A stretch of DNA of 63,648 nucleotides, the filler included, from Folioceros fuciformis (taxonomy: Eukaryota), in NCBI GenBank assembly GCA_049999805.1. It is 8 parts of 8 records of this genome, joined end to end, with 100 filler letters (N's around TTAATTAATTAA, not from the genome) between each part and the next. Parts side by side here need not be neighbours in the genome. Positions count along the whole stretch, not along the records: positions 53,832 to 57,836 come from JBNGIO010006447.1; 7 more parts are not named here. One strand, written 5' to 3'. The notes under the pieces were generated by a model. It was not told where the DNA came from and made no database searches. It worked only from the letters and a program-made list of their open reading frames with translations. How positions within the stretch are numbered: the stretch's first letter is position 1; every line of letters begins with the position of its first letter. Of this stretch, positions 1-63,648 are shown piece by piece. The translations under genes and the position numbers were made by a program.

Positions 1-809
1 AATATGTCAGCCATTGCAATGGTGATAATATGTCAGCCATTGCACTCTTGACAAAATTGCAGTGATTTCTGAAGCCGTGCAACATCAATATGAGGCAATT
101 TTGAGGATTACAGCATTCTTGAGGATACCTTTACCAGGACATTTTGCAGTCGATCCAGTGGTATCAATTTATTTGCCCACGCTGACATCCACGCGCGAGC
201 ACACTGCATCAGAAGCACCGTGATCAATCAGCCTCACACGAGGCTCAGCGCTGTTGGAGCTGGGCATATTGCGCCACTCACGGCGCTGTCTCTCGCCAGC
301 TTCCAACAGGCCTGTTTTGCAGAGTTGATGGTTGGTGGTGAAGGCCACGTGTCAGCATTGCCGCTTGACTTTGGGGCACGTAGCCTGCATTCACAACTCG
401 TCAGATCTTTGTCGTTTCAGTTTTCGCAGCATGCATCGTTTTAGGTCACAGACATACCGTTTCGTCATGTTCAGTTGTCGTTTCACTTCTGATGACCTTA
501 CGACTCCTGCGGGCATGCTGTGTGTATGTCAGAGCTGCTAACTGACTTGTTGATGAATACAGTAGAGCTAAACCAAGAGGAAGCACGACAAGCCAGGACA
601 CTTACTCATCCTTGTCTTCTCATGCTCCTGCCGTAATTTAACTCTAGTATGATCAACGCGTCTGCCTAGTTTCTGTCTTATATGTCAGGTTTAGCCTGGC
701 TGTTTGAGGAGACAGACAGTGATCCAGAAACTGATTCAGACACCGAGTCTCAGTTCTTCCGGTCTCTCACTGCTCAGTTCCCTACGTTTACACCTCCATC
801 ATTGGTTCC

Positions 810-1013
810 TATTGAGTAATTAAATGATTATTAATTAGGTCATTGATATATACTTAATTAGATATGAAACGTTAGCCCTAGCTTGGCAGTTATTAGTTAC
901 GACCGTTCATAAGACTAGGACCCTTTTTTTTTTAACACCTTTGTAATATAGCACACACACAGTTTGATGCCGTAATGTCTTCGTCCTTGCGTGTAAATCC
1001 ATAAACCGTAACT
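810..1013 (+). repeat. 5' LTR of Copia element
   Basis: Direct repeat of 7057-7255; starts TATTGAG (TG mutated); followed by the PBS. Confidence 0.93.
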
Positions 1014-1095
1014 TGGTATCAGAGCAATCTCATTGCGATCCAATGCCTACAATCCTATATTGATTTGGCAAGCATTATCATCTCAATTTCCATTT

Positions 1096-1710
1096 ATGGC
1101 AAATGCTGGTCTTTATTTAAACAATTCTGGAATGTTAGGCTTGGCCCGATGCTGCGTAGGCACGATGCCTCGAAAAGATGCAGGCAGGAAGTTTCGGCCA
1201 GATGTTGCTGAGTGCAGCAGGTCAAGGCCGTTTTCAAACTCAGATGCGCAGCGGTTTGTAGAGAAGTTTGAGCATATCTATTTCAAGAAGTCTCTAAATC
1301 AACAACAAGAAGATGAGAGGACTAGGTTTCTGAATTCGTTTGTCAGACCCTTCAATCCCACTTTTTCTTCATTACATAATCGTGCGCAGTCTCATATCTA
1401 CAAGTCTACTGGGTCTTTCCAGTCCATCCTTGACTCTTCTGATTTGTGCAATGCCTGTAACCCTAATCTCATCACTGATGTCCTCAAAAATTGTCATTCT
1501 CTTTTAGACTCTATGCTTACATTGAAAACTTCAGTTCTTGTAATCTCAAGCCGTTTAGATGCAATTTCTTCGCACCTTGATACTCTAGAAAAAAGGCATG
1601 AGTCTTCATCAGTTTCTGCAGTAGGTGTAGAACTAGAAGTCAAGAGACACGTTCAGGAGATTAGTAAACTCAGGGCGGCCCTGTCTAACCTGAGTGTAGC
1701 TTCCACCTAG
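1096..1710 (+). CDS. Extra ORF of unknown function (204 aa, C-terminal coiled-coil-like) between PBS and gag
   Basis: Uninterrupted frame 1033-1710 with first ATG at 1096; ends 20 nt before the gag ATG; heptad-like tail ISSRLDAISSHLDTLEKR...VQEISKLRAALSNL. Confidence 0.55.
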   Translation: MANAGLYLNNSGMLGLARCCVGTMPRKDAGRKFRPDVAECSRSRPFSNSDAQRFVEKFEHIYFKKSLNQQQEDERTRFLNSFVRPFNPTFSSLHNRAQSHIYKSTGSFQSILDSSDLCNACNPNLITDVLKNCHSLLDSMLTLKTSVLVISSRLDAISSHLDTLEKRHESSSVSAVGVELEVKRHVQEISKLRAALSNLSVAST

Positions 1711-1730
1711 TTTTGTAGAGTTCAGGCATC

Positions 1731-4700
1731 ATGGGAACGCCTTCAGACTCTGTTTCTGACAGGCTGCAAGATAAAGATAGACTCACCCCGACCAACTATG
1801 ATGCCTGGTCCTTTAGGGTGAGGTGTATATTAGAAGAAAAGGTGTTAATGGATGTTACAGATGGGTCAATACCTCAGAGAACTGCTGGAGAGGATTCTGG
1901 CCAACTCACCCCAGGTGTAAATAAAAAGTTGTGGTCCATGAAAGAACAATTGGAGTGGGACCACAAGGATCGAAAGGATCGAAAGGCTCGAACAATTCTT
2001 GTGGGATCTGTATCACAAGAGATGATCCCACATATTAGATCAACAAGGCACGCACATGAAGTTTGGTCCCTGTTGTCAGATACCTATGAAGCAAAAGATG
2101 TAATCAATGAGGCTGCTGCTACTCGCCACTTTAACAATCTGAGGATGAAAGAAACCGATTCAGTTGAGAGTCATGTGGCCAGGTGGCGAGCTGCTCGTGC
2201 TAAGTTAGCCTCATGTGGGGTGATCTTCTCAGAAGGTAGAGCAGCTGTGTTGTTTCTCATGAGTCTCCCTCCTAGTTATGAGCAGTGGAGCTCCAGCATT
2301 CAAGCTACGGCTACAGTAACTCCAGCTACAGCCACCACACCTGCAGTCACTAATCTCACGGTACAAAAATTAGTTGGTGCTCTTCTACAAGCTGAAGCAA
2401 ATAGGAAGCACATGAGAGGTGGATCCAGTTCTGGAAATTCTCACAAACAGAGTGACATTGCACTCTTCTCCGGTAGAGGGAGAGGTCGTGGCAGGGGTCG
2501 AGGACGCGGAAGAGAAGGACGTGGTCGAGGTGGTCAGTCTTTCCATCAGCAGCCATCCAATTTTGGGAATGCTGCATCCGGTTCTCAAGGTGGGAAGAAT
2601 CCTGGACGGTGCAATTATTGTGACATTCCAGGTCATTGGATCAAGGACTATAGGAAAAGAAAAGCGGATGAAGCAGCTAAGGGAAAACATACTGAAGGGA
2701 ATGCAGCCAGAGCCTCCACACCGGGGCTACTGGTCGCTTGCCTTAATTCAGTATCTCGTGCAGCACCTCATCAGTGGTTTCTGGACAGCGGAGCTTCCAA
2801 CCATATGTGTGCTCAGAAGCAGCACTTTGTGACATATCAACTTGTACCTACATGTCATAAATCGTCAGTGTCTCTAAGAGACAACTCTGAAATTCCTATT
2901 AAAGGATTTGGAGCAGTAGAGGTGTACCTGAAGGGTGGAGGATCTTTACTTTTGAAGCAGGCATTACATGTGCTACAACTGGCTAAAAACTTGGTTAGCA
3001 CCATGGCACTTGGTAAGATAGGCTTGTATAGAATTACGTTTGAAGGAGTTGAGTGTGTGATCTCACGTCTTTCGGACTCAGCAGTGCTTGCACGAGGCAA
3101 GCCCCTTTATGACCTGTATCTCCTGGATTTTGTTCCTGACAAGTACCCTGCCAAATTACATGTAGCGGATGCCAAGTCAACGGTTAGTGATGCCTTTAAG
3201 TGGCATTGCAGACTTGGGCACCCGAACATCAGGGCAATGAGACGACTGCTTAAGGAGAAACTTGTTACTGGTTTCTCAGATCGTGACTTACCAGACTTAG
3301 AGCTCTGCGTTGCCTGCATTCATGGCAAGCAGTTTAAGTCACATTTCGGCAGTGGAAATCCACGGAAAGCTACTCAAATCCTGGACCTGGTTCGTACAGA
3401 TATATGTGGACCGATGTCAGTGACTTCTTGGGGAGGAGCTCGATATTTTGTTGTCTTTGAAGACGACAAATCCCATTTCACAGTTACAGAGCTCCTGCGA
3501 CAGAAAAGCAAAGTTTTTGATAGCTTTAAACGCTATCTGGCTTATGCAGAAAGGCAAACAAGTTATAAGCTTAAATGTATAAGGTCTGATAATGGAAAGG
3601 AATACATGTCCAATGAGTTCTAGGAATATTGTCAAGAGAGGGGGATTACAAGACAGTTGACCATACCTTACCACTCTGACATGAATGGACGTGCTGAGCG
3701 GAGGCGTCGCACCATACAGGATGCTGCAAGATCTTTACTTTACCAAGGACGGCTGCCAATTCGTTTCTGGGCGGAAGCTGTACAGGTAGCCACTTACTTG
3801 CAGAACAGGTCAGCAGTCTCCTCTCTCAAAGGCTGTACACCTTTTGAAGCCTGGACTGGCAGGAAACCTGATCTTTCACATCTAAGGGTGTTTGGCAGTA
3901 CAGCATATGCCCATATCCCTGATAAACTACGTAAGAAGTTCTCATTTAAGTCTAAGAAACATATTTTCATTGGTTATACTCCAGGGATACACGGATACAA
4001 GCTCCTCGAACCTGTCACTAGGAAAGTCATTCATGCACGTACCGTTGTCTTTGATGAGCGTGCAGTCTTTACAATTCCGTCACATTCCTTCTCAAATTTT
4101 CTGGATGATAAGAGTGTAGAACTTAAGCCCTTAGAGGGGGCAGGGGAGTATTTTACACCTGGAGAGGACACAACAGACTTTGTTAGTTTTCCTGAGTCTG
4201 ATCCCTCTGATTTTGGCATAGATCCTGCCACCATTCAGCGTGTTAATCCACCTGTACCTGCTGGTGATCCTCTTGGCCAACAGCCTGCTGATTTGGGTGA
4301 TAGTTCAGAAGTGGATGATCATCCTCATGGTGATAGTTCAGATGTGGATGACCATCCTGATGTTGATGATGAGCTTGATGAGTATGAAAATCAGCCTCCA
4401 TACGTTCTGTCAGATGCATCATGATGAACCTGCCCAAGCTGTCCCTGGTAACTGGTTTGATGATCCAGTCGAGTATGTGATGCCAGTGCCTCAGCCAGCA
4501 CCACCTCGTCGCTCTACACGACTGAGACGTCCACCTGAGGAGTGGCCGGAACCTCCTTTCAGAAGTGAAGACTTTCGGAAGGTACCTCGCCCTCATGGCT
4601 CAGAGGCTGATGAGGAAGTTGTCGACACAGCCCATCTGGTTATCAATCCTGGATATGAGCCTGCCACATACAAAGAAGCTATCACTGGACTGGATGCCAA

Positions 4701-6264
4701 GCACTGGAAAGCAGCCATTCAATCCGAATATGACTCTTTGATTCAGAATCAAACCTGGGAGCTATGCCCGTCGCCTGAGGGGAGGAAAATAGTAACCTCG
4801 AAATGGGTTTTCAAGCTTAAATACAAGGCAGACGGCAGCATAGCCAGATACAAAGCTCGGTTAGTAGCTCGAGGTTTTTCCCAGGTGCCAGGTTTAGACT
4901 ATCACGATACTTTCTCACCCGTAGTGAAGTCTCAGTCCATCTGTGTTCTCTTTGCTATGTCGGCCTTCTTTGGTCTGCACATCCACCAGATGGATGTAAA
5001 AACTGCCTTTTTACATGGCAAGTTAGAGGAAGAAATCTTTATGCAGCAACCAGAGGGGTATGAACTTACCGGCAAGGAGGAATGGGTGTGTAAGTTGCTG
5101 AAGACTATTTATGGCCTTAAGCAAAGTCCACGTACCTGGTATCAATGTATCAATGAGTTTCTATTAGGCCAAGGATTTCTACAAAGCTTAGCAGACACAA
5201 ATGTTTGTTTCCTACAAGACAACAAGGGTAGTTTCGTTATTCTAGCCCTCTATGTGGACGACTGTATTATTTTAGGTACTGACCTGAATGGGATTTCTCG
5301 TGTGAAGAGCTTGTTGTCAAGCTGTTTCGACATGGTTGATATTGGTGAGTTGTCTTACTGCCTTGGTACTCAACTTCAAAGAGACCCTGCCAGAGGAACC
5401 CTGTTAGTGCACCAGGAGAAATATATCTTCAATATGCTTTATAAATACAAGCTGACAGAAGCAAAGCCAGCCCTTACTCCTCTTGAGGCTGGATGTAAGC
5501 TATCTGTTACACAGTCCCCACAGACTGATGAGGACAAGGTAGAGATGGGTGCTGTTCCTTATGCTCAAGCTGTTGGATCATTACTCTTCTGCTCCAACCA
5601 CACTCATCCGGATGTGGCCCTTCCCGTTAGTATGGTTTCACAGTTCCTGAAAGAACCAGGAAGAGCACACTGGTCAGCAGTTAAGAGGATTCTACGGTAT
5701 CTGAAAGGGACAAGTGGACATGGCATTCATTATCTGAAGCGCGTAGGCGAAACAGAGGAACTTACCTTGCTAGGCTATTGTGACGTAGACTGGGCTGCAA
5801 ACCCAGACACCAGGAGATCTGTCTCCGCCTATTCTTTCCTTTTGGCAGGCGGTGCTATTACATGGTCATCTAAGAAACAAACAACAGTTTCCCTCTCGTC
5901 GACAGAAGCAGAATATTCAGCGTTAACACAAGCTTCAAAGGAAGCTATATGGCTAAGAAGACTGTTAGCCGATGTGGGACAACCACAAAAGCAACCTACA
6001 GTCATTTTCTGTGACAACCAGTCAGCGTTGGCCTTAGCACAGAACCCAGTCTTCCATGCCCGTACGAAACACATAGAGGTGCATCACCACTTTATCAGGC
6101 ATGCTGTTGAGACTGGAGAAGTAAAGCTGGAATATATACCCACAGAATTAAATGCAGCGGATCTTCTTACCAAGGCCTTACCCAGGCTCAAGCATCACCA
6201 GTTCAAGGAAGCTTTAGGAGTGATGGGGTCGCTTCACACAACAAATATGTCCAGCAGAGAGTAA
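1731..6264 (+). pseudogene. Copia gag-pol polyprotein, disrupted
   Basis: Motifs: gag NYDAWSFRV, knuckle CNYCDIPGHWIKDY (last Cys lost), protease WFLDSGASNHM, integrase WHCRLGH/TDICGP/SDNGKEY, RT QMDVKTAFL/LYVDD, RNaseH CDVDWA/CDNQSA/RTKHIEV. In-frame TAG at 3621-3623 and a frameshift near 4420. Confidence 0.95.
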
Positions 6265-7056
6265 GAGTTTCGTGTAGAGAAGCTGGTAGGTGGTGACAAA
6301 GTTCAACCTAACATTCTGCTCTACCTAGGTGTGTCTTCAGATTCATCCACATCATCCCACACTCCTCAGCCATACTCTCCCTGGATATTGGTCACCAAAT
6401 AACACATGTGTTAGCAACAAGGTCGAGTCACAACAACAGTGAGCGTATATCAGACATGTTGCAAACTTACAGTATTAGGACACTAAATTGTTGTCGTCTC
6501 CTCCCCATCTCCGCCAGTTCGGCTGAAACTTGGTCCCCTTGGACACAGGGCAGATGTATACTTCAGGGGTTTAGGGGTCGTTCGCCTCCATCAAGCACTT
6601 CTGCCAGTACTTGGCAGCCCCTCTGTCAGACATCTTGTGTGGAGTCTCCCTAGGGTGAACAGGGCACGTTGAAGCATCTGAAAGACACTTGCATAGCTGA
6701 TGCCGCAGGGTAGTAGTACCGGGAGATTCCCTGGAAACAGTCGAAGTTGATGCAGCTCTGATGTTGCTCGCTGTCTCCTGGAGCCTGGTCAAAACGGTGC
6801 TTGTTTCCTTCTGCAGCTCGCTAAGGTTCTTCTTAACAGGCTCAGCGTTTACACCCGACAACAGGTCGGTTGGCGCGGTTGGAACCAGCCATGTCGCAGC
6901 TTCGGCGAGCAGGACACGAGCAAGATTAGCGGCTGGAGCTCAGCTTACGAGCAGGCGTAAGACTGATGATACGAAGACCACGGAATGAAGTTACCCCGGC
7001 TTTATAATTCAGCTATTTCTTTTTGGGTATTTAGTCGTATATACAATGAGAGGGGG

Positions 7057-7255
7057 TGTTGAGTAATTAAATGATTATTAATTAGGTCATTGATATATAC
7101 TTAATTAGATATGAAACATTAACCCTAGCTTGGCAGTTATTAGTTACGAACGTTCATAAGACTAGGACCCTTTTTTAACACCTTTGTAATATAGCACACA
7201 CACAGTTTGATGCCGTAATGTCTTCGTCCTTGCGTGTAAATCCATAACCATGACT
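7057..7255 (+). repeat. 3' LTR of Copia element
   Basis: Starts TGTTGAG directly after the PPT; matches 810-1013. Confidence 0.93.
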
Positions 7256-8179
7256 AGGCCCTTTAGGTCATTTCTAGAACCATGGCTGCAAACCTGGCAG
7301 GTGGCTCGTGGGCTACATCATGCAGCCCGCTGCTGCAACGGCCAAAGGATCACGCGAGGTGATGGTCTCATCACACCGAGAGGGAGGTGCTAGCTCATGA
7401 TGGCGGCCAAGACCTCAAGACTAGCGATGGCAGCTGCAACAACCATCTGTTGAAGTCCGTGGAAAGGGAATGTTGCTGAATTTTTGATAGGAATGCAAGA
7501 TTTTGGTGTGCATGTGGCTCAGAATGATTGCAATGTGTGTGGGTGCTGCGGCAGGTCACGGATTTACCAACTCCAGGCAGCCCGTGGAGGGCAGCCCTTT
7601 TGATTCGTATTTGCACCGAAGTGCACCACAACACACGTGAGTGCTACTGGCATGTCTGTGTGGCATGGACAGAATTTCCTTTTTGCCATGTTTTCTTGTT
7701 GCAGCTGAAGGCCGGGCCGGACTAGAGCACGGGATGCACGTACCTTGTGTGCCCAATAGCCGGTGATGCATGCACGACAAAAGGATGTAATATGAGGTGA
7801 CATCTACCATTTTGTCTTCTTCGTTTGCGTATGTCTCGAGTGATATCGAAACATGCGACAAACAACCTCCAGGGTATGAATTCTAGAACACCAAAAAACA
7901 ATGAAGTGAGCATCATTTGATTTCATTTCAACCTCGTAGGCCATATAAACAACACCTCTAATCAACTTTGTACATGATGACTATCAACTTGCATGAAAGA
8001 ATAGCTTACTTTTAAATTAGATTTTACGATCGCTGAGTAGCGTAGGTTGGGTGTCGGACATCTTCCTCTTGGAGGAGAACGTTCTACAGCTTGGGATTTA
8101 GGCTTTTGATCACGTTTCTTCGAAGGGCTACGTTTTTTGGGGAGCTACGCTTTTCAAGGTTCTTCAGGGGCTATGAGTG

Positions 8180-8420
8180 GACTTGGAATCCTTGTTATCG
8201 ATATTGTTGTCCTTTGTATTCTTCTTACATGGGTTTTCTCGCCATCTTGTATGATATTAAGGCATAGAAAGCAAAGACCAAATATTGGGATGAAAGCAAG
8301 TGGGGCCAAATATTGGGATAAAAGCAAGTGAGACCGAAACCCTAGACCGAATACGGGGATGAAGCAAGTGAGACCAAATATTTAGATGAAAGCAAATCAC
8401 TTGCCTTCAAGCTATGACCC
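8180..8420 (-). repeat. Dispersed repeat containing 28-bp minisatellite units; inverted copy of 18243-18497
   Basis: GACTTGGAATCCTTGTTATCGATATTGTTGTCC...CCAAATATTGGGATGAAAGCAAG...AAGCTATG is the reverse complement of the 18243-18497 block. Confidence 0.85.
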
Positions 8421-8609
8421 TTAAGTCTTCTTTTCTTTTGAATGCTTGTGCAGCATCTAGTAGCTTCCTTTTATGAACATTCTTGGAACATGACCGTCTA
8501 TGTGAAAAGGGCTAGAATTATTTGTAATAGATTATAAAAGATTTCTATGAAAAATTAGGAGAGAGTATTTCATGTAAAAGAAGCCCCAATTCTATCCATT
8601 TTGAAAGAG

Positions 8610-9200
8610 GAAAGGAGGAGCCGAGGGCCAAATGTTAGGAGGGGAAAGTAGAGGCCCAAGATATAGACGAGGTTAAGGATCCTAAGCTCATTAGAGGGCA
8701 AAATGGAGACCTAAGTAAAAGATCCTGATACTATTGGGAGGGGAAAGTAGAGGCCTAAGATTAGACATAGTAAAGGATCATAAGCCCCTAAGATTAGAAA
8801 TATTAGAATTAGTGAAAGATTTCCTAACCCTTTAAGATTAAAGAATTCCTTAAGCCTTTAAGTTTAATGACCCCTCTAAGCGTTTAAGACTAAAATATTC
8901 CCTAAACCTTTAAGTTCCCTAAGCTTCTAAGATTCAAGAATCTCCTAACCCTTTAAGTCCCCTCAGCCTTGAAGACTAGAGAATCCCCTAAGCCTTTGAG
9001 ACTAGAGATTATGAAGATCCCCTAAGCCTCCATGATTTGAGAAAGTGAAGAATGCTCTAAGCCTTTAAGTTTAGAGATAATGAAGGGAAGGATCTCGAAG
9101 TACTTAGAATTAGGGATTGTGAAGAATCTTGAAAGCAGTCACGTTCTCTAAGATGTCATGATTAGAGACCCATAGCATTTAAGATATCGTAATTAGATTA
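8610..9200. repeat. Degenerate AT-rich tandem repeat region (CCCCTAAGCCTTTAAGA-like motifs)
   Basis: Many variants of CCTAAGCCTTTAAG/CCTAACCCTTTAAG; GAGGGGAAAGTAGAGGCC occurs twice. Confidence 0.55.
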
Positions 9201-10717
9201 GAGACAGGGAAGAGCCTACTTGAAGTTGGAAACTATGATGTCATTACACCTTCATTTGCAATAAGCACTTCTCTCTTAGAAAAGCAATACGCCTACGTAT
9301 AGAACATCCTCTTCATGGACTCATCCATCCTTATTCCCTTTTATACATGCATTTATTCAAGTTTAGGAAAGGGAGTAGGATCTTGCTTTCTAGTTCGGCT
9401 CTTCTTTCAAGTGTTCCAAATCATACCAGCATCTTTTGCCATTGTAATAAGAGTGTGAGTGCATCATTATCAACCGTCTGGGTTGGGCAACTAAGAGATG
9501 TGCAACAAGCAAAGTCCATAAATACACTCCTACGTCAAACTATCACGTTTTTTTAGAACATTCACGGTTTTATCCTCCTTGTTGTTGTGGCCCATTCCTT
9601 ACTCTTATGCCTATGGGGCCGTATATATCACATGGCTTTCTCCCCTTTTCTTTGGTTATGGTCTTAGGCATGACTTAGAAAGTCTGTTGGAGTTTTGCAT
9701 CTGTGTGAATTTGTTGTGCAGATCGTCACTACATAAGCTGTTTACTCATGACAGATATGTTTGCGAAAGGGTAAATCCCTTGCGTTTTGACCAAAGAGAT
9801 AGTTGACGAGTGAAAAGTTCTCAGTCCGTGTTTTGGTAGTTAACTTTGTGAATGGTTGATAATGGTTCGAGAATGACCGTCGAGGTGGTTGGTAACGAAA
9901 TGGTGTGGGTATATTGTGATTTGGAGGGAATGATCAGACAATCTTTTGATAGTTCGCTTAGAAAGCTTGATGGAAAAGGAATGCACTAAGTGCTTCAATG
10001 TGCGATTGCAACTGAGAAGCTTGTAGCGAACTGAACAATTGAATCAAAGTTTACGTGTTACAAATTAGTAACTGTACATGTCATTGCATTGAAAAACGCT
10101 ACGATGGCGTGACACGGAGCATCGTTGCATTGACATCTTAAAACTTGTCACTATCAAAAGAATGTCTTGATCTCCTTGGAGAATGGCACTTGTTAGTACA
10201 ATCTTCAGCAGATGCATGTACAAAGCCAATGCTAAAAGCGAGTTAGAGTGTTAAGTTGCATGTGAACCAAATGAGCACAATTGTTATCATGTTCCAAAAA
10301 AGGAAAGTTTTTGTTAGATTAGAGGAGTGAAAGTTTGTAGCATCAACATCCAAGGACAAATGTTAAGCGGTTTGTTAGTTTGAGGAAGGATATAAAGAGG
10401 GAAAATGGTGAGGGTTTTAACTGAGAAATTTTGAAGTTGCACAATAGTTAAGAGATGAAGTGAATGTGCAGAACCGAGCAAGGTTCAGTCATGCAATAGA
10501 TGAATTGAAGTGAGAGAAGTAGCCAAGGTCTTAAAGTATGGAGAACCTATGGCAAAGAGAGTGTAAGGAATTGAATAACGGAGTTTTTAAAATTTTGGAA
10601 ATTTGTCGTTTTGAAGTTTAGCATCCATGGAGCGTCGTATGGTGACCGGCTTTATAGTGGCAAGGGTAACGTTTGAGAGAACTTTGGCAAGAACGCAGTG
10701 TTAAGAGTTCGGCGGAC

Positions 10718-11391
10718 ATGGCGGGCAAGAAGAAGGAGCGGGCTGCGGTGAAGGGAGCTTCTAAGGCACGGGCGAGGGGATTGATTAAAGACGGCATTCG
10801 AAAGCCAGCGATGCAAAGGCTTACCAAGGCTCAGTTGTTGCAACAACTTCAGGAGCAAGCGGAGGAGCTGGAGAGGTTGAAAGGCGGTCTCAGCCCCTAG
10901 TTAGAGCAACTGCGAGATGCTGCGACCAATGTTTGCAGGTCGCCTGTGTTGCCTCCACCACCAGGTAGTGAGTTGCTGCCGGCGGGTAGCATAGCAGGTC
11001 AGAAAGAGAGCAGAGGAGATGGGAGGGCGGTTGCGCCGGAAGTTGGAGTGAAAGAGGTGTGGGGAGTCAAAGAGGTGAACGTAGTGGCAGGAGGCATGAC
11101 GGAAATTGAGGAGGGCATTGAGAGTGGGAGAGCGGGTTCGTCGCCAGGTAGAGCTTCAACGGAGGGCCAAGAAAAGGAGGAAGGAAGGGCGGTGTTAGGA
11201 GAAGACAGGGTGGACGAGAGGGAAGGCGAGAAAGAAAAGGAGAGTGACGCGCGCGCTGGAGGGGAGTGACAATTGTTTGTGGTTTTGGGCATAGGAGAGG
11301 GTTTGCTATCGACAAATGAGTCGGAGGAAGCGGCCGTGTTTGTGCCCAGGCCTAGGCACGGGCGGTTATTTGTGTTCAATTCTTCTTCATA
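10718..11391 (+). pseudogene. Decayed ORF: basic histone-H4-like N-terminus, coiled coil and acidic low-complexity tail; probably TE-derived
   Basis: ORFs 10673-10900 and 10946-11269 share one frame, broken by TAG at 10898 and TGA at 11267. TATA-like TTTATAG at ~10651 and ATG at 10718. Contains GIRKPAMQRL. Confidence 0.45.
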
Positions 11392-12040
11392 GGAGGAAAA
11401 CAGTTCCGAGGAGAAACCACGCAGCGAACCAAGACATAGGTATGGATGAGTATGAAAGAAGGGCTCTTAGTGCTTGGCCATATTGCTTTTCTAGGAGGCT
11501 TTTCAACCCTAAGGCAAAAAATACTTTATGAGAATGCCTTGAAATGTGCTATATTAAAGAGAGCACGTCCCATGTATCCCATTCTTAGTGCCACCATTGA
11601 GCCCATAACTCATAAAAGCCATACATGGAGAACCATGAAAGAAGCATCAACAACCGGCACGCTTTGGAGGCTGTATGATGTTGATATTATAGTAGAACTG
11701 AGATAAAGAATTGTAAAAAAAACTCCTTGCACGGTGATATAATATTAGAAAAGAAAAACTCCTCATGCAATGTCACAGGATAGTGGCACTAGATCGAGAA
11801 TCACAGGAAGGAAAAACAAATGGATGAAGCCAACCAGCAATCAGTAAATGGCAGCCCGCTTTGCTAGACTTGTATGGAATGTGCAGTCACGTTTCCGGTG
11901 TTATAGCATTCGCTTTGGTGCTCATATAGCAAGCGGCTGCCATCAGTTTAGATGGTCCTGTGAGGCTCTGAGACTCATGCGACGCGATGCCGTAGTGGCC
12001 CGCCTGTAGACGCCTGGAATCGGCAGAGACTGGGAGGGCG

Positions 12041-13587
12041 ATGTTGGGACGGGCTTCGTCCGTGCTTGCGGCAGGTTCTGGCCGGAGAGGCATCCGGAGG
12101 CCGTGGTGGAATGTAGGCAGCTATGGATGGCACGCGGACAGGATAGGGCATTGTGTGGGGGCCAGAGATCTGTCCAGCGAGGGCTCGCCATCTCCGTCCT
12201 CTGGGCCCTCGGGCTTGGCTGCGCTGCGGGAGCGGCTGGCGTCCGGCGATGGACCGAGTGTGATGGATTTTATCGGCCAGACAAGCCCGGTGGAAGGCTA
12301 CTCCGTGGAAGTTGGCAGCAAGAAGAATCCCAAGGCCAAACCTGCGTGGATGAAGCAAGTCATCCCCCAGGGCGACAAGTATAGTGCCATCAAGGCCCAA
12401 CTGCGAAAGCTCAACCTGAACACGGTCTGTGAGGAGGCCAAATGCCCCAACATCGGGGAGTGCTGGACCGGCGGGGAGACCGGCACGGCCACCGCCACCA
12501 TCATGATCCTGGGAGACACCTGCACTCGGGGATGCAGGTTGGTTGCTTGTCCACGGTCTTGTGGTTTAGGGTTTGTTTTGGGGTTGGTGGTGCTTGACGT
12601 GGTGAACAGCAGGCTGGATTGCTTATGGCAGATTTTGTGCGGTGAAAACGTCTCGTGCTCCTCCCCCTCCAGATCCTGAGGAGCCTCGGAAGGTAGCAGA
12701 GGCGGTTGTGGCTTGGGGTGTTGACTACATCGTGCTCACGAGCGTGGACCGAGATGACCTGCCGGACCAGGGGAGCAACCATTTCGCTGAGACTGTGAGG
12801 TTGTTGAAAAGTAGCAAGCCGTCCATGCTCGTGGAGGCCTTGGGTGAGTTCTGTCTCTCGCGTCTTTTTCCATCGTGTTAGGGTTTGGTGGGCAGCAGGG
12901 AAGGAATGAATTCTGGGGGTTTTCTATTCCTATGGGGATCGTTGTCTGTGTGGTGTAATTGTCTGGATGGTGGTTGCAGTCCCGGATTTTCGTGGGGAGC
13001 GTGAGTGCGTGGAAAGGGTGGCTCTGTCGGGGCTTGATGTGTTTGCACACAACGTGGAGACTGTGGAAGAGCTGCAGAAGAGTGTGCGAGATCACAGGGC
13101 AAACTTCCGACAGTCTGTGGATGTGCTGAAGATAGCCAAGGCTGTGGCCCCCTCTGGCACGTTGACCAAGACGTCCGTCATGCTCGGTTGTGGAGAGACT
13201 CCATTGCAAATTGTTCGAACGATGGAGAAGCTCAGGGAGGCTGATGTTGACGTTGTGACATTTGGCCAGTATATGCGACCAACGAAGAAGCACATGCCTG
13301 TGTCGGAGTATGTGACTCCGGAGGCCTTTGAAGAGTATCGGAGGCTGGGCATGGAAATGGTAATTTGTGTTTTCCAACCTGAATTTTGTCCATCCCTGGG
13401 CTCTTTTCGCTATGTCTTGAGTTGATCATTCGTTGCCTGTTATGTGCAGGGTTTTAAGTATGTGGCCTCCGGACCTCTCGTAAGGTCCTCTTACAAGGCT
13501 GGGGAGTACTATATCAAAAACATGCTGGACAGCAGCAGGAAAAAATTGCAGGCGGCAGAATTGCAGGTGGCCTCTGCCGCCGCTTAG
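12041..13587 (+). CDS. LIP1: Lipoyl synthase, mitochondrial type (radical SAM); exons 12041-12537, 12632-12843, 12980-13359, 13450-13587
   Basis: Auxiliary-cluster motif [13 protein letters not shown], radical-SAM motif CTRGCRFC spanning intron 1, HNVETV, GQYMRP and VRSSY. Three GT-AG introns restore the frame. Arg-rich presequence. Confidence 0.96.
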
Positions 13588-14429
13588 ACAAGCGGGACGA
13601 GAGTAGGATTGAAACTTCTGTCAAATAGTTTTCAATTCATCAATTCATGGCTTGCCATGACAACCCGGCAACATTCTTTCTGCCACAGCAGTATATCAGT
13701 AGTTGTTCATCGTAGTGGAGAGTTGGACGGCTAATGCTGCCGAAGCATCAGGCTCGCTCGGTGGTTAATCTGCACTTGAGTACAGAGTCACCATCATCCG
13801 TGATGGAAAAGAGGGTTGCTCCAAGGTGAACCTTTAGTTTCCGTCATGTGATGTTGCAATCGTGTTGTACACTAGTACATATGTACAGGCATCCGAATAC
13901 ACCTACTGGTTCGCCGCTCCTCGTGCAGTGGCTGTTGGCGCATGTTTGATCAGTGTCACATGGGAAGTTATATGTCCACAGAACGTCCCAGCCCATCCTT
14001 TGTTCCCCGTCTTCGGCAGATCCTGCATTGAAAGGACGTTGGTTGTGGGCAGTTGACGAAGTCATGGCACACTGGCTGGAAAGACTAAGCAATCTTGGTG
14101 CCGCCCCTGACTAGCAAGAACAGGAAGGCTTGACTCGCAGGAAGAGGATGCTGAGGCTGTACAAGCCAAGTCCAGCGGCACGGTCGCAGCTTACATGTAG
14201 ACAGTGGGCAATAATGGGACGCACAGTACATGTATCCTTGGCAGCAGCTCTTGCGTGTGATTTGCACAGGACAGAAGTCTCACCAACCACAGCTCCCAGA
14301 TAGCTGCTCCCAGTCACATGAATACACCACAGGCCCAGTCGATCTCCCACAGTCTGTCCAGCCTTCCAGTTCAGCCAGCCGTGTACCGAGACGTAGGCGT
14401 ACCATACCCTGGTTGATGCAACCACTCTG

Positions 14430-14521
14430 TTTGCATTTAAAGTGATCAGTGTAGAGCGTGCCACTCGGAGCTCCTATTTGCATTTAAAGTGATCAGTGTA
14501 GAGAGTCCCACTCGGAGCTCC
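14430..14521. repeat. 47-bp tandem duplication
   Basis: TTTGCATTTAAAGTGATCAGTGTAGAG(C/A)GT(G/C)CCACTCGGAGCTCC twice. Confidence 0.9.
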
Positions 14522-15890
14522 GATAGCACTCGGCAAATCTCACACGTATCAATTCTCCCCTAAGCAGTGCAGCAGTCCGCGCCACTTGTGAGAAAAACAA
14601 CGAGGAAAGGGACAGGCGACGAAAAAGGGTAACCACTCTCATCCGCCTGCAGATTTGTGGTTGGCAGAAAAGGATGTCCAGCCTCCATCCATGACACAGC
14701 TTCACGTCCCCAGCACGGACTCTCCGATCACGATCCGTCTGATAGCTTTTATGTACACAGCAGCAACCACTCTTCGCCGACTTGGATGCAGCTGTAGCGA
14801 GTGGGGGCATCAGGGGCAGTCCGTAACAGGCAGAGCATGATGCGTCTCATCAAAGTGCTCCAACGTTCACCAAATGCGTACTGGCCGCCATAGCTCGTGG
14901 CCCCCCGGGTAGTTGTGGCTTGAACGACAAGAATCCAAGCACCGAGGCACCCACCGTCCCCGGGGCCCAGCCTGGTCCCATGGGCGGCCGGGCCGCGACG
15001 CGTGAAATCTCGGGTTCCCGGGTTTGGCATCCCGGGCCGACCATTCCAAATGGCGCGACCCTCTCACCGGACCAAGCTTTAAATGCTGCTTAATGGCGAC
15101 TTGCTGCGCATCGCGGCGCATTGCACACACACTGCAAACGCAGACGCTGAGGCTAAGGGACAGACAGCCCAGCACGGCCTGAGGGCAACCTTGCATTTCC
15201 GGGCTTCTTGTGGCTTCACGACCTGAGTCGAGCCTCGCATCGTCCTCGCGCTGCACATGGGATCCCCGGGCGACCGCCTCTGCGGTAAGACATTTTCCGC
15301 GCTGCTGTGTGCCGATGATCGGCCGTCCTGGAGCCTGGAACAGGCTGAAAGGATCGGATTCTTGGAAGCCCGGGTAGAGAGGTCCAGTCGCTGGTTATAA
15401 TGCGTCTGAATTTTCCTTGGAAGATCGCCGGCTATGGCCGCCGGGCCTCGGACTGGCTTGCACCAGTTGTGAACTTCTCGGATTGCCGACAGAAGAGCAG
15501 AGGAGAGGAAGGGGGAGAGGAAAGGGAGGGGGAAGGGATGCCCTTGTGCTTGCTGCCTGCTTGAACTTCCGCTCTCGGTTTCACACCGCGGGTCCTTTCG
15601 ACGTCTAGCATGGCTGCTTTGAGAGTTTTGCGGCGGGCATGCATGTTTGCATGAGTTTGTTCTTCGTGGACCTCTTGGAATCTGTTTCTAGGTTAGCGTA
15701 GATGCAGTGCGTCTGAAGATGGGAGGGGCAAATGTAGGCAGTAGAGTTGTCATATTGAGGGTCAAATTTGGGTGCTGTTTGGGTGGGGCTTGATCGCCAC
15801 TCTGACTCTCCTCTTGTTTTTTCGCCTCTCAAGATTAGGGGGTTGGAGTAGGCTTCACCAGCTGTCGTGGGAGGACAATTGTGCTGGCCA

Positions 15891-17616
15891 ATGTATTTAG
15901 GGGGATCGGGTCCTGTTGTGGGAAGTATGTATGGAGGCACGGGTGGTGCAAATGAAGGCAGGCGCCGCGTGCTCAACGGGGCGAGACATGCCTTTGGCTG
16001 CATTTGGGCTTGCAGCACCGAAGGGCGTTCCAGTCAGACTGTGGTGTCGGACATGGATGGGACGCTGCTGCGATCCAGGAGCGCTTTCCCCTACTACATG
16101 TTAGTGGCTTTTGAGGCCAGCGGTATGATCCGCTCCTGGTTGCTTCTCATGGTGGCGCCATTGGCCTGGCTCATGTACCACCATGTTGCGGAAGCCATCG
16201 GAATCCGGTTGCTCATCTTCGTGGCCTTTGCTGGACTCCGGGTTAGCGAGATTGAGTCTGTGGCCAGGGCTGTGCTCCCCAAGTTTTATGCGGAGGATGT
16301 TCACGCCCAGACTTGGAAAGTTTTCCAGAGCTTCGAGCGACGGATTATTCTGTCTGCCAACCCGCGGATTATGCTGGAGCCCTTCGCCAAAGACTACCTC
16401 GGTGCACAACATGTAATCGGCACGGAGGTGCAGGTGGCCAAAGTATGGGGTCGAGAATTCTGTACTGGATTGGTGGCCAGGCCAGGAGTGATGGTCGGTG
16501 TGAAGAAGGAGGTTGCATTGCGACGGGTTCTCGGCGACAGTGTGGCGAATGTGGGACTGGGTGATCGGCCTACAGATTTTCCATTTATGAGCATGTGTAA
16601 GGTCAGTCGTGATTGCGTTTTGCGTGAAGGGTTTTTCCAGAGGGATTCGAGTGTCCTGACCAACGAGAGCACTGTCAATTTTGCAGGAAGGGTATGTTGT
16701 GCCGCAAGAGGAGAACGTGGAGGCTGCACCCAGGAGTAGTCTTCGTAAGACCATGTACTTTCATGATGGCCGCTTGGTGCGTCGACCAGAGCCCAGCGTT
16801 GCCTTGTTCACACTCCTCTGGCTGCCCATCGGATTTGGCCTTGCATTGTGCAGAATACTCATAGCGACACATGTGCCCAGAAGTTGGATTCCCTTCGTCT
16901 ACTGGATAATGGGCATTCGTTTGTCAGTTAAGGGCAATCCTCCACCACCTGTTCGCACTGGTGCTGCTGGAAAGGGAATTCTGTTCGTCTGCACTCACCG
17001 TACACTTTTAGACCCCGTGTTCCTGTCTGTGGCCCTTGGACGGCATGTTACAGCAGTGACCTACAGCATCAGCCGTGTCTCCGAGGTGCTGTCACCTATC
17101 AAGACAGTACCCCTCACGAGAAACAAGGAGATGGATGCTGCTAACATCCACAAGCTGCTAACTGAAGGAGATGTCGCGATTTGTCCTGAGGGCACCACCT
17201 GCAGGGAGCCTTTCCTGTTGCGCTTCAGTGCTCTATTCGCCGAGCTGTCAGACCAGATTGTGCCGGTAGCCATGACGAACAGGCAGAGTATGTTCCACGC
17301 TACGACCGCTAGAGGATGGAAGGCAATGGATCCTTTCTTCTTTTTCATGAATCCCTATCCCATGTATGAAGTCACCTTCCTGGAGAAATTGTCCCCTGCT
17401 CAGCTCAGAGGGGCCAAGTATACAGATGCTGAGGGCAAAGAGGGAGAGCTCACAGCAATCGACGTGGCCAACAATGTGCAAAGGCTGTTGGCTGACGCTT
17501 TGGGATTCGAGTGCACAAATCTCACAAGGAAGGAGAAGTATAACGCGCTTGTGGGGACGGATGGGTTTGTGTCTAACTCACCAACGTGGAAGTTGGGAGG
17601 ACTTGTGGGCAGCTAA
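15891..17616 (+). CDS. GPAT6: Glycerol-3-phosphate sn-2 acyltransferase/phosphatase (GPAT4/6/8 type, cutin pathway); exons 15891 (or 15927)-16601 and 16687-17616
   Basis: HAD motifs DMDGTLL and GLGDRPTD; FHDGRLV; acyltransferase motifs HRTLLDP and CPEGTTCREP; MDPFFFFMNP. One GT-AG intron at 16602-16686. Start codon and exact ortholog are uncertain. Confidence 0.92.
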
Positions 17617-18242
17617 AATGAAGACAACTATACCTACCTTTTCCTTTTCCGAATGTAAACACTACTATCTAATGGGGTGGAAGTATCTTCTACACATTAT
17701 AATTTCATCCAAGCTTTCCGTCAATCCGCATCAAATTAAATTCTATTTTTAATATTTATTAAAAACTTTAATCATACACCACTCATATTTTAAAACAATC
17801 TTTGGACACTCCGTCCGTGTTTCATTTAGCACCCCATTCATGGCATCAAGTAAGCCGGAATAGAATGTCTCAACATTTTAATATATTATATTTTATTATG
17901 AGTAAAAAAATAAGAATGTGGTTACTTTAGTGATTTATCTCATCTCTTATCAGATAAATAATTTTCTACCTTGGCTTTTTTAAGTAAAAACATGCTTAAA
18001 CGTTGGAATTAGGTAATGATCACATTAGGCGGACTCATTTATAATGAAAGCAAATAGTATATTCTAAATTCTAGGACTCTTCAAATAAATATGTTATTTT
18101 TTTATTAATTGACTTTACCTAAGTTAGGTTAGCAATCTTGTGGACATACTTAGGTTAGCAAATATGGTGGGTTTGATTGCTTCCATATGTGGAAACTTCC
18201 TATCATAAATAGGAAGAGTGCAATTGGCAAACAAATACGAGG

Positions 18243-18497
18243 ACCATAGCTTAAAAGCAAGTGATTTGCTTTCATCTCAATATTTGGTCTCACTTGTTTT
18301 CATCCCAATATTTAGTCTCACTTGTTTTCATCCCAATATTTGGTCCTACTTGCTTTCATCCCAATATTTGGTCCTACTTGCTTTCATACCAATATTTGGA
18401 CTTGTGCTTTCTATGCCTTAATATCGTGCAAGATGGCAAGAAAACCATGTAAAAAGAGTAGGAAGGACAACAATATCGATAACAAGGATTCCAAGTC
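18243..18497 (+). repeat. Dispersed repeat with a 5 x 28-bp minisatellite (18265-18404); inverted copy of 8180-8420
   Basis: Unit CTTGCTTTCATCCCAATATTTGGTCCTA; the block runs into the gap. Confidence 0.9.
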
Positions 18498-18597
18498 NNN
18501 NNNNNNNNNNNNNNNNNNNNNNNNNNNNNNNNNNNNNNNNNTTAATTAATTAANNNNNNNNNNNNNNNNNNNNNNNNNNNNNNNNNNNNNNNNNNNN

Positions 18598-19105
18598 TTT
18601 AATGCGCTTAAGCGCTGTAGCAGGTGAGGGACCATCAATGGCTGCCTACCCGATCAACCACCCCAACCGACAGTAGCCAGGAATTCTATAAGAGTCATAG
18701 GGCTCAAGAGATAAAGTGGTTGGTCTTTGTTTCTTACCAAGCCTGAGCACACTTGTTCGTGTTCCAACAAGTGCGCTCCTGCCGGCTGCGTCGTCTGCAG
18801 CGTCTGGTAGCTTGGTGGGGATCGTGACGGCCCAGACGCCTGGGTGTGAGGTGCCGTGTTTCGCATGCACACTCGTGGGTGTCCTACTGGAGTGAGTCGC
18901 CGACAGCAGAGGCGTGTTTGGCAGACAGGAGGTGTATTCAGGTTCGCGAGGGTCGTGGTAGAAGAAAGGTACGAATAGAGTCGCACACACACAACTAGGA
19001 CAGGCCCTCCTTCGAGGGAACGAAACCTGCTAGACTACACGACAACGGGATAGGTATGGCCGCTAGAGGGAAGCCCCTGGGTGTCCCCGGATTCTTTCCA
19101 CCACA
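18598..19105 (-). mobile_element. LTR (TGTGGTGG... family) plus adjacent sequence, nested in another LTR
   Basis: Reverse complement matches 29782-30002 and 30311-30494; begins TGTGGTGG at 19105 on the minus strand. Confidence 0.7.
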
Positions 19106-19579
19106 CGCCGGTAGCCGAAGCCCCAACCTCGGTAGCCGAAGAGTGCTAACGGAGGCGCCCATGCCCAGGCGCTCTAGAAGAGCAACTCGCGCCTGGAGGG
19201 CTGAGCAGGGGGAAGTAGCAGCTAGAGGGATGGAGGACCCTCCGGTACCCCAAGAGAGCAAGGGGCAGGCAGCCCGAGGTAACCCAAGGGAGAAAGGGGT
19301 AAGCACCTCTTTTATGACAGAGGGTCGGGTTGTGCTGCAATATGAGGAGGAGGCCTCTTATGTGTCGAGCCTCTATGTGAAAGGAGCCCGAGTTCTGAAG
19401 CTATTTTTGTATGTACGCATGCGCACAGGAAGGATGCGGCGTTAAAATAGCACTACTAGCTTAGATGGACGTCACAATTCATCCCTTGTGGTGCATAGGA
19501 TGCTACATATATAGCCTTCAGGCGGGGCAACCCTCGATAAGGTAAGCCTTAGTCTCGAGGGTGCAATATCCTGATAACA
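19106..19579 (-). mobile_element. Partial LTR (TGTTATCAGG...) inserted in a Copia 3' LTR
   Basis: Starts with TG at 19579 on the minus strand, exactly where the Copia LTR at 19580-19680 is cut. Confidence 0.5.
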
Positions 19580-20512
19580 CTTAGGTGGTAGATAACTACG
19601 AGTTCAATATGGGATAATCTACACTATCCTAAGTGTTGTATGCTCTTAATATCAATTCAGTTAGATCTTGATTTCTAACACTCCTCCTCAAGCTCAAACT
19701 ATTTGTAACACTCCAAGTAGTTTATGAAAGTGTAAGAACTTATCTCTACCTAGCAACTTAGTAAAGATATTTGCTACCTGGTCTTCGGTCTTCACGTACC
19801 GAAGATCTATCTTCTCAGATAATACCACTTCCCTAATGAAATGATAATGTACTTCTATGTGCTTCGAACGAGCATGGAACACAAGATTAGTAGCTAACCT
19901 CATGCTACTCATGTTGCCACAGTAGATTGTGACCTTGCTGTTCACTATATTTCCAAGATCATGTAGCAACTTCTGCAACCAAGCTGCTTCACAGGTTGCC
20001 ATTGCAGCTCCTCGATACTCTGTTTTTGTGCTTGACACAGCAACTGTCAGTTGTTTCTTGCTTTGCCCTGCTGATCATACTACTTCCTAGACTGAATGCA
20101 TATCCACTGGTTGATCTTCTGTCATACGCACAACCAGCCCAATCAGCATCTGTATATCCTGTCAGTTCAAGATGCTTCCTATACTCAGAGCAATCCAAAT
20201 TCAGTAGTTCCTTTCACATATCTCATGATTCTTCTAATTGCATCCAAGTGTGGTTTCCTTGGGTTCTGCATGAATTGGCTAATCAGTCCTACTCCATAAC
20301 TTAAGTCAAGACGTGTGATAGTCAAGTAGATCAAACTTCCGACCATCTGTCAATACATGGTCACATTTTCCAACTCAGCTCCTACATCCATTTGTAGCTT
20401 GACGTTTTGCTCCAATGGTGTATCAATCCCTTTGCAATCTGCCATGCCATACTTCTGTAGCATATCCTTAGCATATTGTTTTTGCAATAGCCAGATTCCT
20501 TGAGGTGTAGAC
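19580..20512 (-). mobile_element. Degenerate Copia 3' portion (RT/RNaseH, PPT, partial 3' LTR)
   Basis: Motifs GYTDADWAG, RRSTSGY, HARSKHIEVHYHFIRE, DQVANIFTK. PPT GAGGAGGAG at 19681-19689. LTR starts TGTTAGAAATC at 19680 and shares ACTTAGGATAGTGTAGATTATCCCATATTGAAC with the LTR at 20513. Confidence 0.9.
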
Positions 20513-22220
20513 TGTTGAGTTATCGAGCTCTATATGAGCTAAACTCATGTGGTGTTAGTTATCCCAGTTGGGTTCATACTAGACTAGTTCTAGTTATTAG
20601 TGAACTTAGGATAGTGTAGATTATCCCATATTGAACCTGGAAGTTGTGTAGCCCTAAATGTACTACTTAAATGGAGACCTCGGACCTCCATAGTAAGACA
20701 GTGGTGATGTGTATTGTTTTCATGGTTGTGATCACCAATACCACCCTCTCTTCTCTCCTCTCCTCTCCTACACTTGCACGTAGATTGGAGTCGATCCTAT
20801 TGACATGGTATCAGAGCCCGGTGCAGGCGGTGCAAGATCGGCGTAGGAGGTGCTGCAAGAGGCAGCAAGAGTGCACACCAGAAGCTAGAGCAACTACGAG
20901 AAGTTGGAGCAGCTTGGAGGGAGATCGGCAGCAAGCGTCTCGGCAGCTAACTCTCATATCGGTGTGTGCAGGAAGTGAGGAGAAGGGCGACAAGGCCCTG
21001 TCAGCTTACTGGACTAGCTGTTGATCCCCAGAGCTCTGTGGAAGGGCTGACAAGTGGAGGCAACAGCTGCAATAGCCTCAGCAGCTGCAAGAAAGTGTGC
21101 TAACCCTAGCTTGGCAGCAGGGAAGGAATTGACAGGAAATCTCACGGGAGCTTTGTGGGCAGACAGTCAAGAGTCTGTAAGGACACGGAGCATGAGACAA
21201 TCTGGTTCACGCAAGGCAGCGTGATTCCGCACCAGATTGCTCCTAGGAAGAAGAGACTTAAGGTCTTGTGAGTAAAACTCCAGTCAGAAGCAGTCTGGTT
21301 CTTTCAGACATTTATCAGGTGTGAGTACTCAAGAAAGGATTGAGTGTCAACCTTGAGTGGTGACAAGAATGGCCAGTGACAGTATTAACCAGATCGTACA
21401 GGAGAAGCTGGACAAAAACAACTTCCATGCCTGGAAGTTTCGTTTTACAAACTTTCTTATGGGAAAGGGTTATTGGGACTACATTGAGGGGGAGCATGAA
21501 AAACCCCCTGTAGTACTTGAACGGAATGCAACAGCGGAGCAGATTAAGGCGCTGAAGGATTGGAGTCAAGGATCTCGGAAGGTCATGTATTGGCTGTCAA
21601 TCAGCATTCATGACACCATGATTGGGCACATACAGGATGCAGAGTCGCCCAAAGAAGCATGGGATGAGTTGGTAAAACTCTATGAGACTAACACGAAGGC
21701 GAGAAAACTGCAGTTGAAGAATGACTTCAACACAGTTATGAAGAAGAACTTATCAATCAATGAGTACGCGTTAAAGATCAAAGGGATAGTGGAATCCCTT
21801 GCGTCCATTGGTGTCAGTGTGGAAGATGATGACAAGGTCGAAGTTTGCTTGCGCGGGTTAACACCTGCCTACAAGCAGTTCAAGACTTCCATACAGACTC
21901 GGGAAAACATTCCCAATTTCTCAGACCTGATTTCTATGTTGATCATAGAGGAGAAAAACCTAGGCGAGGAATCATCCTCTAAGCCTAAGGAAAACTCTGA
22001 GCAGGCCTTCTACTCTAGCAGAGGCAGAGGTAGAGCCCAAGGTGGCAGAGGGCAAAGAGGTGGTAGAGGTCGGAATCCCTACCAAAATCAACAACAGAAT
22101 CAGGAGTCCCAGTACAAGAGTACACGTGGAAGAGGAGAAAATTCTCGAGGCTGGGGGAGTCAAAGAGGACGTGGAAATCAACAACAAAATGATGCAAATG
22201 CAGACAATAGTGGTTGCTGG
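20513..22220 (+). mobile_element. 5' half of a Copia element (LTR 20513-20805, PBS, gag), truncated at the zinc knuckle
   Basis: TG...CA LTR; PBS TGGTATCAGAGC at 20806-20817; gag ATG at 21369 (KLDKNNFHAWK, SPKEAWDEL, RGG-rich linker); ends at SGCW. Confidence 0.93.
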
Positions 22221-22238
22221 ACACGAAGGATGTGGTGA
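21369..22238 (+). CDS. Copia Gag (capsid region intact, nucleocapsid knuckle lost)
   Basis: Open frame with Copia gag motifs; the last codons come from PPR sequence read out of frame. Confidence 0.85.
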   Translation: MASDSINQIVQEKLDKNNFHAWKFRFTNFLMGKGYWDYIEGEHEKPPVVLERNATAEQIKALKDWSQGSRKVMYWLSISIHDTMIGHIQDAESPKEAWDELVKLYETNTKARKLQLKNDFNTVMKKNLSINEYALKIKGIVESLASIGVSVEDDDKVEVCLRGLTPAYKQFKTSIQTRENIPNFSDLISMLIIEEKNLGEESSSKPKENSEQAFYSSRGRGRAQGGRGQRGGRGRNPYQNQQQNQESQYKSTRGRGENSRGWGSQRGRGNQQQNDANADNSGCWTRRMW

Positions 22239-24064
22239 CATGGAATGCCCTGATCGCTGGGTATGCACAGCAAGGACTCGGCGACGAGGCACTTGTTGTG
22301 TATGGACAAATGGAGGAGGCGGGCCTCGTAGTGGCTGACCGCGTTACTTTTGCGTGCCTATTGAAGGCGTGTGCAAGTACTGGTGCCTTGCAGAAGGGCA
22401 GGGAGCTCCACTCACAGATTGTCAAGAGAGAACTGCTGGATGATATAGTGGTGGGAAACTGCCTGGTGGACATGTATGCAAAATGTGGTGGGCTGGAATA
22501 TGCACGCCAGGTTTTTGAAAGCATGGACACGAAGGATGTGGTGACATGGACGGCCCTGATCGCTGGGTATGCACAGCAAGGACTCGGCCAAGAGGCGCTT
22601 GTTGTATATGCACAAATGGAGGAGGCGGGCCTCGTTTTTGCTGACGGTGTTACTTTTGCGTGCCTTCTGAAGGCGTGTGCAAGCACTGGTGCCTTGCAGA
22701 AGGGCAGGGAGCTCCACTCACAGATTGTCAAGAGAGAACTTCTGGATAGTATACTGGTGGGAAACTGCCTGGTGGACATGTATGCAAAATGTGGTGAGCT
22801 GGAAGATGCACGCCAGGTTTTTGACAGCATGAACACAAAGAATGTGGTTACGTGGACCGCCCTGATTGCAGGGTATGCACGGCAAGGGCTCGGGCAAGAG
22901 GCGCTTGTTGTGTATGGACAGATGGAGGACGCAGGCCTCGTTTTGGCTGATGATGTTACTTTTGCTTCCATTCTGAAGGCGTGTGGAAGCACTGGTGCCT
23001 TGCAGAAGGGCAGGAAGCTGCACTCACAGATAGTCGAGAGAGAACTGCTGGATGATATAGTGGTGGGAAATTGCCTGGTGGACATGTATGCAAAATGTGG
23101 TGAGGTGGAAGATGCACGCCAGGTTTTTGACAGCATGGCCACTAAAGATGTGGTTACATGGACAGCCCTAATTGCTGGGTATGGTGCTTGTGATGAAGGT
23201 CGCAAGGCGCTAGCTTGTTTTGAGGAGATGTTAGCTGCCGGTGTTCAGCCTGACGATGCTACTTTTACTTGCCTTCTAGTGGCATGCAGTCATGGGGGTC
23301 TGGTAGAGGAGGGTCGCAAGCTCTTTGATTCCATGGCTGAACAGCATGGTGTCATACCTACTGTTGAGCATCACAACTGCATGATTGATCTTCTTGGGCG
23401 TGCTGGCCAATTAGATGAGGCAGAGAGGATGCTATTATCATGTGAGGGCCAAAGTGATGTGGTGTGTTTGACATCTTTGTTGAATGCCTGCAAAAGTCAC
23501 GGAGATCTAGAGAGGGCTGTGCGGTGTTTTGAAAGCATTGTTAGGCTAGAGCCCCAGAAGGCACCTGCCTATGTTCTCATGGCGAGTGCCTATGCAGATG
23601 CAGGTAGGTGGACCGATGTAGACAGGATTGAAACCCAGAGAAAGGCAGCAGGAGCTAAGAAGAAGCCAGCAGTGGCAAGCATTGAGGTGAATAAGGAGGT
23701 ACACAGATTTCTGGTGGGAGAAAGGAGAAAGGATATTGCGCTTAAGGTAGAGAGCACGAATGCGCGTGTGAAGCAGGAAGGAGGCCACGTACCTCACACA
23801 AAGTTGGTGTTGAAGCCACTGAGTGAGAAGGCAAAGGAAGACGTGCTTTGTGGGCATGCTGAGAAGCTAGCTCTGGCGTTTGGTCTGTTGAACACTCCGA
23901 ATGGGACACCTCTGATGGTAACCAAGAATCTACGCATGTGCAGTGATTGCCACAGCTCCACGGCCATCATGTCGAGGCTTGAGCAGAGAGACATTGTTGT
24001 GAGGGATGGGTACCGTGTGCATCGATTCGCAAATGGTTGTTGCAGTTGTAAGGGTCGACCATGA
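22218..24064 (+). CDS. PLS-PPR-E-DYW:KP (GRP-type) RNA editing factor, copy A, 5'-truncated and joined to Copia gag
   Basis: Three P-L-S triplets plus P2-L2-S2 and E1/E2; KKKPAVASIEV, CGHAEKLA, RMCSDCH, C-terminal CSCKGRP. Open frame but no transit peptide. Confidence 0.92.
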
Positions 24065-24912
24065 GAAAAATGAAGAAGTGAGTGTAGCCAGTGCCAGGCG
24101 GATTCCCAGTGGTGTGTGGATTCTTCTTGGTGGCAAGCACCATTGTTCCCCTAACAAGAAGACGAAGAAGAAGAATTGTATGATTGTGCACTTGAGGGCA
24201 TTTCGCTCTGTGGGACTAGGTACTTCACAACTTTGTAGCGAGCCTAGCATGTTTTCCCTGCACCCCTGCACACTCTTCATGATGAGCACGTTGTACACGT
24301 GCGTTGCAGGGTCTCCTCAACTACTTCTCCTTACCAATACTGCCGTATGTATATGATGCTGTACAGTGCGGGTGAAAGCACATTGGTAGCCAGTATGCCG
24401 AGGAGTATCACTGCACAAGAGCTTGACAGTTCACAGGAAGCAGGTGAAACTAGCAACCCAATCACAATCTAGACAGTGCGAGGCACATATCTAGACTTTG
24501 ACTTAACGGCAATTCCTCGTCTAGTCACATCCAGGACCACGTTGCCGTTTTGGCCTTCAAGATACCAACTGACCCAACTGCGTGACCAGAAGGAGAGACC
24601 GTGATACCATCGCTCGCTTAAAATTTCTTGGGGTATGTAGCTTGACATGCACTTAACGTTGACAAGCCTTAAATGAAATTCTTGTTTTTCTTATGGCAGC
24701 TGACAAGCAATTAACTGTTTTGTATATCTAAACGGAAACATAATGTTACTACCTAATATCCGTCACATGGTGGAGTGGTCTGAAGTACCAGTCTGACAGC
24801 TCGCCCACAGGTACTATAGGACGGCTCACCCCTTCAGGCAGGACGTCTCACGGTTCACCCCTTCAGGCTGCTGTGGTCACACATACATACGTACAATGTA
24901 CCCGGCCGGGGA
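24065..24912 (+). repeat. Inter-gene spacer of the PPR tandem unit
   Basis: Colinear with 53865-54717; includes the direct repeat ACGG(C/T)TCACCCCTTCAGGC twice at ~24821-24869. Confidence 0.9.
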
Positions 24913-27900
24913 TGTTGAGAAAAGACTCTGATAAATTGGATTAAATATGACATATGAAGAGTTGTGTTTCTTCATCTAACTTAACCTTATCCTGACTACT
25001 GATCTGCTTAGTCACATTAAACCCCAACTAGTTAGGTTAAACCCTAAACTGGAGTTTATTCAAACACGCCCCCGTAAGCAGAGCAGGCTGGCGGGATCAG
25101 GAAGAATATGTATTCAATGGCCCATTCTTGTGCAATGTAAGGTCCCTCTTGTGACTTCGCAATTGCGGGGTATCGGGTTGTGTCGATTCCTGCAAGAGAA
25201 GCAGAAAAGGTGCAGAAGGCGAAAATGAGCAGAACCAAAGCAAAGCCAGCAGCGCCACAATGAGGAGAGGAAGCACTGGAGGAGCAACTTTGGATCCTCT
25301 GCCAGTCGGCTTCCATGGGGTATGTGGTAAAATTTCGAAGCTGCTGTGGTTATGCGACTAAGTTCTCTAAGTAGATTCATCCACCATAACCTTTAACATA
25401 AAAAATTAGGCGGCTACTAAAAGTAGGCCCTGATGCCCATAGCCTCCTTGTGTAGATGATGCGTGTATGCAGGCAGGTTCTTGGTCAGTAAGTCTGATGT
25501 GTTTAAGTCAGTGGGCACATACTGAATTTTGACTAGCTTTTGTTCTACATAGTGCCAGATAAAATGGTGATGCACCTCAATGTGCTTAGTGCGGGCGTGA
25601 AAGCGAGGGTTGACAGTCATGGCAATTGTGGACTTGTTGTCATAGAAGATAGGAGTAGGCAGGGACTACGAGAAGCAGAGCCCTTGCAAGAAATAGCACT
25701 CCCAACTAGCTTCCTTAGCAGCCTCTGTCAAGGCGTTGTATTCGGCCTCTATAGAAGATAGGGCGATCGAAACTTGTTTCTTGGAGCTCTAGTGGATAGT
25801 AGCATCGGACAACATGAAGCAATAGGCTGAGATGCTTTGCCTGGAATCTGGGTCGGTGGCCCAATCAGCGTCAGCATAGCCACAAAGGGTAAGTACATCT
25901 CGCCCCCGGAAGCATAAGTTGTGATTCATGGTGCCCTTCAGGTTGCGAAGGATACGTTTATCAGCACTCCAGTGGGCTGAACTAGGATCATCAAGGAACT
26001 GAGACACTAAACTGACTGAGTATTGTATATCAGGACGAGTCCAGCAACTAATATAGTTGAGACAGCCAACGGCATGGCGATAAGGAATGTGAGAAATAGC
26101 GTGGCGGTCCTCCTCAGTTTGAGGGCACTGGTCATGGGAAAGTTTAACACCACAAATGCCAGGAGTGGACAATGACTGGGCAGAATCCAAGTGGAAACAT
26201 CCAAGCATCTTAGCAATGTATTTAGCTTGGTGGAGCATAGTAGTATGTTCAGCGAGATCGCGGGTCAATTGAATTCCCAAAACAAAGGATGACAAGAGAT
26301 CCCTCTTTGAAGTAAATATAGACGTTTGCTTCGCCAGGGTTTTGTTGAAAACCAATGGACTTGAGGTAAGCATCGATAGTCTTATACCATTCTCGTGCAG
26401 ATTGTTCCAAGCTGTAAATGGTCTTCTTGAGATGACAAACCCAATCAGGATGGTCAGGATGGATGAACTCCTCAGGGTGCTTCATGTAAATGTCTTCCTC
26501 TAGCTCACCATAGAGGAAGGCGGTACAAACATCCATTTGTTGTAAGTCCCAGGCGTGTGCGGCAACCAGAGCTAGGATCACTCGGACTGATTGTGTCTTA
26601 ACAATAGGGCTGAAAGTCTCTGTAAAATCAATTCCAGGAACTTGGGAGAACCCTCGAGCAATAAGCTGAGACATGTAGCGAGCGATTTTTCCCTGAGCAT
26701 TTAGTTTATCCTTGAAAACCCACTTGCAGCTGACCACTTTTCTTCGTTTTGGCAGGGGTCAAATATCCCAAGTATGATTCTTGATGAGGGAATCATACTC
26801 GTCCTGGATAGAAGGAATCCAGTGATCCTTATCGGGGCCTGTAGTGGCCTCAATATAGGAGAATGGCTCAAGCCTGCAAGGGTTTGGAGAAGCCCCGAGA
26901 GGAATAGAAACATTAGCTCGAGGAGTCCAAAAATCGATGGAAGCATAAGGGGGTTCAGACCACTAAGCAAGGGGGAAGGCGAGCTCGAGACAAATAGCGG
27001 CGTTCCGCCGATGGGACAAAATCCTCAGGTGGAAGTTGAAGCTCGTCCTCAACAGCAAGTAGATTATCACACGTATCCAGTCCAGCTTTGCAATTGTTGC
27101 GCACCGTCGTCAGAGTTAGTAGAATGGTCAAGAGTGTGATATTCGAGGCCCCCTTCGGCAGGTGCAGGTTCCGGCTCCAAGAATTGCACAACTTGGTCCT
27201 CGGGTAGAGGGGAATCAAGATCAGCAGTATGATAATAATCGATCTTTTCGGCCTCTTCTACAACATCATCTGTTACAGGTACTGGCAAAGAATCCCTGTC
27301 TGCATGTGAGGTGTTAAAATTGGAAGTTGATGTATCAGCTAAAGGTGCTGCAGCAGAAGGGGGCTCAGTAGAAGGGCCATCATCTTGGGGAAACGAGGAA
27401 GGAACCCCAAAATCAAAGAACTCAGTATGAGTAGAAGTCTCTTGGGTGCGAGGTAAGGAATCGAAGTATGGTTTAGCTAGACACAAAAGCTCCTTAAAAG
27501 TCATGCTCCTAGCAAACACAGCTGTATTCAAGACAGTATTGAAAAGCTTGTATGCCTTGGCTTCCTCCCCATACCCCACAAAGAGTAAAGGCTTTGCTCG
27601 ATCAAAGGCTTTGCACTTTTCTTCAGGGATGTACGCGTATGCTGGAGAGCCAAAAACTCGAAGGTCGAGCAAACTGGGTTTCGTGTGCCACATAACCTCA
27701 AAAGGAGTTTGCCCCACCACAGCACTAGTTAGAATTTGGTTAAGGATGTAAGTAACTGTAATACAGCCTCTGCCCAGAAAGCTTTACTAAGACCATACCA
27801 TTCTAACATACTCCTTGTCATGGACAGCAGAGTTTGATTACGGCATTCGGCAACCGTTCTACTGTTGAGTGTATGGTACAATCAACTGCCTAACAATGAG

Positions 27901-28937
27901 ATGCTGGTTGAGGTGACCGTGTACAAACTCAATTCCATTATCTGTGCGCAAGCACTTGAGCAAGCATCTAGTCTGACGTTGAGCCATATGCAGCCATTCT
28001 TCGAAAACACCAAAAGTGTCCAACTTCAAACGTAAGGGGTAAGTCCAAGAATACCTACTATAGTCATCATTGATTGTTAGATAATATTGGGCAACACCTA
28101 GAGATGGAACATGGATTTTTCCTGAAATATCCGTATGTACCAACTCCAGGATCTGGGAAGCACGGTGAGCGACAGCCTTAGGAAAAGGTAACTCCTTTTG
28201 CTTAGCTATTATGTAGGCATCGCAAAGTGGCAAGGAGCTGAAGCACTTTGGAAGTGGCTCTCGATAGCACGAGAGGTTGGACATCTTTATCAACTTGTCA
28301 CAATTAGCATGACCCAATCGGGCATGCCAAAGGCTAGCTTGTACGGACTGTGACAAGCGTGCAACGTGAGCAGCTGCAACAGGTATGCACTGCAAGTCTA
28401 GTTGATAAAGATCGTGAACTGAACCAGATGTGTTGTTGCTACGACCTTGCTTGCTTTCCCATCCTTCTTAAGCAAACAGCTAAAAGAGGTAAATAGCAAG
28501 TCGTACATTAGCTGGCTAACTGACAAGAGGTGCTTGGCCATCTGTGGAATGTACAGGATGCTATCAAGATGAAGGACTGAGCCATCATGAAGCCGAAAAC
28601 GACATGAGCCAGAGCCTTCAATGCGCAGGCTAGTACGCGTAACCTCATCCCCTAACAACACTTTGTCTGATGTTTGGGAGGGCCGGAAATGACTCAGAAG
28701 TGACTTGTCATTGCAGATGTGGGAAGTGGCATCCGAGTCTAGGTACCAGCTATATGGAGAGGGTGCAATTGAGGACGAGAAACAGACCGTCATAACCACT
28801 GGTAGTTTACCGGTAGTAGAAGTGGAAGTTCTGTCCTTGGCAACCACGTGTGCTTTCTCAGTTTTACGTGGTTCACCCGACTTCTTTTTCCAATACTCAC
28901 ATTCCCAATGGCCCTTATTGCCACACCAGTTGCAAGT
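24913..28937 (-). mobile_element. Degenerate Copia element lacking the 5' LTR and most of gag, inserted just upstream of PPR copy B
   Basis: 3' LTR at 24913-25066 (TG...CA) with a PPT-like GGGGG. Motifs: RNaseH HARTKHIEVHHHF, RT QMDVCTAFLYG, integrase WHARLGH/HTDISG/TDNGIEF, protease WYLDSDATSHI, knuckle CNWCGNKGHWEC. Many stops and frameshifts. Confidence 0.92.
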
Positions 28938-28988
28938 GCCTAGACAAGACTTTTGTGAGAGTCATCTTCCGACAGCGGTCTCTAAAAG

Positions 28989-29781
28989 ATGGCCACAGTA
29001 TGGCAACCGGACCTGTTGTGGACCCAACAAATTGGAATTGGTGTGTGTACAAGGACTCTACTAGGAACCCCTCCTCACCTCATCTTCGGGAGTGAACCCT
29101 TTGCAAACAAAGCCTCCACGTGCAGCAATGTCAGGAACCCAGCACTTCCACCTCTAAGAATGAGAAAGTGTATGGGCAGGGATGGGTTTTTTGACAATGC
29201 TGGTAGTTGTCAGGAGCAGCAGGAGCACTTGTGGCAACAACTTTTTCTAAACCCTACCATGTGGTGGGATAACAAACAAGACAAGAAGAGCTCCCATTCC
29301 CCTACCTTCCGGCATAAGGGGTCCAGCGAGGTGTTGTGGTTGGACAACAGGTTTAAGCTAGCTTGGGTTGATGAGCAGGTCGTCTCCTTGGATATGCATA
29401 TGGGTTTGGGTTCCTCTGCTTCCAACTGGAGCTCTCTAGATCATCCTGAACCTGGAAGGCGTACGGGTGGTGAAATGAGCTCCAGGGGCAGCAGTGTAAG
29501 AAACCTAGCACTTCCACATCCAATGGGCCATGGAGTCTCTTCTTTCGAGTGCAGCTCTCTGTATAAGCGTGGATTTGGCAGGCGTGCAGAATTGGAAACG
29601 GGCGTCGTAACTGCTGCAACCATGAGCATGTTATGTCATCTTGGGAAGCTTTCTGAGGCCGTTGGAGCCTTGGAATCTCTGGTGCAGTCAGACTCTGGCG
29701 TTTCTTAGTCTCTGTTTTACACAATGTTAAAACTCTATACAGCTAAGAAGGATTTGGTGGTGGGGCGACTAGGTCATGATC
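28989..29781 (+). pseudogene. PPR DYW:KP array copy B, N-terminal part; nonsense mutation and LTR insertion
   Basis: Colinear with 54772-55564 (MATVWQPDLLWTQQIG...). TAG at 29706-29708 where copy D has CAG. Cut by an LTR at 29782. Confidence 0.92.
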
Positions 29782-30963
29782 TGTGGTGGAAAAACCCTGG
29801 GGGCTTCCCTTTAGCGGCCACACCTATCCCGCTGTCATGTAGTCTAGCAGGTTTCGTTCCCTCAAAGGAGGGCCTGCCCCAGTTGTGTGTGAACGACTCT
29901 ACTCGTACCTCTTTTCTACCACGACCCTCGCAAGCTGGAATACACCTCCTGCCCCCCAACCACGCCTCTGCTGTCAGCGACTCACTCCAGTAGGACACCC
30001 ACGTTCCTCACTCTCTTCCCCGGTTACTTCCTTGTGGCCAGTCCAACACCTCCTCTCTTGCTCTCATCTCTTCTTCTCCTCTATCTAATTCTCCCAAACC
30101 AGCCTTCCCTTCTCAACTCAACTCCCTCAACTCCTCTACTCCATACCTACCTATGCAACTCCTTCATTCTTCCTTCGTCAGGGGAGTGGTTGCCTGACCT
30201 CGTTCACGAGGAGGACCACTGATGCGGTGGTAGCAAAGATCTCCAGTCAGCTCTCGCTGAGTCGAAGACCCGGGCCCTTCTCGACAAACTCACCCAGGTC
30301 GGACACCACAGGCGTGCGTGCGAAACACGGCACCTCACATCCAGGCGTCTGGGCCATCACGATCCCCACCAAGCTACCAGACACTGCAGATGACGAAGCC
30401 GGCAGGAGCGCACTCGTTGGAACACGAACAAGTGTGCTCAGGCTTGGTGAAAAACGGAGAACGACCACTTTATCTCTTGAGCCCTATGACTCTTTGTGGA
30501 GGCAAAACCCCAGGCACTGATTGCCAACGGGTTCCACCTTTAGTGGCCACACTTATCCCACTGTCGTTGAGACATTGGGTTTCATTCCCACGAAGGAGCG
30601 ATGGGGTTCCTTGCTGTCATGGATGGAGGGTCGAACTTGATGGACTCGATGATGGATTCGAGGGCTCCCCTCCAGCTCCGATTAGGAGTTGGACAGGCCT
30701 CGTTGTCCGGCGGTCAGCTGCACCTCTCTCGATGCCCACAAACTCACTCCAGTCACTACAACGACCCTAACCTCTTAGATCTACGACTTCCCTCACTCAC
30801 TTCACTCACTCTCTCACTCCAGCACCAACACCAGCAACTAACAATGACACCACTACCTTCTACACTTCCCTACTGACTCCTCCTACCCGGCAAGAGTCAC
30901 CCGCGATGGCGCTAGGTCTGCAACGCCGCGGCGAGGGGAAGGGGAAAGCAATCGGGACAAGAG
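29782..30963 (+). mobile_element. LTR (29782-30310, TGTGGTG...CACCACA) with flanking sequence and a related LTR nested at 30495
   Basis: 7-bp terminal inverted repeat; homologous to 18690-19105 (inverted). A second TGTGGAGGCAAAACCCC start at 30495 interrupts that homology. Confidence 0.7.
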
Positions 30964-32060
30964 NNNNNNNNNNNNNNNNNNNNNNNNNNNNNNNNNNNNN
31001 NNNNNNNTTAATTAATTAANNNNNNNNNNNNNNNNNNNNNNNNNNNNNNNNNNNNNNNNNNNNGCCAGCAATCGCACACCTCCACAAACCACGACGCCCT
31101 CTATCACACTGTCTACCTAGACTCTCACAACAAGTGCCATCGCCCATAGCTACTTGGCCGGTTGCCAGAGTACCTGAGCTCCAACGCATCACAAAACTCA
31201 CTCGAATCCACCCACAACCTCCATCGGCCCTGCGCGCATCGGTCCCAAGTGCCGGATAGCAACGTGCAGAGAGACTCGTTCTCATTCAGTGTGTTCCGTT
31301 TTGTAGGCAACCTACAACACGATCCAGAAGCTTCCGACCTCTCTTCCTCCGACCTTCCCAGCACTCTCGCCCGCTCCCCAGGCCCTGCCACGCATCTTGG
31401 CATCTTTTCATCACCTTCCTGGACCCATCCGCCGGTACGGCGCCTGTGCATCTGACAGCACATCGAAAACGCCCACGATAGAAAACAATTTTCTGACTTT
31501 CTCCACCCGTGCTCGACAAGTGAGAGGGGTGCGGAGAGGGAGAGCTACACCATCCCACCACCTTCCTCCATCACAACTTACCATCACCTCACCAGCTTCA
31601 GGCTATTAACGCCTGCACAACTCTGTTCCAACTCGAGATCGTCGGTCAATTCACAGTCAGGCACTCACCTTAGCACAGTGCGTGTGAATGACATGGCTAC
31701 CAAATGATGACGTCTGCGCCTGCACCACACGCCCTGAGACCCCAGCAACTTCATCCCTCGCCCATAATGTGGTGACCAGTAAGTGCTATTTCACATGGTG
31801 GCCTCCATCCACTGCACCACGACTTCGGAATTACCTTCTCCTCTCGCATACGACAAGTGTACACAAACAGGAATCTCACAATCATATACAATGCATTGCA
31901 GGTTCCATGAATCTACATACAAGATTGTGTAGAAAACAAATGGTTATGACAGCTATTGTTGGCACCACCTTCCTTGCACCACAAAGAATGCATAATATTA
32001 TACGTGAGTCAAGATCTGGGCCTTGGGAAAAGACCACGCCTCTTTCACCGTCCGCGTCCG

Positions 32061-33165
32061 CTTATCCTATTCAACGAGTGGAACCGAGCTGACTGACACC
32101 CTACGTTGGCCACTGAGTGCAAGACCTCCAGACACAGGACGACAGCCTGGAGGAGCCGTGAACGGAGGACGCCTTGAAACTCGTGACAACATGGTGGCCT
32201 GAACCACCGTGACAAATTATGTCAATGCCTACCTATGCATCTCACCTCAGCAGCCTTGCCAACCTTCCTGCCCTGCGTCAAGCGCAGTGCAGACAGAAAC
32301 ATGAAGAAGCAACATGGTTCATCAGACAGCCTTCTGTATGCAAGCCCAAGGGGGTTTCTCATTCACGACTCAATGCAACAACGAACTCATGTGGATGTGT
32401 TAAGGATTCTAGTAGACTCTGCAAGCATCATCGGCAAGCATCGTTACAGAGACAGGGCACCCTGCAGCTTCGAATTNNNNNNNNNNNNNNNNNNNNNNNN
32501 NNNNNNNNNNNNNNNNNNNNNNNNNNNNNNNNNNNNNNNNNNNNNNNNNNNNNNNNNNNNNNNNNNNNNNNNNNNNTGTGTGCATGCGAATGCACAGACA
32601 CGAAGAGGGAGTTCTGGGTCAGCTGTGGAAATCAGGGTGAGCCACAGACGGACATCAGGTGCTTCTACACGTGTCCGGAATCCATCCCACACCTCCAGTG
32701 TAATCTGTCCCACACTCTTTCCAAACCAACGGGAACCACAAAAGCTCTGCCTACGACTTGAACCTGAACCGCCTTGCCACATCGGAGACTGAAGGTTTCG
32801 CCTCCTGCAACAGGCTGTGCTTGCCCGACATGTTCTCTTGGAACACTCGCATCCTGCTGTGGAACAAAAGTATAGGTGCACATACTCACCTTGTTTTGCA
32901 TTGCATTAGCCCTGCAAGCAAATCTCTCCTCACCAGTGTCTGCGTTCGTGGCTCAGGAATGCAGTCACCACAGGCTGTCACTCAAAGCAAGAATGCATTT
33001 GTCGCTTGTGCGTTTAGAGAGCAGGAAATTACCCAGTCCATCAGAATCTCTCACTAGCGCCCACACACGGACCTCAAGATTTGTGCCCTGCCCTGCATCT
33101 CTTCGCTCTCGTCCTGCCACAAGAACAGTAGCTGCTGTACAGTGTACGAGGAAGCAGCACACCAT
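32061..33165 (+). repeat. ~1.1-kb duplicated segment, copy 1
   Basis: Colinear and moderately diverged relative to 37342-38371. Confidence 0.9.
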
Positions 33166-33567
33166 CGACTACCACTCATCCCAGCATTTAAATGCCTACG
33201 CTGTGCTCCTGGGACAAGTAAATAACAGGTGGAAATAATATACACTCTCTAAGCGTACCCCTAATTGAGCATTCCTAAGCATCCGCGAGTGGGGGACAGG
33301 CAGATGTTGAGTTTAGACTCCCGTCGTGGCGTGTCCAACAAATGCTCACTGCTAACATAATTCGTGTTTGTGGTGGAGATGGTTTCATCTGCCCGTAAGA
33401 AAGTAGGGCGTCACCTGTGAAACCTCTGGAATCGACTGAGCTCAGCAGTAGTGCTTTGCGCCAGCACGACGGAGTTTTCCTCTCCTCTAGTTTCCTGTTC
33501 TGTCCCTGCCGGCAGCTGCTGCCGAGCACAGTCGTGAAAATCGATTTCTTTCTAGGACGGGTGCAGA

Positions 33568-34570
33568 ATGCCGCGGCTAAGCTCAATTCCACGACTCATG
33601 ATCGTCCCGGAGCTTGATCACACCATACGGCTTTGGACTTGATGTGTGATTTTGTTGTGGAGTCTGGCATCAAGAGTGACAGGTGTGGAACGCTTAAATT
33701 ACTGTTGCAGGTGATCATCATGATGAGGATCAGACCTGTGTACTTATGTTCAATGCGCCCTAGCAAACGGAGTCCAATCCTGACTCCGCGCTTGCGCTGG
33801 TGTTTTCCATCGGAAGGTCTCCGATGTTGTGCGAGGACCTCACCTCAGGAGTGCCAAGCCCTTGGCTACACCACACATTGTGAATGCTGGTTGGGACTGA
33901 AATCATGGGCGGGGAGGCCACGACTCCTGAGTCTGCTTACGAGGAGGTGCTCACTGGAAGGCGGGCTGGGAGTGTTGTGGTGGAAGCGGCGGAAAAGTAC
34001 TCCCAGCTGAGCGTTCAGGTGTGTTGCTTAGGGGCTTTGATCTGTTATGGAGGCGTGGATGTTGAAGTCCTCTTTAAGATGCTTATCCAGGTTCCGAATC
34101 CAGACGATCTTTCGTCATGACCGAAGTATGCTTGTGCTTTGCAGGCAGACAGAAAACAGGGACCTACCTAAGATACCTGTAGTTGGCGGAGGCAGATGCG
34201 GAAGACGTTGTGGCGTGTTCGTCAGAGACATTGAGAGACGGTGGGATGAGCACAACCGAAACGAGGCTCCGTACGGGCCTTTGCTGCCTTCCTTCTGTGC
34301 TTAGCGGAGGTTGGCTTCTAACCTTGAAGCATGTGCGATTGTGAACAGCTGGAAGTTAAAATAGCTGGGCGCGCTAATCTGGAAGTGTTGCCAGCAGCAG
34401 CGGTGAAAGGAGAGGCCCTGGCTTACCTTGTGCGCAGGTACGAGGCGGAGGGAATTTCTCCACGGATTACAATCCCCTCGTATGTGGTGATTCCCCTCGT
34501 ATGTGGTGATTCTGGAAGTGATGCGAAACTTTTCAGTGTGCCGGGCGTTCATGGGGTCATGGTTGTCTCG
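33568..34570 (+). pseudogene. SPP: Sucrose-phosphate phosphatase pseudogene (intron-containing, 3'-truncated)
   Basis: Segments MPRLSSIPRLMIVPELDHTI, DHHDED...LVFSIGRSP, LVGTEI and [17 protein letters not shown]...[23 protein letters not shown] match plant SPP HAD motifs. Stops and frameshifts present; motif I is degenerate. Confidence 0.85.
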
Positions 34571-35400
34571 CATGATGACATATGATGCAGCGATGGTTGG
34601 GTCTACCTTTAAGATGGCCTCTATGACAGTTTTCGTAAGTCCACGTTTCTGTGGATCCGGCTCGCTCCCAGCAAAGACATCCACAGACTGCTGTCCGCCT
34701 GCACAGGCAGACTGGTGATGAAGTCGTGAGCTTCTTCTAGGCGACCCGACGGGCCTAACAGGTCGGTCATGCAGAAATAGTGGTCCATGTCAGCAGCCAC
34801 ACCGTATTGCTCATACATGGCCTGAAAGAGGCGGGTTCCTTCCTCTAACAGGCCACTGTGACTGCAGGCAGACAGTAAACAGACGAATGTGACCTTGTTG
34901 GGAAGTACGCCCTCCCTCCGCATTTGATAGAAGAGCTGAAGGGCCATTTCACCATCTCCATAGCGGGCCTATCCACCCATCATCGCATTCCAAGACACCA
35001 GATCCTTCTCTGCCAGTCCTTGGAACACGGTTCTTGCATCTTCCAAGCTCCCACATTTTCCATACATGTCAGTCCTCTGAGTGTTGCCCACAGACACATC
35101 TGTGTCAAGGCCCGTCTCCACTGCGGGACTGACGTTCACTTCTGATGATAACGGAGTGAACTCGTCTGCCCACATCCAAATCTTTCTTTTCAATGCACCT
35201 TTGCAGAAGACTGTACAGGATGTTTGTCCGAAGACGAATGCCTTGCTGTTGGAAAGCTTCCACAGCCTGGATTTCATGTTCCAGCTGGAGCCAATCCTGG
35301 TCCCTTGTGTGCAACTTTCCAACTCCATAACTGTCATCCCGTCCCAATCTGCAACATTGCGTGCAGAAGGTGGGGCCCTGGTCAGTAACTGAGCACACAG
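34571..35400 (-). pseudogene. PLS-E PPR pseudogene, internally deleted and truncated
   Basis: Segments LYSLLQRCIEKKDLDVGRRVH, DMYGKCGSLEDARTVF, TFVCLLSACSHSGLLEEG, HYFCMTDLLG and [13 protein letters not shown], spread over several frames. Confidence 0.88.
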
Positions 35401-36424
35401 GAAGATGCACATCCAGGAATGTACTTGCCTCAAACCAATTGCTCCTTGGGAAACTCCTGATGCTGCCGTTTGCTGACCTCTCACTGCTTTTCTGCCACTC
35501 CATAGCCACCCCTTCGCTCTGTGTTGCAAAAGGTTGAAGAGTTCTGATGCTGCCTGTCAGTGACGTATCCGCAGGGTCAATTCTTCGAATACAGCTCCTA
35601 TTGCACGAAAATAGAGGAAGAGGCAGATGTCCAGCTTGCACAGTTTTGCATAACCAAGGACCAGGGAATGAAGTATTACCATGTAGCTCCCGCAGACATC
35701 GCCTGCCTAGACTTGCGTCCGGCAGGTTTCGGAGCTGTTTCGCTGCAGCTCATGGCTGCTCTGATGGCACCCCACGTCTGGGTGGCAGGGATCGTTCAAA
35801 CAGCCTTCTTGGCTGCAAGCTTTAGGGGCCGTTGACAAGGCATTGGGTGAAAGCAAGCCCGGAGAACGGATGCATGCCGCAGACCATATGAAGCAGAACA
35901 GCTGAGAATACCTGGTGCTCCTCACGAGAAAATTACCCTGCTGTCTCTGAAGGGGAGGAGAGTCAACCCCAACCCACATCTGTCCGCCCCGCAAACGTCT
36001 GCACTTAAGGGCCCAGAGCTTGAGAACACAAGGGGTGAGAGTCGCTTAGGCACACTAGGTTTCTTTTGCGGGGCTTACGATTGTGCAGGCGATACAGTGT
36101 AGCAACCCAATCTGCAGGACGCAACGTATCTGACCGATGCTGGGCATTCTAGGTCGAACACCCTACAGTCTGGTTGGCTTTTCACCAATTCAGGATTTGC
36201 CATGAATTTCAGTCGTGCGAAGGCTCCAGCTAGACATTGAGGCATGGTTTGTGGCAGTTGACAGTTGCTGATCACTACAGAGAACCTTCAAGTATGTGGA
36301 CTTGGTGCACAGCGATGGAAGAGCGGACTCACATGATCACCTTGCCCTAGAGGAGCGCTCGTCGAGGACTTCTCAGGGTTGGACGAAGTTTTTTCTGCTC
36401 CTTTTGCAGCGTCCTCCTAAGTAG

Positions 36425-37307
36425 ATGAGGAACATGGGTTCGGCAGTGACAAGGAGAATTTTGTCAGGTATCCTTATGTTCACAGATGGGATCCTTGTAC
36501 ATCGTTGGGATATGGCAAAGCTTCTTGCTGGTATCATATAATGGCTAGCTTGGTCTGATGCTTTGCTGGTACTTTCAGCCAAGTGTGCGAAGATGACCAG
36601 CTGTTCGAAGCAGTGCGGGCTTTGGACCTCATGTGCAAGCAGGGAATCCAGGTGTCGGTGGGTATTTGGTATCCTTTGTTGAAGAGGTGGCTAGGCTCAC
36701 AAGAGCCTAGCCTAGCCGTGGGACGGTATGTGCATGCCCTTGGATACAGACGTGGGTACAGCCGCAACATTTTTCTAGGAAACCACATCATCCCCATGTA
36801 TGCCTCTTATGGTAGTCTAGCAGAGGCCAACTAGGTGGTCAGGACACTTACGGCACCCAATGGTTTCGTCTGGACTTCAATGGTTACAGCATAAGCGCAA
36901 CATGGGGAAGCTGAGCAGGCCATAAAACTGTATTTGCAGACGCGGCAATCCAGTGTGAAACCAAATGACTACACGTTTGTGGCAGTGTTGAAAGCCTGTG
37001 CAGACATCGGTGATTTGGCAACAGGCAAACTGTTACATGCTGATTTGGTGGGCAGCTGCTTTGAGGTGAATGGGTGTGTGGAGAGTGCATTGGTGGACCC
37101 GCTGAGAAGCTTGCATTAGCTTATGGTCTCCTCAACACACCCGAATGCACCACCTTGCTGGTAACGAAAAATCTGCGGATGTGTGACCATTGCCACAGAG
37201 GCACGAAGATCTTCTCCAAGATTGAGAATAGGGAGATCATAATTAGAGACGCCCACCGAGTTCATCCCTTCGAGGGTGGCCTTTGTTCGTGCGGAGACCA
37301 CAATTGA
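36425..37307 (+). pseudogene. PPR DYW:KP-type pseudogene with a large internal deletion (C-terminus CSCGDHN)
   Basis: N-terminal L-S-P-L motifs with stops jump at LVD directly to AEKLALAYGLLNTP...NLRMCDHCH...RDAHRVHPF...CSC. The His of HxE is lost. Confidence 0.88.
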
Positions 37308-37341
37308 GAGCTGTCAGTACGAACAGAAATTCAGGATCACA

Positions 37342-38371
37342 CTCATCCTATTCAACGAGTGGGAGCTAGCTGACTGACACCCTAGGTTTGGCACTGATTG
37401 CAAGAGCTGTAGACACAGGACCACAGCATGGAGGAGCCGTGGACGGAGCACGCCTTGAAACTCGTGGCAACATGGTGGCCTGAACCATGGTAACAACTTA
37501 TGTCAATCCATACATATGCATCTCATCTCAGCAGTCTTGCCAACCTTACTGCCCTGCGTGAAGCGCAGTGCATACAGAACCATGGAGAGTCAACGTGGTT
37601 CATCAAAGAGCCTTGTGTATGCAAGCCCAAGGGGGTTTCTCATTCACGACTCATGTCACGACTCGGTGAAACAACGGAATCATGTGGATGCGTTGAGGAT
37701 TCTACACTACAAGCATGATCGGCAAGCATCGTTACAGAGACAGGGCACCCTGCAGCTTCGAATTCTGAAGAATGCACCACCGTCTGCATCGTGCCTCGAT
37801 TGTGACCCATGCACACACACGAACAGGGAGTTCCAGGTCAGCTGTGGAAATCAAGGTGAGTTACAGAGCCACAGCAGGTGCTTCTAGACATGTTGGGATT
37901 CCATCCCACACCTCCAGTGTAATCTGTCCCACACTCTTACCAAACCAACCGGAACCACGAATCCTCCCCACGACTTGAACCTGAACCGCCTTGCCACATC
38001 GGAGACTGAAGGTTTCGCCCCCTGCAACAGGCTGTGCTTGCCAGACACGTTTTCTTGGAACACTCGCATCCTGCTGTAGAAGAAACGTATAGGTGCAGAG
38101 ACTCACCTTGATTTGCATTGCTTTGTCCGTGCAACCTCAACAGTGTCTGCGTTCGTGGCTCAGGAATGCATTCACCACAGGACGCCACTCAAAGCAGGAA
38201 TGCACTTGTCGCTTGTGATCGTAGTAGAGAGCAGGAAACTACCCACTTCATCGGAATCTCTCACTTGCGTCCAACACACGAACCTCAAGATTTGTGCTCT
38301 GCATCTCTTTGCTCTCGTCCTGCCAGAAGAACAGTAACTGCTGCACAGTGTACGAGGAAGCAACACACAAT
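37342..38371 (+). repeat. ~1.1-kb duplicated segment, copy 2 (immediately 3' of the DYW pseudogene)
   Basis: Colinear with 32061-33165. Confidence 0.9.
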
Positions 38372-39054
38372 CACCCCATCATTTGCCTGGACTTCCCGGC
38401 TGGGACTAATAAATCACATGTGGAACTAATCACTCTGCCAGCCACTCTCCTAACGAATCTGCGAACCACTCTCCTTCCAACCATCTTCTCTCTGCTCCGC
38501 CCCGAGGCATGACAACCACCTGATGGACCGCCTCGTTTCCTCACGTCAGGCCCGAAATGCGAAGGTAGACAATCACACACGCCGAATGTGAGTCACGTCA
38601 ACGCCAAAATGGATGACAGAATCGTCGGTTCCACCAAGTCCGATGCGAACCACATGGACCACGGCGCCCTTTTATCATCAGAACCACCAAGGTGCAAGAT
38701 TCGCAAGGTGGTGTTCCTGGCCAAGCTCAGAAACGCGGCGAGGAGAGACGAGTGACAGGATAGAGCGCAGCCGCTGTTCTTCAGACACTCGTGTCCGCAC
38801 AAGAGGGATAACGGACTCCGCAGACGCTCCCAAAATGAAGGCCGCCTCAAACAGGTCTCCACATTGCAAGGCAGTGAATGCATCTGTTTGCTGTGGCTAA
38901 GTACGATGTTACACACTTGGAATGTACAACTCCACTTTCCCCGATGTAAACAGGGGGAACAACACCGTTGAACCCTTCTGTGAGGATGACGCCGTTGTCG
39001 AACTTCAAACGTTTCATCCCATCCTTGACAGCTCTCTCCACATCCAGGTGACCA

Positions 39055-39835
39055 TTTCTTCTTCCACTTGTTCACACAGAACCAGCGCCTCTTGAGCAAG
39101 AGCTTGCTGTGCATACCCAGCAATCAGGGCGTTCCATGGCACCACGTTCTTTGTGTTCGTGGTGTTAATAACCTGGCGTGCATCCTCCAGTTCCCCACAT
39201 TTTGCATACATGTCCACCAGGCTGGTTCCCAACACTATGTCATCCAGCAGGCCTCTTTCCAGCATCTGTGAGTGCAGCTGCCTGCCCTTCTGTAAGGCAC
39301 CAGTGCTCCGCTCCCACAAGCATTCAAGAAGCAAGTAAAGGTGACATGGTTTGCCAAAATGAGGCCCTCTTGCTCCATTTTTCTACATAGAAGAAGAAGA
39401 AGCGCATCTTGGCCAAGTCGTTGTTGTGCATACCCAGGCATCAGAGCATTCTCTGTCACCACATCCTTGGTGGCCAAGCTGTCAAAAACCTGGCGTGCAT
39501 CTTCCATGGAGTTCGCAACATTCTGCATACATGTGGACACCAAGTAGTTTGCCCTACCCAACACCACGTTATCCACCAGTTTTCTTTCAACAATCTGTGA
39601 GTGCAGCTGCCTGCCTTCCCATCCATCTGTAAGGCACCAGTGCTTGCACATGCGTCCAGAAGAAAAAGTAACATGGTTGACCAAAACCAGCCCCTCCTGC
39701 TCCATTTGTCCATACACAGCAAGAGCCTCATGTCCAAGCCCTTGCTGGCCATACCCAGCAATCAGGGTGGTCCATGTCACCACATTCTTTGTGGCAAAAC
39801 TCTCGAACACCTGGCGTGCATCTTGCAATTCGCCA
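39055..39835 (-). pseudogene. PLS-PPR fragment related to the GRP array
   Basis: Segments QDARQVFESFATKNVVTWTTLIAGYGQQGLG, GRQLHSQ and TSLVDMYAKCGELEDARQV; multiple frameshifts. Confidence 0.88.
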
Positions 39836-40259
39836 AACCTTTGCTGATTGGTTTCGTTTAGGGATTCGCCTTCGGCTTCGGATCATCTCTACTGTTGGCA
39901 CAGTATTCGGCTCCGACACAGGCATACCTTGCCTGTTCCGTCCTCGCGAGGCTTGAAGCTAAGGAGGGTTTACGGTGCCTACACAGGCCCTCACATCGGG
40001 GGCATGAGATTCAGCATGTCAGCAGTGTTGTTGTTCGTCGCCATGAGGAGGATTCCGAAGAAATAGAGTAAGAATTCCCCAACCCCTTGGAGATCGTCCC
40101 CCCGAAACCGGACTGATGACCTAGGCAGCCAGCTGCGCCATGTGAAGGTAGCTTGGCACCACTGGAGATGACGAAAATGAGTAGTGGCTCGACTCTCGGC
40201 GCGGCTGGAGTGCGCAAGCATTCAAACCTCGTCAGGTGACAGGTATTTTGGAAGAAGTA

Positions 40260-41550
40260 TCATCGGAGCCCGGGAAAGTTTGAAAGCCAGATGACGTAGT
40301 ACGGAGAGTGCGCGGGAATTTGTGAAGAGCAGCAGTCTACTTCTCCCGCCATCAAGGGGCTTCTACTCAGCCTCCAGGCTCTTGTTGTGAGACATCATAA
40401 CCCCTGGGCCCTAGCACAATTCATTGCATTGCAAGCTGACCCAGGAAGTTTTGATGGAGACTGATGGCTTGAAGTTGGGAGAGATGCCAACATGCCTCTG
40501 TTTGCTCCGCCCAGCTCTCCAGTCCCTACAGGGAAGGACGCGAACAGGCGGCCTCCTTGGCAGCTGGCAAGGGAGCCGCTGGGGGAGCACAAGCCGCCTT
40601 GCGCTAAAGGGGGCAGTAGGGGAGTGGATCAGTTCTTTCCACGGAAGTGGTGAATGCCATCCCTCAGCCTCCTATGAATGTGAAGCAGCCTAAGGAGGTT
40701 GAGGTGGAGAAGGTTCTAATTCTGGCCGTGAGAGCGGGGAAGGCCGCATGAAGGTATGGTCATTTCGACAATGTGTCTGGCCGGCCAGGTGCACAGTGTG
40801 AGAAGCGGGTTGGGTTGAAGCCCTTTGAGGGGGTAAGCAGTGCTGTGGCAGCTGGGAGAGTTTCGGCGGGTGGTTTGAACAGAAGGTTGGCGGATGGGGA
40901 TAGGGTCAGGGATAGCATGAATGGCTCCTGCGGTGATGTGCATTGGGTCCCTTGGGATGATTGTAGTTCAGATGGCTGCAAGGCTGGAGCCATCGGGAGT
41001 GGAGATTGTCAGCGCTGTGGAGGTTGGAGAAGGGGTTGAAGTTGGCGCCATTTTTGGTACCCCCAGTTGCTCCGAGGATGATCATGAGGACATGGGTCCA
41101 ATGGTGGAGATATCTAGCTCCCCAAAATTGGTGAGGAAGCTGAAGGGATCCTGGCTATCCACCAGGTATAGGCTCCTCCACTCCCTCCATGCTGTGATGT
41201 GCTATTCTGAGCTGGGCTGGGCTCCCCAGTACAAGCAAACATGAAGATTGGCTTGTCTGCATAACCTCACTTGCTTTGTAGCAGGGGCAAAAGCTCCCAC
41301 ACAATACAATGAATTGGGAGAGCAGACAAGGTTAGGCTAGGCTAGGCCATGCCAGGGGCCATGAACCTCACAGCACACACACTAGAGGAGGATAACGATA
41401 CCAAGTCTTCCTTCCCTCCCCCACTTGTCAAAACAGGAAAGAACATGACTGTTGCTCCACTGCTCCGTGCAGGAGAGATGCCTTCCTTCACATTGAAGGT
41501 AGGTTTGTGGAGCGTCGAATCCCACCACCTGAGCTCAGCTCAGCGAGGCT
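40260..41550 (-). mobile_element. Possible highly decayed LINE ORF1/ORF2-start relic
   Basis: Broken minus-strand frames weakly resemble L1 ORF1 (VCAVRF, HVCLYW, Ser/Pro/Thr-rich tail). Weak support. Confidence 0.3.
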
Positions 41551-41789
41551 CCTAGCCCGTTCATCGTCATCCCTTCCTTGGACTTTTTCCCTTTGAGTGG
41601 GACTGTCCTTCCGGGTTGCTTCAAATCCCACATTGTATTTAACTCGAAAATATATAAGGTGCCTGTCAAAGAGAGAATGGTCAGATCGCGTATTCGAATG
41701 GGAAACTGTCTGTTTATTGTTTTAAACTGTGGGTTGATAAAATGGTCTGCCTCCCGTCTGTACTCAGGTTAGCTCAGGTATGGTACACA

Positions 41790-41930
41790 TGCAGGAGAGC
41801 ACCCTGCTGCCTCAATGACTCTGCCACCTAGTTGGTGGGCATGTACGCAAAATTGTGGGGACTAGAGGAGAAGAATGATGCCCTGCTTGGCCTCAAAGGA
41901 TGTGAGGATGTGGGTCTGGGTAACGCGGTT
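41790..41930 (+). pseudogene. Very decayed PPR relic
   Basis: LVGMYAK..GLEE..KDV; paralogous to 42745-42850. Confidence 0.45.
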
Positions 41931-42119
41931 CCTGTGTGTGCGCGCCATGCAGTAATCATGCTGGTGCGGAGAGCGGTCGTCCCTGCGTAAGGTGCACCGC
42001 ACAGGAAAAGGCGCCCGACCCGGGGATTCACAGCCTCTTGCCCCTCCAAAACCAAAGGCCAGTAGGCCGTGTGAGTAACGTTGCGTGCCAGGGTCGCGTT
42101 GATGATGGCTTGATGACTG

Positions 42120-42307
42120 CTGCTTGCCCGAAAGATGACTTCCTTGCAAAGGAAGACTGCTTGCCCGAAAGATGACTTCCTTGCAAAGGAAGACTGCTTG
42201 CCAGAAAGATGACTTCCTTGCAAAGGAAGACTGCTTGCCAGAAAGATGACTTCCTTTGCAAAGGAAGACTGCTTGCCAGAAAGATGACTTCCTTGCAAAG
42301 GAAGACA
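42120..42307. repeat. Satellite, 5 x 37 bp, with an internal palindrome
   Basis: Unit CTGCTTGCC(C/A)GAAAGATGACTTCCTTGCAAAGGAAGA; periods 37, 37, 37, 38. Confidence 0.95.
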
Positions 42308-42344
42308 GGTGCAGTAGGTACAGCAGGTTTGTGGACCCAGCACG

Positions 42345-42406
42345 TTTAGGGTTTCGGGTTTAGGGTTTCAGGTTTCGGGTTCGGGTTTCGGGTTTCGGGT
42401 TTAGGG
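42345..42406 (+). repeat. Interstitial telomere-like repeat, 9 units (TTTAGGG/TTTCGGG variants)
   Basis: TTTAGGG TTTCGGG TTTAGGG TTTCAGG TTTCGGG TTCGGG TTTCGGG TTTCGGG TTTAGGG. Confidence 0.9.
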
Positions 42407-42744
42407 TTCAGCCAGATTCGTAGCGCATTCATCGTCATCGCTTCCTTTAGACTCATCAGGGGGAAGCGNNNNNNNNNNGTCTGGGTCAAGCGCATTCATC
42501 GTCATCGCTTCCTTTAGACTCATCAGGGGGAAGCGCGGTTGGTCTGGGTCAAGCGCGGTTGGTCTGGGTCAAGCGCGTTGAATGAGAATGCCCTTCTGGG
42601 TTCCTTCAAGTCGGCCATTCTACTCTACCTTGATTAGACACATATCTTGCCTGCCGCGAGGAGAAAAGTCAGATTGCTTGCATATGCGAATGAGGAACAG
42701 TCCGTTTGTCAGTCTCAGCTGTGACAGCATTATTGAAAAAGGTG

Positions 42745-43050
42745 AGGACGCTGCTGCCTCAATGCCGTCTGGCGCCTGCCTGGTAGCCATGTACGCATTT
42801 AAACTGCGGGGACTCGAGGATTGATGCCATGCTTGGCCTGACAGGATGGGTAGTCGACTTGGACAGACTGCCCTTACATATGTATCCAGCATGGACTTGG
42901 TGACGAGGCACTTGCCGTGTATGAACGCATGTAGGTGGCGGGGCCCTCATGTTGCTCTTGGTTGCCTTCGTGGTGTTCTTTTAAGATGCAGGCGAGAAAG
43001 ACTTGGCCACAGGGGACTACAAACGTGTGACCACGGGTACGGTTCTTCAT
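42745..43050 (+). pseudogene. Very decayed PPR relic
   Basis: CLVAMYA..GLED, TWT and QHGLGDEALAVYERM in shifting frames. Confidence 0.6.
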
Positions 43051-44527
43051 GGGAGGTCAGAAGGCAGCAGCTTGTTGCGAGCAGATGTTACTTAGTGGTA
43101 CTGTATTCAGCCTTAACAATTGTCTTGGACTGTGACACAATAAGATGAAAGCCCTTCAGCCAACAATGAGTAGCATGTATTAAGACTTGTTCTTGTGCCC
43201 AGATCATGAGCCTCAGGCCTCCCAAACACAAGAACAGGGTACAGACTATGCCCTCCCTGCCTTGACCCACTGTGTCTACAGCTATTGCCCATTTGATCCG
43301 TTGCAGGTCCAGACCGGCACAGCATTTCCAATTAGTCTTGGAGGTGCCTCAATTCTCCATACTAGTGGGTAGTCTCAACTTCTCTGATCAAGAACCTCTG
43401 ATGATATTTTGTGTTGAAGTTGCAACAAGCTGAAGTTCCTCAAGCATGCCCTGCCATCATCAAGGACCCTCAAGCTGAAGTTCCTCTAGCATGCCCTGCC
43501 ATCATCAAGCACCAAGTTGAGTCAATACCAGGATGCTTTGTGTTCTCCAAGTCCTGTTCTTAGAGCTTAGGGTCTCAAGTTGCAAGATATGTATTCGTGA
43601 CTCATGGAGCGCAAGTGTGACTATAAGTGTGTCTAATTCATACAGCAATCATTGCCTTGAAAGGCTATCTTTAATTATTGCCTTGAGAAGCTATCTTTTC
43701 AGTAGAGGCCTAAATCACTAGCAGCCCATGATCAGGAGCAGCATTTCACAGTTCTTTTGTAACTAGAAAAGCACTCCTCTACAGTATGCCAACAAGAAAA
43801 GTAGAAGGATTGAGCATCTCGGGGAATGCTTTCCTTCAACCATTGCGGGACACATCCAAGGAAGCCCTCATTCCTCAGTGCTTGGCGAGCAAGCTGAATA
43901 ACTATCGATAAGGTGAAGAAGGGAGCCAGGGCTTTGCTATTTTGAGAATTGCTTGCTTCAAAGATAAAAGTGCTCACTCCTCGGAAACTGGCACCTGCGA
44001 CTATTCCTACGGCCATAAACATAGTCTCAGGTCCAGTGTTTCTGTTCATCGGAATGTTGTCCTTGCAAAATGGCCATCGCCCACTTCATTGAAGTCTCCT
44101 CCTGGCCGCAAGATCAACCGGAGCCATGGGAAGGTCTTGGTGACCTCATCACATGCATTGGTCAGGCTGGCAACCATCTTAGTGTCTTTGGGACCTCAAG
44201 TTACGGTACTTTGCTTCCGAAAGTGTTGGCTCGAATGGTTGGTGAATCATCTCATTTGCATTTGCTTTTATCATCGATTCTCTACGATCACGAAGTCAGG
44301 GAAATGCTGTTTGTTGCTGTCCTTGAAACTTGCGTTCAATCACAAAATGGAGCCTGCAATTCTGTTCGTTCAATGCAGAAAAACAACTCACACCCTCGAG
44401 CTTCCGTCCTGTAGCAGGCTGTAAGTTNNNNNNNNNNNNNNNNNNNNNNNNNNNNNNNNNNNNNNNNNNNNTTAATTAATTAANNNNNNNNNNNNNNNNN
44501 NNNNNNNNNNNNNNNNNNNNNNNNNNN

Positions 44528-44850
44528 AAGTCCACATGTCCTGTACTCGGGGTTTCACATAGTACGTTGATAATTGAATGCCCGTTAGAAATCCCCTTGG
44601 TAATTGTCCTGTGCGGGCCGCAATTGCAAGAGCAGCCTCCAATTGTTGACATGAAAGAACAGTGTTATCAAGAGCATCATCTAGAAGTCTTTGGTCATCC
44701 ATGCTCACATATCTTAAAGATAGCCCACAATCGGTGATGGCAACATCATTACTCCCCTCAAAGTAATTCAGTAAATAAAATAAGTCTCGAACTACACTTT
44801 AGTGTAGCAAGGGCTACGTCGTAGACGACCATTTGCCCCACATTGGCCAT
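44528..44850 (-). pseudogene. Harbinger transposase N-terminus, second copy (cut by gap)
   Basis: Near-identical to 49287-49609. Confidence 0.85.
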
Positions 44851-45624
44851 AGATTGTCAATCCCTGAGCTTCGACCTAAACCGTAGCTGCTTGCTTCGAC
44901 CTAAAACGTAGCTGCTTGTTGAGCATGAAACTTGCTAAGCTTTGTCAAAGTCCATAGGGACACTTGAGTTCGATCGCGAACAGGCCAAGGCCAGCCCGTT
45001 GTACTGAACCGGTGATGACCCGTTTCAGGCACTTGGCCACTCTCGGTCATGAGTTCCGGTATGGGATAGTTCACACGTAACTGGGAAAAAAATCCCTGGA
45101 AAAAACGCTTAGGGTGGTTCGGGCTACATGGGAACCTAGCATTACTTGGTACATTGGACCCGCCCGGGTCCTGACTCCTGATCCTGTGTGAGAATCCACG
45201 ATTTCGTTTTCATTGCCCCACATTGCTTCGCGACACTAATTTTAGCATTCACGTGCAATGTACCTTGCAGTTATTTAAAATTGAATTTAACCAAAATTTT
45301 ATTTATTGAGGTAGGCATTTCCTTGTCCTCTACTAACAGCCAAAAATCACATATAGTCCTCTTTCTAAACACAAAAAAAAAGTGCTTTCTTCACCAAAGG
45401 GCCAAAGGGCCAAAGGCTGGCCAAAGAGATGCATATGGAAAATACAAATGTGAGAAAGGAAGATATTATAACTCGTTGCCTCTACAAACACTGCTTCCCA
45501 AAGTAGTGAGAGACATTCTAAGAAATTTGGATAATGTGTTTTTTATACTTGACACATTTACACTTCTATAAAATGAGCAACTCTAAAGTGCATACCTTGT
45601 CGAAACACTTTGCTTAATTTGCTT

Positions 45625-47181
45625 TTATTTTGCAGTAATTATTTTGACCTTTTTGTATACCATGGTTAACACACAATTTGCTACACCAGTCTCTCCTATA
45701 GTTTTTGAGGATAGTGCATCCAAGGTATAATTGGTTGCAACACCGGGTCTACTTGGTGCAGTGAACCAAAACTCCTCATTGGAGTTGTGGAACAACCAAG
45801 TCTCTTGCAGTTGCTTCAAACAAAACAACCACAAATAAGAGGAAGGATCGGACAACAGAAAACGACGTTGAACTACTTGACCGTCCAATAATGGAAATGC
45901 AACTCGACAAGTTGCTCTTGATGGAGTGCACGATTCCTTTGGCTCCTCTGGAAGGTTGGTTGTTTCAAACCAAGGATAGCTAGCATTGTAATGTGTATCC
46001 TTGATGATAAGTCTAGACGGAAGATCCCATTGTACCACTTGGTCGCCCTCTTCAAATATGGTCCCCAATGGTAGTGCTTCCTCCACGATATCTCTTGTGT
46101 TGGGTCTTTTGTAAGTGAATGGCAACCATTGCTCTACCAATGCATCCGAGCTTATGTCACTTGCATCACATTGTTTCAATTTCTGCCCGGTAAGTGGGTC
46201 AATCACAAGTATGCAAAAAGTGCTCTCGCCTATGTTGTAAAAGGTCTTCACTTTTAAGATCTCTGTGCTGTTGATTGGGACTTTCCATTCAAGGAAAGAC
46301 TGTACAATGAGATCCTTCGAAATCTTGTTGTTGCAATTTTCCCACTTTCCAAAATGTGGGAATGCCATGATCTCGTCCCCATGGATGTAGGCTAGGAGCC
46401 ACTTGCTCATTGATAATGCCTTCAGCTTTGCATCATGCAAATTTCCCCAATAAGATTGCATGGACATAGATTTGAAACCATGGTTGACAGTGGTTGTTTC
46501 TTCATAGCTTTGGAACCATGGTTGTCCATTTGTAGCTTGCTCATCTGATGAAGGTTCTGATTCTTCATCAATTGTGAGTGGCCATGGTAGTTCACTTGCA
46601 CCAGTCCATGGTTGCCCATTTGTAGGTTGTTCATCTGATGAAGATTCTGATTCTTCATCAATTATGAGCGGCCATGGGAGTTCACTTGCACCAGCCCATG
46701 GTTGCCCATTTGTAGGTTGTTCATCTGATGAAGATTCTGAATCTTCATCAATTATGAGCGGCCATGGTAGTTCACTTGCACCTGCCCAGGGTTGTCCATC
46801 ACTCCATGCTAGTTCACTTGCACCTGCCCAAGGTTGTCCATCACTCCGTGGCTGTTCACTTGCACTAGTCCATGGTTGTTCCCTTGCACAGGCTGTGCAT
46901 GGCTGTTTACTTGCTTCAATCCATGGTTGATCATCTCTAATTTGTGCATAAAGTTCCATAGACCATGGTTGTCTACATGCTATTATAGCTTCTTCATGAC
47001 TTGCACTCCATTGTCGTTCGCTAACTTCAATCCTATGTGGTTTGCCACGAATGGTTTGTTCACAGATTGTGTTGCATGGTTGTTGATGACTAGCATCTGT
47101 GCAAGTCTTATCCCACATCGCTTCATTAGCTTGGTTAAGAATTTCGCTCACCAATTTGTCTTCCCCAAGGTTACGCTCCAT
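45625..47181 (-). CDS. Intronless PUX7/UBXN7-like protein (UAS + UBX) with an N-terminal acidic repeat region, 518 aa
   Basis: UAS: AKLKALSMSKWLL...KVKTFY...ILVIDPLTGQKL...LPF. UBX: LPEEPK...CRVAFPLLDGQVVQRRFLLSDP...LWLFC...GVANC. Repeats: 3 x 90 bp plus 42-bp units at 46516-46870. Confidence 0.88.
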   Translation of the reverse strand: MERNLGEDKLVSEILNQANEAMWDKTCTDASHQQPCNTICEQTIRGKPHRIEVSERQWSASHEEAIIACRQPWSMELYAQIRDDQPWIEASKQPCTACAREQPWTSASEQPRSDGQPWAGASELAWSDGQPWAGASELPWPLIIDEDSESSSDEQPTNGQPWAGASELPWPLIIDEESESSSDEQPTNGQPWTGASELPWPLTIDEESEPSSDEQATNGQPWFQSYEETTTVNHGFKSMSMQSYWGNLHDAKLKALSMSKWLLAYIHGDEIMAFPHFGKWENCNNKISKDLIVQSFLEWKVPINSTEILKVKTFYNIGESTFCILVIDPLTGQKLKQCDASDISSDALVEQWLPFTYKRPNTRDIVEEALPLGTIFEEGDQVVQWDLPSRLIIKDTHYNASYPWFETTNLPEEPKESCTPSRATCRVAFPLLDGQVVQRRFLLSDPSSYLWLFCLKQLQETWLFHNSNEEFWFTAPSRPGVATNYTLDALSSKTIGETGVANCVLTMVYKKVKIITAK

Positions 47182-47731
47182 TTTGGATCAAGGAAGCTCG
47201 ATTTCAGACACTTAGTAGGGAAGCTAAGCAATATCCTCTCAAAAGGTGTTGCCCTTTGCCTTTCTTGAAGCGTAACAACACAAGTAGCTAGGTTCACAAT
47301 CTATATGCACTATGTAATCTCAAGAAGACATCAAGATGATAAACTTAATTGTGAGCTTGCAAAATAACCTAGAACGTCTACTTGTATTGATAAAATAATA
47401 TCATGTACAACACACATATATAGTATATGTAGCTCATTTACATATGATGGTATGTCATTTTGACATGATATCGAGCTTTAATAAAGTATGCCTATAAAGT
47501 TTGTGGACAAAAAGGTATTACATATCTTCAGTTTCCCACGGGGATGGGATATGCAATGGATGGCAGTGGGACAAAGTATCCACACGGTTTGAAAGAACTT
47601 CATATGCAAAGCACATTCACAGTGTGTACATTACTGTGGAGCGATGCTGTACAAAAGGCATTTCGCTAAACTACGCGCTCTCTGTTCGGACAATATGTGA
47701 TTCCGAACGCGCTTGCTTCTATCGAGTTATC

Positions 47732-47880
47732 GGCCGCGTCGCAGCCGTAGTCGCCGGGGTATTCTCCCTTCAGATAGCTCGGGGGCTCGCCGGAGAACGG
47801 GCCCATGTATTTGGGCCTGTCTGGGCCGTACCTACAAGCAAGATCCGTGTTCCTTGATTTACATCGCGTTGCATGTCTCA
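47732..47880 (-). pseudogene. LHCB: Captured LHCB/LHCII fragment (intron 3' end + ~100-bp exon piece)
   Basis: Acceptor ...GCTTGTAG|G at 47832 is followed by [33 protein letters not shown], matching LHCII WYGPDRxKYLGPFS..PSYLTGEFPGDYGWDTA. Confidence 0.9.
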
Positions 47881-48224
47881 TGGCTGGCTAGCTCGAAGCA
47901 TTCAAGAACGAACAGGTCTGGACGATTGCATCCCATGGTCTAGGTGAGAGGGTAACAAACGCAGCTCATTGAGGAGGAGCAAAGCACTTGGACGCGAGTA
48001 ATGGAGCAAAGGAAACTTGAGGTGTATGAGTGAACCGAGGAGAAAAGATTGCAAGCTAACTCTGAATTTGGGCGTGGAGTGGTCTAGGCAATGATCGGCA
48101 TATCTCTTGGGACCCGAAGTCTTAGTTTAGCTATCATAGAGGCAGCCCATATCAAGAAAGGGCGGGTAGAACTTACACAACATTCATTTCTCAACAACAA
48201 AGGGTTGAACATATGGTTTCTAGT

Positions 48225-49609
48225 TCATGAGTTCATCTCATTGCTCCATAACATGTGCATCAAGATGTCTCTCAACCCACTGTGACCTTCGGCACTACCG
48301 GGCCCAGTTGCCATGAAGTTTTGATGCATGCCATCTTCTTCGTCGTCCTCCTCGCCTGCCAATATTCTTGGATCTATCTCATCACCACGATCTATCCGAA
48401 TGTTGTGCAGTAGCACACATGCATAAGTCAACGCATTGAAGTAGTCGATGTTGCCTCGCCACACCCTCCTACCTAGTATCCGCCAAACCTTTTTCAGTGC
48501 TCCGAAAGCGTCCTCAACGACCATACGAGAAGAGGATAGCTTGAAGTCAAAAGACTCTTTGTCTGCCATCAAACCTTGACCAGGAAAGGGGATGATCAAC
48601 CATGGAAGCAAAGGGTAGCCAACATCTCCGATGATATACTCTCGCACTTCCTCGTTATCCACGAGCATGGATGGTCCATTCAGCCGTGCACCTGCATTGG
48701 CTTGGTGATATACCTCTGAGTTGTATAGAATTCTCGTATCATTTGCAGCTCCTGGCCAGCCTGTTACTACGTCTAAGAACTTCTTATTGGGGCCTACGAT
48801 ACCTTGCATTGCGACTGTGAGATCCTTGTATCTTCCTCGATACTCCCATTGGTTTTCTCCTACAGGCAGTTCCAACCGAAAATGGGTCACATCGATGGCA
48901 CCACAACAATCCATGAAGCCATGTCGTTCAAAGAATCCTGCCTTCACTTCCTCCAATTTGACCTGTTGATGGCCAGGCAAGGTGATGCCTAGCCTTCTAT
49001 ATGATTGCTTTGACAAAACGGTGAGTAATTGTGCAGGCAATTGACTGTCCCACTCCGAAGCTGTCACCTAAAGAGACAAAGCTATCACCTGTGGCCAGTC
49101 TCCTTAAGGCAATGGCAACTTGTTTATGCACAGAGATAATCCCCCCGGGGATGTTCACAAATCCAGGAACTGGAGTCGGGTCAAGAGCGTCATGAACTAG
49201 ATTGCAGATGTACGTAGAGGTTGCCCATGGGAATCCATAGAAACGGGCAAACCTTTTTGGATCCTCTTGTGCCACTTGAAGGTATAAAGTCCACATGTCC
49301 TGTACTCGGGGTTTCACATAGTACGTTGATAATTGAATGCCCGTTAGAAATCCCCTTGGTAATTGTCCTGTGCGGGCCGCAATTGCAAGAGCAGCCTCCA
49401 ATTGTTGACATGAAAGAACAGTGTTATCAAGAGCATCATCTAGAAGTCTTTGGTCATCCATGCTCACATATCTTAAAGATAGCCCGCAATCGGTGATGGC
49501 AACATCATTACTCCCCTCAAAGTAATTCAGTAAATAAAATAAGTCTCGAACTACACTTTAGTGTAGCAAGGGCTACGTCGTAGACGACCATTTGCCCCAC
49601 ATTGGCCAT
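48225..49609 (-). pseudogene. PIF/Harbinger DDE transposase (HARBI1/ALP1 family), disrupted
   Basis: Motifs KQVAIALRRLATG, RHHLAWPS, CCGAIDVTH, GWPGAAND, IIGDVGYPLLPWL, RMVVEDAFGALK, ACVLLHN. In-frame TAG at 48997-48999, frameshift near 48955 and a probable one near 49555. Confidence 0.93.
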
Positions 49610-50374
49610 AGATTGTCAATCCCTGAGCTTCGACCTAAACCGTAGCTGCTTGCTTCGACCTAAAACGTAGCTGCTTGTTGAGCATGAAACTTGCTAAGCT
49701 TTGTCAAAGTCCATAGGGACACTTGAGTTCGATCGCGAACAGGCCAAGGCCAGCCCGTTGTACTGAACCGGTGATGACCCGTTTCAGGCACTTGGCCACT
49801 CTCGGTCATGAGTTCCGGTATGGGATAGTTCACACGTAACTGGGAAAAAAATCCCCGGAAAAAACGCTTAGGGTGGTTCGGGCTACATGGGAACCTAGCA
49901 TTACTTGGTACATTGGACCCGCCCGGGTCCTGACTCCTGATCCTGTGTGAGAATCCACGATTTCGTTTTCATTGCCCCACATTGCTTCGCGACACTAATT
50001 TTAGCATTCACGTGCAATGTACCTTGCAGTTATTTAAAATTGAATTTAACCAAAATTTTATTTATTGAGGTAGGCATTTCCTTGTCCTCTACTAACCACC
50101 AAAAATCACAGATAGTCCTCTTTCTAAACACAAAAAAAAGTGCTTTCTTCACTAAAGGGCCAAAGGCTGGCCAAAGAGATGCATATGGAAAATACAAATG
50201 TGAGAAAGGAAGATATTATAACTCGTTGCCTCTACAAACACTGCTTCCCAAAGTAGTGAGAGACATTCTAAGAAATTTGGATAATGTGTTTTTTATACTT
50301 GACACATTTACACTTCTATAAAATGAGCAACTCTAAAGTGCATACCTTGTCGAAACACTTTGCTTAATTTGCTT

Positions 50375-51402
50375 TTATTTTGCAGTAATTATTTTGACCT
50401 TTTTGTATACCATGGTTAACACACAATTTGCTACACCAGTCTCTCCTATAGTTTTTGAGGATAGTGCATCCAAGGTATAATTGGTTGCAACACCGGGTCT
50501 ACTTGGTGCAGTGAACCAAAACTCCTCATTGGAGTTGTGGAACAACCAAGTCTCTTGCAGTTGCTTCAAACAAAACAACCACAAATAAGAGGAAGGATCG
50601 GACAACAGAAAACGACGTTGAACTACTTGACCGTCCAATAATCGAAATGCAACTCGACAAGTTGCTCTTGATGGAGTGCACGATTCCTTTGGCTCCTCTG
50701 GAAGGTTGGTTGTTTCAAACCAAGGATAGCTAGCATTGTAATGTGTATCCTTGATGATAAGTCTAGACGGAAGATCCCATTGTACCACTTGGTCGCCCTC
50801 TTCAAATATGGTCCCCAATGGCAGTGCTTCCTCCATGATATCTCTTGTGTTGGGTCTTTTGTAAGTGAATGGCAACCATTGCTCTACCAATGCATCCGAG
50901 CTTATGTCACTTGCATCACATTGTTTCAATTTCTGCCCGGTAAGTGGGTCAATCACAAGTATGCAAAAAGTGCTCTCGCCTATGTTGTAAAAGGTCTTCA
51001 CTTTTAAGATCTCTGTGCTGTTGATTGGGACTTTCCATTCAAGGAAAGACTGTACAATGAGATCCTTCGAAATCTTGTTGTTGCAATTTTCCCACTTTCC
51101 AAAATGTGGGAATGCCATGATCTCGTCCCCATGGATGTAGGCTAGGAGCCACTTGCTCATTGATAATGCCTTCAGCTTTGCATCATGCAAATTTCCCCAA
51201 TAAGATTGCATGGACATAGATTTGAAACCATGGTTGACAGTGGTTGTTTCTTCATAGCTTTGGAACCATGGTTGTCCATTTGTAGCTTGCTCATCTGATG
51301 AAGGTTCTGATTCTTCATCAATTGTGAGTGGCCATGGTAGTTCACTTGCACCAGTCCATGGTTGCCCATTTGTAGGTTGTTCATCTGATGAAGATTCTGA
51401 TT
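50375..51402 (-). CDS. PUX7-like UAS-UBX gene, second copy (5' end lost in gap)
   Basis: Near-identical to 45625-46652; reads CRVAFRLLDG, keeping the UBX Arg. Confidence 0.86.
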
Positions 51403-51502
51403 NNNNNNNNNNNNNNNNNNNNNNNNNNNNNNNNNNNNNNNNNNNNTTAATTAATTAANNNNNNNNNNNNNNNNNNNNNNNNNNNNNNNNNNNNNNNNNN
51501 NN

Positions 51503-52000
51503 AGAAATCTAGCATGAGGGCCAACAGCTCTTGCCCATAATGCTTGTCCATGAGGGTGGTCTGAAGCCCCCTCATACCCCCATAAAGGAAGGAAGAAAAC
51601 GAAGGCATGACCAATCGGGCTTGTGAAGATAAGAGACCATGGGCCCTCATGAGGGGCTCCTGGAGGGGGAATGGCCCTTCCTCAACTGCCATGAGAAACC
51701 CCTCCAAAATGCCCAAGTTTCTAATGGAGAAGCAAGTCACCAAAGCTTGGGCAGAGAGCGCCCAACTACTAAGAAAAGTAGTTGGCGCCAAGGCCTCTAT
51801 GGCCGATAGTCCAATGCCGCCCAAAGCAATGGGTAGAGATGCCTATCTCTTAGCCAAATCACCTGAAGCATAGTCGAATGAACCCAGGCCAACAATGTCC
51901 CCTAATTCTTTCAATACCTACTTGTCCAAGTCCCTCAATTTGGAAAGAAAGTCTAGGGATGGAGGCACTGTGCGGACGAGGTACCCAGGGCATTGCGCAA
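51503..52000 (-). mobile_element. CRE/R2-like non-LTR retrotransposon relic, RT C-terminal region
   Basis: LAKR*ASLPIALGGIGLSAIEALAPTTFLSSWA resembles the GGLG...AxLxSW thumb region of RLE-type elements. Confidence 0.6.
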
Positions 52001-52006
52001 AGTAGG

Positions 52007-53311
52007 TGGACAGACATTTGTGAACCCTTGTCTACACCCTCTTTTAGACGTAGTAGATATTTTTTGACCTTCATAGATGATTTCTCTCATTTTGTCTTTT
52101 CCTGCATCTTGAAAAACAAGAGTGATGCCTTTCACTTCTTCAAGGACTACATAAAATGGGCTGAGACACTTACAGATAGCAAACTCAAAACCTTATGTTC
52201 CGACAATGGTGGAGAGTTTACATCTACTGAATTTGAGGAGTTTTGTTGAGCTGAGGGGATAGCTCAACAACTTACAGTTGTCTACACTCCTCAACAAAAT
52301 GGCGTTGCCGAGAACAAGAATCTACGCCTTCAAGAGATCACAGGTTGCTTATTGGTACAAGCTAAGTTATCTAAGGCTTATTGGGCAGAGGCCCTCCTCA
52401 CAGCAACCTATCTCATGAATCGATTGCCTACATCAGCAGTTCAAGGTATGACTCCATATGAAGCATTCATTGGCAAGAAGCCTTCTATTGACCACCTCTG
52501 AATTTTTGGATCCCCGGCATATGTTTTTATTCCCAAAGCATTGCGTAAGAAGTTGGATCCCAAAGCAGCTAAGTACACTTTCATTGGCTACACCGAAGAT
52601 ATCAAAGGGTACAAATTATTCAACCCTTCTACAAGGCAACTTTTATATGCCCAGAGTGTCACTTTTAATGAGTCTTACCTCTTTTCCCCAAAAGTGGGAG
52701 CTGATCATATTGGTCCTTCTCTCGATGAGACCATTGACCCTTCTTATTTTGATGATACTGATTATCTCACTCCATTTCCTATTCCTGCTTCCCGTGCTCC
52801 TTTAGTTGAACCTATTATGCAAGAGGAGGAGGAGTTAGCATCCATTCCACAACCTGGTACAACTCAACCAGACGCACCTAATGTTGACATCCCAACAGAG
52901 GTGCCAGTTGATACTCATGATGATAAATTTGAATGACCCTCTGGAGGATGCATCACATTGTGGAGCCAGCAGATCCTTTCGTAGATCCCACTCCTGTGGA
53001 TGATGCACCTGCACAAAGGTACAACCTCAGATCCCGGCCTACCATTTCAAGTCCTGCAGGTTGGAAGGACCTGAAATCCTTTAGGATACCTAGCTGTTTT
53101 TTATGATCCTATTCCTCCCGTATCACTTTATTCTCAAGCTGTATACAAGACAACTATAGACCCAGAAGAACCTCTTACCTTAAAACAAGCTTTCTCTTCT
53201 CCTGAAAAAGACTTATGGAAGGTAGATGTAGACTTTGAATATAATTCCCTAGTTAATAACTCTACATGGGAATTGGTCAAGCCACCTAGGGGAAGGAAGA
53301 TAGTACCACAC
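52007..53311 (+). mobile_element. Copia integrase to RT-start fragment, no LTRs
   Basis: Motifs TDICEP, YFLTFIDDFS, SDNGGEF, YTPQQNGVAE, RKKLDPKA, EEPLTLKQA, TWELVKPP; stops present. Confidence 0.9.
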
Positions 53312-53577
53312 TAAATGGAAATAATACTCAACACGCACGCACTTCAATAGCAAGAACTGAAAAGACAAGACCTCTGGGATATGGATTCTTCCTTGGAAAA
53401 AGTTGAAGGAGTAGTAGCAATGGAAGAAGCACCCCTAACCTATAGCTCCCAAAGGCTTCAATCAAAGTCCTTGTGTGCTTTAACCAGGTGACACCTGAGC
53501 CCTATAACCTCTTTGAACAAACTGTTGCATGCGGGACATGGGGTATCTTTGGCCGGTATGGAAGAATGAGGTGCCAT
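53312..53577 (-). pseudogene. C2H2 zinc-finger N-terminus, probably of the same CRE-like element
   Basis: ATG at 53577 gives MAPHSSIPAKDTPCPACNSLFKEVIGLRCHLVKAHKDFD*, a canonical CX2CX3FX5LX2HX4H finger. Confidence 0.6.
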
Positions 53578-53831
53578 AAGTGAACAAAATAGAATGCCGA
53601 AGAGAGACCAATAGTAAACACCCCGTCAGCTCTAGCCTGCTTGCATAATTCTGGCTTCCAGCCCCGAATATCGAAACACTGTGGAACCAAAGCTCTTCAA
53701 AAATCTCCATGCCAATCATAAATTTCGAATCNNNNNNNNNNNNNNNNNNNNNNNNNNNNNNNNNNNNNNNNNNNNTTAATTAATTAANNNNNNNNNNNNN
53801 NNNNNNNNNNNNNNNNNNNNNNNNNNNNNNN

Positions 53832-53864
53832 AATGGTTGTTGCAGTTGTAAGGGTCGACCATGA
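53832..53864 (+). CDS. 3' end of another DYW:KP GRP gene (copy C)
   Basis: NGCCSCKGRP* followed by the array spacer. Confidence 0.8.
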   Translation, partial: NGCCSCKGRP

Positions 53865-54771
53865 GAAAAATGAAGAAGTGAGTGTAGCCAGTGCCAGGTG
53901 GATTCCTAGTGGTGTGCGGATTGGTCGTGGTGGCAAGTACGGATGTTCCCCTAACAAGAAGACGAAGAAGAAGAAGAATTGTATGATGGTGCACTTGAGG
54001 GCATTTCGCTCTGTGGGACTAGGTACTTCACACCTTTGTAGCAAGCCTAGCATGTTTTCCCTGCACCCCTGCACACTGTTCATGATGAGCACGTTGTACA
54101 CGTGCTTTGCAGGGTCTCGTCAACTCGTTCTCCTCACCAATACTGCCATATGTATATTATGCTGTACAGTGCAGGTGAAAGCAGATTGGTAGCCAGTATG
54201 CCGAGGAGTATGAAGGCAAAAGGATCTTGGCAGTTCACAGGAAGCAAGTGAAAGTAGCAATCCCAATCACAATCCAGGCAGTGCGAGGCACATATCTAGA
54301 CTTTTACTTAACGGCAATTCCTCGTCTAGTCACATCCTGGGCCGCGTTGCCGTTTCGGCCTTCAAGATGCCAACTGACCTAACTGCGTGATGAGAAACAG
54401 AGACCGTTATACCATGGCTCGCTTAAAAGATCTTGGGGTATGTAGGTTGGCATGCACTTAACGTTGACAAGCCTTAAATGAAATTCTTGTTTCTCTTATG
54501 GCGGCTGACAAGCAATTAACTGTTTTGTATATCTCAAGTGAAACATAAAGTTACTACGTAATATCCGTCACATGGTCGAGTGGTCTGAAGCACCAAACCG
54601 ACAGCTCGCCCACAGGTATTATAGAACGGCTCACCCCTTCAGGCAGGACGGCTTACGGTTCACCCCTTCAAGCAGCTGTGGTCTTACATACGTATGTACA
54701 GGGTATTCGGCCGGAGATCCGCCTAGACGAGAGTTTTGTTAGAGTCATCTTCCGACACCGGTCCGTGAACG

Positions 54772-57700
54772 ATGGCCACAGTATGGCAACCGGACCTGTT
54801 GTGGACCCAACAAATTGGAATTGGTGTGTGTACAAGGACTCTACCAGGAAGCCCCGCTCACCTCAGTTTCGGGAGTGAACCCTTTGCAAACAAAGCCTCC
54901 AGGTGCAGCAGTGTGAGGAGCCCAGCACTTCCACCTCCGAGAACGAGAATGTGTGTGGGCAGGGACGGGTTTTCCGACGATGCTGGTAGTTGCCAGGAGC
55001 AGCAGGAGCACTTGTGGCAACAACTTTTTCTGGACCCTACCATGTGGTTGGATAACAGACGAGACAAGAAGAGCTCCCGTTCCCCTGACTTCCGGCGTAA
55101 GGGGTCCGGCGAGGTGCTGTGGTTGGACAACATGTTTAAGCCAGCATGGGTTGATGACAGGCTCATCTCGTTGGATATGCAGATGGATCACGGTTCCGCC
55201 CCTTCCATCTCCAGCTCTCCAGATAATCCTGATCCTGGAAGGCGTACAGGTGGTGAAATGGGCTCCAGACGCAGCAGTGCTAGAAATCCAGCACTTCCAC
55301 ATCCAATGCGCCATAGAGTCTCTTCTTTCGAGTGCAGCTCTCCGTATAAGAGTGGATCTGGCAGGCGTGCAGAATTGGAAACGGGCGTCGTAACGGCTGC
55401 AACTGTGAGCATGTTATGTCATCAGGGGAAGCTTTCTGAGGCGGTTGGAGCCCTGGAATCTCTGGTGCAGTCAGACTCTGGCGTTTCTCAGTCTCTGTTT
55501 TACACAGTGTTAAAACTCTGTACAGCTAAGAAGGATTTGGTGGTGGGGCGACGAGTTCATGATCTCACAGTCAAACTTGGGTACGAGTCGAATGCATATT
55601 TGGGGAACCATATCTTGCGCATGTATGCATGTGGAGGTAGGCTAAAGGAGGCGATGGATGTGTTCAACAGGGTAGGGAAACCGAATGTCTTCATGTGGTT
55701 TTCCATAATTTCTGGACATGCTAAGCACGGGAAGCCGAAGGAGGCCATACAACTGTACCATGAAATGCGTAGGTCAGAAGTGAAGGCGAATGGTTATGTG
55801 TTTGTAGCCGCCCTTCAAGCTTGTGCATATGCTGCCGACATAGAATCTGGCAGAACAATGCACCGCGACGTGTTGTGCAGTGGCTTCCGTACTGACTTGT
55901 TTGTTAACAGCTGCTTGGTGGATATGTATGCAAAATGTGGCCGAATGAAAGATGCACGCCAGGTTTTTGATAGCATGAACACGAAGGATGTGGTGACATG
56001 GACGGTCCTGATCGCTGGGTATGCACAGCAGGGACTGGGCCAAGAGGCACTTGTTGTTTATGGACAAATGGAGGAGGCAGGCGTGGTTGTGGCTGACTAT
56101 GTTACTTTTGCTTGCCTTCTGAAGGCGTGTGGAAGCACTGGAGCCTTGCAGAAGGGCAGGGAGCTCCACTCGCAGATTGTCAACAGAGGTCTGCTGGATG
56201 ATGTACTCGTAGGCACCTGCCTGGTGGACATGTATGCAAAATGTGGTGAGGTGGAATGTGCACGACAGGTTTTTGACAACATGAACACAAAGAATGTGGT
56301 TACATGGACGGCCCTGATTGCTGGGTATGCACAGCAAGGACTCGCCCAAGAGGCCCTTGGTCTGTACGGGCAGGTGGAGGAGGCAGGCCTCGTTTTGGCC
56401 GATGATGTTACTTTTGCATGCATTCTGAAGGCGTGTGCAAGCAGTGGTGCATTGCAGAAGGGCAGGGAGGTGCACTCACAGATTGTCAACAGAGGTCTGC
56501 TGGATGATGTACTGGTAGGCACCTCCCTGGTGGACATGTATGCAAAATGTGGTGAGCTGGAAGATGCACGCCAGGTTTTTGACAGCATGAACAGTAAGAA
56601 TGTGGTTACATGGACCGCCCTGATTGCTGGGTATGCACAGCAAGGACTCGGCCAAGAGGCGCTTGTTGTGTATGGACAGATGGAGGAAACAGGACTCGTT
56701 TTGGCTGATGATGTTACTTTTGCTTGCATTCTGAAGGCGTGTGGAAGCACTGGTGCCTTGCAGAAGGGCAGGGAGCTGCACTCACAGATTGTCGAGAAAG
56801 AACTGCTGGATAATGTAGTGGTGGGCACCTGCCTGGTGGACATGTATGCCAAATGTGGTGAGGTGGAAGATGCACGCCAGGTTTTTGACAGCATGGCCAC
56901 TAAAGATGTCGTCACATGGAATGCCCTGATTTCAGGGTATGGTGCTTGTGATGAAGGTTGCAAGGCGCTAGCTTGTTTTGAGGAGATGTTAGCTGCCGGT
57001 GTTCATCCTAACCATGGTACTTTTACTTGCCTTCTAGTAGCATGCAGTCATGGGGGTCTGGTCGAGGAGGGTCGCAAGCTCTTTGATTCCATGGCTGAAG
57101 AGCATGGTGTCATACCTACTGCTGAGCATCACAACTGCATGATTGATCTTCTTGGGCGTGCTGGCGAACTAGATGAGGCAGAGAGGATGCTATTATCATG
57201 TGAGGGCGAAAGTGATGTGGTGTGTTTGACATCTTTGTTGAATGCCTGCAAAAGTCACGGAGATCTAGAGAGGGCTGTGTGGTGTTTTGAAAGCATTGTT
57301 AGGCTGGACCCCCAGGAGGCACCTGCCTATGTTCTCATGGCCAATGCCTATGCAGATGCAGGTAGGTGGACCGATGTAGACAGGATTGAAACACAGAGAA
57401 AGGCAGCAGGAGCTAAGAAGAAGCCAGCAGTGGCAAGCATTGAGGTAAATAAGGAGGTACACAGATTTCAGGTGGGAGAAAGGAGAAAGGATATTGCGCT
57501 TAAGGTAGAGAGCACGAATGCGCGTGTGAAGCAGGAAGGAGGCCACGTACCTCACACAAAGTTGGTGTTGAAGCCAGTGAGTGAGAAGGAAAAGGAAGAC
57601 GTGCTTTGTGGGCATGCTGAGAAGCTAGCTCTGGCGTTTGGTCTGTTGAACACTCCGAATGGGACACCTCTGATGGTAACCAAGAATCTACGCATGTGCA

Positions 57701-57822
57701 GTGATTGCCACAGCTCGACGGCGATCATGTCGAGGCTTGAGCAGAGAGACATTGTTGTGAGGGATGGGTACCGTGTGCATCGATTCGCAAATGGTTGTTG
57801 CAGTTGTAAGGGTCGACCATGA
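54772..57822 (+). CDS. Full-length intronless PLS-PPR-E-DYW:KP (GRP-type) organellar RNA editing factor, copy D, 1016 aa
   Basis: About 200-aa Ser/Pro/Arg-rich leader, ~17 PPR motifs with 306-bp triplet repeats, E1/E2, KKKPAVASIEV, HAEKLA, CSDC, terminal GRP. Confidence 0.96.
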   Translation: MATVWQPDLLWTQQIGIGVCTRTLPGSPAHLSFGSEPFANKASRCSSVRSPALPPPRTRMCVGRDGFSDDAGSCQEQQEHLWQQLFLDPTMWLDNRRDKKSSRSPDFRRKGSGEVLWLDNMFKPAWVDDRLISLDMQMDHGSAPSISSSPDNPDPGRRTGGEMGSRRSSARNPALPHPMRHRVSSFECSSPYKSGSGRRAELETGVVTAATVSMLCHQGKLSEAVGALESLVQSDSGVSQSLFYTVLKLCTAKKDLVVGRRVHDLTVKLGYESNAYLGNHILRMYACGGRLKEAMDVFNRVGKPNVFMWFSIISGHAKHGKPKEAIQLYHEMRRSEVKANGYVFVAALQACAYAADIESGRTMHRDVLCSGFRTDLFVNSCLVDMYAKCGRMKDARQVFDSMNTKDVVTWTVLIAGYAQQGLGQEALVVYGQMEEAGVVVADYVTFACLLKACGSTGALQKGRELHSQIVNRGLLDDVLVGTCLVDMYAKCGEVECARQVFDNMNTKNVVTWTALIAGYAQQGLAQEALGLYGQVEEAGLVLADDVTFACILKACASSGALQKGREVHSQIVNRGLLDDVLVGTSLVDMYAKCGELEDARQVFDSMNSKNVVTWTALIAGYAQQGLGQEALVVYGQMEETGLVLADDVTFACILKACGSTGALQKGRELHSQIVEKELLDNVVVGTCLVDMYAKCGEVEDARQVFDSMATKDVVTWNALISGYGACDEGCKALACFEEMLAAGVHPNHGTFTCLLVACSHGGLVEEGRKLFDSMAEEHGVIPTAEHHNCMIDLLGRAGELDEAERMLLSCEGESDVVCLTSLLNACKSHGDLERAVWCFESIVRLDPQEAPAYVLMANAYADAGRWTDVDRIETQRKAAGAKKKPAVASIEVNKEVHRFQVGERRKDIALKVESTNARVKQEGGHVPHTKLVLKPVSEKEKEDVLCGHAEKLALAFGLLNTPNGTPLMVTKNLRMCSDCHSSTAIMSRLEQRDIVVRDGYRVHRFANGCCSCKGRP

Positions 57823-57936
57823 GAAAAATGAAGAAGNNNNNNNNNNNNNNNNNNNNNNNNNNNNNNNNNNNNNNNNNNNNTTAATTAATTAANNNNNNNN
57901 NNNNNNNNNNNNNNNNNNNNNNNNNNNNNNNNNNNN

Positions 57937-60900
57937 CATCTGTCATTTTGAATTCGCCGCTAAGTAGATCTTTGAGCTCATTGATCATCTCCAGACTGTT
58001 AGACATAAGAATTAAGTCATCTACATAAATGGCCAGTGCCAGAAACTCTTTGTTCTTCCCTCTCTTCACATACACATTAGAGTCAGCATGGATAGGTAAA
58101 TAACCATGTGCAATTAGAAAGTTGTGTATGCGTGAGTACCAAGCCCGTGGGCTTTGTTTGAGGCCATATATTGTTTTGCGAAGCTTACACACATTCTGAC
58201 CTTTGTCCTTTGCTGTGATCAGGCCAGCTGGTGGCAGCATATATATTTCTTCATTCAGATTACCATATAAGAAAGCAGTTTTGACATCGAGCTGTTCAAG
58301 CTCATAATCATGGATAGCTGCCAAAGCTAGGAAGATGCGCAAAGTACTCATCTTAACAATTGGACTGAAAGTATCTGAATAATCAACTCCAGGGACTTGT
58401 GAGTACCCTTTGGCAACAACTCTTCCTTTATATCTGTCCACTGAGCCGTCGGATTTCAGCTTAATCTTAAATACCCATTTGGAGCCGACAGCCTTCCTAC
58501 CAACTGGAAGCTGAGTCAGGGACCATGTATCGTTCTCCTTCAATGAAGCTAACTCTGATGCTATTGCAGCCTTCCAATGAAGTGCATCAGAGCAGGTGAT
58601 CGCATCCTCATACGTCAAAGGTTCATAGTGCTCTACTGTAGTAGATAGGCAGTAGGCTAAGTTAGACTTAGGATGATCCTTAGAATGTGGATACGGATAC
58701 CTGAAGTCAACTGGTGTATAGAGGTCGATTTTCCCCGCCGTGGTCCTGACTGGCCTTTCCCTCGGTGGTACGGAAGCTGCCTTCTTTCGCTTGACAATGC
58801 CAGGAGATGAAATATGCTGCTGGCTGGAAGAAGGGGAATCAAATAGAGGGCCAGGTGAGACGACACCTTCCATGTCAAAATCTCCGAACACAATAGGTTC
58901 ACTAGCACCACTTGCAGCAGGTCTGATAGGGACTGTAGGGGCTGGTGTGGAAGGAGTTTGCTAAAAGATGGGAGGATGAAGTGGTGCTGTTGGGTGTGTG
59001 ACAGGTTGAGCTGCTGAAGGTAGTGTAAAGCCAACAACAGGCTGCTCATCAGCCTCCTCATCTGAGTCTGTGGCGAGGTCCGAAGATGAAGCTCCCACTG
59101 AATTAGTAGACTCAATGCCCTCAACGAAGATCACATCACGAGAGTGAGTTACCTTCTTGGTCCTTCTATCAATGACCTTGTAGCCCTTAATTCCTTCAGT
59201 GAAACCAAGAAAGATGCATGATGAGGACTTCTTATCAAATTTCTTACGAAGGTCTTTGTGAATGTGCACATAAACAGGAGAACCAAATACACGAAGATGA
59301 GAAATATTTGGTTTCTTGCCTGTCCATAACTCATAGGGAGTTTTACCCTCAACTGCAGCATGAGATATGCGGTTTTGGATATAAGTGGCATATGCCACAG
59401 CTTCAGCCCAATAGCATTTCGGAAGATCAGCATAGGTAAGCATACTTGTTACCGATGTTTCTAGAGCCTTGTTCTTGTTCTCTGGAACACCGTTCTGCTG
59501 AGGAGTGCGTGCATTAGTAAACTGTCTGCCAACGCCATAGTCCGTGCAGAATGCTTGAAAAGCTCCCGATGCATACTCGCCTCCATTATCGGAGCGAAGT
59601 ATCTTCAGCCTGTGATCAGTTTGATTTTCTGACCACAGCTTAAACTCCTTGAAACAGGCCAGAGTTTGGGACTTCAGCTTGATAAGGTACACCACACAAA
59701 AACGTGAGAAGTCATCAATGAAAGATAGAAAATAATGCATGCCCCCGAGTGATGCTGGGAAGGGTCCACCGACATCACTATGCACCAAAGCCAGTAGCTT
59801 GGTGGCCCTCTCAGCTGGCTCAGTTGGGAAAGGAGAGCGCTGATGTTTTCCAAGGACACAAGCATGGCATACTCCAAAATCAGATAAGTTGTCTAACTTC
59901 AGTCCTTTGACCAAGTTATCTCGATGCATTGTGACTAACTTCTGAAAATTGATGTGGCCTAATCGCAGATGCCACAAATAGGTCAAAGAGGGCTGAACCA
60001 TAGACTTGGTGCTGGCAGCTGCATAAGCATGAGATTGCTTTACATCCAAATGATAAAGATCATCAGATCTGAGGCCGCCAGTTGCCATAAGAGTGCCTTG
60101 AGCAGTTTCTACAACACACTTACTTCCACCAAAACAGATGAAGCACCCGGACTGATCAATTTTTCGAACTGATAGAAGGTTCTTGGTCAAGCCCGGTACA
60201 TAGAGGACATCAGGAATTTCAAGATGCTGATCTGGCTCAAGGTGTAATTTGATAGTACCTTGGCCTTGAATTTGGTGAGTAGTGCTGTCTCCCAAGCACA
60301 CAAATCTCTCACCTTGAGTAGGCTCCATGCTGGAGAAGTAAGCTTCATGGGGAGTCATGTGCTGAGAAGCTCCCGAGTCTATGTACCATACATGCTCAGC
60401 TTGAGTAGCGAGGCAAGTGACCACAAGAGCTGTGGAACACACATCCTTCTCGGTAAGTGCATGCTCCTTTACACTTGCTGTAAAAGCTTTTGAATACTTA
60501 TTCATCGTTACAGCCAAGTGGCCTGATGAGTGGCCACCTCCAGATGCATTGGCCAACCGTTTTCTGCAGACCTCCCACGTGTGGTTGTTGAGGCCACAGT
60601 AGCCACATGGTGGCTTTCCTCTTCCAGCAGAAAAATTCGGTGGTTTGAACGAGGCACCGCGGCCTCTACCTCGACCACGTACAAAGGGGCGTCCCCTTCC
60701 TCTCCCTCGGCCTGATTTGTTTATAAACAATGCTTTGTCTCCTGCAGTAGATAGGGATGACATCTTCCTTCGTGTCTCCTCTGTCAACATAGCAGATATA
60801 ACCCGATTGACTGTGATCGTGGGAATACCTTGCAGGGATTGGACGACATTGGTCCAGCTTTCAGGCAATTGAGAGAGTAAAATAACCGCCATTATATCAT

Positions 60901-61056
60901 CATCCAGTTCAAAACCAAGTGCAAGAAATTTTGTTTGCCAACTCCTGTAGGTAAGGACATGCTCAGCCACATTATCAGTTTCGGACATTCGTAACCCTAT
61001 AAACATTTTGAGTGTATGTGTTTTCAGCATTAAGTCTACTGCATCATACACTTCCA
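57937..61056 (-). mobile_element. Copia gag-pol internal region (both ends in gaps), disrupted near 58961
   Basis: Motifs CGYCGLNNHTWEVC, WYIDSGASQHM, LWHLRLGH, HSDVGGP, SDNGGEY, QLDVKTAFL, IYVDD. Confidence 0.93.
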
Positions 61057-61155
61057 NNNNNNNNNNNNNNNNNNNNNNNNNNNNNNNNNNNNNNNNNNNN
61101 TTAATTAATTAANNNNNNNNNNNNNNNNNNNNNNNNNNNNNNNNNNNNNNNNNNN

Positions 61156-63648
61156 NGTACTGCTGGAAGTGCTACCTCCAGCACTACCGGATGTGTACCC
61201 GGGAGATGGTCCTGCTGTTTCTCCCCCATAGGGAGCTTTGCTCCACGAGACAAACGAAACTTCAGCAGGTCCTGTAGGTTTAGACCTAAAGGTCACACCT
61301 TTCCTGCCAAAATCAAACACACAAGCTGTCCCGTACAACCACGGTCTCCCAAGGAGCACCTTGTACCCTAGGTCAGACACTGGCCTCATGACAATGTAGG
61401 TTAGCTTGAACATGATCCCTCCTATCACCGTGGGCACATCCTTCAACACTCCTAGAGGCTTCCTCTTGGTCTGATCTGCCATCCGAAGGTACACGCGGAT
61501 AGGGTCAAACTCCGTGAACCCCAAACGATGGGCTGTGTCCTCCGTCATGAGGTTGACACCAGACCCCGTATCCAACGGTACATCCGGTACCAGACAACCT
61601 GCAATCTCCACCTCTATTTCAGGAGCTCCACAATCAGCCAACTCCACTGAACTCATCCACGTCGGGACTGTCTTCCCTTCGAGTGGCTCCGGTATCCCTC
61701 GGATGGCTTCCTTGACGATCTTCCTGGCCTTGGGACTAACAGACAAGAGCTGTCTCAAGCTCACCACAAACTCCTGGTCAAGCAAGGCGTCAGCAAATCC
61801 AGCAACCTTCATGGCCAAAGCCTCCCTTGCTGTTGTTGTCTTAGGAGGATTGATCCCTCCATCCTCCTCGCTTCGATCAACCTTCTCTCCTTCGTGTTCC
61901 TTCTCCAAGGGACTTGCACTCTCCACCACCCCTGTCACAAGAGGGTCTGCAAACGTGACCTTCTTAGACCGGTGCATCAGCCTAGTAAGCTCTTCCTCCA
62001 GCATTGCAGCAACCTCCTTGCTGATGTCGGGTGGGAATGCTGATTCTTCAACCTCTCCTTCATCTAGTTCACCTTCCTCTCGATGGGGTGGATCAACCTC
62101 TTGTCCCGTCGACACATCATTCTTCCCTTGCTGGACGAGTGGTTCCTCCCTTGCCTCCGATGGTTTAGGAGTGTTGTCACGTTCTCTCCTCCTTCTCTTC
62201 TCTTCCTTCTTCGTCTTCTCCCGATAACGACGTTCAGAACGAGTGGTGACCCTTGCCACCATGACGTCTTCACCATCGCTAGCTTCGCCTGAATATCCCT
62301 CCTCCACAATGCCAGAAAATGCGTGAGAGTCAATCAAAGGCTCCTCCTCAGCCTCCACCGACAACACAGGTGCGCTTGTCACTGGAGTTGTTGTCTCCAC
62401 CGCAGAAGGAAGTCCCTCTTGCGGTGCCTCCGTGATCCTCACTCCAGATCTAGGCAGCGCAGGCCTAGGGATGCCCGAACACCTTGGATCCCCAGCCCTG
62501 TGCCCTGGATCCTTACACACCTGACAAAACGGCACAAATCCAAGTTGCCTACGTGGCTCTGTGCACTCGTTAGCATAGTGTCCCGGCAAGCCACAATTAA
62601 AACAACACCCTGCTGCCACCACTTGTGGACGTTGGGACGGATCTGGCCTCCAATGGCCTGGAGATACTGGACGAGGACCATACCTCATTCCAGGAGGTCC
62701 TGGTGGTTGGAAAGATGGCCGAATGGACTGTGGTGGTCGAGGAGCAGTCACAGCCTGTACCTGATAGGAGTCATCCACGTACCAATAGTCTCCTGGTAGG
62801 TAGGTGTCCACTTGGTTGACGGCGTGGCGGGGAGCCCTAGTGCACTCTTGGTGGGTGTGTCCTGATTGGTGACAAATAGAACAGTACACCAGCTGCCGAC
62901 CCGGTGAAGGTGACCTCCTTGGTGCTTGGTTGCGTACAGCCTTCACCTCCAGCTCGGCCAGCCTCCTCGTCAATGCCTCAACCTGACTGGTCAGTCCTCC
63001 ACCACTTGAGGATGGTTCGCCTCTCTCCATCCTATAGGATCCTTTACCTCTCTTGTCCTTCTCAGCTCGACGATCCTCATCCTCTTCGCGCCTCTTGCGT
63101 GCTTTCTCCAGGTCCTTCCTCATCCTCTTCTCATAAGCCTTATCGGACTCCTCATCGGTGTAAGAATCCGTCACAAGGCTGTCATAATCGGGATCAGAGT
63201 GAGACGGTGACCTCGACCTTGAAGAGGAAGATGGGCTGTGATGTCTTGACCTCCTATGATGCCCATACTTCCGGTTCTGCTTCCTCTTCTCTCTGCTCAA
63301 CTCCGAAAGCTCAAAATCTTCAGCAGCCTTCAAAGCCTCCTGCAAAGTGGTCACACCTCTTGTGCAGTAGGTTGCCATCCTATCAGGTAGTCCTCCAGCA
63401 AACCAATCCAAAGCTTGAGCATCCGTGTACCCTGGAGTACTCGGACCTCCCGGAACAACTGGCCTACCACGTGGAATCCTGTCCACATAGCTGTAGAACC
63501 TCTCAATGTAGTCATAGAGATCCTCCTTCCTTCCTCGCTTCAAAGTCCTCAACCTCGCGTAGGTGTGATGGCCATGGCTGAGACCTCGGAACCTGGTCAA
63601 GAAATCGTCCTTCAGGCTGTCCCAATCCACTGGTGGTGTCACTCCATA
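61156..63648 (-). mobile_element. Ty3/Gypsy gag-protease ORF
   Basis: Retrotrans-gag WDSLKDDFLTRF; three CCHC knuckles; aspartic protease LDTGSGVNLM...VLLGRPWL; open for more than 820 codons. Confidence 0.9.

Follow-up and report, generated by a model that had tools for sequence, protein, structure and literature searches.

A head-to-tail 4.76-kb unit with a PIF/Harbinger transposase gene, an LHCB fragment and a divergent PUX7-family UAS-UBX ORF in Folioceros fuciformis: a candidate macrosatellite-like array

Autonomous PIF/Pong-type elements carry an ORF1 ahead of the transposase gene, and units of ~4.4-4.8 kb fall within the size range of autonomous PIF/Harbinger elements. ALP1 and HARBI1 have Myb-derived partners of the ALP2/NAIF1 type. 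The human macrosatellites RS447 (with USP17) and D4Z4 (with DUX4) consist of units of 3-5 kb with an intronless ORF, tens of them head to tail, and the USP17 ORF of RS447 belongs to the ubiquitin system. Arabidopsis PUX7, human UBXD7 (UBXN7) and yeast Ubx5 are CDC48/p97 cofactors with the architecture UBA-UAS-(UIM)-UBX. With respect to ubiquitin-like genes borne by transposable elements (TEs), excerpts of PMC2528002 describe ULP (SUMO protease) domains in KAONASHI MULEs and CACTA elements, and transduplication by the PIF element Pifvine-3.

In this study, we report the anatomy of a locus that shares traits with all these systems. As in PIF and Pong, it has a full-length DDE_Tnp_4 transposase with three catalytic blocks and collinear with plant relatives, a second ORF that precedes it in the same orientation, and a unit size within the range of autonomous elements; unlike in them, the second ORF encodes a UAS-UBX and not a Myb/SANT protein, no terminal inverted repeats (TIRs) were found, the copies are head to tail instead of dispersed, and the transposase has a stop and a frameshift. 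The second ORF has the UAS followed by a C-terminal UBX of PUX7, UBXD7 and Ubx5, both in sequence and in fold, and retains the proline-containing S3-S4 loop; it differs from them in lacking the UBA, in its 224 N-terminal residues, a region of novel repeats that matches no family, in falling as a whole below every Pfam threshold, in being intronless and part of a multi-copy repeat, and in a branch 5 times the median. A protein-modification gene and host fragments multiplied together with a class II transposase recall the KAONASHI MULE, CACTA and Pifvine-3 cases, which have defined TIRs, target site duplications and dispersed copies, whereas multiplication here is in tandem. The kilobase-scale head-to-tail unit with an intronless ORF resembles RS447 and D4Z4, also in the ubiquitin-system nature of the ORF in the case of USP17; the host is here a plant, and the unit also includes the gene for a DNA transposase along with a dead gene fragment. 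Finally, the automatically named ALP1 and HARBI1 relatives are the closest annotated ones of the transposase, which unlike them is broken, multi-copy and without a Myb-derived partner nearby.

The window, i.e., the whole stretch of 63,648 nucleotides analysed, consists of eight contigs joined at seven sites by N44-TTAATTAATTAA-N44 spacers. Positions 44528-51402 are exactly one of these contigs (6875 bp), with such a spacer on each side, and contain repeat sequence only. In agreement with the initial annotation, which described a ~4759-bp unit repeated within one contig, self-BLAST aligned 44528-46652 with 49287-51402 (2125 bp, 99.15% identity), i.e., a 4759-bp unit in 1.45 copies, head to tail. 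The repeat reaches both contig ends, and only these 1.45 copies were directly seen. They differed by 9 substitutions, one 1-bp and one 8-bp indel, and the repeat period was 4759 bp on the left and 4750 bp on the right. The co-linearity of transposase, LHCB fragment and UBX ORF described before was also recovered, all three being on the minus strand (Table 1). No Myb/SANT family was found in the 6 + 10 translations of the unit searched against Pfam, as expected from the previously noted absence of a Myb-like ORF, and Pfam, Rfam and tRNA searches of the spacer that separates the UBX stop from the start of the next transposase gave no match.

Table 1. Features of the repeat unit, in window positions.
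Feature	Position	Strand	Evidence or content
Full unit	44528-49286		Contig self-BLAST
Next transposase copy, first 58 codons, cut by contig end	44528..44702	-	tblastn
Spacer, UBX stop to next transposase start	44703..45624		25-bp x2 repeat (44868-44918), palindrome, 8-bp indel between copies
Intronless open 518-codon ORF, UBA-less divergent PUX7-family	45625..47181	-	ORF listing, HMMER, named relatives, hhalign
UBX (beta-grasp) domain, residues 409-510	45652..45957	-	Foldseek, column counts
UAS (thioredoxin-like) domain, residues 243-361	46099..46455	-	2dlx, Foldseek, pLDDT
In-frame tandem repeats, N-terminal half of UBX ORF	46516..46879	-	Tandem Repeats Finder
Decayed LHCB 5' fragment, 376 bp	47624..48000	-	PDB phmmer + X5 contigs
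PIF/Harbinger DDE transposase gene, ~411 codons (first ATG at 49461, stop at 48225)	48225..49461	-	Pfam, three-frame read, tblastn
Partial second unit	49287-51402		Contig self-BLAST
Second UBX ORF copy, C-terminal 341 codons, open to contig end	50375..51402	-	Copy comparison

The transposase was recognized by Pfam as DDE_Tnp_4 (E 3.6e-25) and Plant_tran (E 2.9e-11) and is collinear with approximately residues 51-350 of ALP1-like/HARBI1-like plant proteins. The DDE triad reported earlier is intact, the motifs GAIDVTHF, IIGDVGYP and VVEDAFGALK being found in a three-frame read. The initial annotation attributed to this gene a stop and frameshifts; the stop stands (in-frame TAG, 48997-48999), and there is a single frame switch, at ~48957-48965. 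In tblastn with six relatives, five matched in two collinear HSPs, one in frame -3 and one in frame -1, and the sixth, P0107, matched the C-terminal part only; the next transposase copy was 100% identical over residues 1-60 of the transposase reading, which starts two codons before the first ATG. The 47 homologues reached at most 51% identity, and the nearest named ones (ALP1-like, ANTAGONIST OF LIKE HETEROCHROMATIN PROTEIN 1 or HARBI1) 35-41%. It must be noted that these names were assigned automatically and that ordinary Harbinger transposases bear them as well. The deepest contig derived from the reads of runs X1 and X2 has one base fewer at 48957, which removes the frameshift, and restores the consensus Asn of the PNC-GAID motif. 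To describe the unit as an intact cargo beside a decayed transposase was thus an overstatement: the UBX ORF is indeed open, but the transposase has only two lesions, one of them absent from the deepest variant. The 14 differences between the transposase and that variant (7 silent and 7 replacement) suggest past selection on the transposase.

The LHCB exon fragment previously proposed was supported by the translation of 47666-47887 (-), which matched LHCB1/LHCB2 chains with E-values from 5e-15 to 7e-15 (PDB phmmer, chlorophyll a-b binding protein 1, E 5.2e-15). It comprises the end of the transit peptide and the region of an N-terminal motif (12 protein letters, not shown). Nucleotide homology to LHC contigs of very high depth in run X5 extended over 47624-48000; X5 contigs with depths of 357-10000 were restricted to 47624-47832, and a 401-nt X5 contig (depth 3.7) covered 47803-48000 and diverged beyond. 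LHC and unit contigs separate at the breakpoints 47624 and 48000, loose ends were present at 48000 in X1, X2 and X5, and no inverted partner of breakpoint 48000 was found in the unit.

The C-terminal half of the 518-codon ORF was confirmed as a plant PUX7-family UAS-UBX protein, as first annotated, with HMMER, PDB phmmer, Foldseek and named relatives in agreement. Pfam was silent on this ORF even at E<=10; phmmer against the PDB matched the UBXD7 UAS 2dlx (E 6.4e-6), and an all-protein HMMER search gave 106 matches at E<=1e-3 (best 8.8e-18), the closest named ones being "plant UBX domain-containing protein 7-like". In an alignment of 55 rows (the ORF piece and 54 HMMER matches), Pfam detected Thioredoxin_7 in 51/55, UBX in 51/55 and UBA_4 in 37/55, and none in the ORF row; hhalign to the family profile aligned residues 229-518 only. 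The AlphaFold model had a mean pLDDT of 79, with 88-96 over most blocks of the UAS, and its top Foldseek matches were the UBXD7 UAS and UBX domains (rank 1 for the UAS, E 1.3e-5; for the UBX, 2cr5, the PUX5 UBX with CDC48A-N of 9v9o, FAF1 and UBXD7 UBX).

The ORF was 31-36% identical to PUX7s, and those compared (one of a lycophyte) were 43-66% identical to each other, which led us to reject a recent capture from the host PUX7. The tree gave it an end branch of 3.44, the median being 0.64. Among 1.84 billion representatives, no relative exceeded 37% identity in the stretches that matched, neither of the two word-based protein searches gave a relative, and none of the 31 pattern matches of one metagenome-contig scan was confirmed. 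Copy 2 differs from copy 1 by two replacements (P430R and V366M) and one silent change, Pro430 of copy 1 being Arg in relatives; dN/dS between copies (10 substitutions) was ~0.4-0.5, indistinguishable from 1. The reading frame is uninterrupted in both copies and in the deepest variant (1310/1557 bp covered). Between that variant and the ORF there are 9 substitutions, of which 3 are silent and 6 replacement, and an in-frame deletion of 3 bp, in contrast with the four indels of 1 or 2 bp in the non-coding parts.

Read depth was examined in runs from one sample, possibly the source of the assembly itself. Read-derived contigs of both X1 and X2 occupied 30/30 bins of the unit, whose parts were about equally deep. 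The median word depth of the contig part present twice was 379 against 393 for that present once in X1, and 286 against 312 in X2; a simple A-B-A structure predicts 2:1 and is disfavoured by the observed ratio of 0.92-0.96. The contigs of true LHCB genes had summed depths of 11.4 (X1) and 10.5 (X2) in bin 47748-47908, and rare unit variants had depths of 7.6-30. Compared with the contigs of LHCB genes, the unit was ~25-35 times as deep, a ratio suggestive of a long array, probably of some tens of units, taking into account that these values are summed word depths of read-derived contigs and, by the tool's own warning, not copy numbers. Besides contig copies 1 and 2, a third haplotype dominates the reads; since the two copies also differ from each other, there are at least three variants of the unit, and not one circle read twice. 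No array edge was identified, and the loose end that lies at 44530, two bases after the contig begins, may represent a flank of the array, a dispersed copy or a deletion derivative.

On balance, we lean towards a chimeric 4.76-kb locus that was amplified in tandem, like a macrosatellite, in a land-plant nuclear genome as the probable explanation. The unit would have been assembled once from three pieces unrelated to each other, a Harbinger transposase, ~376 bp of an LHCB 5' end and an old, intronless and fast-evolving PUX7 paralogue, and the block would then have been multiplied by tandem duplication and unequal exchange rather than by cut-and-paste. The linkage of transposase and UBX ORF would thus reflect co-amplification and not mobilisation of one by the other. 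In this regard, cut-and-paste is unsupported because the sole linkage seen is head-to-tail repetition, which is not a product of that process.

The initial annotation saw instead a Harbinger that carries the UBX gene as its cargo or has it as a partner, a proposal that found no support given the lack of TIRs in the unit and of dispersed copies in the window and the collections searched, with linkage in tandem only. Nothing yet shows a jumping gene that moves a UBX helper, and Harbinger cargo is unproven. In its fullest form, i.e., a family of two-gene Harbinger elements in which a PUX7-derived CDC48 adaptor, moving together with the transposase and of help to the element, replaces the Myb/SANT-like ORF1 and the array is a secondary accident at one locus, this reading is unlikely. 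The unit, ~4.4 kb without the LHCB piece, has the UBX ORF at the ORF1 position, with 916 bp between it and the transposase that follows on the same strand, and no Myb ORF; this layout resembles an autonomous PIF/Pong-type element and is the one expected of a real two-gene Harbinger, which counts against a tandem array. So does the nearly intact transposase with its 7 silent and 7 replacement changes. The intact triad, the commonest variant without frameshift and the UBX frame kept in three haplotypes also favour a two-gene Harbinger, the long branch would fit a long stay in a fast-evolving mobile element, and the excerpts of PMC2528002 offer Pifvine-3 gene capture and TE-borne ULP domains as precedents. 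Against it, the best inverted match in the unit was of 15 nt (93%, E 0.18, between or within two non-coding stretches), the window contained no second, dispersed locus, and the protein and metagenome collections yielded no dispersed copy, with the identity ceiling and the 0/31 scan given above. Equal depth of transposase and UBX indicates one block and is not specific to transposition, and the literature searched had no record combining Harbinger, "UBX domain" and transposase. A host gene cluster, with a domesticated ALP1/HARBI1-like nuclease and a PUX7 paralogue in tandem and possibly selected for dosage, is improbable to the same degree. It would agree with the named relatives at 35-41%, the lack of both TIRs and Myb ORF, and the 7:7 changes in the transposase, but the names are shared by ordinary Harbinger transposases, the window's transposase carries a stop and a frameshift, and the unit includes a dead LHCB fragment. 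Moreover, 53 of the 74 differences between copies in X1 (72%) were transitions, and transition-rich differences are expected in methylated repeats. No RNA dataset with the unit was found, which argues neither way.

Two further readings concern how the head-to-tail order arose. That the unit is not chromosomal at all, being an extrachromosomal 4.76-kb circle or an assembly-graph cycle walked 1.45 times, is quite improbable. The repeat reaching both contig ends, a contig that starts two bases from a branch point (44530) and ends inside 90-bp internal repeats, and a uniform depth round the unit, to be expected from a circle and from a long array alike, are compatible with it. However, the two passes differ by the 9 substitutions and 2 indels, the 2:1 ratio predicted from terminal direct repeats alone was not seen, and no replication function is encoded; in addition, copy 2 and not copy 1 shares the states of the deepest variant at 45097, 45893 and 46086, which argues that distinct units are truly adjacent. 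A rolling-circle origin, in which a non-autonomous Helitron-like element with three gene pieces formed a head-to-tail concatemer, is very improbable. A hairpin followed by CTRR and then TC is the signature of a head-to-tail Helitron junction, and the two strands of the unit have just one match to it, a GC-rich 16-nt palindrome at 45156-45171 (+) followed 6 nt on by CTGA and then TC; the three captured pieces on one strand and the head-to-tail arrays that rolling-circle copying naturally produces would also fit. Nevertheless, chance gave such a site in 16/300 shuffles and it was noticed post hoc, none of the loose ends listed (18 of 28) showed an end or joint at 45181/45182, and no Rep/helicase is encoded. 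Helitron captures are usually intron-bearing fragments, and a complete intronless ORF of 518 codons is atypical of them.

Returning to tandem amplification, the UBX ORF would be a real and possibly expressed protein-coding gene, now or until recently, whose UAS-UBX module most likely still docks on the CDC48 N domain. Pro479 and Gly480 of the S3-S4 loop, the CDC48-contacting element of the UBX according to an excerpt of PMC13078151, are retained, each being common to 47/54 relatives. At near-invariant positions of the UBX family, P432L, R436V and, in copy 1, R430P are altered, so that CDC48 binding is not assured. An acidic N-terminal region, rich in Trp and Pro and repeated three times, would have taken the place of the UBA, so that the protein would recruit a different client to CDC48 or compete with canonical adaptors. 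This N-terminal region matched no Pfam family and no atlas family (recognition 789). Its repeats have periods of 90 bp (3.2 copies) and 42 bp (2.8 copies), and each 30-aa repeat bears a motif of the type W-P-L-I-I-D-E-E-S-E-S-S-S-D-E.

The stretch 44528-51402 proved to be exactly one contig, 6875 bp in length. Given the seven identical spacers, the window consists of eight separate contigs strung together, so that adjacency across spacers is meaningless and, as this contig is bounded by them, the sequences next to it in the window are not those that flank it in the genome. Two further runs of N, of 100 (32477-32576) and 10 (42469-42478), have the look of ordinary scaffold gaps. Self-BLAST aligned 44528-46652 with 49287-51402 over 2125 bp at 99.15%, and the two copies differed at 9 substituted positions and by two indels, one of 1 bp within an A-run and one of 8 bp. 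The contig contains 1.45 copies of a 4759-bp unit arranged head-to-tail; the repeat reaches both contig ends and no flanking DNA is included. This confirmed the initial annotation, which had described a repeated unit with three parts on the same strand, namely a PIF/Harbinger transposase, an LHCB fragment and an open UAS-UBX frame (here the ORF). The remainder of the window contained no further copy of the unit or of its transposase or ORF, and Rfam and tRNA scans of the contig gave no match.

Features of the 4759-bp unit and spacers of the window
Feature	Position	Strand	Matches or composition
PIF/Harbinger transposase	49461 to 48225	(-)	Pfam DDE_Tnp_4 3.6e-25, Plant_tran 2.9e-11
LHCB fragment	translation of 47666-47887	(-)	LHCB1/LHCB2 chains, E ~5e-15
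518-codon ORF	47181 to 45625	(-)	
Spacers, identical, n=7	18498-18597, 30964-31063, 44428-44527, 51403-51502, 53732-53831, 57837-57936, 61057-61156		N44-TTAATTAATTAA-N44

The organization that we consider probable, with limited confidence, is that of a chimeric unit amplified in tandem in the manner of a macrosatellite, its Harbinger transposase gene and its divergent, UBA-less paralogue of PUX7 having been multiplied together. Three DNA runs with the same organism label, from two studies, carry the sequence; the two best, which share a sample, are possibly those from which the assembly was built, and are therefore not independent. In the sequencing runs X1 and X2, read-derived contigs at 90% likeness covered all 30 bins of one unit, and the median depth of the part shown twice in the contig was close to that of the part shown once (379 vs 393 in X1, 286 vs 312 in X2), which argues against a mere A-B-A structure and is compatible with either a long array or a circle. 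In the bin 47748-47908, contigs of true LHCB genes reached a summed depth of ~11 in each of the two runs; the depths of rare unit variants were 7.6-30. The depth of the unit was 25-35 times that of the LHCB-gene contigs, summed contig depth not being a copy number; taking ~11 as the upper bound of single-copy depth, and summed contig depth as only a proxy, we infer some 25-35 units.

Only 57% of the sampled 31-mers of the contig were found in the best DNA runs. Divergence of the deepest read contigs from the window ranged between parts from 0.3 to 3.4% and was highest in the transposase core (48667-49021), with 12 differences in 354. The copy that was assembled thus represents a minority variant of the unit. 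Transitions made up 53 of the 74 differences between X1 and the window unit. The dips in depth at 47748-47908 (X1 and X2) and at 47426-47747 (X2) were rejected as findings, since the 8 loose letters after 47734 correspond to the window with three changes; the deep variant probably carries on past this point, too divergent for placement. Loose ends in X1/X2 joined the unit to unrelated sequence at two points, namely 44530, only two bases into the contig, and 48000, the breakpoint of the LHCB piece on the transposase side; they could represent array edges, deletion derivatives or other transposon copies. By eye, the loose-end strings at 44903 and 48276 were unit variants and that at 47773 was LHCB-like. 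Additionally, a low-depth variant (10.8) joined 49199 to 45116 with 37 other letters between them.

With respect to the ORF, Pfam returned no family even at E<=10, and the Pfam UBX model itself was unmatched. The earlier assignment to UAS-UBX proteins of the PUX7 type was nevertheless right, as judged by the following comparisons. The C-terminal 294 residues matched the UAS domain of human UBXD7 (2dlx) by sequence with an E value of 6.4e-6, and an exhaustive HMMER search with the same piece gave 106 proteins at E<=1e-3 (best 8.8e-18, 37% identity). Ten matches were looked up, of which six had an organism-bearing name; two were plant UBX domain-containing protein 7-like and one was from a lycophyte. 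When the piece was aligned with 54 matches, Thioredoxin_7 and UBX were each recognized in 51 of the 55 rows and UBA_4 in 37, the row of the ORF showing none. AlphaFold modelled the piece with a mean pLDDT of 79 with the alignment and 32.8 from the single sequence, and with 76-96 per 10-residue block over the UBX region (piece residues 181-290). Foldseek placed the UBXD7 UAS domain at rank 1 and UBX domains next (2cr5, 9v9o, 3qq8, 5x3p), including the PUX5 UBX in complex with the N domain of CDC48A; the profile matched the UBX domains of p47 and FAF1, and the top protein atlas clusters were Thioredoxin_7+UBX (0.93). From fold matches and profile, a C-terminal UBX beta-grasp domain is predicted in the ORF, and it is preceded by a UAS (thioredoxin-like) domain that 2dlx supports by both sequence and fold. 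No N-terminal UBA domain was found by Pfam at E<=10, and hhalign aligned residues 229-518 only.

The S3-S4 loop is named as the CDC48-contacting element of UBX in one report (PMC13078151), and basic residues of strand 1 count as contact elements as well. In the ORF this loop keeps Pro479 and Gly480, each common to 47 of the 54 relatives. Arg430, found in as many of the relatives, is retained in copy 2 and in the deepest variant but replaced by Pro in copy 1. Two near-invariant residues are changed, Pro432 (52/54) to Leu and Arg436 (51/54) to Val. The ORF could encode a natural competitor or re-targeted adaptor of CDC48.

The N-terminal half of the ORF is of a different nature and contains in-frame 90-bp repeats. 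Three 30-residue repeats are located in frame at 46516-46799 (-), corresponding to ORF residues ~128-222, and each of them (WPLIIDEESESSSDE) has a hydrophobic Trp-Pro-Leu-Ile-Ile core and, after it, a stretch rich in acidic residues and Ser, motifs that may resemble SUMO- or ATG8-interaction motifs. Residues 1-224 matched no Pfam family, and the protein atlas was uninformative for this half (best score 0.85, recognition 789). Over the two folded domains, the ORF shares 31-36% identity with the named plant PUX7s, which are 43-66% identical to one another, lycophyte included. In a quick maximum-likelihood IQ-TREE tree its end branch (3.44) far exceeded the median (0.64), which makes its placement in the tree unsure; as far as branch lengths tell, the ORF appears to have evolved at about five times the rate of its relatives. 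A word-based protein search at near or shorter lengths gave no relative, and a metagenome contig scan gave 31 pattern matches, of which 0 were confirmed. Taken together, the low identity, the long branch and the lack of a closer relative in the collections searched point to an old or fast-evolving PUX7 paralogue and not to a recent capture of the host PUX7. No poly(A) trace, as a sign of a retrogene, was present 3' of the ORF on the coding strand, the A-run at 45366-45375 being on the other strand.

Over 1310 of its 1557 bp, the ORF could be compared with the commonest variant, the deepest unit haplotype in X1/X2, and showed 3 silent and 6 replacement changes, one in-frame 3-bp deletion and no stop. 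Counting also the silent difference that additionally separates the two window copies, there were 4 silent and 6 replacement changes; for 322 silent and 1232 replacement sites, this corresponds to a dN/dS of ~0.4 that is not significant (binomial P ~0.13, hand calculation). The four indels in non-coding sequence were all of 1 or 2 bp.

The transposase retains all three catalytic blocks of the DDE triad (motifs GAID, GD and VE), and five of the six plant relatives compared with it were collinear over residues ~51 to 350. Its 47 homologues had at most 51% identity, the best match being an unnamed protein, and those named 'ALP1-like', 'HARBI1' and 'DDE Tnp4' had 35-41%. Two lesions were observed in the window copy, an in-frame TAG (48997-48999) and a frame switch (~48957-48965). 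Compared with the commonest variant there were 7 silent and 7 replacement changes; the frameshifting extra base at 48957 is absent from that variant, and in the PNC-GAID block the Asn shared by the variant and the relatives is Asp in the window copy. Therefore, the description of an intact cargo beside a decayed transposase is valid for this copy but not for the family.

The LHCB fragment that had been reported in the unit was borne out by its matches to LHCB1/LHCB2 chains. Within the unit, run X5, whose RNA label was only guessed, matched the LHCB-like part alone, which is no indication for or against expression of the ORF or the transposase; no RNA run was listed among those carrying the sequence. 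Its contigs of depth 357 to 10000 lay on 47624-47832 only, and a 401-nt contig of depth 3.7 covered 47803-48000 and then diverged, which indicates LHC homology with breakpoints at both ends; where alignable, the piece is 96-98% identical to expressed LHC sequence. A target site duplication at 48000 was considered and rejected: in the junction GAG-TAA-TGG the LHC contig departs after the first base of TAA, which leaves no clean TAA/TTA duplication. An inverted-repeat search found no sequence pairing with this breakpoint.

The arrangement of the unit must be weighed against that of a transposon. In PIF/Pong elements, ORF1 lies upstream of the transposase on the same strand. The UBX ORF precedes the next transposase by 916 bp, likewise on the same strand, and this gene order is the one positive point for a true Harbinger with a UBX partner; when the LHCB piece is subtracted, the unit is as large as an autonomous element. 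Against this, none of the 35 short inverted pairs detected flanked the genes as terminal inverted repeats (TIRs) would, although short or decayed ones could escape, and the best inverted match between or within the two non-coding stretches had 15 nt (93%, E 0.18, blastn-short). Nor was a Myb/SANT/trihelix-like ORF found among the 6 + 10 translations scanned for Pfam families, in agreement with the initial annotation, the UAS-UBX frame being the only other long ORF. We therefore regard such an element as improbable, and the proposal of a Harbinger carrying a CDC48 adaptor as cargo was not sustained, in view of the missing TIRs and of the single occurrence in the window. An amplified host gene pair is improbable to the same degree. 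A more specific version, a Harbinger lineage in which the Myb-like ORF1 was swapped for a PUX7-derived CDC48 adaptor, the UBA was replaced by three motifs and the whole forms a ~30-fold array, is slightly more doubtful still. Such an element might recruit the host segregase and strip silencing or chromatin proteins from its own DNA. ClpX dismantles the post-cleavage transposase complex of phage Mu and, by analogy, the recruited segregase might alternatively dismantle that of the Harbinger. If the UBX protein were truly a transposon partner, this would be the first known DNA transposon to encode an adaptor of the CDC48/p97 unfoldase. In a full-text literature search, no paper of the collection covered combined Harbinger, 'UBX domain' and transposase. 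PIF elements that captured genes and ULP domains borne by transposable elements have been described (PMC2528002), and in another article Pack-type elements with Harbinger-PIF TIRs were sought in rice and maize (PMC8903248).

Two explanations concern the repetition itself. A circle, or a cycle in the assembly graph, fits the equal depth of all parts of the unit, but the commonest read variant differs from both window copies; there are thus at least three diverged unit haplotypes, which speak for an array whose units have diverged rather than for a single circle passed through twice, and we hold the circle or cycle to be unlikely. A rolling-circle (Helitron-like) concatemer is the least probable of all. 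Helitrons have a 5' TC, a 3' hairpin with CTRR, and Rep/helicase in autonomous copies, and a head-to-tail junction reads CTRR and then TC. The unit contains a single site of this kind (45156-45183), in which a GC-rich 16-nt palindrome (45156-45171, +) is followed by 6 nt, CTGA and TC; however, chance gave such a site in 16 of 300 shuffles, the reads showed no junction at 45181/45182 among the 18 loose ends listed of 28, and no Rep/helicase was present.

If the tandem array of a chimeric unit is the true arrangement, it would be a plant counterpart of ORF-bearing macrosatellites. In that case the unit would illustrate how a complete gene, a remnant of another and the gene of a transposase can be welded and multiplied as one block, and for the annotation of transposable elements it must be considered that co-linearity within a repeat does not make a gene a cargo. 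The ORF is of interest as a PUX7-family protein in which UAS and UBX are kept, UBA is lost and a new repeat region has been gained.

Some observations were made on other contigs of the window. The contig before the one studied has a short tandem repeat with a period of ~37 bp at 42120-42306 (self-BLAST offsets of 37, 74 and 111 at 96-98%). In a short contig, the ORFs at 51878-52936 (+) look by eye like the integrase part of a Ty1/copia retrotransposon. An open frame of 1016 aa at 54772-57822 (+) has the look of a PLS-class PPR protein with a C-terminal DYW-type end (by eye). Its 306-bp internal repeats recur at 22153-23129 in another contig with 85-93% identity, and its flanks 53956-54561 and 54721-55020 match 24153-24756 and 28938-29237 at 91-93%. 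These similarities suggest that the two regions may be paralogous or homeologous PPR loci.

Follow-up and report, generated by a model that had tools for sequence, protein, structure and literature searches.

The window analysed here, 63,648 nucleotides of DNA from Folioceros fuciformis, includes a 6.9-kb contig (JBNGIO010006443.1; positions 44528 to 51402) on which a single uninterrupted open reading frame, P0001, encodes 518 amino acids plus a stop (45625..47181, minus strand). Its ATG lies at 47179-47181, a TGA stands two codons upstream, and a stop-free run of 518 codons has a chance of ~7e-15 at this base composition. P0001 is apparently an intronless, lineage-specific and very divergent UAS-UBX gene of the PUX7/UBXD7 type. 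It sits in a 4.76-kb unit present ~1.4 times on the contig: the first 2125 bp (44528..46652) are repeated at 49287-51402, 99.15% identical, with a period of 4759 bp. A second copy of the ORF (copy B; 50375..51402, minus strand) is ended by the contig end inside the second unit of a repeat array described below. Over the 1027 coding bases that it shares with the complete copy A, copy B shows three substitutions, one synonymous and two that change an amino acid (V>M and P>R).

The same unit carries a PIF/Harbinger (ALP1/HARBI1-like) DDE_Tnp_4 gene (48225..49557, minus strand; Pfam DDE_Tnp_4, E 3.6e-25), in which tblastn shows a frameshift and a TAG stop within the frame. The gene shares its DDE_Tnp_4 and Plant_tran domains with PIF/Harbinger elements and the domesticated ALP1/HARBI1-like genes; among the best matches it is 35-41% identical to named ALP1-like/HARBI1 proteins, and it is 50% identical to a partly covering Ginkgo-style model. 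Between this transposase remnant and the UBX-type ORF sits a fragment, ~50 aa long, of a gene for a light-harvesting chlorophyll a/b-binding protein (LHC; 47690..47845, minus strand), matched by phmmer to LHC chains in the PDB (E 2.3e-21 to 5e-15); Pfam gave no match on this ORF. An inverted-repeat scan of the contig returned 17 short pairs, all of them internal, and no convincing terminal inverted repeats (TIRs). The 4.76-kb unit is therefore not recognisable as an intact PIF/Harbinger transposon: its transposase gene is broken, the scan found no TIRs, and its second ORF is the UAS-UBX gene, with no Myb-like ORF seen.

The C-terminal half of P0001 folds, according to profile alignment, a confident AlphaFold model and Foldseek, as a UAS domain followed by a UBX domain, in the order and spacing of PUX7 (Arabidopsis) and UBXD7/UBXN7 (animals), the UBA-UAS-UIM-UBX cofactors of CDC48/p97. 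The thioredoxin-like UAS domain (residues 241-360; 46102..46461, minus strand) has a pLDDT of ~90 and finds its best PDB sequence match in the UBXD7 UAS structure (2dlx_A, E 6.4e-6), which is also recovered by Foldseek (1.2e-4). It is divergent, retaining 17 of 38 family-conserved columns. The UBX domain (residues 420-511; 45649..45924, minus strand) is predicted with a pLDDT of 87-96, retains 22 of 27 conserved columns and matches 2cr5 (9.7e-5), 9v9o (the PUX5 UBX with CDC48A-N), 8hrz, 3qq8 and 5x3p in Foldseek. Alignment of residues 243-510 with the family profile by hhalign gave a probability of 99.8% and an E value of 5.5e-30, and the neighbours of P0001 in the Atlas are Thioredoxin_7 + UBX clusters. 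A HMMER search found 97 relatives at E<=1e-3, with every match inside residues 181-510.

The best of these relatives share only 26-40% identity with P0001, and none among 1.84 billion representatives exceeds 40%; conservation of P0001 is therefore not demonstrable. Pfam recognised neither UAS nor UBX, returning no family for full-length P0001 (E<=0.1) or for residues 236-518 (E<=10), whereas 39 of the 42 members of an alignment of P0001 with 41 relatives pass the Pfam UBX model, P0001 being among the three that fail. Overall, 42 of 71 family-conserved columns are retained, against a minimum of 74% in the 41 homologues. The preliminary description had spoken of the ubiquitin-binding end of PUX7; the UAS-UBX half is of that type, but P0001 is a singleton and a very divergent paralogue rather than a PUX7 orthologue.

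The conserved 'LPEEP' that precedes UBX in PUX7 and UBXD7 is also found in P0001. In UBX cofactors a proline-containing S3-S4 loop inserts into the CDC48 N domain; Pro479-Gly480 of this loop are kept, aligned with the family IPG. The loop itself (TAPSRPGVAT) has about two residues more than that of the relatives displayed, and a long S3-S4 loop has been linked to non-binding in PUX2 (PMC8181520, PMC13078151). In the first UBX strand, at least 80% of the 41 homologues have Arg in the column of residue 430, where the complete copy A has Pro and copy B has Arg (column 760 of the comparison between copies). We take this column to be that of the Arg that contacts the N domain in PUX5 and p47. Mutating that residue alone in PUX5 is reported not to lower affinity (PMC13078151).

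The modules that read ubiquitin or ATG8 in this family appear, from the sequence, to be absent from P0001, both the N-terminal UBA and the linker UIM. In the 42-member alignment UBA_4 is recognised in 29 members and the Pfam UIM in four, and P0001 has no family at all. That no UBA-like N-terminal domain is recognisable, as first described, was borne out: Pfam found no family in residues 1-235, and hhalign of this region against a profile of 34 homologues gave only E 0.37. A vestigial UBA was considered, as MAFFT placed KLVSEILNQA under the family LVSSFLEI, and was rejected because that profile included P0001 itself, whereas the E value of 0.37 was obtained without it. A hidden UBA exon upstream was likewise excluded, tblastn of ten full-length homologues having found no UBA-like segment in the contig. 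Between UAS and UBX, the linker alignment contains no E-E-x-x-L-x-x-A-L-A-x-S segment, and Pfam finds no UIM there. The proposal that the ubiquitin-binding end had been swapped for the repeat array thus holds in part: the UBA is gone and a disordered array is present, but the UIM is lost as well, so there is no clean swap of one end.

Residues 1-235 (46477..47181, minus strand) form a strongly acidic and Trp-rich region that is predicted to be disordered, with a pLDDT below 50 across most of residues 24-236, 14 Trp and a net charge of -32. HMMER found no relatives of the repeat region among the 1.84 billion representatives, a word-seeded search with residues 1-235 gave 3873 candidates but none at E<=0.01, and the Atlas offered no usable match. 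Within this region, Tandem Repeats Finder (TRF) reported an array at 46516-46799 (period 90, 3.2 copies, 93% matches, 0% indels, score 484) and an overlapping one at 46762-46879 (period 42, 2.8 copies, 88% matches). Three 90-bp units (residues 129-218; 46528..46797, minus strand) each encode 30 residues of the form GQPW-x-GASELPWPL(I/T)IDE(D/E)SE(S/P)SSDEQ(P/A)TN, reading GQPWAGASELPWPLIIDEDSESSSDEQPTN (129-158), GQPWAGASELPWPLIIDEESESSSDEQPTN (159-188) and GQPWTGASELPWPLTIDEESEPSSDEQATN (189-218); in the third, T replaces I in the hydrophobic core and P replaces S within the Ser tract. Two 42-bp units (residues 101-128; 46798..46881, minus strand) encode EQPWTSASEQPRSD and GQPWAGASELAWSD, 14 residues each, and are a shorter ancestral form of the 30-aa unit. 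Older, degenerate QPW units occupy residues 69-100 (46882..46977, minus strand). Chance cannot account for three units of 90 bp that are 93% identical, and TRF and the P0001 frame agree on the arrangement originally noted, three in-frame repeats after shorter QPW-containing units.

QPW occurs eight times in P0001 (residues 71, 85, 102, 116, 130, 160, 190 and 220) and is the most conserved element of all units, old and young, whereas the LII-acidic segment is confined to the three youngest. At the DNA level the acidic/Ser segment is an imperfect palindrome, TGATGAAGA...TCTTCATCA, detected in the inverted-repeat scan of the contig. The strand opposite P0001 is also open, and is kept so by this palindrome. 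All TRF periods at the array are multiples of three and the reading frame is unbroken; the array is a young, strictly in-frame minisatellite within coding sequence. Its repeat number is not comparable between copies A and B, as copy B ends in unit 2; the 135 bp that they share there are identical.

Coding evolution of the array seems likely, since its units differ preferentially at synonymous sites, and do so in the frame of P0001 alone. Between units 1 and 2 there are four synonymous changes and one conservative (D/E) change; in the other frames, the same five differences include no synonymous change in four of the five and three in the fifth. When the changes were polarised, six were synonymous and five non-synonymous, against an expectation of ~22% synonymous, a bias based on 5-11 substitutions only. 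Comparison of copies A and B, with two non-synonymous changes and one synonymous, gives no sign of constraint. The 518-codon frame of P0001 is nevertheless intact, and that of the transposase gene next to it is not. Whether P0001 is a functional gene is evenly balanced on this evidence.

A distinctly less probable reading, but the strongest of the alternatives, holds that P0001 is a non-functional or decaying copy of a PUX7-like gene, captured or retroposed into a mosaic repeat unit, that its array is a neutral minisatellite expansion, and that its likeness to SUMO-interacting motifs simply follows from palindromic DNA rich in GAT, GAA and TCA. The presence of the disrupted transposase gene and of the LHC fragment in the same unit agrees with this, as do the lack of an intron and of close relatives, the heavy erosion of conserved positions, above all in UAS, and the replacement of Arg430 by Pro in copy A together with the 2:1 ratio of non-synonymous to synonymous differences between copies; the palindrome could moreover favour slippage. 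However, unselected drift to ~30% identity should bring many stops and frameshifts, and 518 codons are open. The UAS and UBX folds are still predicted with confidence, the UBX domain keeps most of its conserved columns, and the changes between units lean towards synonymous sites in the frame of P0001.

The array had been described as having phospho-SIM architecture, the SIM being the SUMO-interacting motif. Each young unit does place a hydrophobic run directly before a Ser/Asp/Glu tract, but the four-residue consensus is unmatched in all of them. A regex scan for the strict core ([VIL][VIL]x[VIL] or [VIL]x[VIL][VIL]) found it in none of the three units, which have P-LII or P-LTI, and elsewhere in P0001 only at residues 308, 324 and 512, in folded domains or the tail. 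A looser SIM pattern, with Pro permitted in first place, would presumably accommodate the units. In all three, at least seven of the nine residues of the tail DE(D/E)SESSSD are Asp, Glu or Ser; units 1 and 2 have two S-x-x-[DE] sites each. The context of the units is also of SIM type, with pLDDT below 50 and flanking acidic/Ser residues, and SIMs are described as occurring in disordered regions and as gaining strength from acidic or phosphorylatable residues beside them (PMC9371903). The array thereby resembles the phospho-SIMs of PML, Daxx and PIAS, disordered segments in which a Ser/Asp/Glu tract containing CK2-type sites comes immediately after the hydrophobic run; the cores given for known SIMs, however, span four positions, as in VVVI of PML (PMC9371903), whereas in P0001 the proline precedes only LII, three hydrophobic residues, and in unit 3 LTI. 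The second claim was that WxxI fits the ATG8-interacting motif (AIM): the W-x-x-[LIV] core occurs in units 1 and 2 (WPLI) but not in unit 3 (WPLT), and acidic residues follow the core. Reviews caution that the AIM core by itself yields false positives (PMC8666691).

Among specific partners SUMO would be the best guess, because three hydrophobic residues and a C-terminal Ser/acidic tract lie in a disordered region; that the array actually binds SUMO is nevertheless doubtful. The fuller proposal is unlikely; it sees in the array a functional, multivalent platform of phospho-SIMs (or AIMs) that has taken the place of ubiquitin recognition and directs CDC48 to ATG8 or to poly-SUMOylated substrates instead. 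It draws on the threefold recurrence of the motif in a disordered region at a spacing of 30 aa, on the loss of both UBA and UIM, on the mainly synonymous differences between units 1 and 2, and on the finding of a comparable motif, three hydrophobic residues with an acidic tail, in only one of 98 homologues. SIM architecture and its enhancement by CK2 are known (PMC9371903), and Cdc48 cofactors with SIMs have been described, yeast Ufd1 with one at its C-terminus and FAF1 (UBA-UBL-UAS-UBX) with two that are proposed (PMC13484578). Ufd1 and FAF1 are like P0001 in concept, as Cdc48 adaptors with a short hydrophobic/acidic SUMO motif, and FAF1 has UAS and UBX in common with it. Their single or dual motifs, however, stand beside ubiquitin-binding modules, whereas P0001 has three putative, repeat-encoded motifs, no ubiquitin-binding module and no strict core. 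The proposal is further weakened by the AIM core being limited to two of three units, where Pro fills the first x, by the absence of the UIM, the reported ATG8 contact of PUX7 (PMC8181520, PMC8666691), by Pro at position 430 of the complete copy and by the lack of any conservation seen. The effect of FAF1 on p97 unfolding is, in addition, reported to be SUMO2-independent (PMC13484578). A literature search returned no paper joining plant UBX proteins with a SUMO-interacting motif.

A functional array might instead have a partner that is neither SUMO nor ATG8, serving as a platform of Trp-plus-acidic linear motifs or as an acidic tail under phospho-regulation, which would pack against the basic surface of the UAS domain or otherwise tune CDC48 engagement. 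The 14 Trp, the recurrence of QPW and LPWP, the better conservation of QPW than of the LII-acidic segment over all units and the charge of -32 would suit such a role. PUX UAS domains have been modelled with positively charged patches (PMC8181520), and parts outside UBX are reported to slow CDC48A dissociation in PUX7 (PMC13078151). No analysis identified a partner, however, and we consider this reading quite improbable.

The best explanation overall, which we hold with about even confidence, is a young in-frame minisatellite in the coding sequence of a divergent, lineage-specific UAS-UBX gene. P0001 shares the UAS-UBX frame of PUX7 and UBXD7, but differs from them in lacking UBA, UIM and any Pfam-level match, in carrying a 235-residue repeat-bearing region before UAS, and in being a single exon in a repeated mosaic unit. 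The QPW units were amplified stepwise, from degenerate units through 14-aa units to the three 30-aa units, the last having gained the segment PLIIDE(D/E)SESSSDEQPTN. If the protein is made, its UBX domain may dock onto the CDC48 N domain, and the array would then offer an acidic platform of linear motifs, multivalent and probably open to phosphorylation by CK2. The boldest version, a dedicated SUMO-to-CDC48 adaptor that dropped UBA and UIM, grew three CK2-regulated SIM-like motifs by recent in-frame amplification and is possibly spreading with a transposon-associated unit, is the least probable of the readings given here.

If P0001 is a decaying copy, it is ordinary gene debris of a repeat-rich plant genome, and its SIM-like appearance is a caution on short motifs in low-complexity repeats. 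If, on the other hand, P0001 is produced as a protein and does bind SUMO, CDC48 adaptors could switch from reading ubiquitin to reading SUMO through the loss of modules and the amplification of short motifs, and minisatellite expansion within an ORF could quickly create multivalency. P0001 would then be the first UBX cofactor with a repeat-encoded, multivalent SIM array as its substrate-reading end. Such an adaptor would also bear on the removal of SUMOylated chromatin proteins in plants, where CDC48 has already been linked to sumoylated centromeres, according to the reference list of PMC8181520.

The C-terminal half of P0001, the 518-residue product of a single minus-strand ORF (45625-47181) that also carries the repeat array, is a UAS and UBX pair of the PUX7/UBXD7 type, as phmmer, HMMER, profile, AlphaFold, Foldseek and Atlas results jointly indicate. 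A word-seeded search of 5.8 billion proteins returned one relative, P0002 (28% identity; UBA-like, Thioredoxin_7 and UBX domains). The full HMMER scan of 1.84 billion representatives gave 97 proteins at E<=1e-3 (best 3.1e-17, identity 26-40%), the best stretches of which all fall inside P0001 residues 181-510. Residues 243-345 match the UAS domain of human UBXD7 (2dlx_A, E 6.4e-6; phmmer against the PDB), and residues 243-510 match a profile of 34 homologues, from which P0001 was left out, with a probability of 99.8% (E 5.5e-30). Within A2, an alignment of P0001 and 41 relatives from the HMMER scan (42 members), Pfam assigns Thioredoxin_7 to 39, UBX to 39, UBA_4 to 29 and UIM to four; no Pfam family was matched by P0001 itself. 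AlphaFold, supplied with A2, gives pLDDT values of ~90 at residues 241-360 and 87-96 at 420-511, and values below 50 across most of residues 24-236. Foldseek retrieves UBX structures (2cr5; 9v9o, the PUX5 UBX with CDC48A-N; p47; FAF1; UBXD7 UBX) as well as the UBXD7 UAS, and the Atlas neighbours are Thioredoxin_7 and UBX clusters.

The preliminary description rightly reported no recognisable UBA-like domain: the N-terminus matches the family profile only at E 0.37, and no UBA-like segment was detected anywhere in the 6875-bp contig. A UIM, reported as the means by which PUX7, 8, 9 and 13 bind ATG8 (PMC8181520, PMC8666691), was not found in the linker upon alignment with relatives. Of 71 columns with a conservation of 80% or more among 41 homologues, P0001 retains 42 (UAS 17/38, UBX 22/27); the homologues themselves retain no less than 74%, with a median of 90%. 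Pro-Gly is retained in the S3-S4 loop of the UBX, a loop that in the alignment exceeds that of relatives by about two residues. Position R430 of the UBX, conserved in the family, is Pro in copy A (the complete copy; CCA, 45892-45894) and Arg in copy B (CGA; column 760 of A1, the alignment of the copies). The absence of UBA and UIM, the erosion of conserved columns and the Pro at Arg430 thus identify P0001 as a very divergent paralogue, and not as PUX7 itself, the identity first proposed.

The start ATG (47181) is flanked by A at -3 and G at +4, with a TGA two codons upstream. Tandem Repeats Finder confirms the in-frame repeats first noticed, detecting a 90-bp array (46516-46799; 3.2 copies with 93% matches and free of indels, score 484) and an overlapping 42-bp array (46762-46879), with all periods multiples of three. 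Residues 129-218 form three 30-residue units, GQPW(A/T)GASELPWPL(I/T)IDE(D/E)SE(S/P)SSDEQ(P/A)TN; two 14-residue units, EQPWTSASEQPRSD and GQPWAGASELAWSD, stand in front of them, and degenerate, older QPW units reach back to residue 69. The DNA for DE(D/E)SESSS, at 46636-46660 and the corresponding positions of each unit, forms an imperfect palindrome (TGATGAAGA...TCTTCATCA), so that an opposite-strand ORF (46508-46930, plus) is open and encodes a similar Ser/Asp-rich peptide; the palindrome may promote hairpin formation and slippage.

Five sites separate unit 1 from unit 2, four of them synonymous and the fifth a D/E exchange, and the same differences in the five other frames yield 0, 0, 0, 3 and 0 synonymous changes. 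When all unit differences are polarised by hand, 6 are synonymous and 5 non-synonymous, against an expected synonymous share of ~22% (~2.4/11; binomial tail ~0.02 by our own arithmetic, weaker if transitions are favoured). Of the five non-synonymous changes, four fall in unit 3; among them, I>T alters the hydrophobic run and S>P the Ser tract. The ORF might be decaying without function, which we consider somewhat unlikely: unselected drift to 30% identity is expected to leave neither an open frame nor a confident fold, and 518 open codons would arise by chance at this base composition with a probability of ~7e-15. Given the synonymous bias, the open codons and the confident fold, we conclude that the ORF, array included, evolved as coding sequence. 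The chance that the present copies are still functional appears about even.

The window consists of eight contigs chained by N44-TTAATTAATTAA-N44 linkers (18498-18597, 30964-31063, 44428-44527, 51403-51502, 53732-53831, 57837-57936 and 61057-61156), which carry stops in all six frames; genes beyond 44528-51402 are therefore not neighbours of P0001, and no synteny extends across linkers. Plain gaps lie at 32477-32576 and 42469-42478. The first 2125 bp of the 6875-bp contig return as its last 2116 bp (99.15% identical), defining a 4759-bp period. As the contig ends inside unit 2, copy B (50375-51402) has no more of the array in common with copy A than unit 3 plus 35 bp of unit 2; the proposed comparison of repeats among copies finds identity in this part, copy B being cut thereafter. 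Three differences separate the copies in the 1027 coding bases that they have in common: V>M, P>R (Arg430 kept in copy B) and one synonymous change. In the 1098 non-coding bases in common there are 6 substitutions and 2 indels. The 3' flanks of the ORF differ by one 8-bp CCAAAGGG microsatellite unit (45394-45416 in copy A) and by a single base of a T run.

The DNA between the copies holds a PIF/Harbinger (ALP1-like) gene (48225-49557, minus; DDE_Tnp_4, Pfam E 3.6e-25), in which the D, D and E positions are apparently present by eye. Its best relative, an unnamed protein, is 51% identical; the Ginkgo-style model Gb_03722 shows 50% identity across 46% of the query, and the named ALP1-like/HARBI1 proteins in the top rows reach ~35-41%. 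Compared with the proteins P0101 and P0104, it contains an in-frame TAG and a frameshift near 48990-49010. An isolated fragment of ~50 residues of a light-harvesting chlorophyll a/b-binding protein (47690-47845, minus; E 2.3e-21 to 5e-15) lies on the strand of the UBX-type ORF, ~0.5 kb upstream of that ORF's ATG and with the transposase remnant on the fragment's other side, which suggests gene-fragment capture. No terminal inverted repeats were found. The 4759-bp unit is thus a mosaic of gene pieces, truly in tandem or assembled so.

Elsewhere in the window, on another contig, weak tblastn matches (E 0.05-5) to the 'RPP..LMF.G...LQS..SH.LNR' region of several PUX7-like homologues (37347-37541 and 32141-32422, both minus) read ...FRPPCCHEFQG...LQSVPNLGCQSASSHSLNR; not significant, they might stem from an exon or a relic of a further PUX7-like gene. 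PPR proteins with an E motif and DYW deaminase domain (54769-57822, 22211-24064 and 28986-29708, plus) terminate in ...CSCKGRP, not DYW. Near-identical PPR pieces on three different contigs suggest a recently duplicated family or haplotigs. The region is rich in repeats, with several Ty1/copia-type retroelement ORFs, some with stops, at 1012-6264 (plus), 25789-28961 (minus) and 57881-63648 (minus); RVT_2 lies at 4222-6264, and gag/integrase-like ORFs were recognised by eye.

The SIM core has been described as [V/I/L]-[V/I/L]-x-[V/I/L], lying within disordered regions and reinforced by adjoining acidic residues or CK2 phosphoserines (PMC9371903). The SIM architecture attributed to the array holds for its context, namely predicted disorder, at least seven D/E/S among the nine residues that follow the core, and two S-x-x-[DE] sites apiece in units 1 and 2, but not for the strict core, which a pattern scan of P0001 found in none of the three units (P-L-I-I-D or P-L-T-I-D instead) and only at residues 308, 324 and 512. 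A comparable run of three hydrophobic residues with an acidic tail occurs in only one of 98 homologues, making the feature unusual for the family. The suggested ATG8-interacting W-x-x-[LIV] core, which alone is prone to false positives (PMC8666691), occurs as WPLI in units 1 and 2 and is missing from unit 3, which has WPLT. A real alternative is that the array contacts a different Trp/acidic-motif partner or acts intramolecularly: QPW, not the LII-acidic segment, is common to every unit old and young, and residues 1-235 contain 14 Trp with a net charge of -32. SUMO is the best specific guess for a partner, such putative binding being unlikely.

The observation in the preliminary description therefore stands, and its interpretation does so only in part. 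On the best reading, the array is a young in-frame minisatellite within the disordered N-terminus of a divergent UAS-UBX paralogue that is carried by the repeat unit and from which UBA and UIM have been lost. There are precedents: yeast Ufd1 is described as having a C-terminal SIM favouring SUMO-polyubiquitin substrates, and FAF1 as a UAS-UBX protein for which two SIMs are proposed and which, in the same account, stimulates p97 unfolding independently of SUMO2 (PMC13484578). A literature search combining 'plant UBX' and 'SUMO-interacting motif' found no paper. If true, a UBX cofactor that lacks a ubiquitin reader and bears a SIM array encoded by tandem repeats would be a novel form of a known idea.

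Follow-up and report, generated by a model that had tools for sequence, protein, structure and literature searches.

Repeat shuffling and uneven gene conversion as the probable source of predicted RNA-specificity differences between two DYW:KP-type PPR gene copies of Folioceros fuciformis

Two PPR gene copies of Folioceros fuciformis, here termed A and D, are nearly identical in their C-terminal catalytic part and yet differ at several of the residues that are predicted to select the RNA target. Does this reflect adaptive re-aiming of the repeats on a constant catalytic domain, or the way in which the repeats and genes have been copied? The window, i.e. the whole stretch of DNA that was analyzed, comprises 63,648 nucleotides and consists of eight contigs chained by seven linkers (N44-TTAATTAATTAA-N44). 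A and D are located on different contigs of this chain, all of them unplaced, so that the two copies need not be linked.

Copy D (54772–57822, plus strand) is an intact open reading frame of 1016 amino acids ending in GRP, as judged by translation, Pfam and motif segmentation. It is built up from an N-terminal extension and five P1-L1-S1 triplets, followed by P2-L2-S2, E1, E2 and a DYW:KP domain; the Pfam matches are PPR (1.4e-85), E_motif (2.7e-15) and DYW_deaminase (3.3e-34). In both copies the motifs were assigned by counting motif lengths backwards from the KPAV box. This resulted in clean triplets of P1 (36 residues), L1 (35) and S1 (31) and then P2 (35), L2 (36), S2 (32), E1 (34), E2 (34) and DYW (133). 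The region 55990–57822 corresponds to residues 407–1016 of D. It contains, all on the plus strand, the three near-identical 306-bp triplets t3, t2 and t1 (55990–56907; P1 code TD, TD, TD and S1 code TN, TN, TD), P2-L2-S2 (56908–57216; P2 = NN, S2 = ND), the E1 and E2 motifs (57217–57420, from Pfam and segmentation) and the 133-residue DYW:KP domain with the stop codon (57421–57822).

The N-terminal extension of D carries an OSB-type PDF motif at residues 75–140, approximately (54994–55191, plus strand). A word-based search of the N-terminal region against shorter proteins gave no match; the motif was found later by an exhaustive HMMER scan with residues 1–203, which yielded 479 matches at E ≤ 1e-3 with the best stretches at query positions 60–150. 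One of these matches, P0171, carries the name OSB1, mitochondrial-like. Antisense reading frames at 55774–56475, 56097–56963 and 22015–23205 matched no Pfam family at its cut-off.

Tandem P-L-S motifs followed by P2-L2-S2, the feature of the PLS class, are present in A and D (Pfam PPR and segmentation), and the deaminase signature HxE...CxxCH occurs in both as HAEK (domain positions 65–68) and CSDCH (93–97). PMC9478123 names three regions that distinguish DYW:KP domains. The box at domain positions 1–5 is KPAVA in A and D, where PG-type homologues have PGCSW. The HxE motif has the alanine form, as opposed to HSE, and the alanine of HAE is described as specific to DYW:KP (PMC9478123). Both copies end in GRP; the hornwort DYW:KP proteins fall into two subgroups, GRP and DRH (PMC9478123). 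In A and D a lysine occupies domain position 88 when the count starts at the K of the KP box. According to PMC11845758, Lys88 of KP6 is required for U-to-C editing; as this active-site lysine is conserved in PG domains too (same source), it does not discriminate between the types. Forty-one homologues with HAE[KR] were set against PG/HSEK/DYW homologues. The nearest homologues end in GRP or DRH, the four closest (60–67% identity) in GRP, and the named homologues come from ferns (45–50% identity). U-to-C editing is found in hornworts, lycophytes and ferns; the GRP end of A and D and the GRP or DRH ends of their nearest homologues point towards a hornwort. Judged from their sequences, A and D are PLS-E1-E2-DYW:KP proteins of the GRP subgroup and putative U-to-C editing factors. 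The genes of the array are probably nuclear and would encode putative hornwort-type factors for the U-to-C editing of organellar RNA.

Copy A (22214–24064, plus strand) is an open frame of 616 codons that lacks the 5' part of the gene and likewise ends in GRP. It contains three triplets followed by P2-L2-S2-E1-E2-DYW:KP (Pfam PPR 2.4e-75). Its homology to D begins at 22218, within an S1 motif, and it has neither a start codon nor a presequence. It adjoins a Copia-type gag reading frame (21357–22238, plus strand; Retrotran_gag_2 2.5e-30 by Pfam, together with translation and junction sequence), and the junction falls inside gag and not at a normal element end. Copy A is not a whole gene, its 5' portion being cut off at the Copia gag fragment. 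Fragments of transposable elements surround it.

Other copies are damaged as well. Copy B (28989–29792, plus strand) covers 268 codons from the N-terminal end of a further array member; its frame is interrupted by a stop at codon 240, and its homology ends at 29782. Copy C (39059–39882, minus strand) is a frameshifted remnant of about 2.7 triplets with 74–78% nucleotide identity to D. D itself is preceded by the tail of another DYW:KP copy and an array spacer (53832–54718, plus strand), the latter homologous to the DNA 3' of A (24032–24913, 90.8%). The tail was recognized as the first 47 nt of the D contig, which are identical to its last 47 nt; the same 47 nt are also found in A. The D contig aligns to the contig of A and B in three pieces. 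It is probable that D, as an intact gene, and A, as a 5'-truncated one, both belong to a GRP-subgroup family of PLS-E1-E2-DYW:KP genes that are arranged head to tail in arrays.

Since the D contig has the same 47 nt at both ends and the contigs are short and unplaced, copy number and even triplet order hold only in so far as the assembly is correct. A comparison of 53832–57836 with four sequencing runs listed short contig pieces covering at most 169 nt, none of which spans this interval. A, D or both could be chimeras of near-identical family members, so that motif order and code lists would match no real gene, and the eight contigs with their seven linkers, the shared 47 nt and the unusual gag/PPR junction of A all point in this direction. 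D is, however, open over 1016 codons with a regular motif order, the gene-specific states are consistent in all three S1 motifs of A and of D, and divergence between the copies declines smoothly, without blocks. We consider an artifact of this kind very unlikely.

Each P and S motif would, as in the rest of the family, read one RNA base via its fifth and last residue, with S2 at −4, and the DYW:KP domain would convert the U. According to a review (PMC12733224), N at position 5 specifies a pyrimidine and S or T a purine, while a last residue D specifies U or G and N specifies C or A; PMC9478123 places S2 at −4. The rule on which the earlier target prediction was built agrees with both sources. 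Re-segmentation from the KPAV box reproduced exactly the fifth/last pairs that a sequence-only reading had listed for the eight C-terminal P and S motifs, namely ND, ND, TD, NN, TD, ND, TD, ND in A and TD, TN, TD, TN, TD, TD, NN, ND in D. Five of eight pairs (7 of 16 single residues) are different, as opposed to 7 of 201 residues in E1+E2+DYW (13 of 603 nucleotides), which also confirms the earlier counts. Under the PPR code these five differences support the proposal that A and D have different predicted RNA specificities. The target pattern of eight motifs plus the edited U would contain about 17 bits of information. By chance, a few hundred kb of organelle DNA, both strands considered, should include several perfect matches, so that a test is informative only if it is confined to known edited sites. 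Among the 20 matches to sequencing runs listed, which cover part of the stretch (best share 0.42), none was RNA.

Code residues are indeed enriched among the differences between A and D (7/16 versus 30/252 other P and S residues; Fisher p = 0.0025). As the three triplets are not independent, more cautious tests gave weaker p values: 0.035 for a permutation of triplet columns, 0.030 for the clearly orthologous part only (P1_1, S1_1, P2 and S2; 3/8 versus 10/126) and 0.025 with the three differences at S1 position 5 counted as one event (5/14 versus 30/252). The claim that code positions are more variable than others thus stands for this pair. It does not extend to the 41 more distant KP-type homologues, in which P2-5, P2-35, S2-5 and S2-32 rank 50th, 71st, 43rd and 29th of 103 positions by entropy; at this depth the code positions alternate among N, T and S or between D and N and are not conspicuous. 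Between A and D the code residues changed about four times faster than the others (dN 0.235 versus 0.061). The proposed positive selection, with a dN/dS above 1 for the fifth and last residues, was not borne out, as the code-codon dN relative to the dS of the tract (0.211) gives a ratio of about 1.1, i.e. about neutral, from eight nonsynonymous changes in two sequences and with little power. Such a roughly neutral rate is compatible both with relaxed and with diversifying selection on specificity in a family that evolves by birth and death, and the present data do not separate the two.

The apparent constancy of the catalytic end probably has a different basis from the one originally suggested. 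The dN/dS ratios of A versus D are alike along the gene (triplets 0.30, P2-L2-S2 0.43, E-DYW 0.33; 0.32 for the whole PLS tract), whereas dS drops from 0.245 in the triplets to 0.115 in P2-L2-S2 and 0.045 in E-DYW. Synonymous differences amount to 45/215 in the triplets versus 6/136 in E-DYW (p = 8e-6), and counts of nucleotide differences in 150-nt windows decrease in the 5'-to-3' direction from 20–23 to 2. A five-fold lower dS at the same dN/dS indicates a mosaic of ages and not stronger constraint on E-DYW, so that the diversity of the PPR tract next to a constant catalytic chassis does not hold as a contrast in selection. Constraint on silent sites could be a partial cause of the low E-DYW dS.

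These ratios also bear on the possibility that A is simply a dead fragment whose code residues differ because they are unconstrained. The cut at 22218 against the gag fragment, the missing start codon and presequence, the surrounding transposable-element fragments and the state of the neighbors (a nonsense codon in B, frameshifts in C) would all be expected from neutral decay. The 616 codons of A, however, contain no stop or frameshift, and the PLS tract has a dN/dS of 0.32 compared with 0.69 for B versus D. Of the 18 lineage-specific changes in P2-DYW, five are derived in A, four in D and nine are undecided; most of the divergence is therefore older than any loss of function in A. Decay as the cause of the code differences is accordingly improbable.

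Adaptive re-aiming would mean that positive selection acted on the specificity residues after duplication, with purifying selection on E-DYW, and that A and D serve different sites. It would account for the enrichment of code residues (p about 0.03 in the cautious tests), for the purifying selection on the remaining tract (omega 0.30) and for the lack of an excess of changes in A. Both code residues of P2 are changed (TD versus NN), and together with the open 616 codons of A at a dN/dS of 0.32 and the balanced lineage changes this also fits two functional genes selected for different targets. Against it stand the code-codon omega that is not clearly above 1, the similar dN/dS of E-DYW and triplets despite the five-fold difference in dS, the mid-rank variability of code positions among the 41 homologues and the loss of the 5' half of A. 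In addition, three of the seven code changes belong to one repeated patch of sequence (see below). We regard re-aiming as unlikely, though less so than decay of A or an assembly artifact.

The repeats themselves provide the more informative signal. TRF detected a 306-bp period in D (3.4 copies at 87%, 55911–56941) and in A (3.2 copies at 90%, 22218–23183). For adjacent triplets the identity reaches 0.90 in copy A and 0.87 in copy D, compared with a median of 0.48 in 120 homologues. In a tree of the triplets, triplet 1 forms the sole A-D pair (94.1% nucleotide identity, 86% bootstrap), and the other nodes are weak (38–56%); A_t3 and A_t2 are each other's nearest relatives (91.8%). Only this last 306-bp triplet is clearly orthologous between A and D. 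The informative sites of the triplets form 435 pairs, of which 194 are incompatible. In a PHI-type permutation p was 0.004 (k = 5), 0.016 (k = 8) and 0.064 (k = 10), the signal fading at wider neighborhoods. The shuffling or conversion of the 306-bp triplets that had been suspected is borne out by these results. Among the titles listed in a literature search on hornwort PPR/DYW genes there was nothing on triplet conversion in KP genes.

All three gene-specific fixed differences lie within a 14-nt patch covering S1 codons 1–5 (D, plus strand: 56203–56217, 56509–56523 and 56815–56829; A: 22445–22459, 22751–22765 and 23057–23071). They affect position 1 of codon 1, position 3 of codon 4 (silent) and position 2 of codon 5. 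As the three N/T differences at S1 position 5 sit within this one patch common to all S1 motifs, they are not independent.

Based on these observations we propose that the code difference between A and D probably goes back to a shuffling of repeats and to uneven gene conversion within a gene array that is decaying, which explains the data better than adaptive re-aiming. Duplication and conversion of the 306-bp triplets would have taken place both inside a copy and from one copy to another, so that orthology between A and D does not extend to triplets 2 and 3. The 14-nt patch with S1-1 (I/V) and S1-5 (N/T) would have spread into all three S1 motifs of a gene, and the orthologous part would have acquired a few point changes at the code residues S1_1-5, P2-5 and P2-35. 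The E-DYW end would appear constant because of a much more recent common ancestry, i.e. a homogenized 3' end, and not because of stronger constraint. A more far-reaching version is conceivable, although as a whole we consider it doubtful. Short conversion tracts would copy S1-5, with the linked S1-1 and the silent site, into every S1, so that a single event changes the specificity at three RNA positions spaced by three nucleotides. Concerted evolution of the triplets would then offer a way of jumping to new targets, with the catalytic end kept uniform by separate 3' homogenization and the N-terminal OSB-type PDF motif acting as a second nucleic-acid-binding element.

The layout (P1L1S1)n-P2L2S2-E1E2-DYW of A and D is the same as in hornwort GRP-subgroup PPR-DYW:KP proteins (Gerke et al. 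2020 and Gutmann et al. 2020, cited in PMC9478123). The KPAxA box, the HAE site, the 133-residue domain, K88 and the GRP end are also shared with this subgroup (PMC9478123, PMC11845758), and the domain features show no difference. The designer proteins KP2 and KP3 were derived from such proteins, and designer proteins based on GRP edit U to C (PMC9478123). Peculiar to the present case are the three triplets with 85–92% nucleotide identity, the head-to-tail array with dead neighbors and the N-terminal PDF motif, although Gerke 2020 or Gutmann 2020 may already describe these points. With canonical PLS-DYW:PG C-to-U factors such as PpPPR_56 and OTP86 (PMC9478123), A and D share the PLS architecture, the fifth/last code, S2 at −4 and the HxE...CxxCH zinc site; those factors have a PG box, HSE and a DYW end, whereas A and D have KPAVA, HAE and GRP.

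Natural U-to-C editing factors are poorly known, and GRP-type domains already serve as templates for designer RNA base editors. With 93% DNA identity and five of eight predicted bases different, the A/D pair would be suited to tests of specificity change and of the movement of code residues in blocks by triplet conversion. More generally, selection should not be invoked for a contrast between variable PPR and constant DYW parts until synonymous divergence and the orthology of the repeats have been checked. A related situation is reportedly found in the Rf-like P-class PPR clusters of flowering plants (Fujii et al. 2011, PNAS), for which positive selection is said to have been shown with many copies. 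Both systems would have tandem clusters with birth-and-death turnover, recombination among the copies and residues in contact with RNA that change faster. The Rf-like genes are P-class genes without a deaminase, whereas the present array consists of deaminase genes with only two comparable copies and a code-site omega of about 1.

We used copy D, the sole long PPR open reading frame in the window (54772-57822, +; 1016 aa), as the tblastn query against the window. Copy A (22214-24064, +) matched it with 89.6% amino-acid identity over 615 residues. Motifs were segmented by counting lengths backward from the KP box, and both copies comprise a regular series of P1(36)-L1(35)-S1(31) triplets followed by P2-L2-S2-E1-E2-DYW(133). 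TRF confirmed the 306-bp period of these triplets, which had been noticed in an earlier, sequence-only reading covering residues 407-1016 of D.

Both copies have Pfam matches to PPR, E_motif and DYW_deaminase. Each deaminase domain is of the KP variant, with a KPAVA box, HAEK, K88, CSDCH, a length of 133 residues and a C-terminal GRP. Among the 120 homologues listed, KP-type proteins (KPAxA-like box, HAEK, ends such as GRP, DRH or DMF) split cleanly from PG-type proteins (PGCSW, HSEK, DYW); the nearest four homologues among the matches listed (60-67% identity) end in GRP too. GRP and DRH have been described as the two hornwort DYW:KP subgroups, and GRP-based designer proteins performed U-to-C editing in E. 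coli (22-26%) and in human cells (PMC9478123). Lys88 was reported to be essential for the U-to-C reaction (PMC11845758). Based on the domains, the KP and GRP features, the GRP homologues and this published editing, we interpret D as a putative hornwort-type factor for organellar U-to-C editing, whose activity, targeting and targets are presumed. Residue 837 of D (57280-57282, +; position 22 of E1) is a tryptophan, whereas arginine occupies this site in A, in each of the four GRP outgroups and in 33 of the 41 KP homologues. The substitution is specific to D, the sole intact copy, and falls at a conserved position of E1.

The contig carrying D aligns to that carrying A and copy B, an N-terminal fragment (28989-29792, +), in three pieces: its 3' 1.86 kb with A (93.2%), its first 887 nt with the DNA downstream of A (90.8%) and the 5' end of D with B (90.0%). 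It opens with the final 47 nt of a DYW:KP gene (53832-53878), identical to its own end (57790-57836) and also present in A (24032-24078). The family therefore forms a head-to-tail array whose members are separated by about 0.9 kb of spacer, and the D contig is one tandem-repeat period bounded by the shared 47-mer. The contig may be a collapsed unit, and its shared ends are an assembly warning in a multi-copy family. Public sequencing runs supplied only short pieces of contig. Whereas D is intact, the homology of A starts at 22218 within an S1 motif, immediately downstream of a Copia gag ORF (Retrotran_gag_2, 2.5e-30), likewise broken inside gag, and A has no start codon, presequence or upstream motifs. 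B has a stop at codon 240, with homology ending at 29782, and copy C (39059-39882, -) is frameshifted. An insertion of about 4 kb (24914-28937) interrupts the spacer between A and B and contains a retroviral-polymerase SH3-like ORF (27067-27720, -; Pfam 9.4e-17).

A and D had been treated as paralogs. Their differences are real, but A is a truncated fragment, and the two copies look linked as an artefact of how the contigs were concatenated. The window consists of eight short contigs (1-18497, 18598-30963, 31064-44427, 44528-51402, 51503-53731, 53832-57836, 57937-61056 and 61157 to the end) chained by seven artificial linkers N44-TTAATTAATTAA-N44 (18498-18597, 30964-31063, 44428-44527, 51403-51502, 53732-53831, 57837-57936 and 61057-61156), and A and D lie on separate contigs. 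Since the contigs are unplaced, gene neighbourhood across a linker is meaningless and findings built on it are unsafe. The window also contains a graveyard of PPR copies: distant, decayed tblastn matches to D lie at 39059-39882 (-), 34639-35287 (-) and 36565-37307 (+), and decayed PPR pieces of the third contig at 37065-37307 (+), 34621-35556 (-) and 36559-37119 (+). The debris of this contig includes the tail of a DYW domain that ends in GDHN, together with frameshifted PPR/E-motif fragments. Elsewhere we observed Copia and Gypsy type retroelement ORFs, a DDE_Tnp_4/Plant_tran (DDE) transposase (48225-49067, -) and, on the first contig, two ordinary plant genes: a lipoyl synthase N-terminal domain piece (12041-12679, +) and a GPAT/RAM2-like pair of HAD and acyltransferase ORFs (15867-17616, +), which probably represent a single gene interrupted by an intron or a shift of frame.

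For the code residues (the fifth and last residues of P and S motifs, whose pairs choose the RNA base) our segmentation gave the same lists for A and D as the sequence-only reading. Five of eight pairs differ, i.e. 7 of 16 single residues, and 7 of 201 residues differ in E1-E2-DYW. The PPR code rule and the S2 register at -4 applied there agree with those described in PMC12733224 and PMC9478123, respectively. The expectation that code positions are more variable than other positions held between A and D: 7/16 versus 30/252 P and S residues differ (p=0.0025, all residues assumed independent), and enrichment was also obtained with triplet columns permuted (p=0.035), in the orthologous part alone (3/8 versus 10/126, p=0.030) and with the S1 patch described below collapsed (p=0.025). 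It did not hold in 41 more distant KP homologues, where entropy places the code positions of P2 and S2 between 29th and 71st of 103, because toggling stays within N/T/S and D/N. The proposed positive selection was not borne out either, as dN at code codons (0.235, versus 0.061 elsewhere) is only about 1.1 times the tract dS. Code codons evolve in a neutral-like manner, not demonstrably under positive selection, and code residues are moderately special. The single observation that hints most at a functional shift is the P2 pair, TD in A and NN in D, where both residues are changed. When the 18 P2-DYW differences were polarised with four GRP outgroups, 5 proved A-derived and 4 D-derived, with 9 unassigned; they show no sign of long neutral drift in A.

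The A/D alignment is gapless over 610 codons. Counted in 150-nt intervals, the nucleotide differences drop steadily along it, with 20-23 at the 5' end and 2 at the 3' end. Nei-Gojobori estimates of dS, dN and dN/dS were 0.245, 0.073 and 0.30 for the triplets, 0.115, 0.050 and 0.43 for P2-L2-S2, and 0.045, 0.015 and 0.33 for E1-E2-DYW. The synonymous contrast between triplets and E1-E2-DYW is 45/215 versus 6/136 (p=8e-6). The idea of a rapidly diversifying tract on an unchanging catalytic chassis thus finds no support as a contrast in selection: as dN/dS is similar and dS unequal, selection intensity is the same all along the gene and the age of shared ancestry is what differs. In triplets 3 and 2, dS is 0.29-0.50 in five of six motifs (0.14 in S1 of triplet 2), above the ~9-10% divergence of the spacer and the B/D 5' region. 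This rise cannot be attributed to protein-level selection.

The suspected conversion among triplets found support. The only between-gene pairing is that of the last triplets before P2-L2-S2 (t1; 94.1%, bootstrap 86%), while t3 of A is closest to t2 of A (91.8%) and the remaining nodes have 38-56% support. Of 435 pairs from 30 informative sites, 194 are incompatible with a single tree, and compatibility is higher for neighbouring than for distant sites (p=0.004, 0.016 and 0.064 for k=5, 8 and 10). Fixed differences separating the A units from the D units are limited to three nucleotides, in codons 1 (I/V), 4 (silent) and 5 (N/T, a code residue) of S1. Since they are confined to 14 nt at the S1 start, the three differences at S1 position 5 are a single linked patch carried by all S1 motifs of a gene and do not represent three independent re-aimings. 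Neighbouring triplets have an identity of 0.90 in A and 0.87 in D, versus a median of 0.48 among the 120 homologues listed; at least 0.7 was reached in five of these, all PG-type. The PLS triplets here bear an unusually clear mark of concerted evolution.

The N-terminal extension of D has a predicted OSB-type PDF motif (HMMER; residues ~75-140, 54994-55191, +), also detected in B (28989-29708). The PDF motif is a ssDNA-binding motif of about 50 aa from plant organellar SSB-like proteins. A HMMER scan with D residues 1-203 gave 479 matches at E<=1e-3, one named OSB1, mitochondrial-like, from Populus (E 2.2e-17); many carry the motif in 2-13 repeats and lack any Pfam family, and 5 of 10 scanned matches are PPR proteins with the motif N-terminal. 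Five of the 120 DYW homologues listed carry it (two GRP, one DRH, the rest PG-type, named from moss and liverwort). A literature search on both terms together found no link between the PDF motif and pentatricopeptide proteins; one review covers both, unconnected.

The A and D genes add to an already known family, the GRP-type DYW:KP PPR genes. Their evolution is likewise of a known kind, combining fast change at PPR code residues with recombination in tandem PPR clusters.
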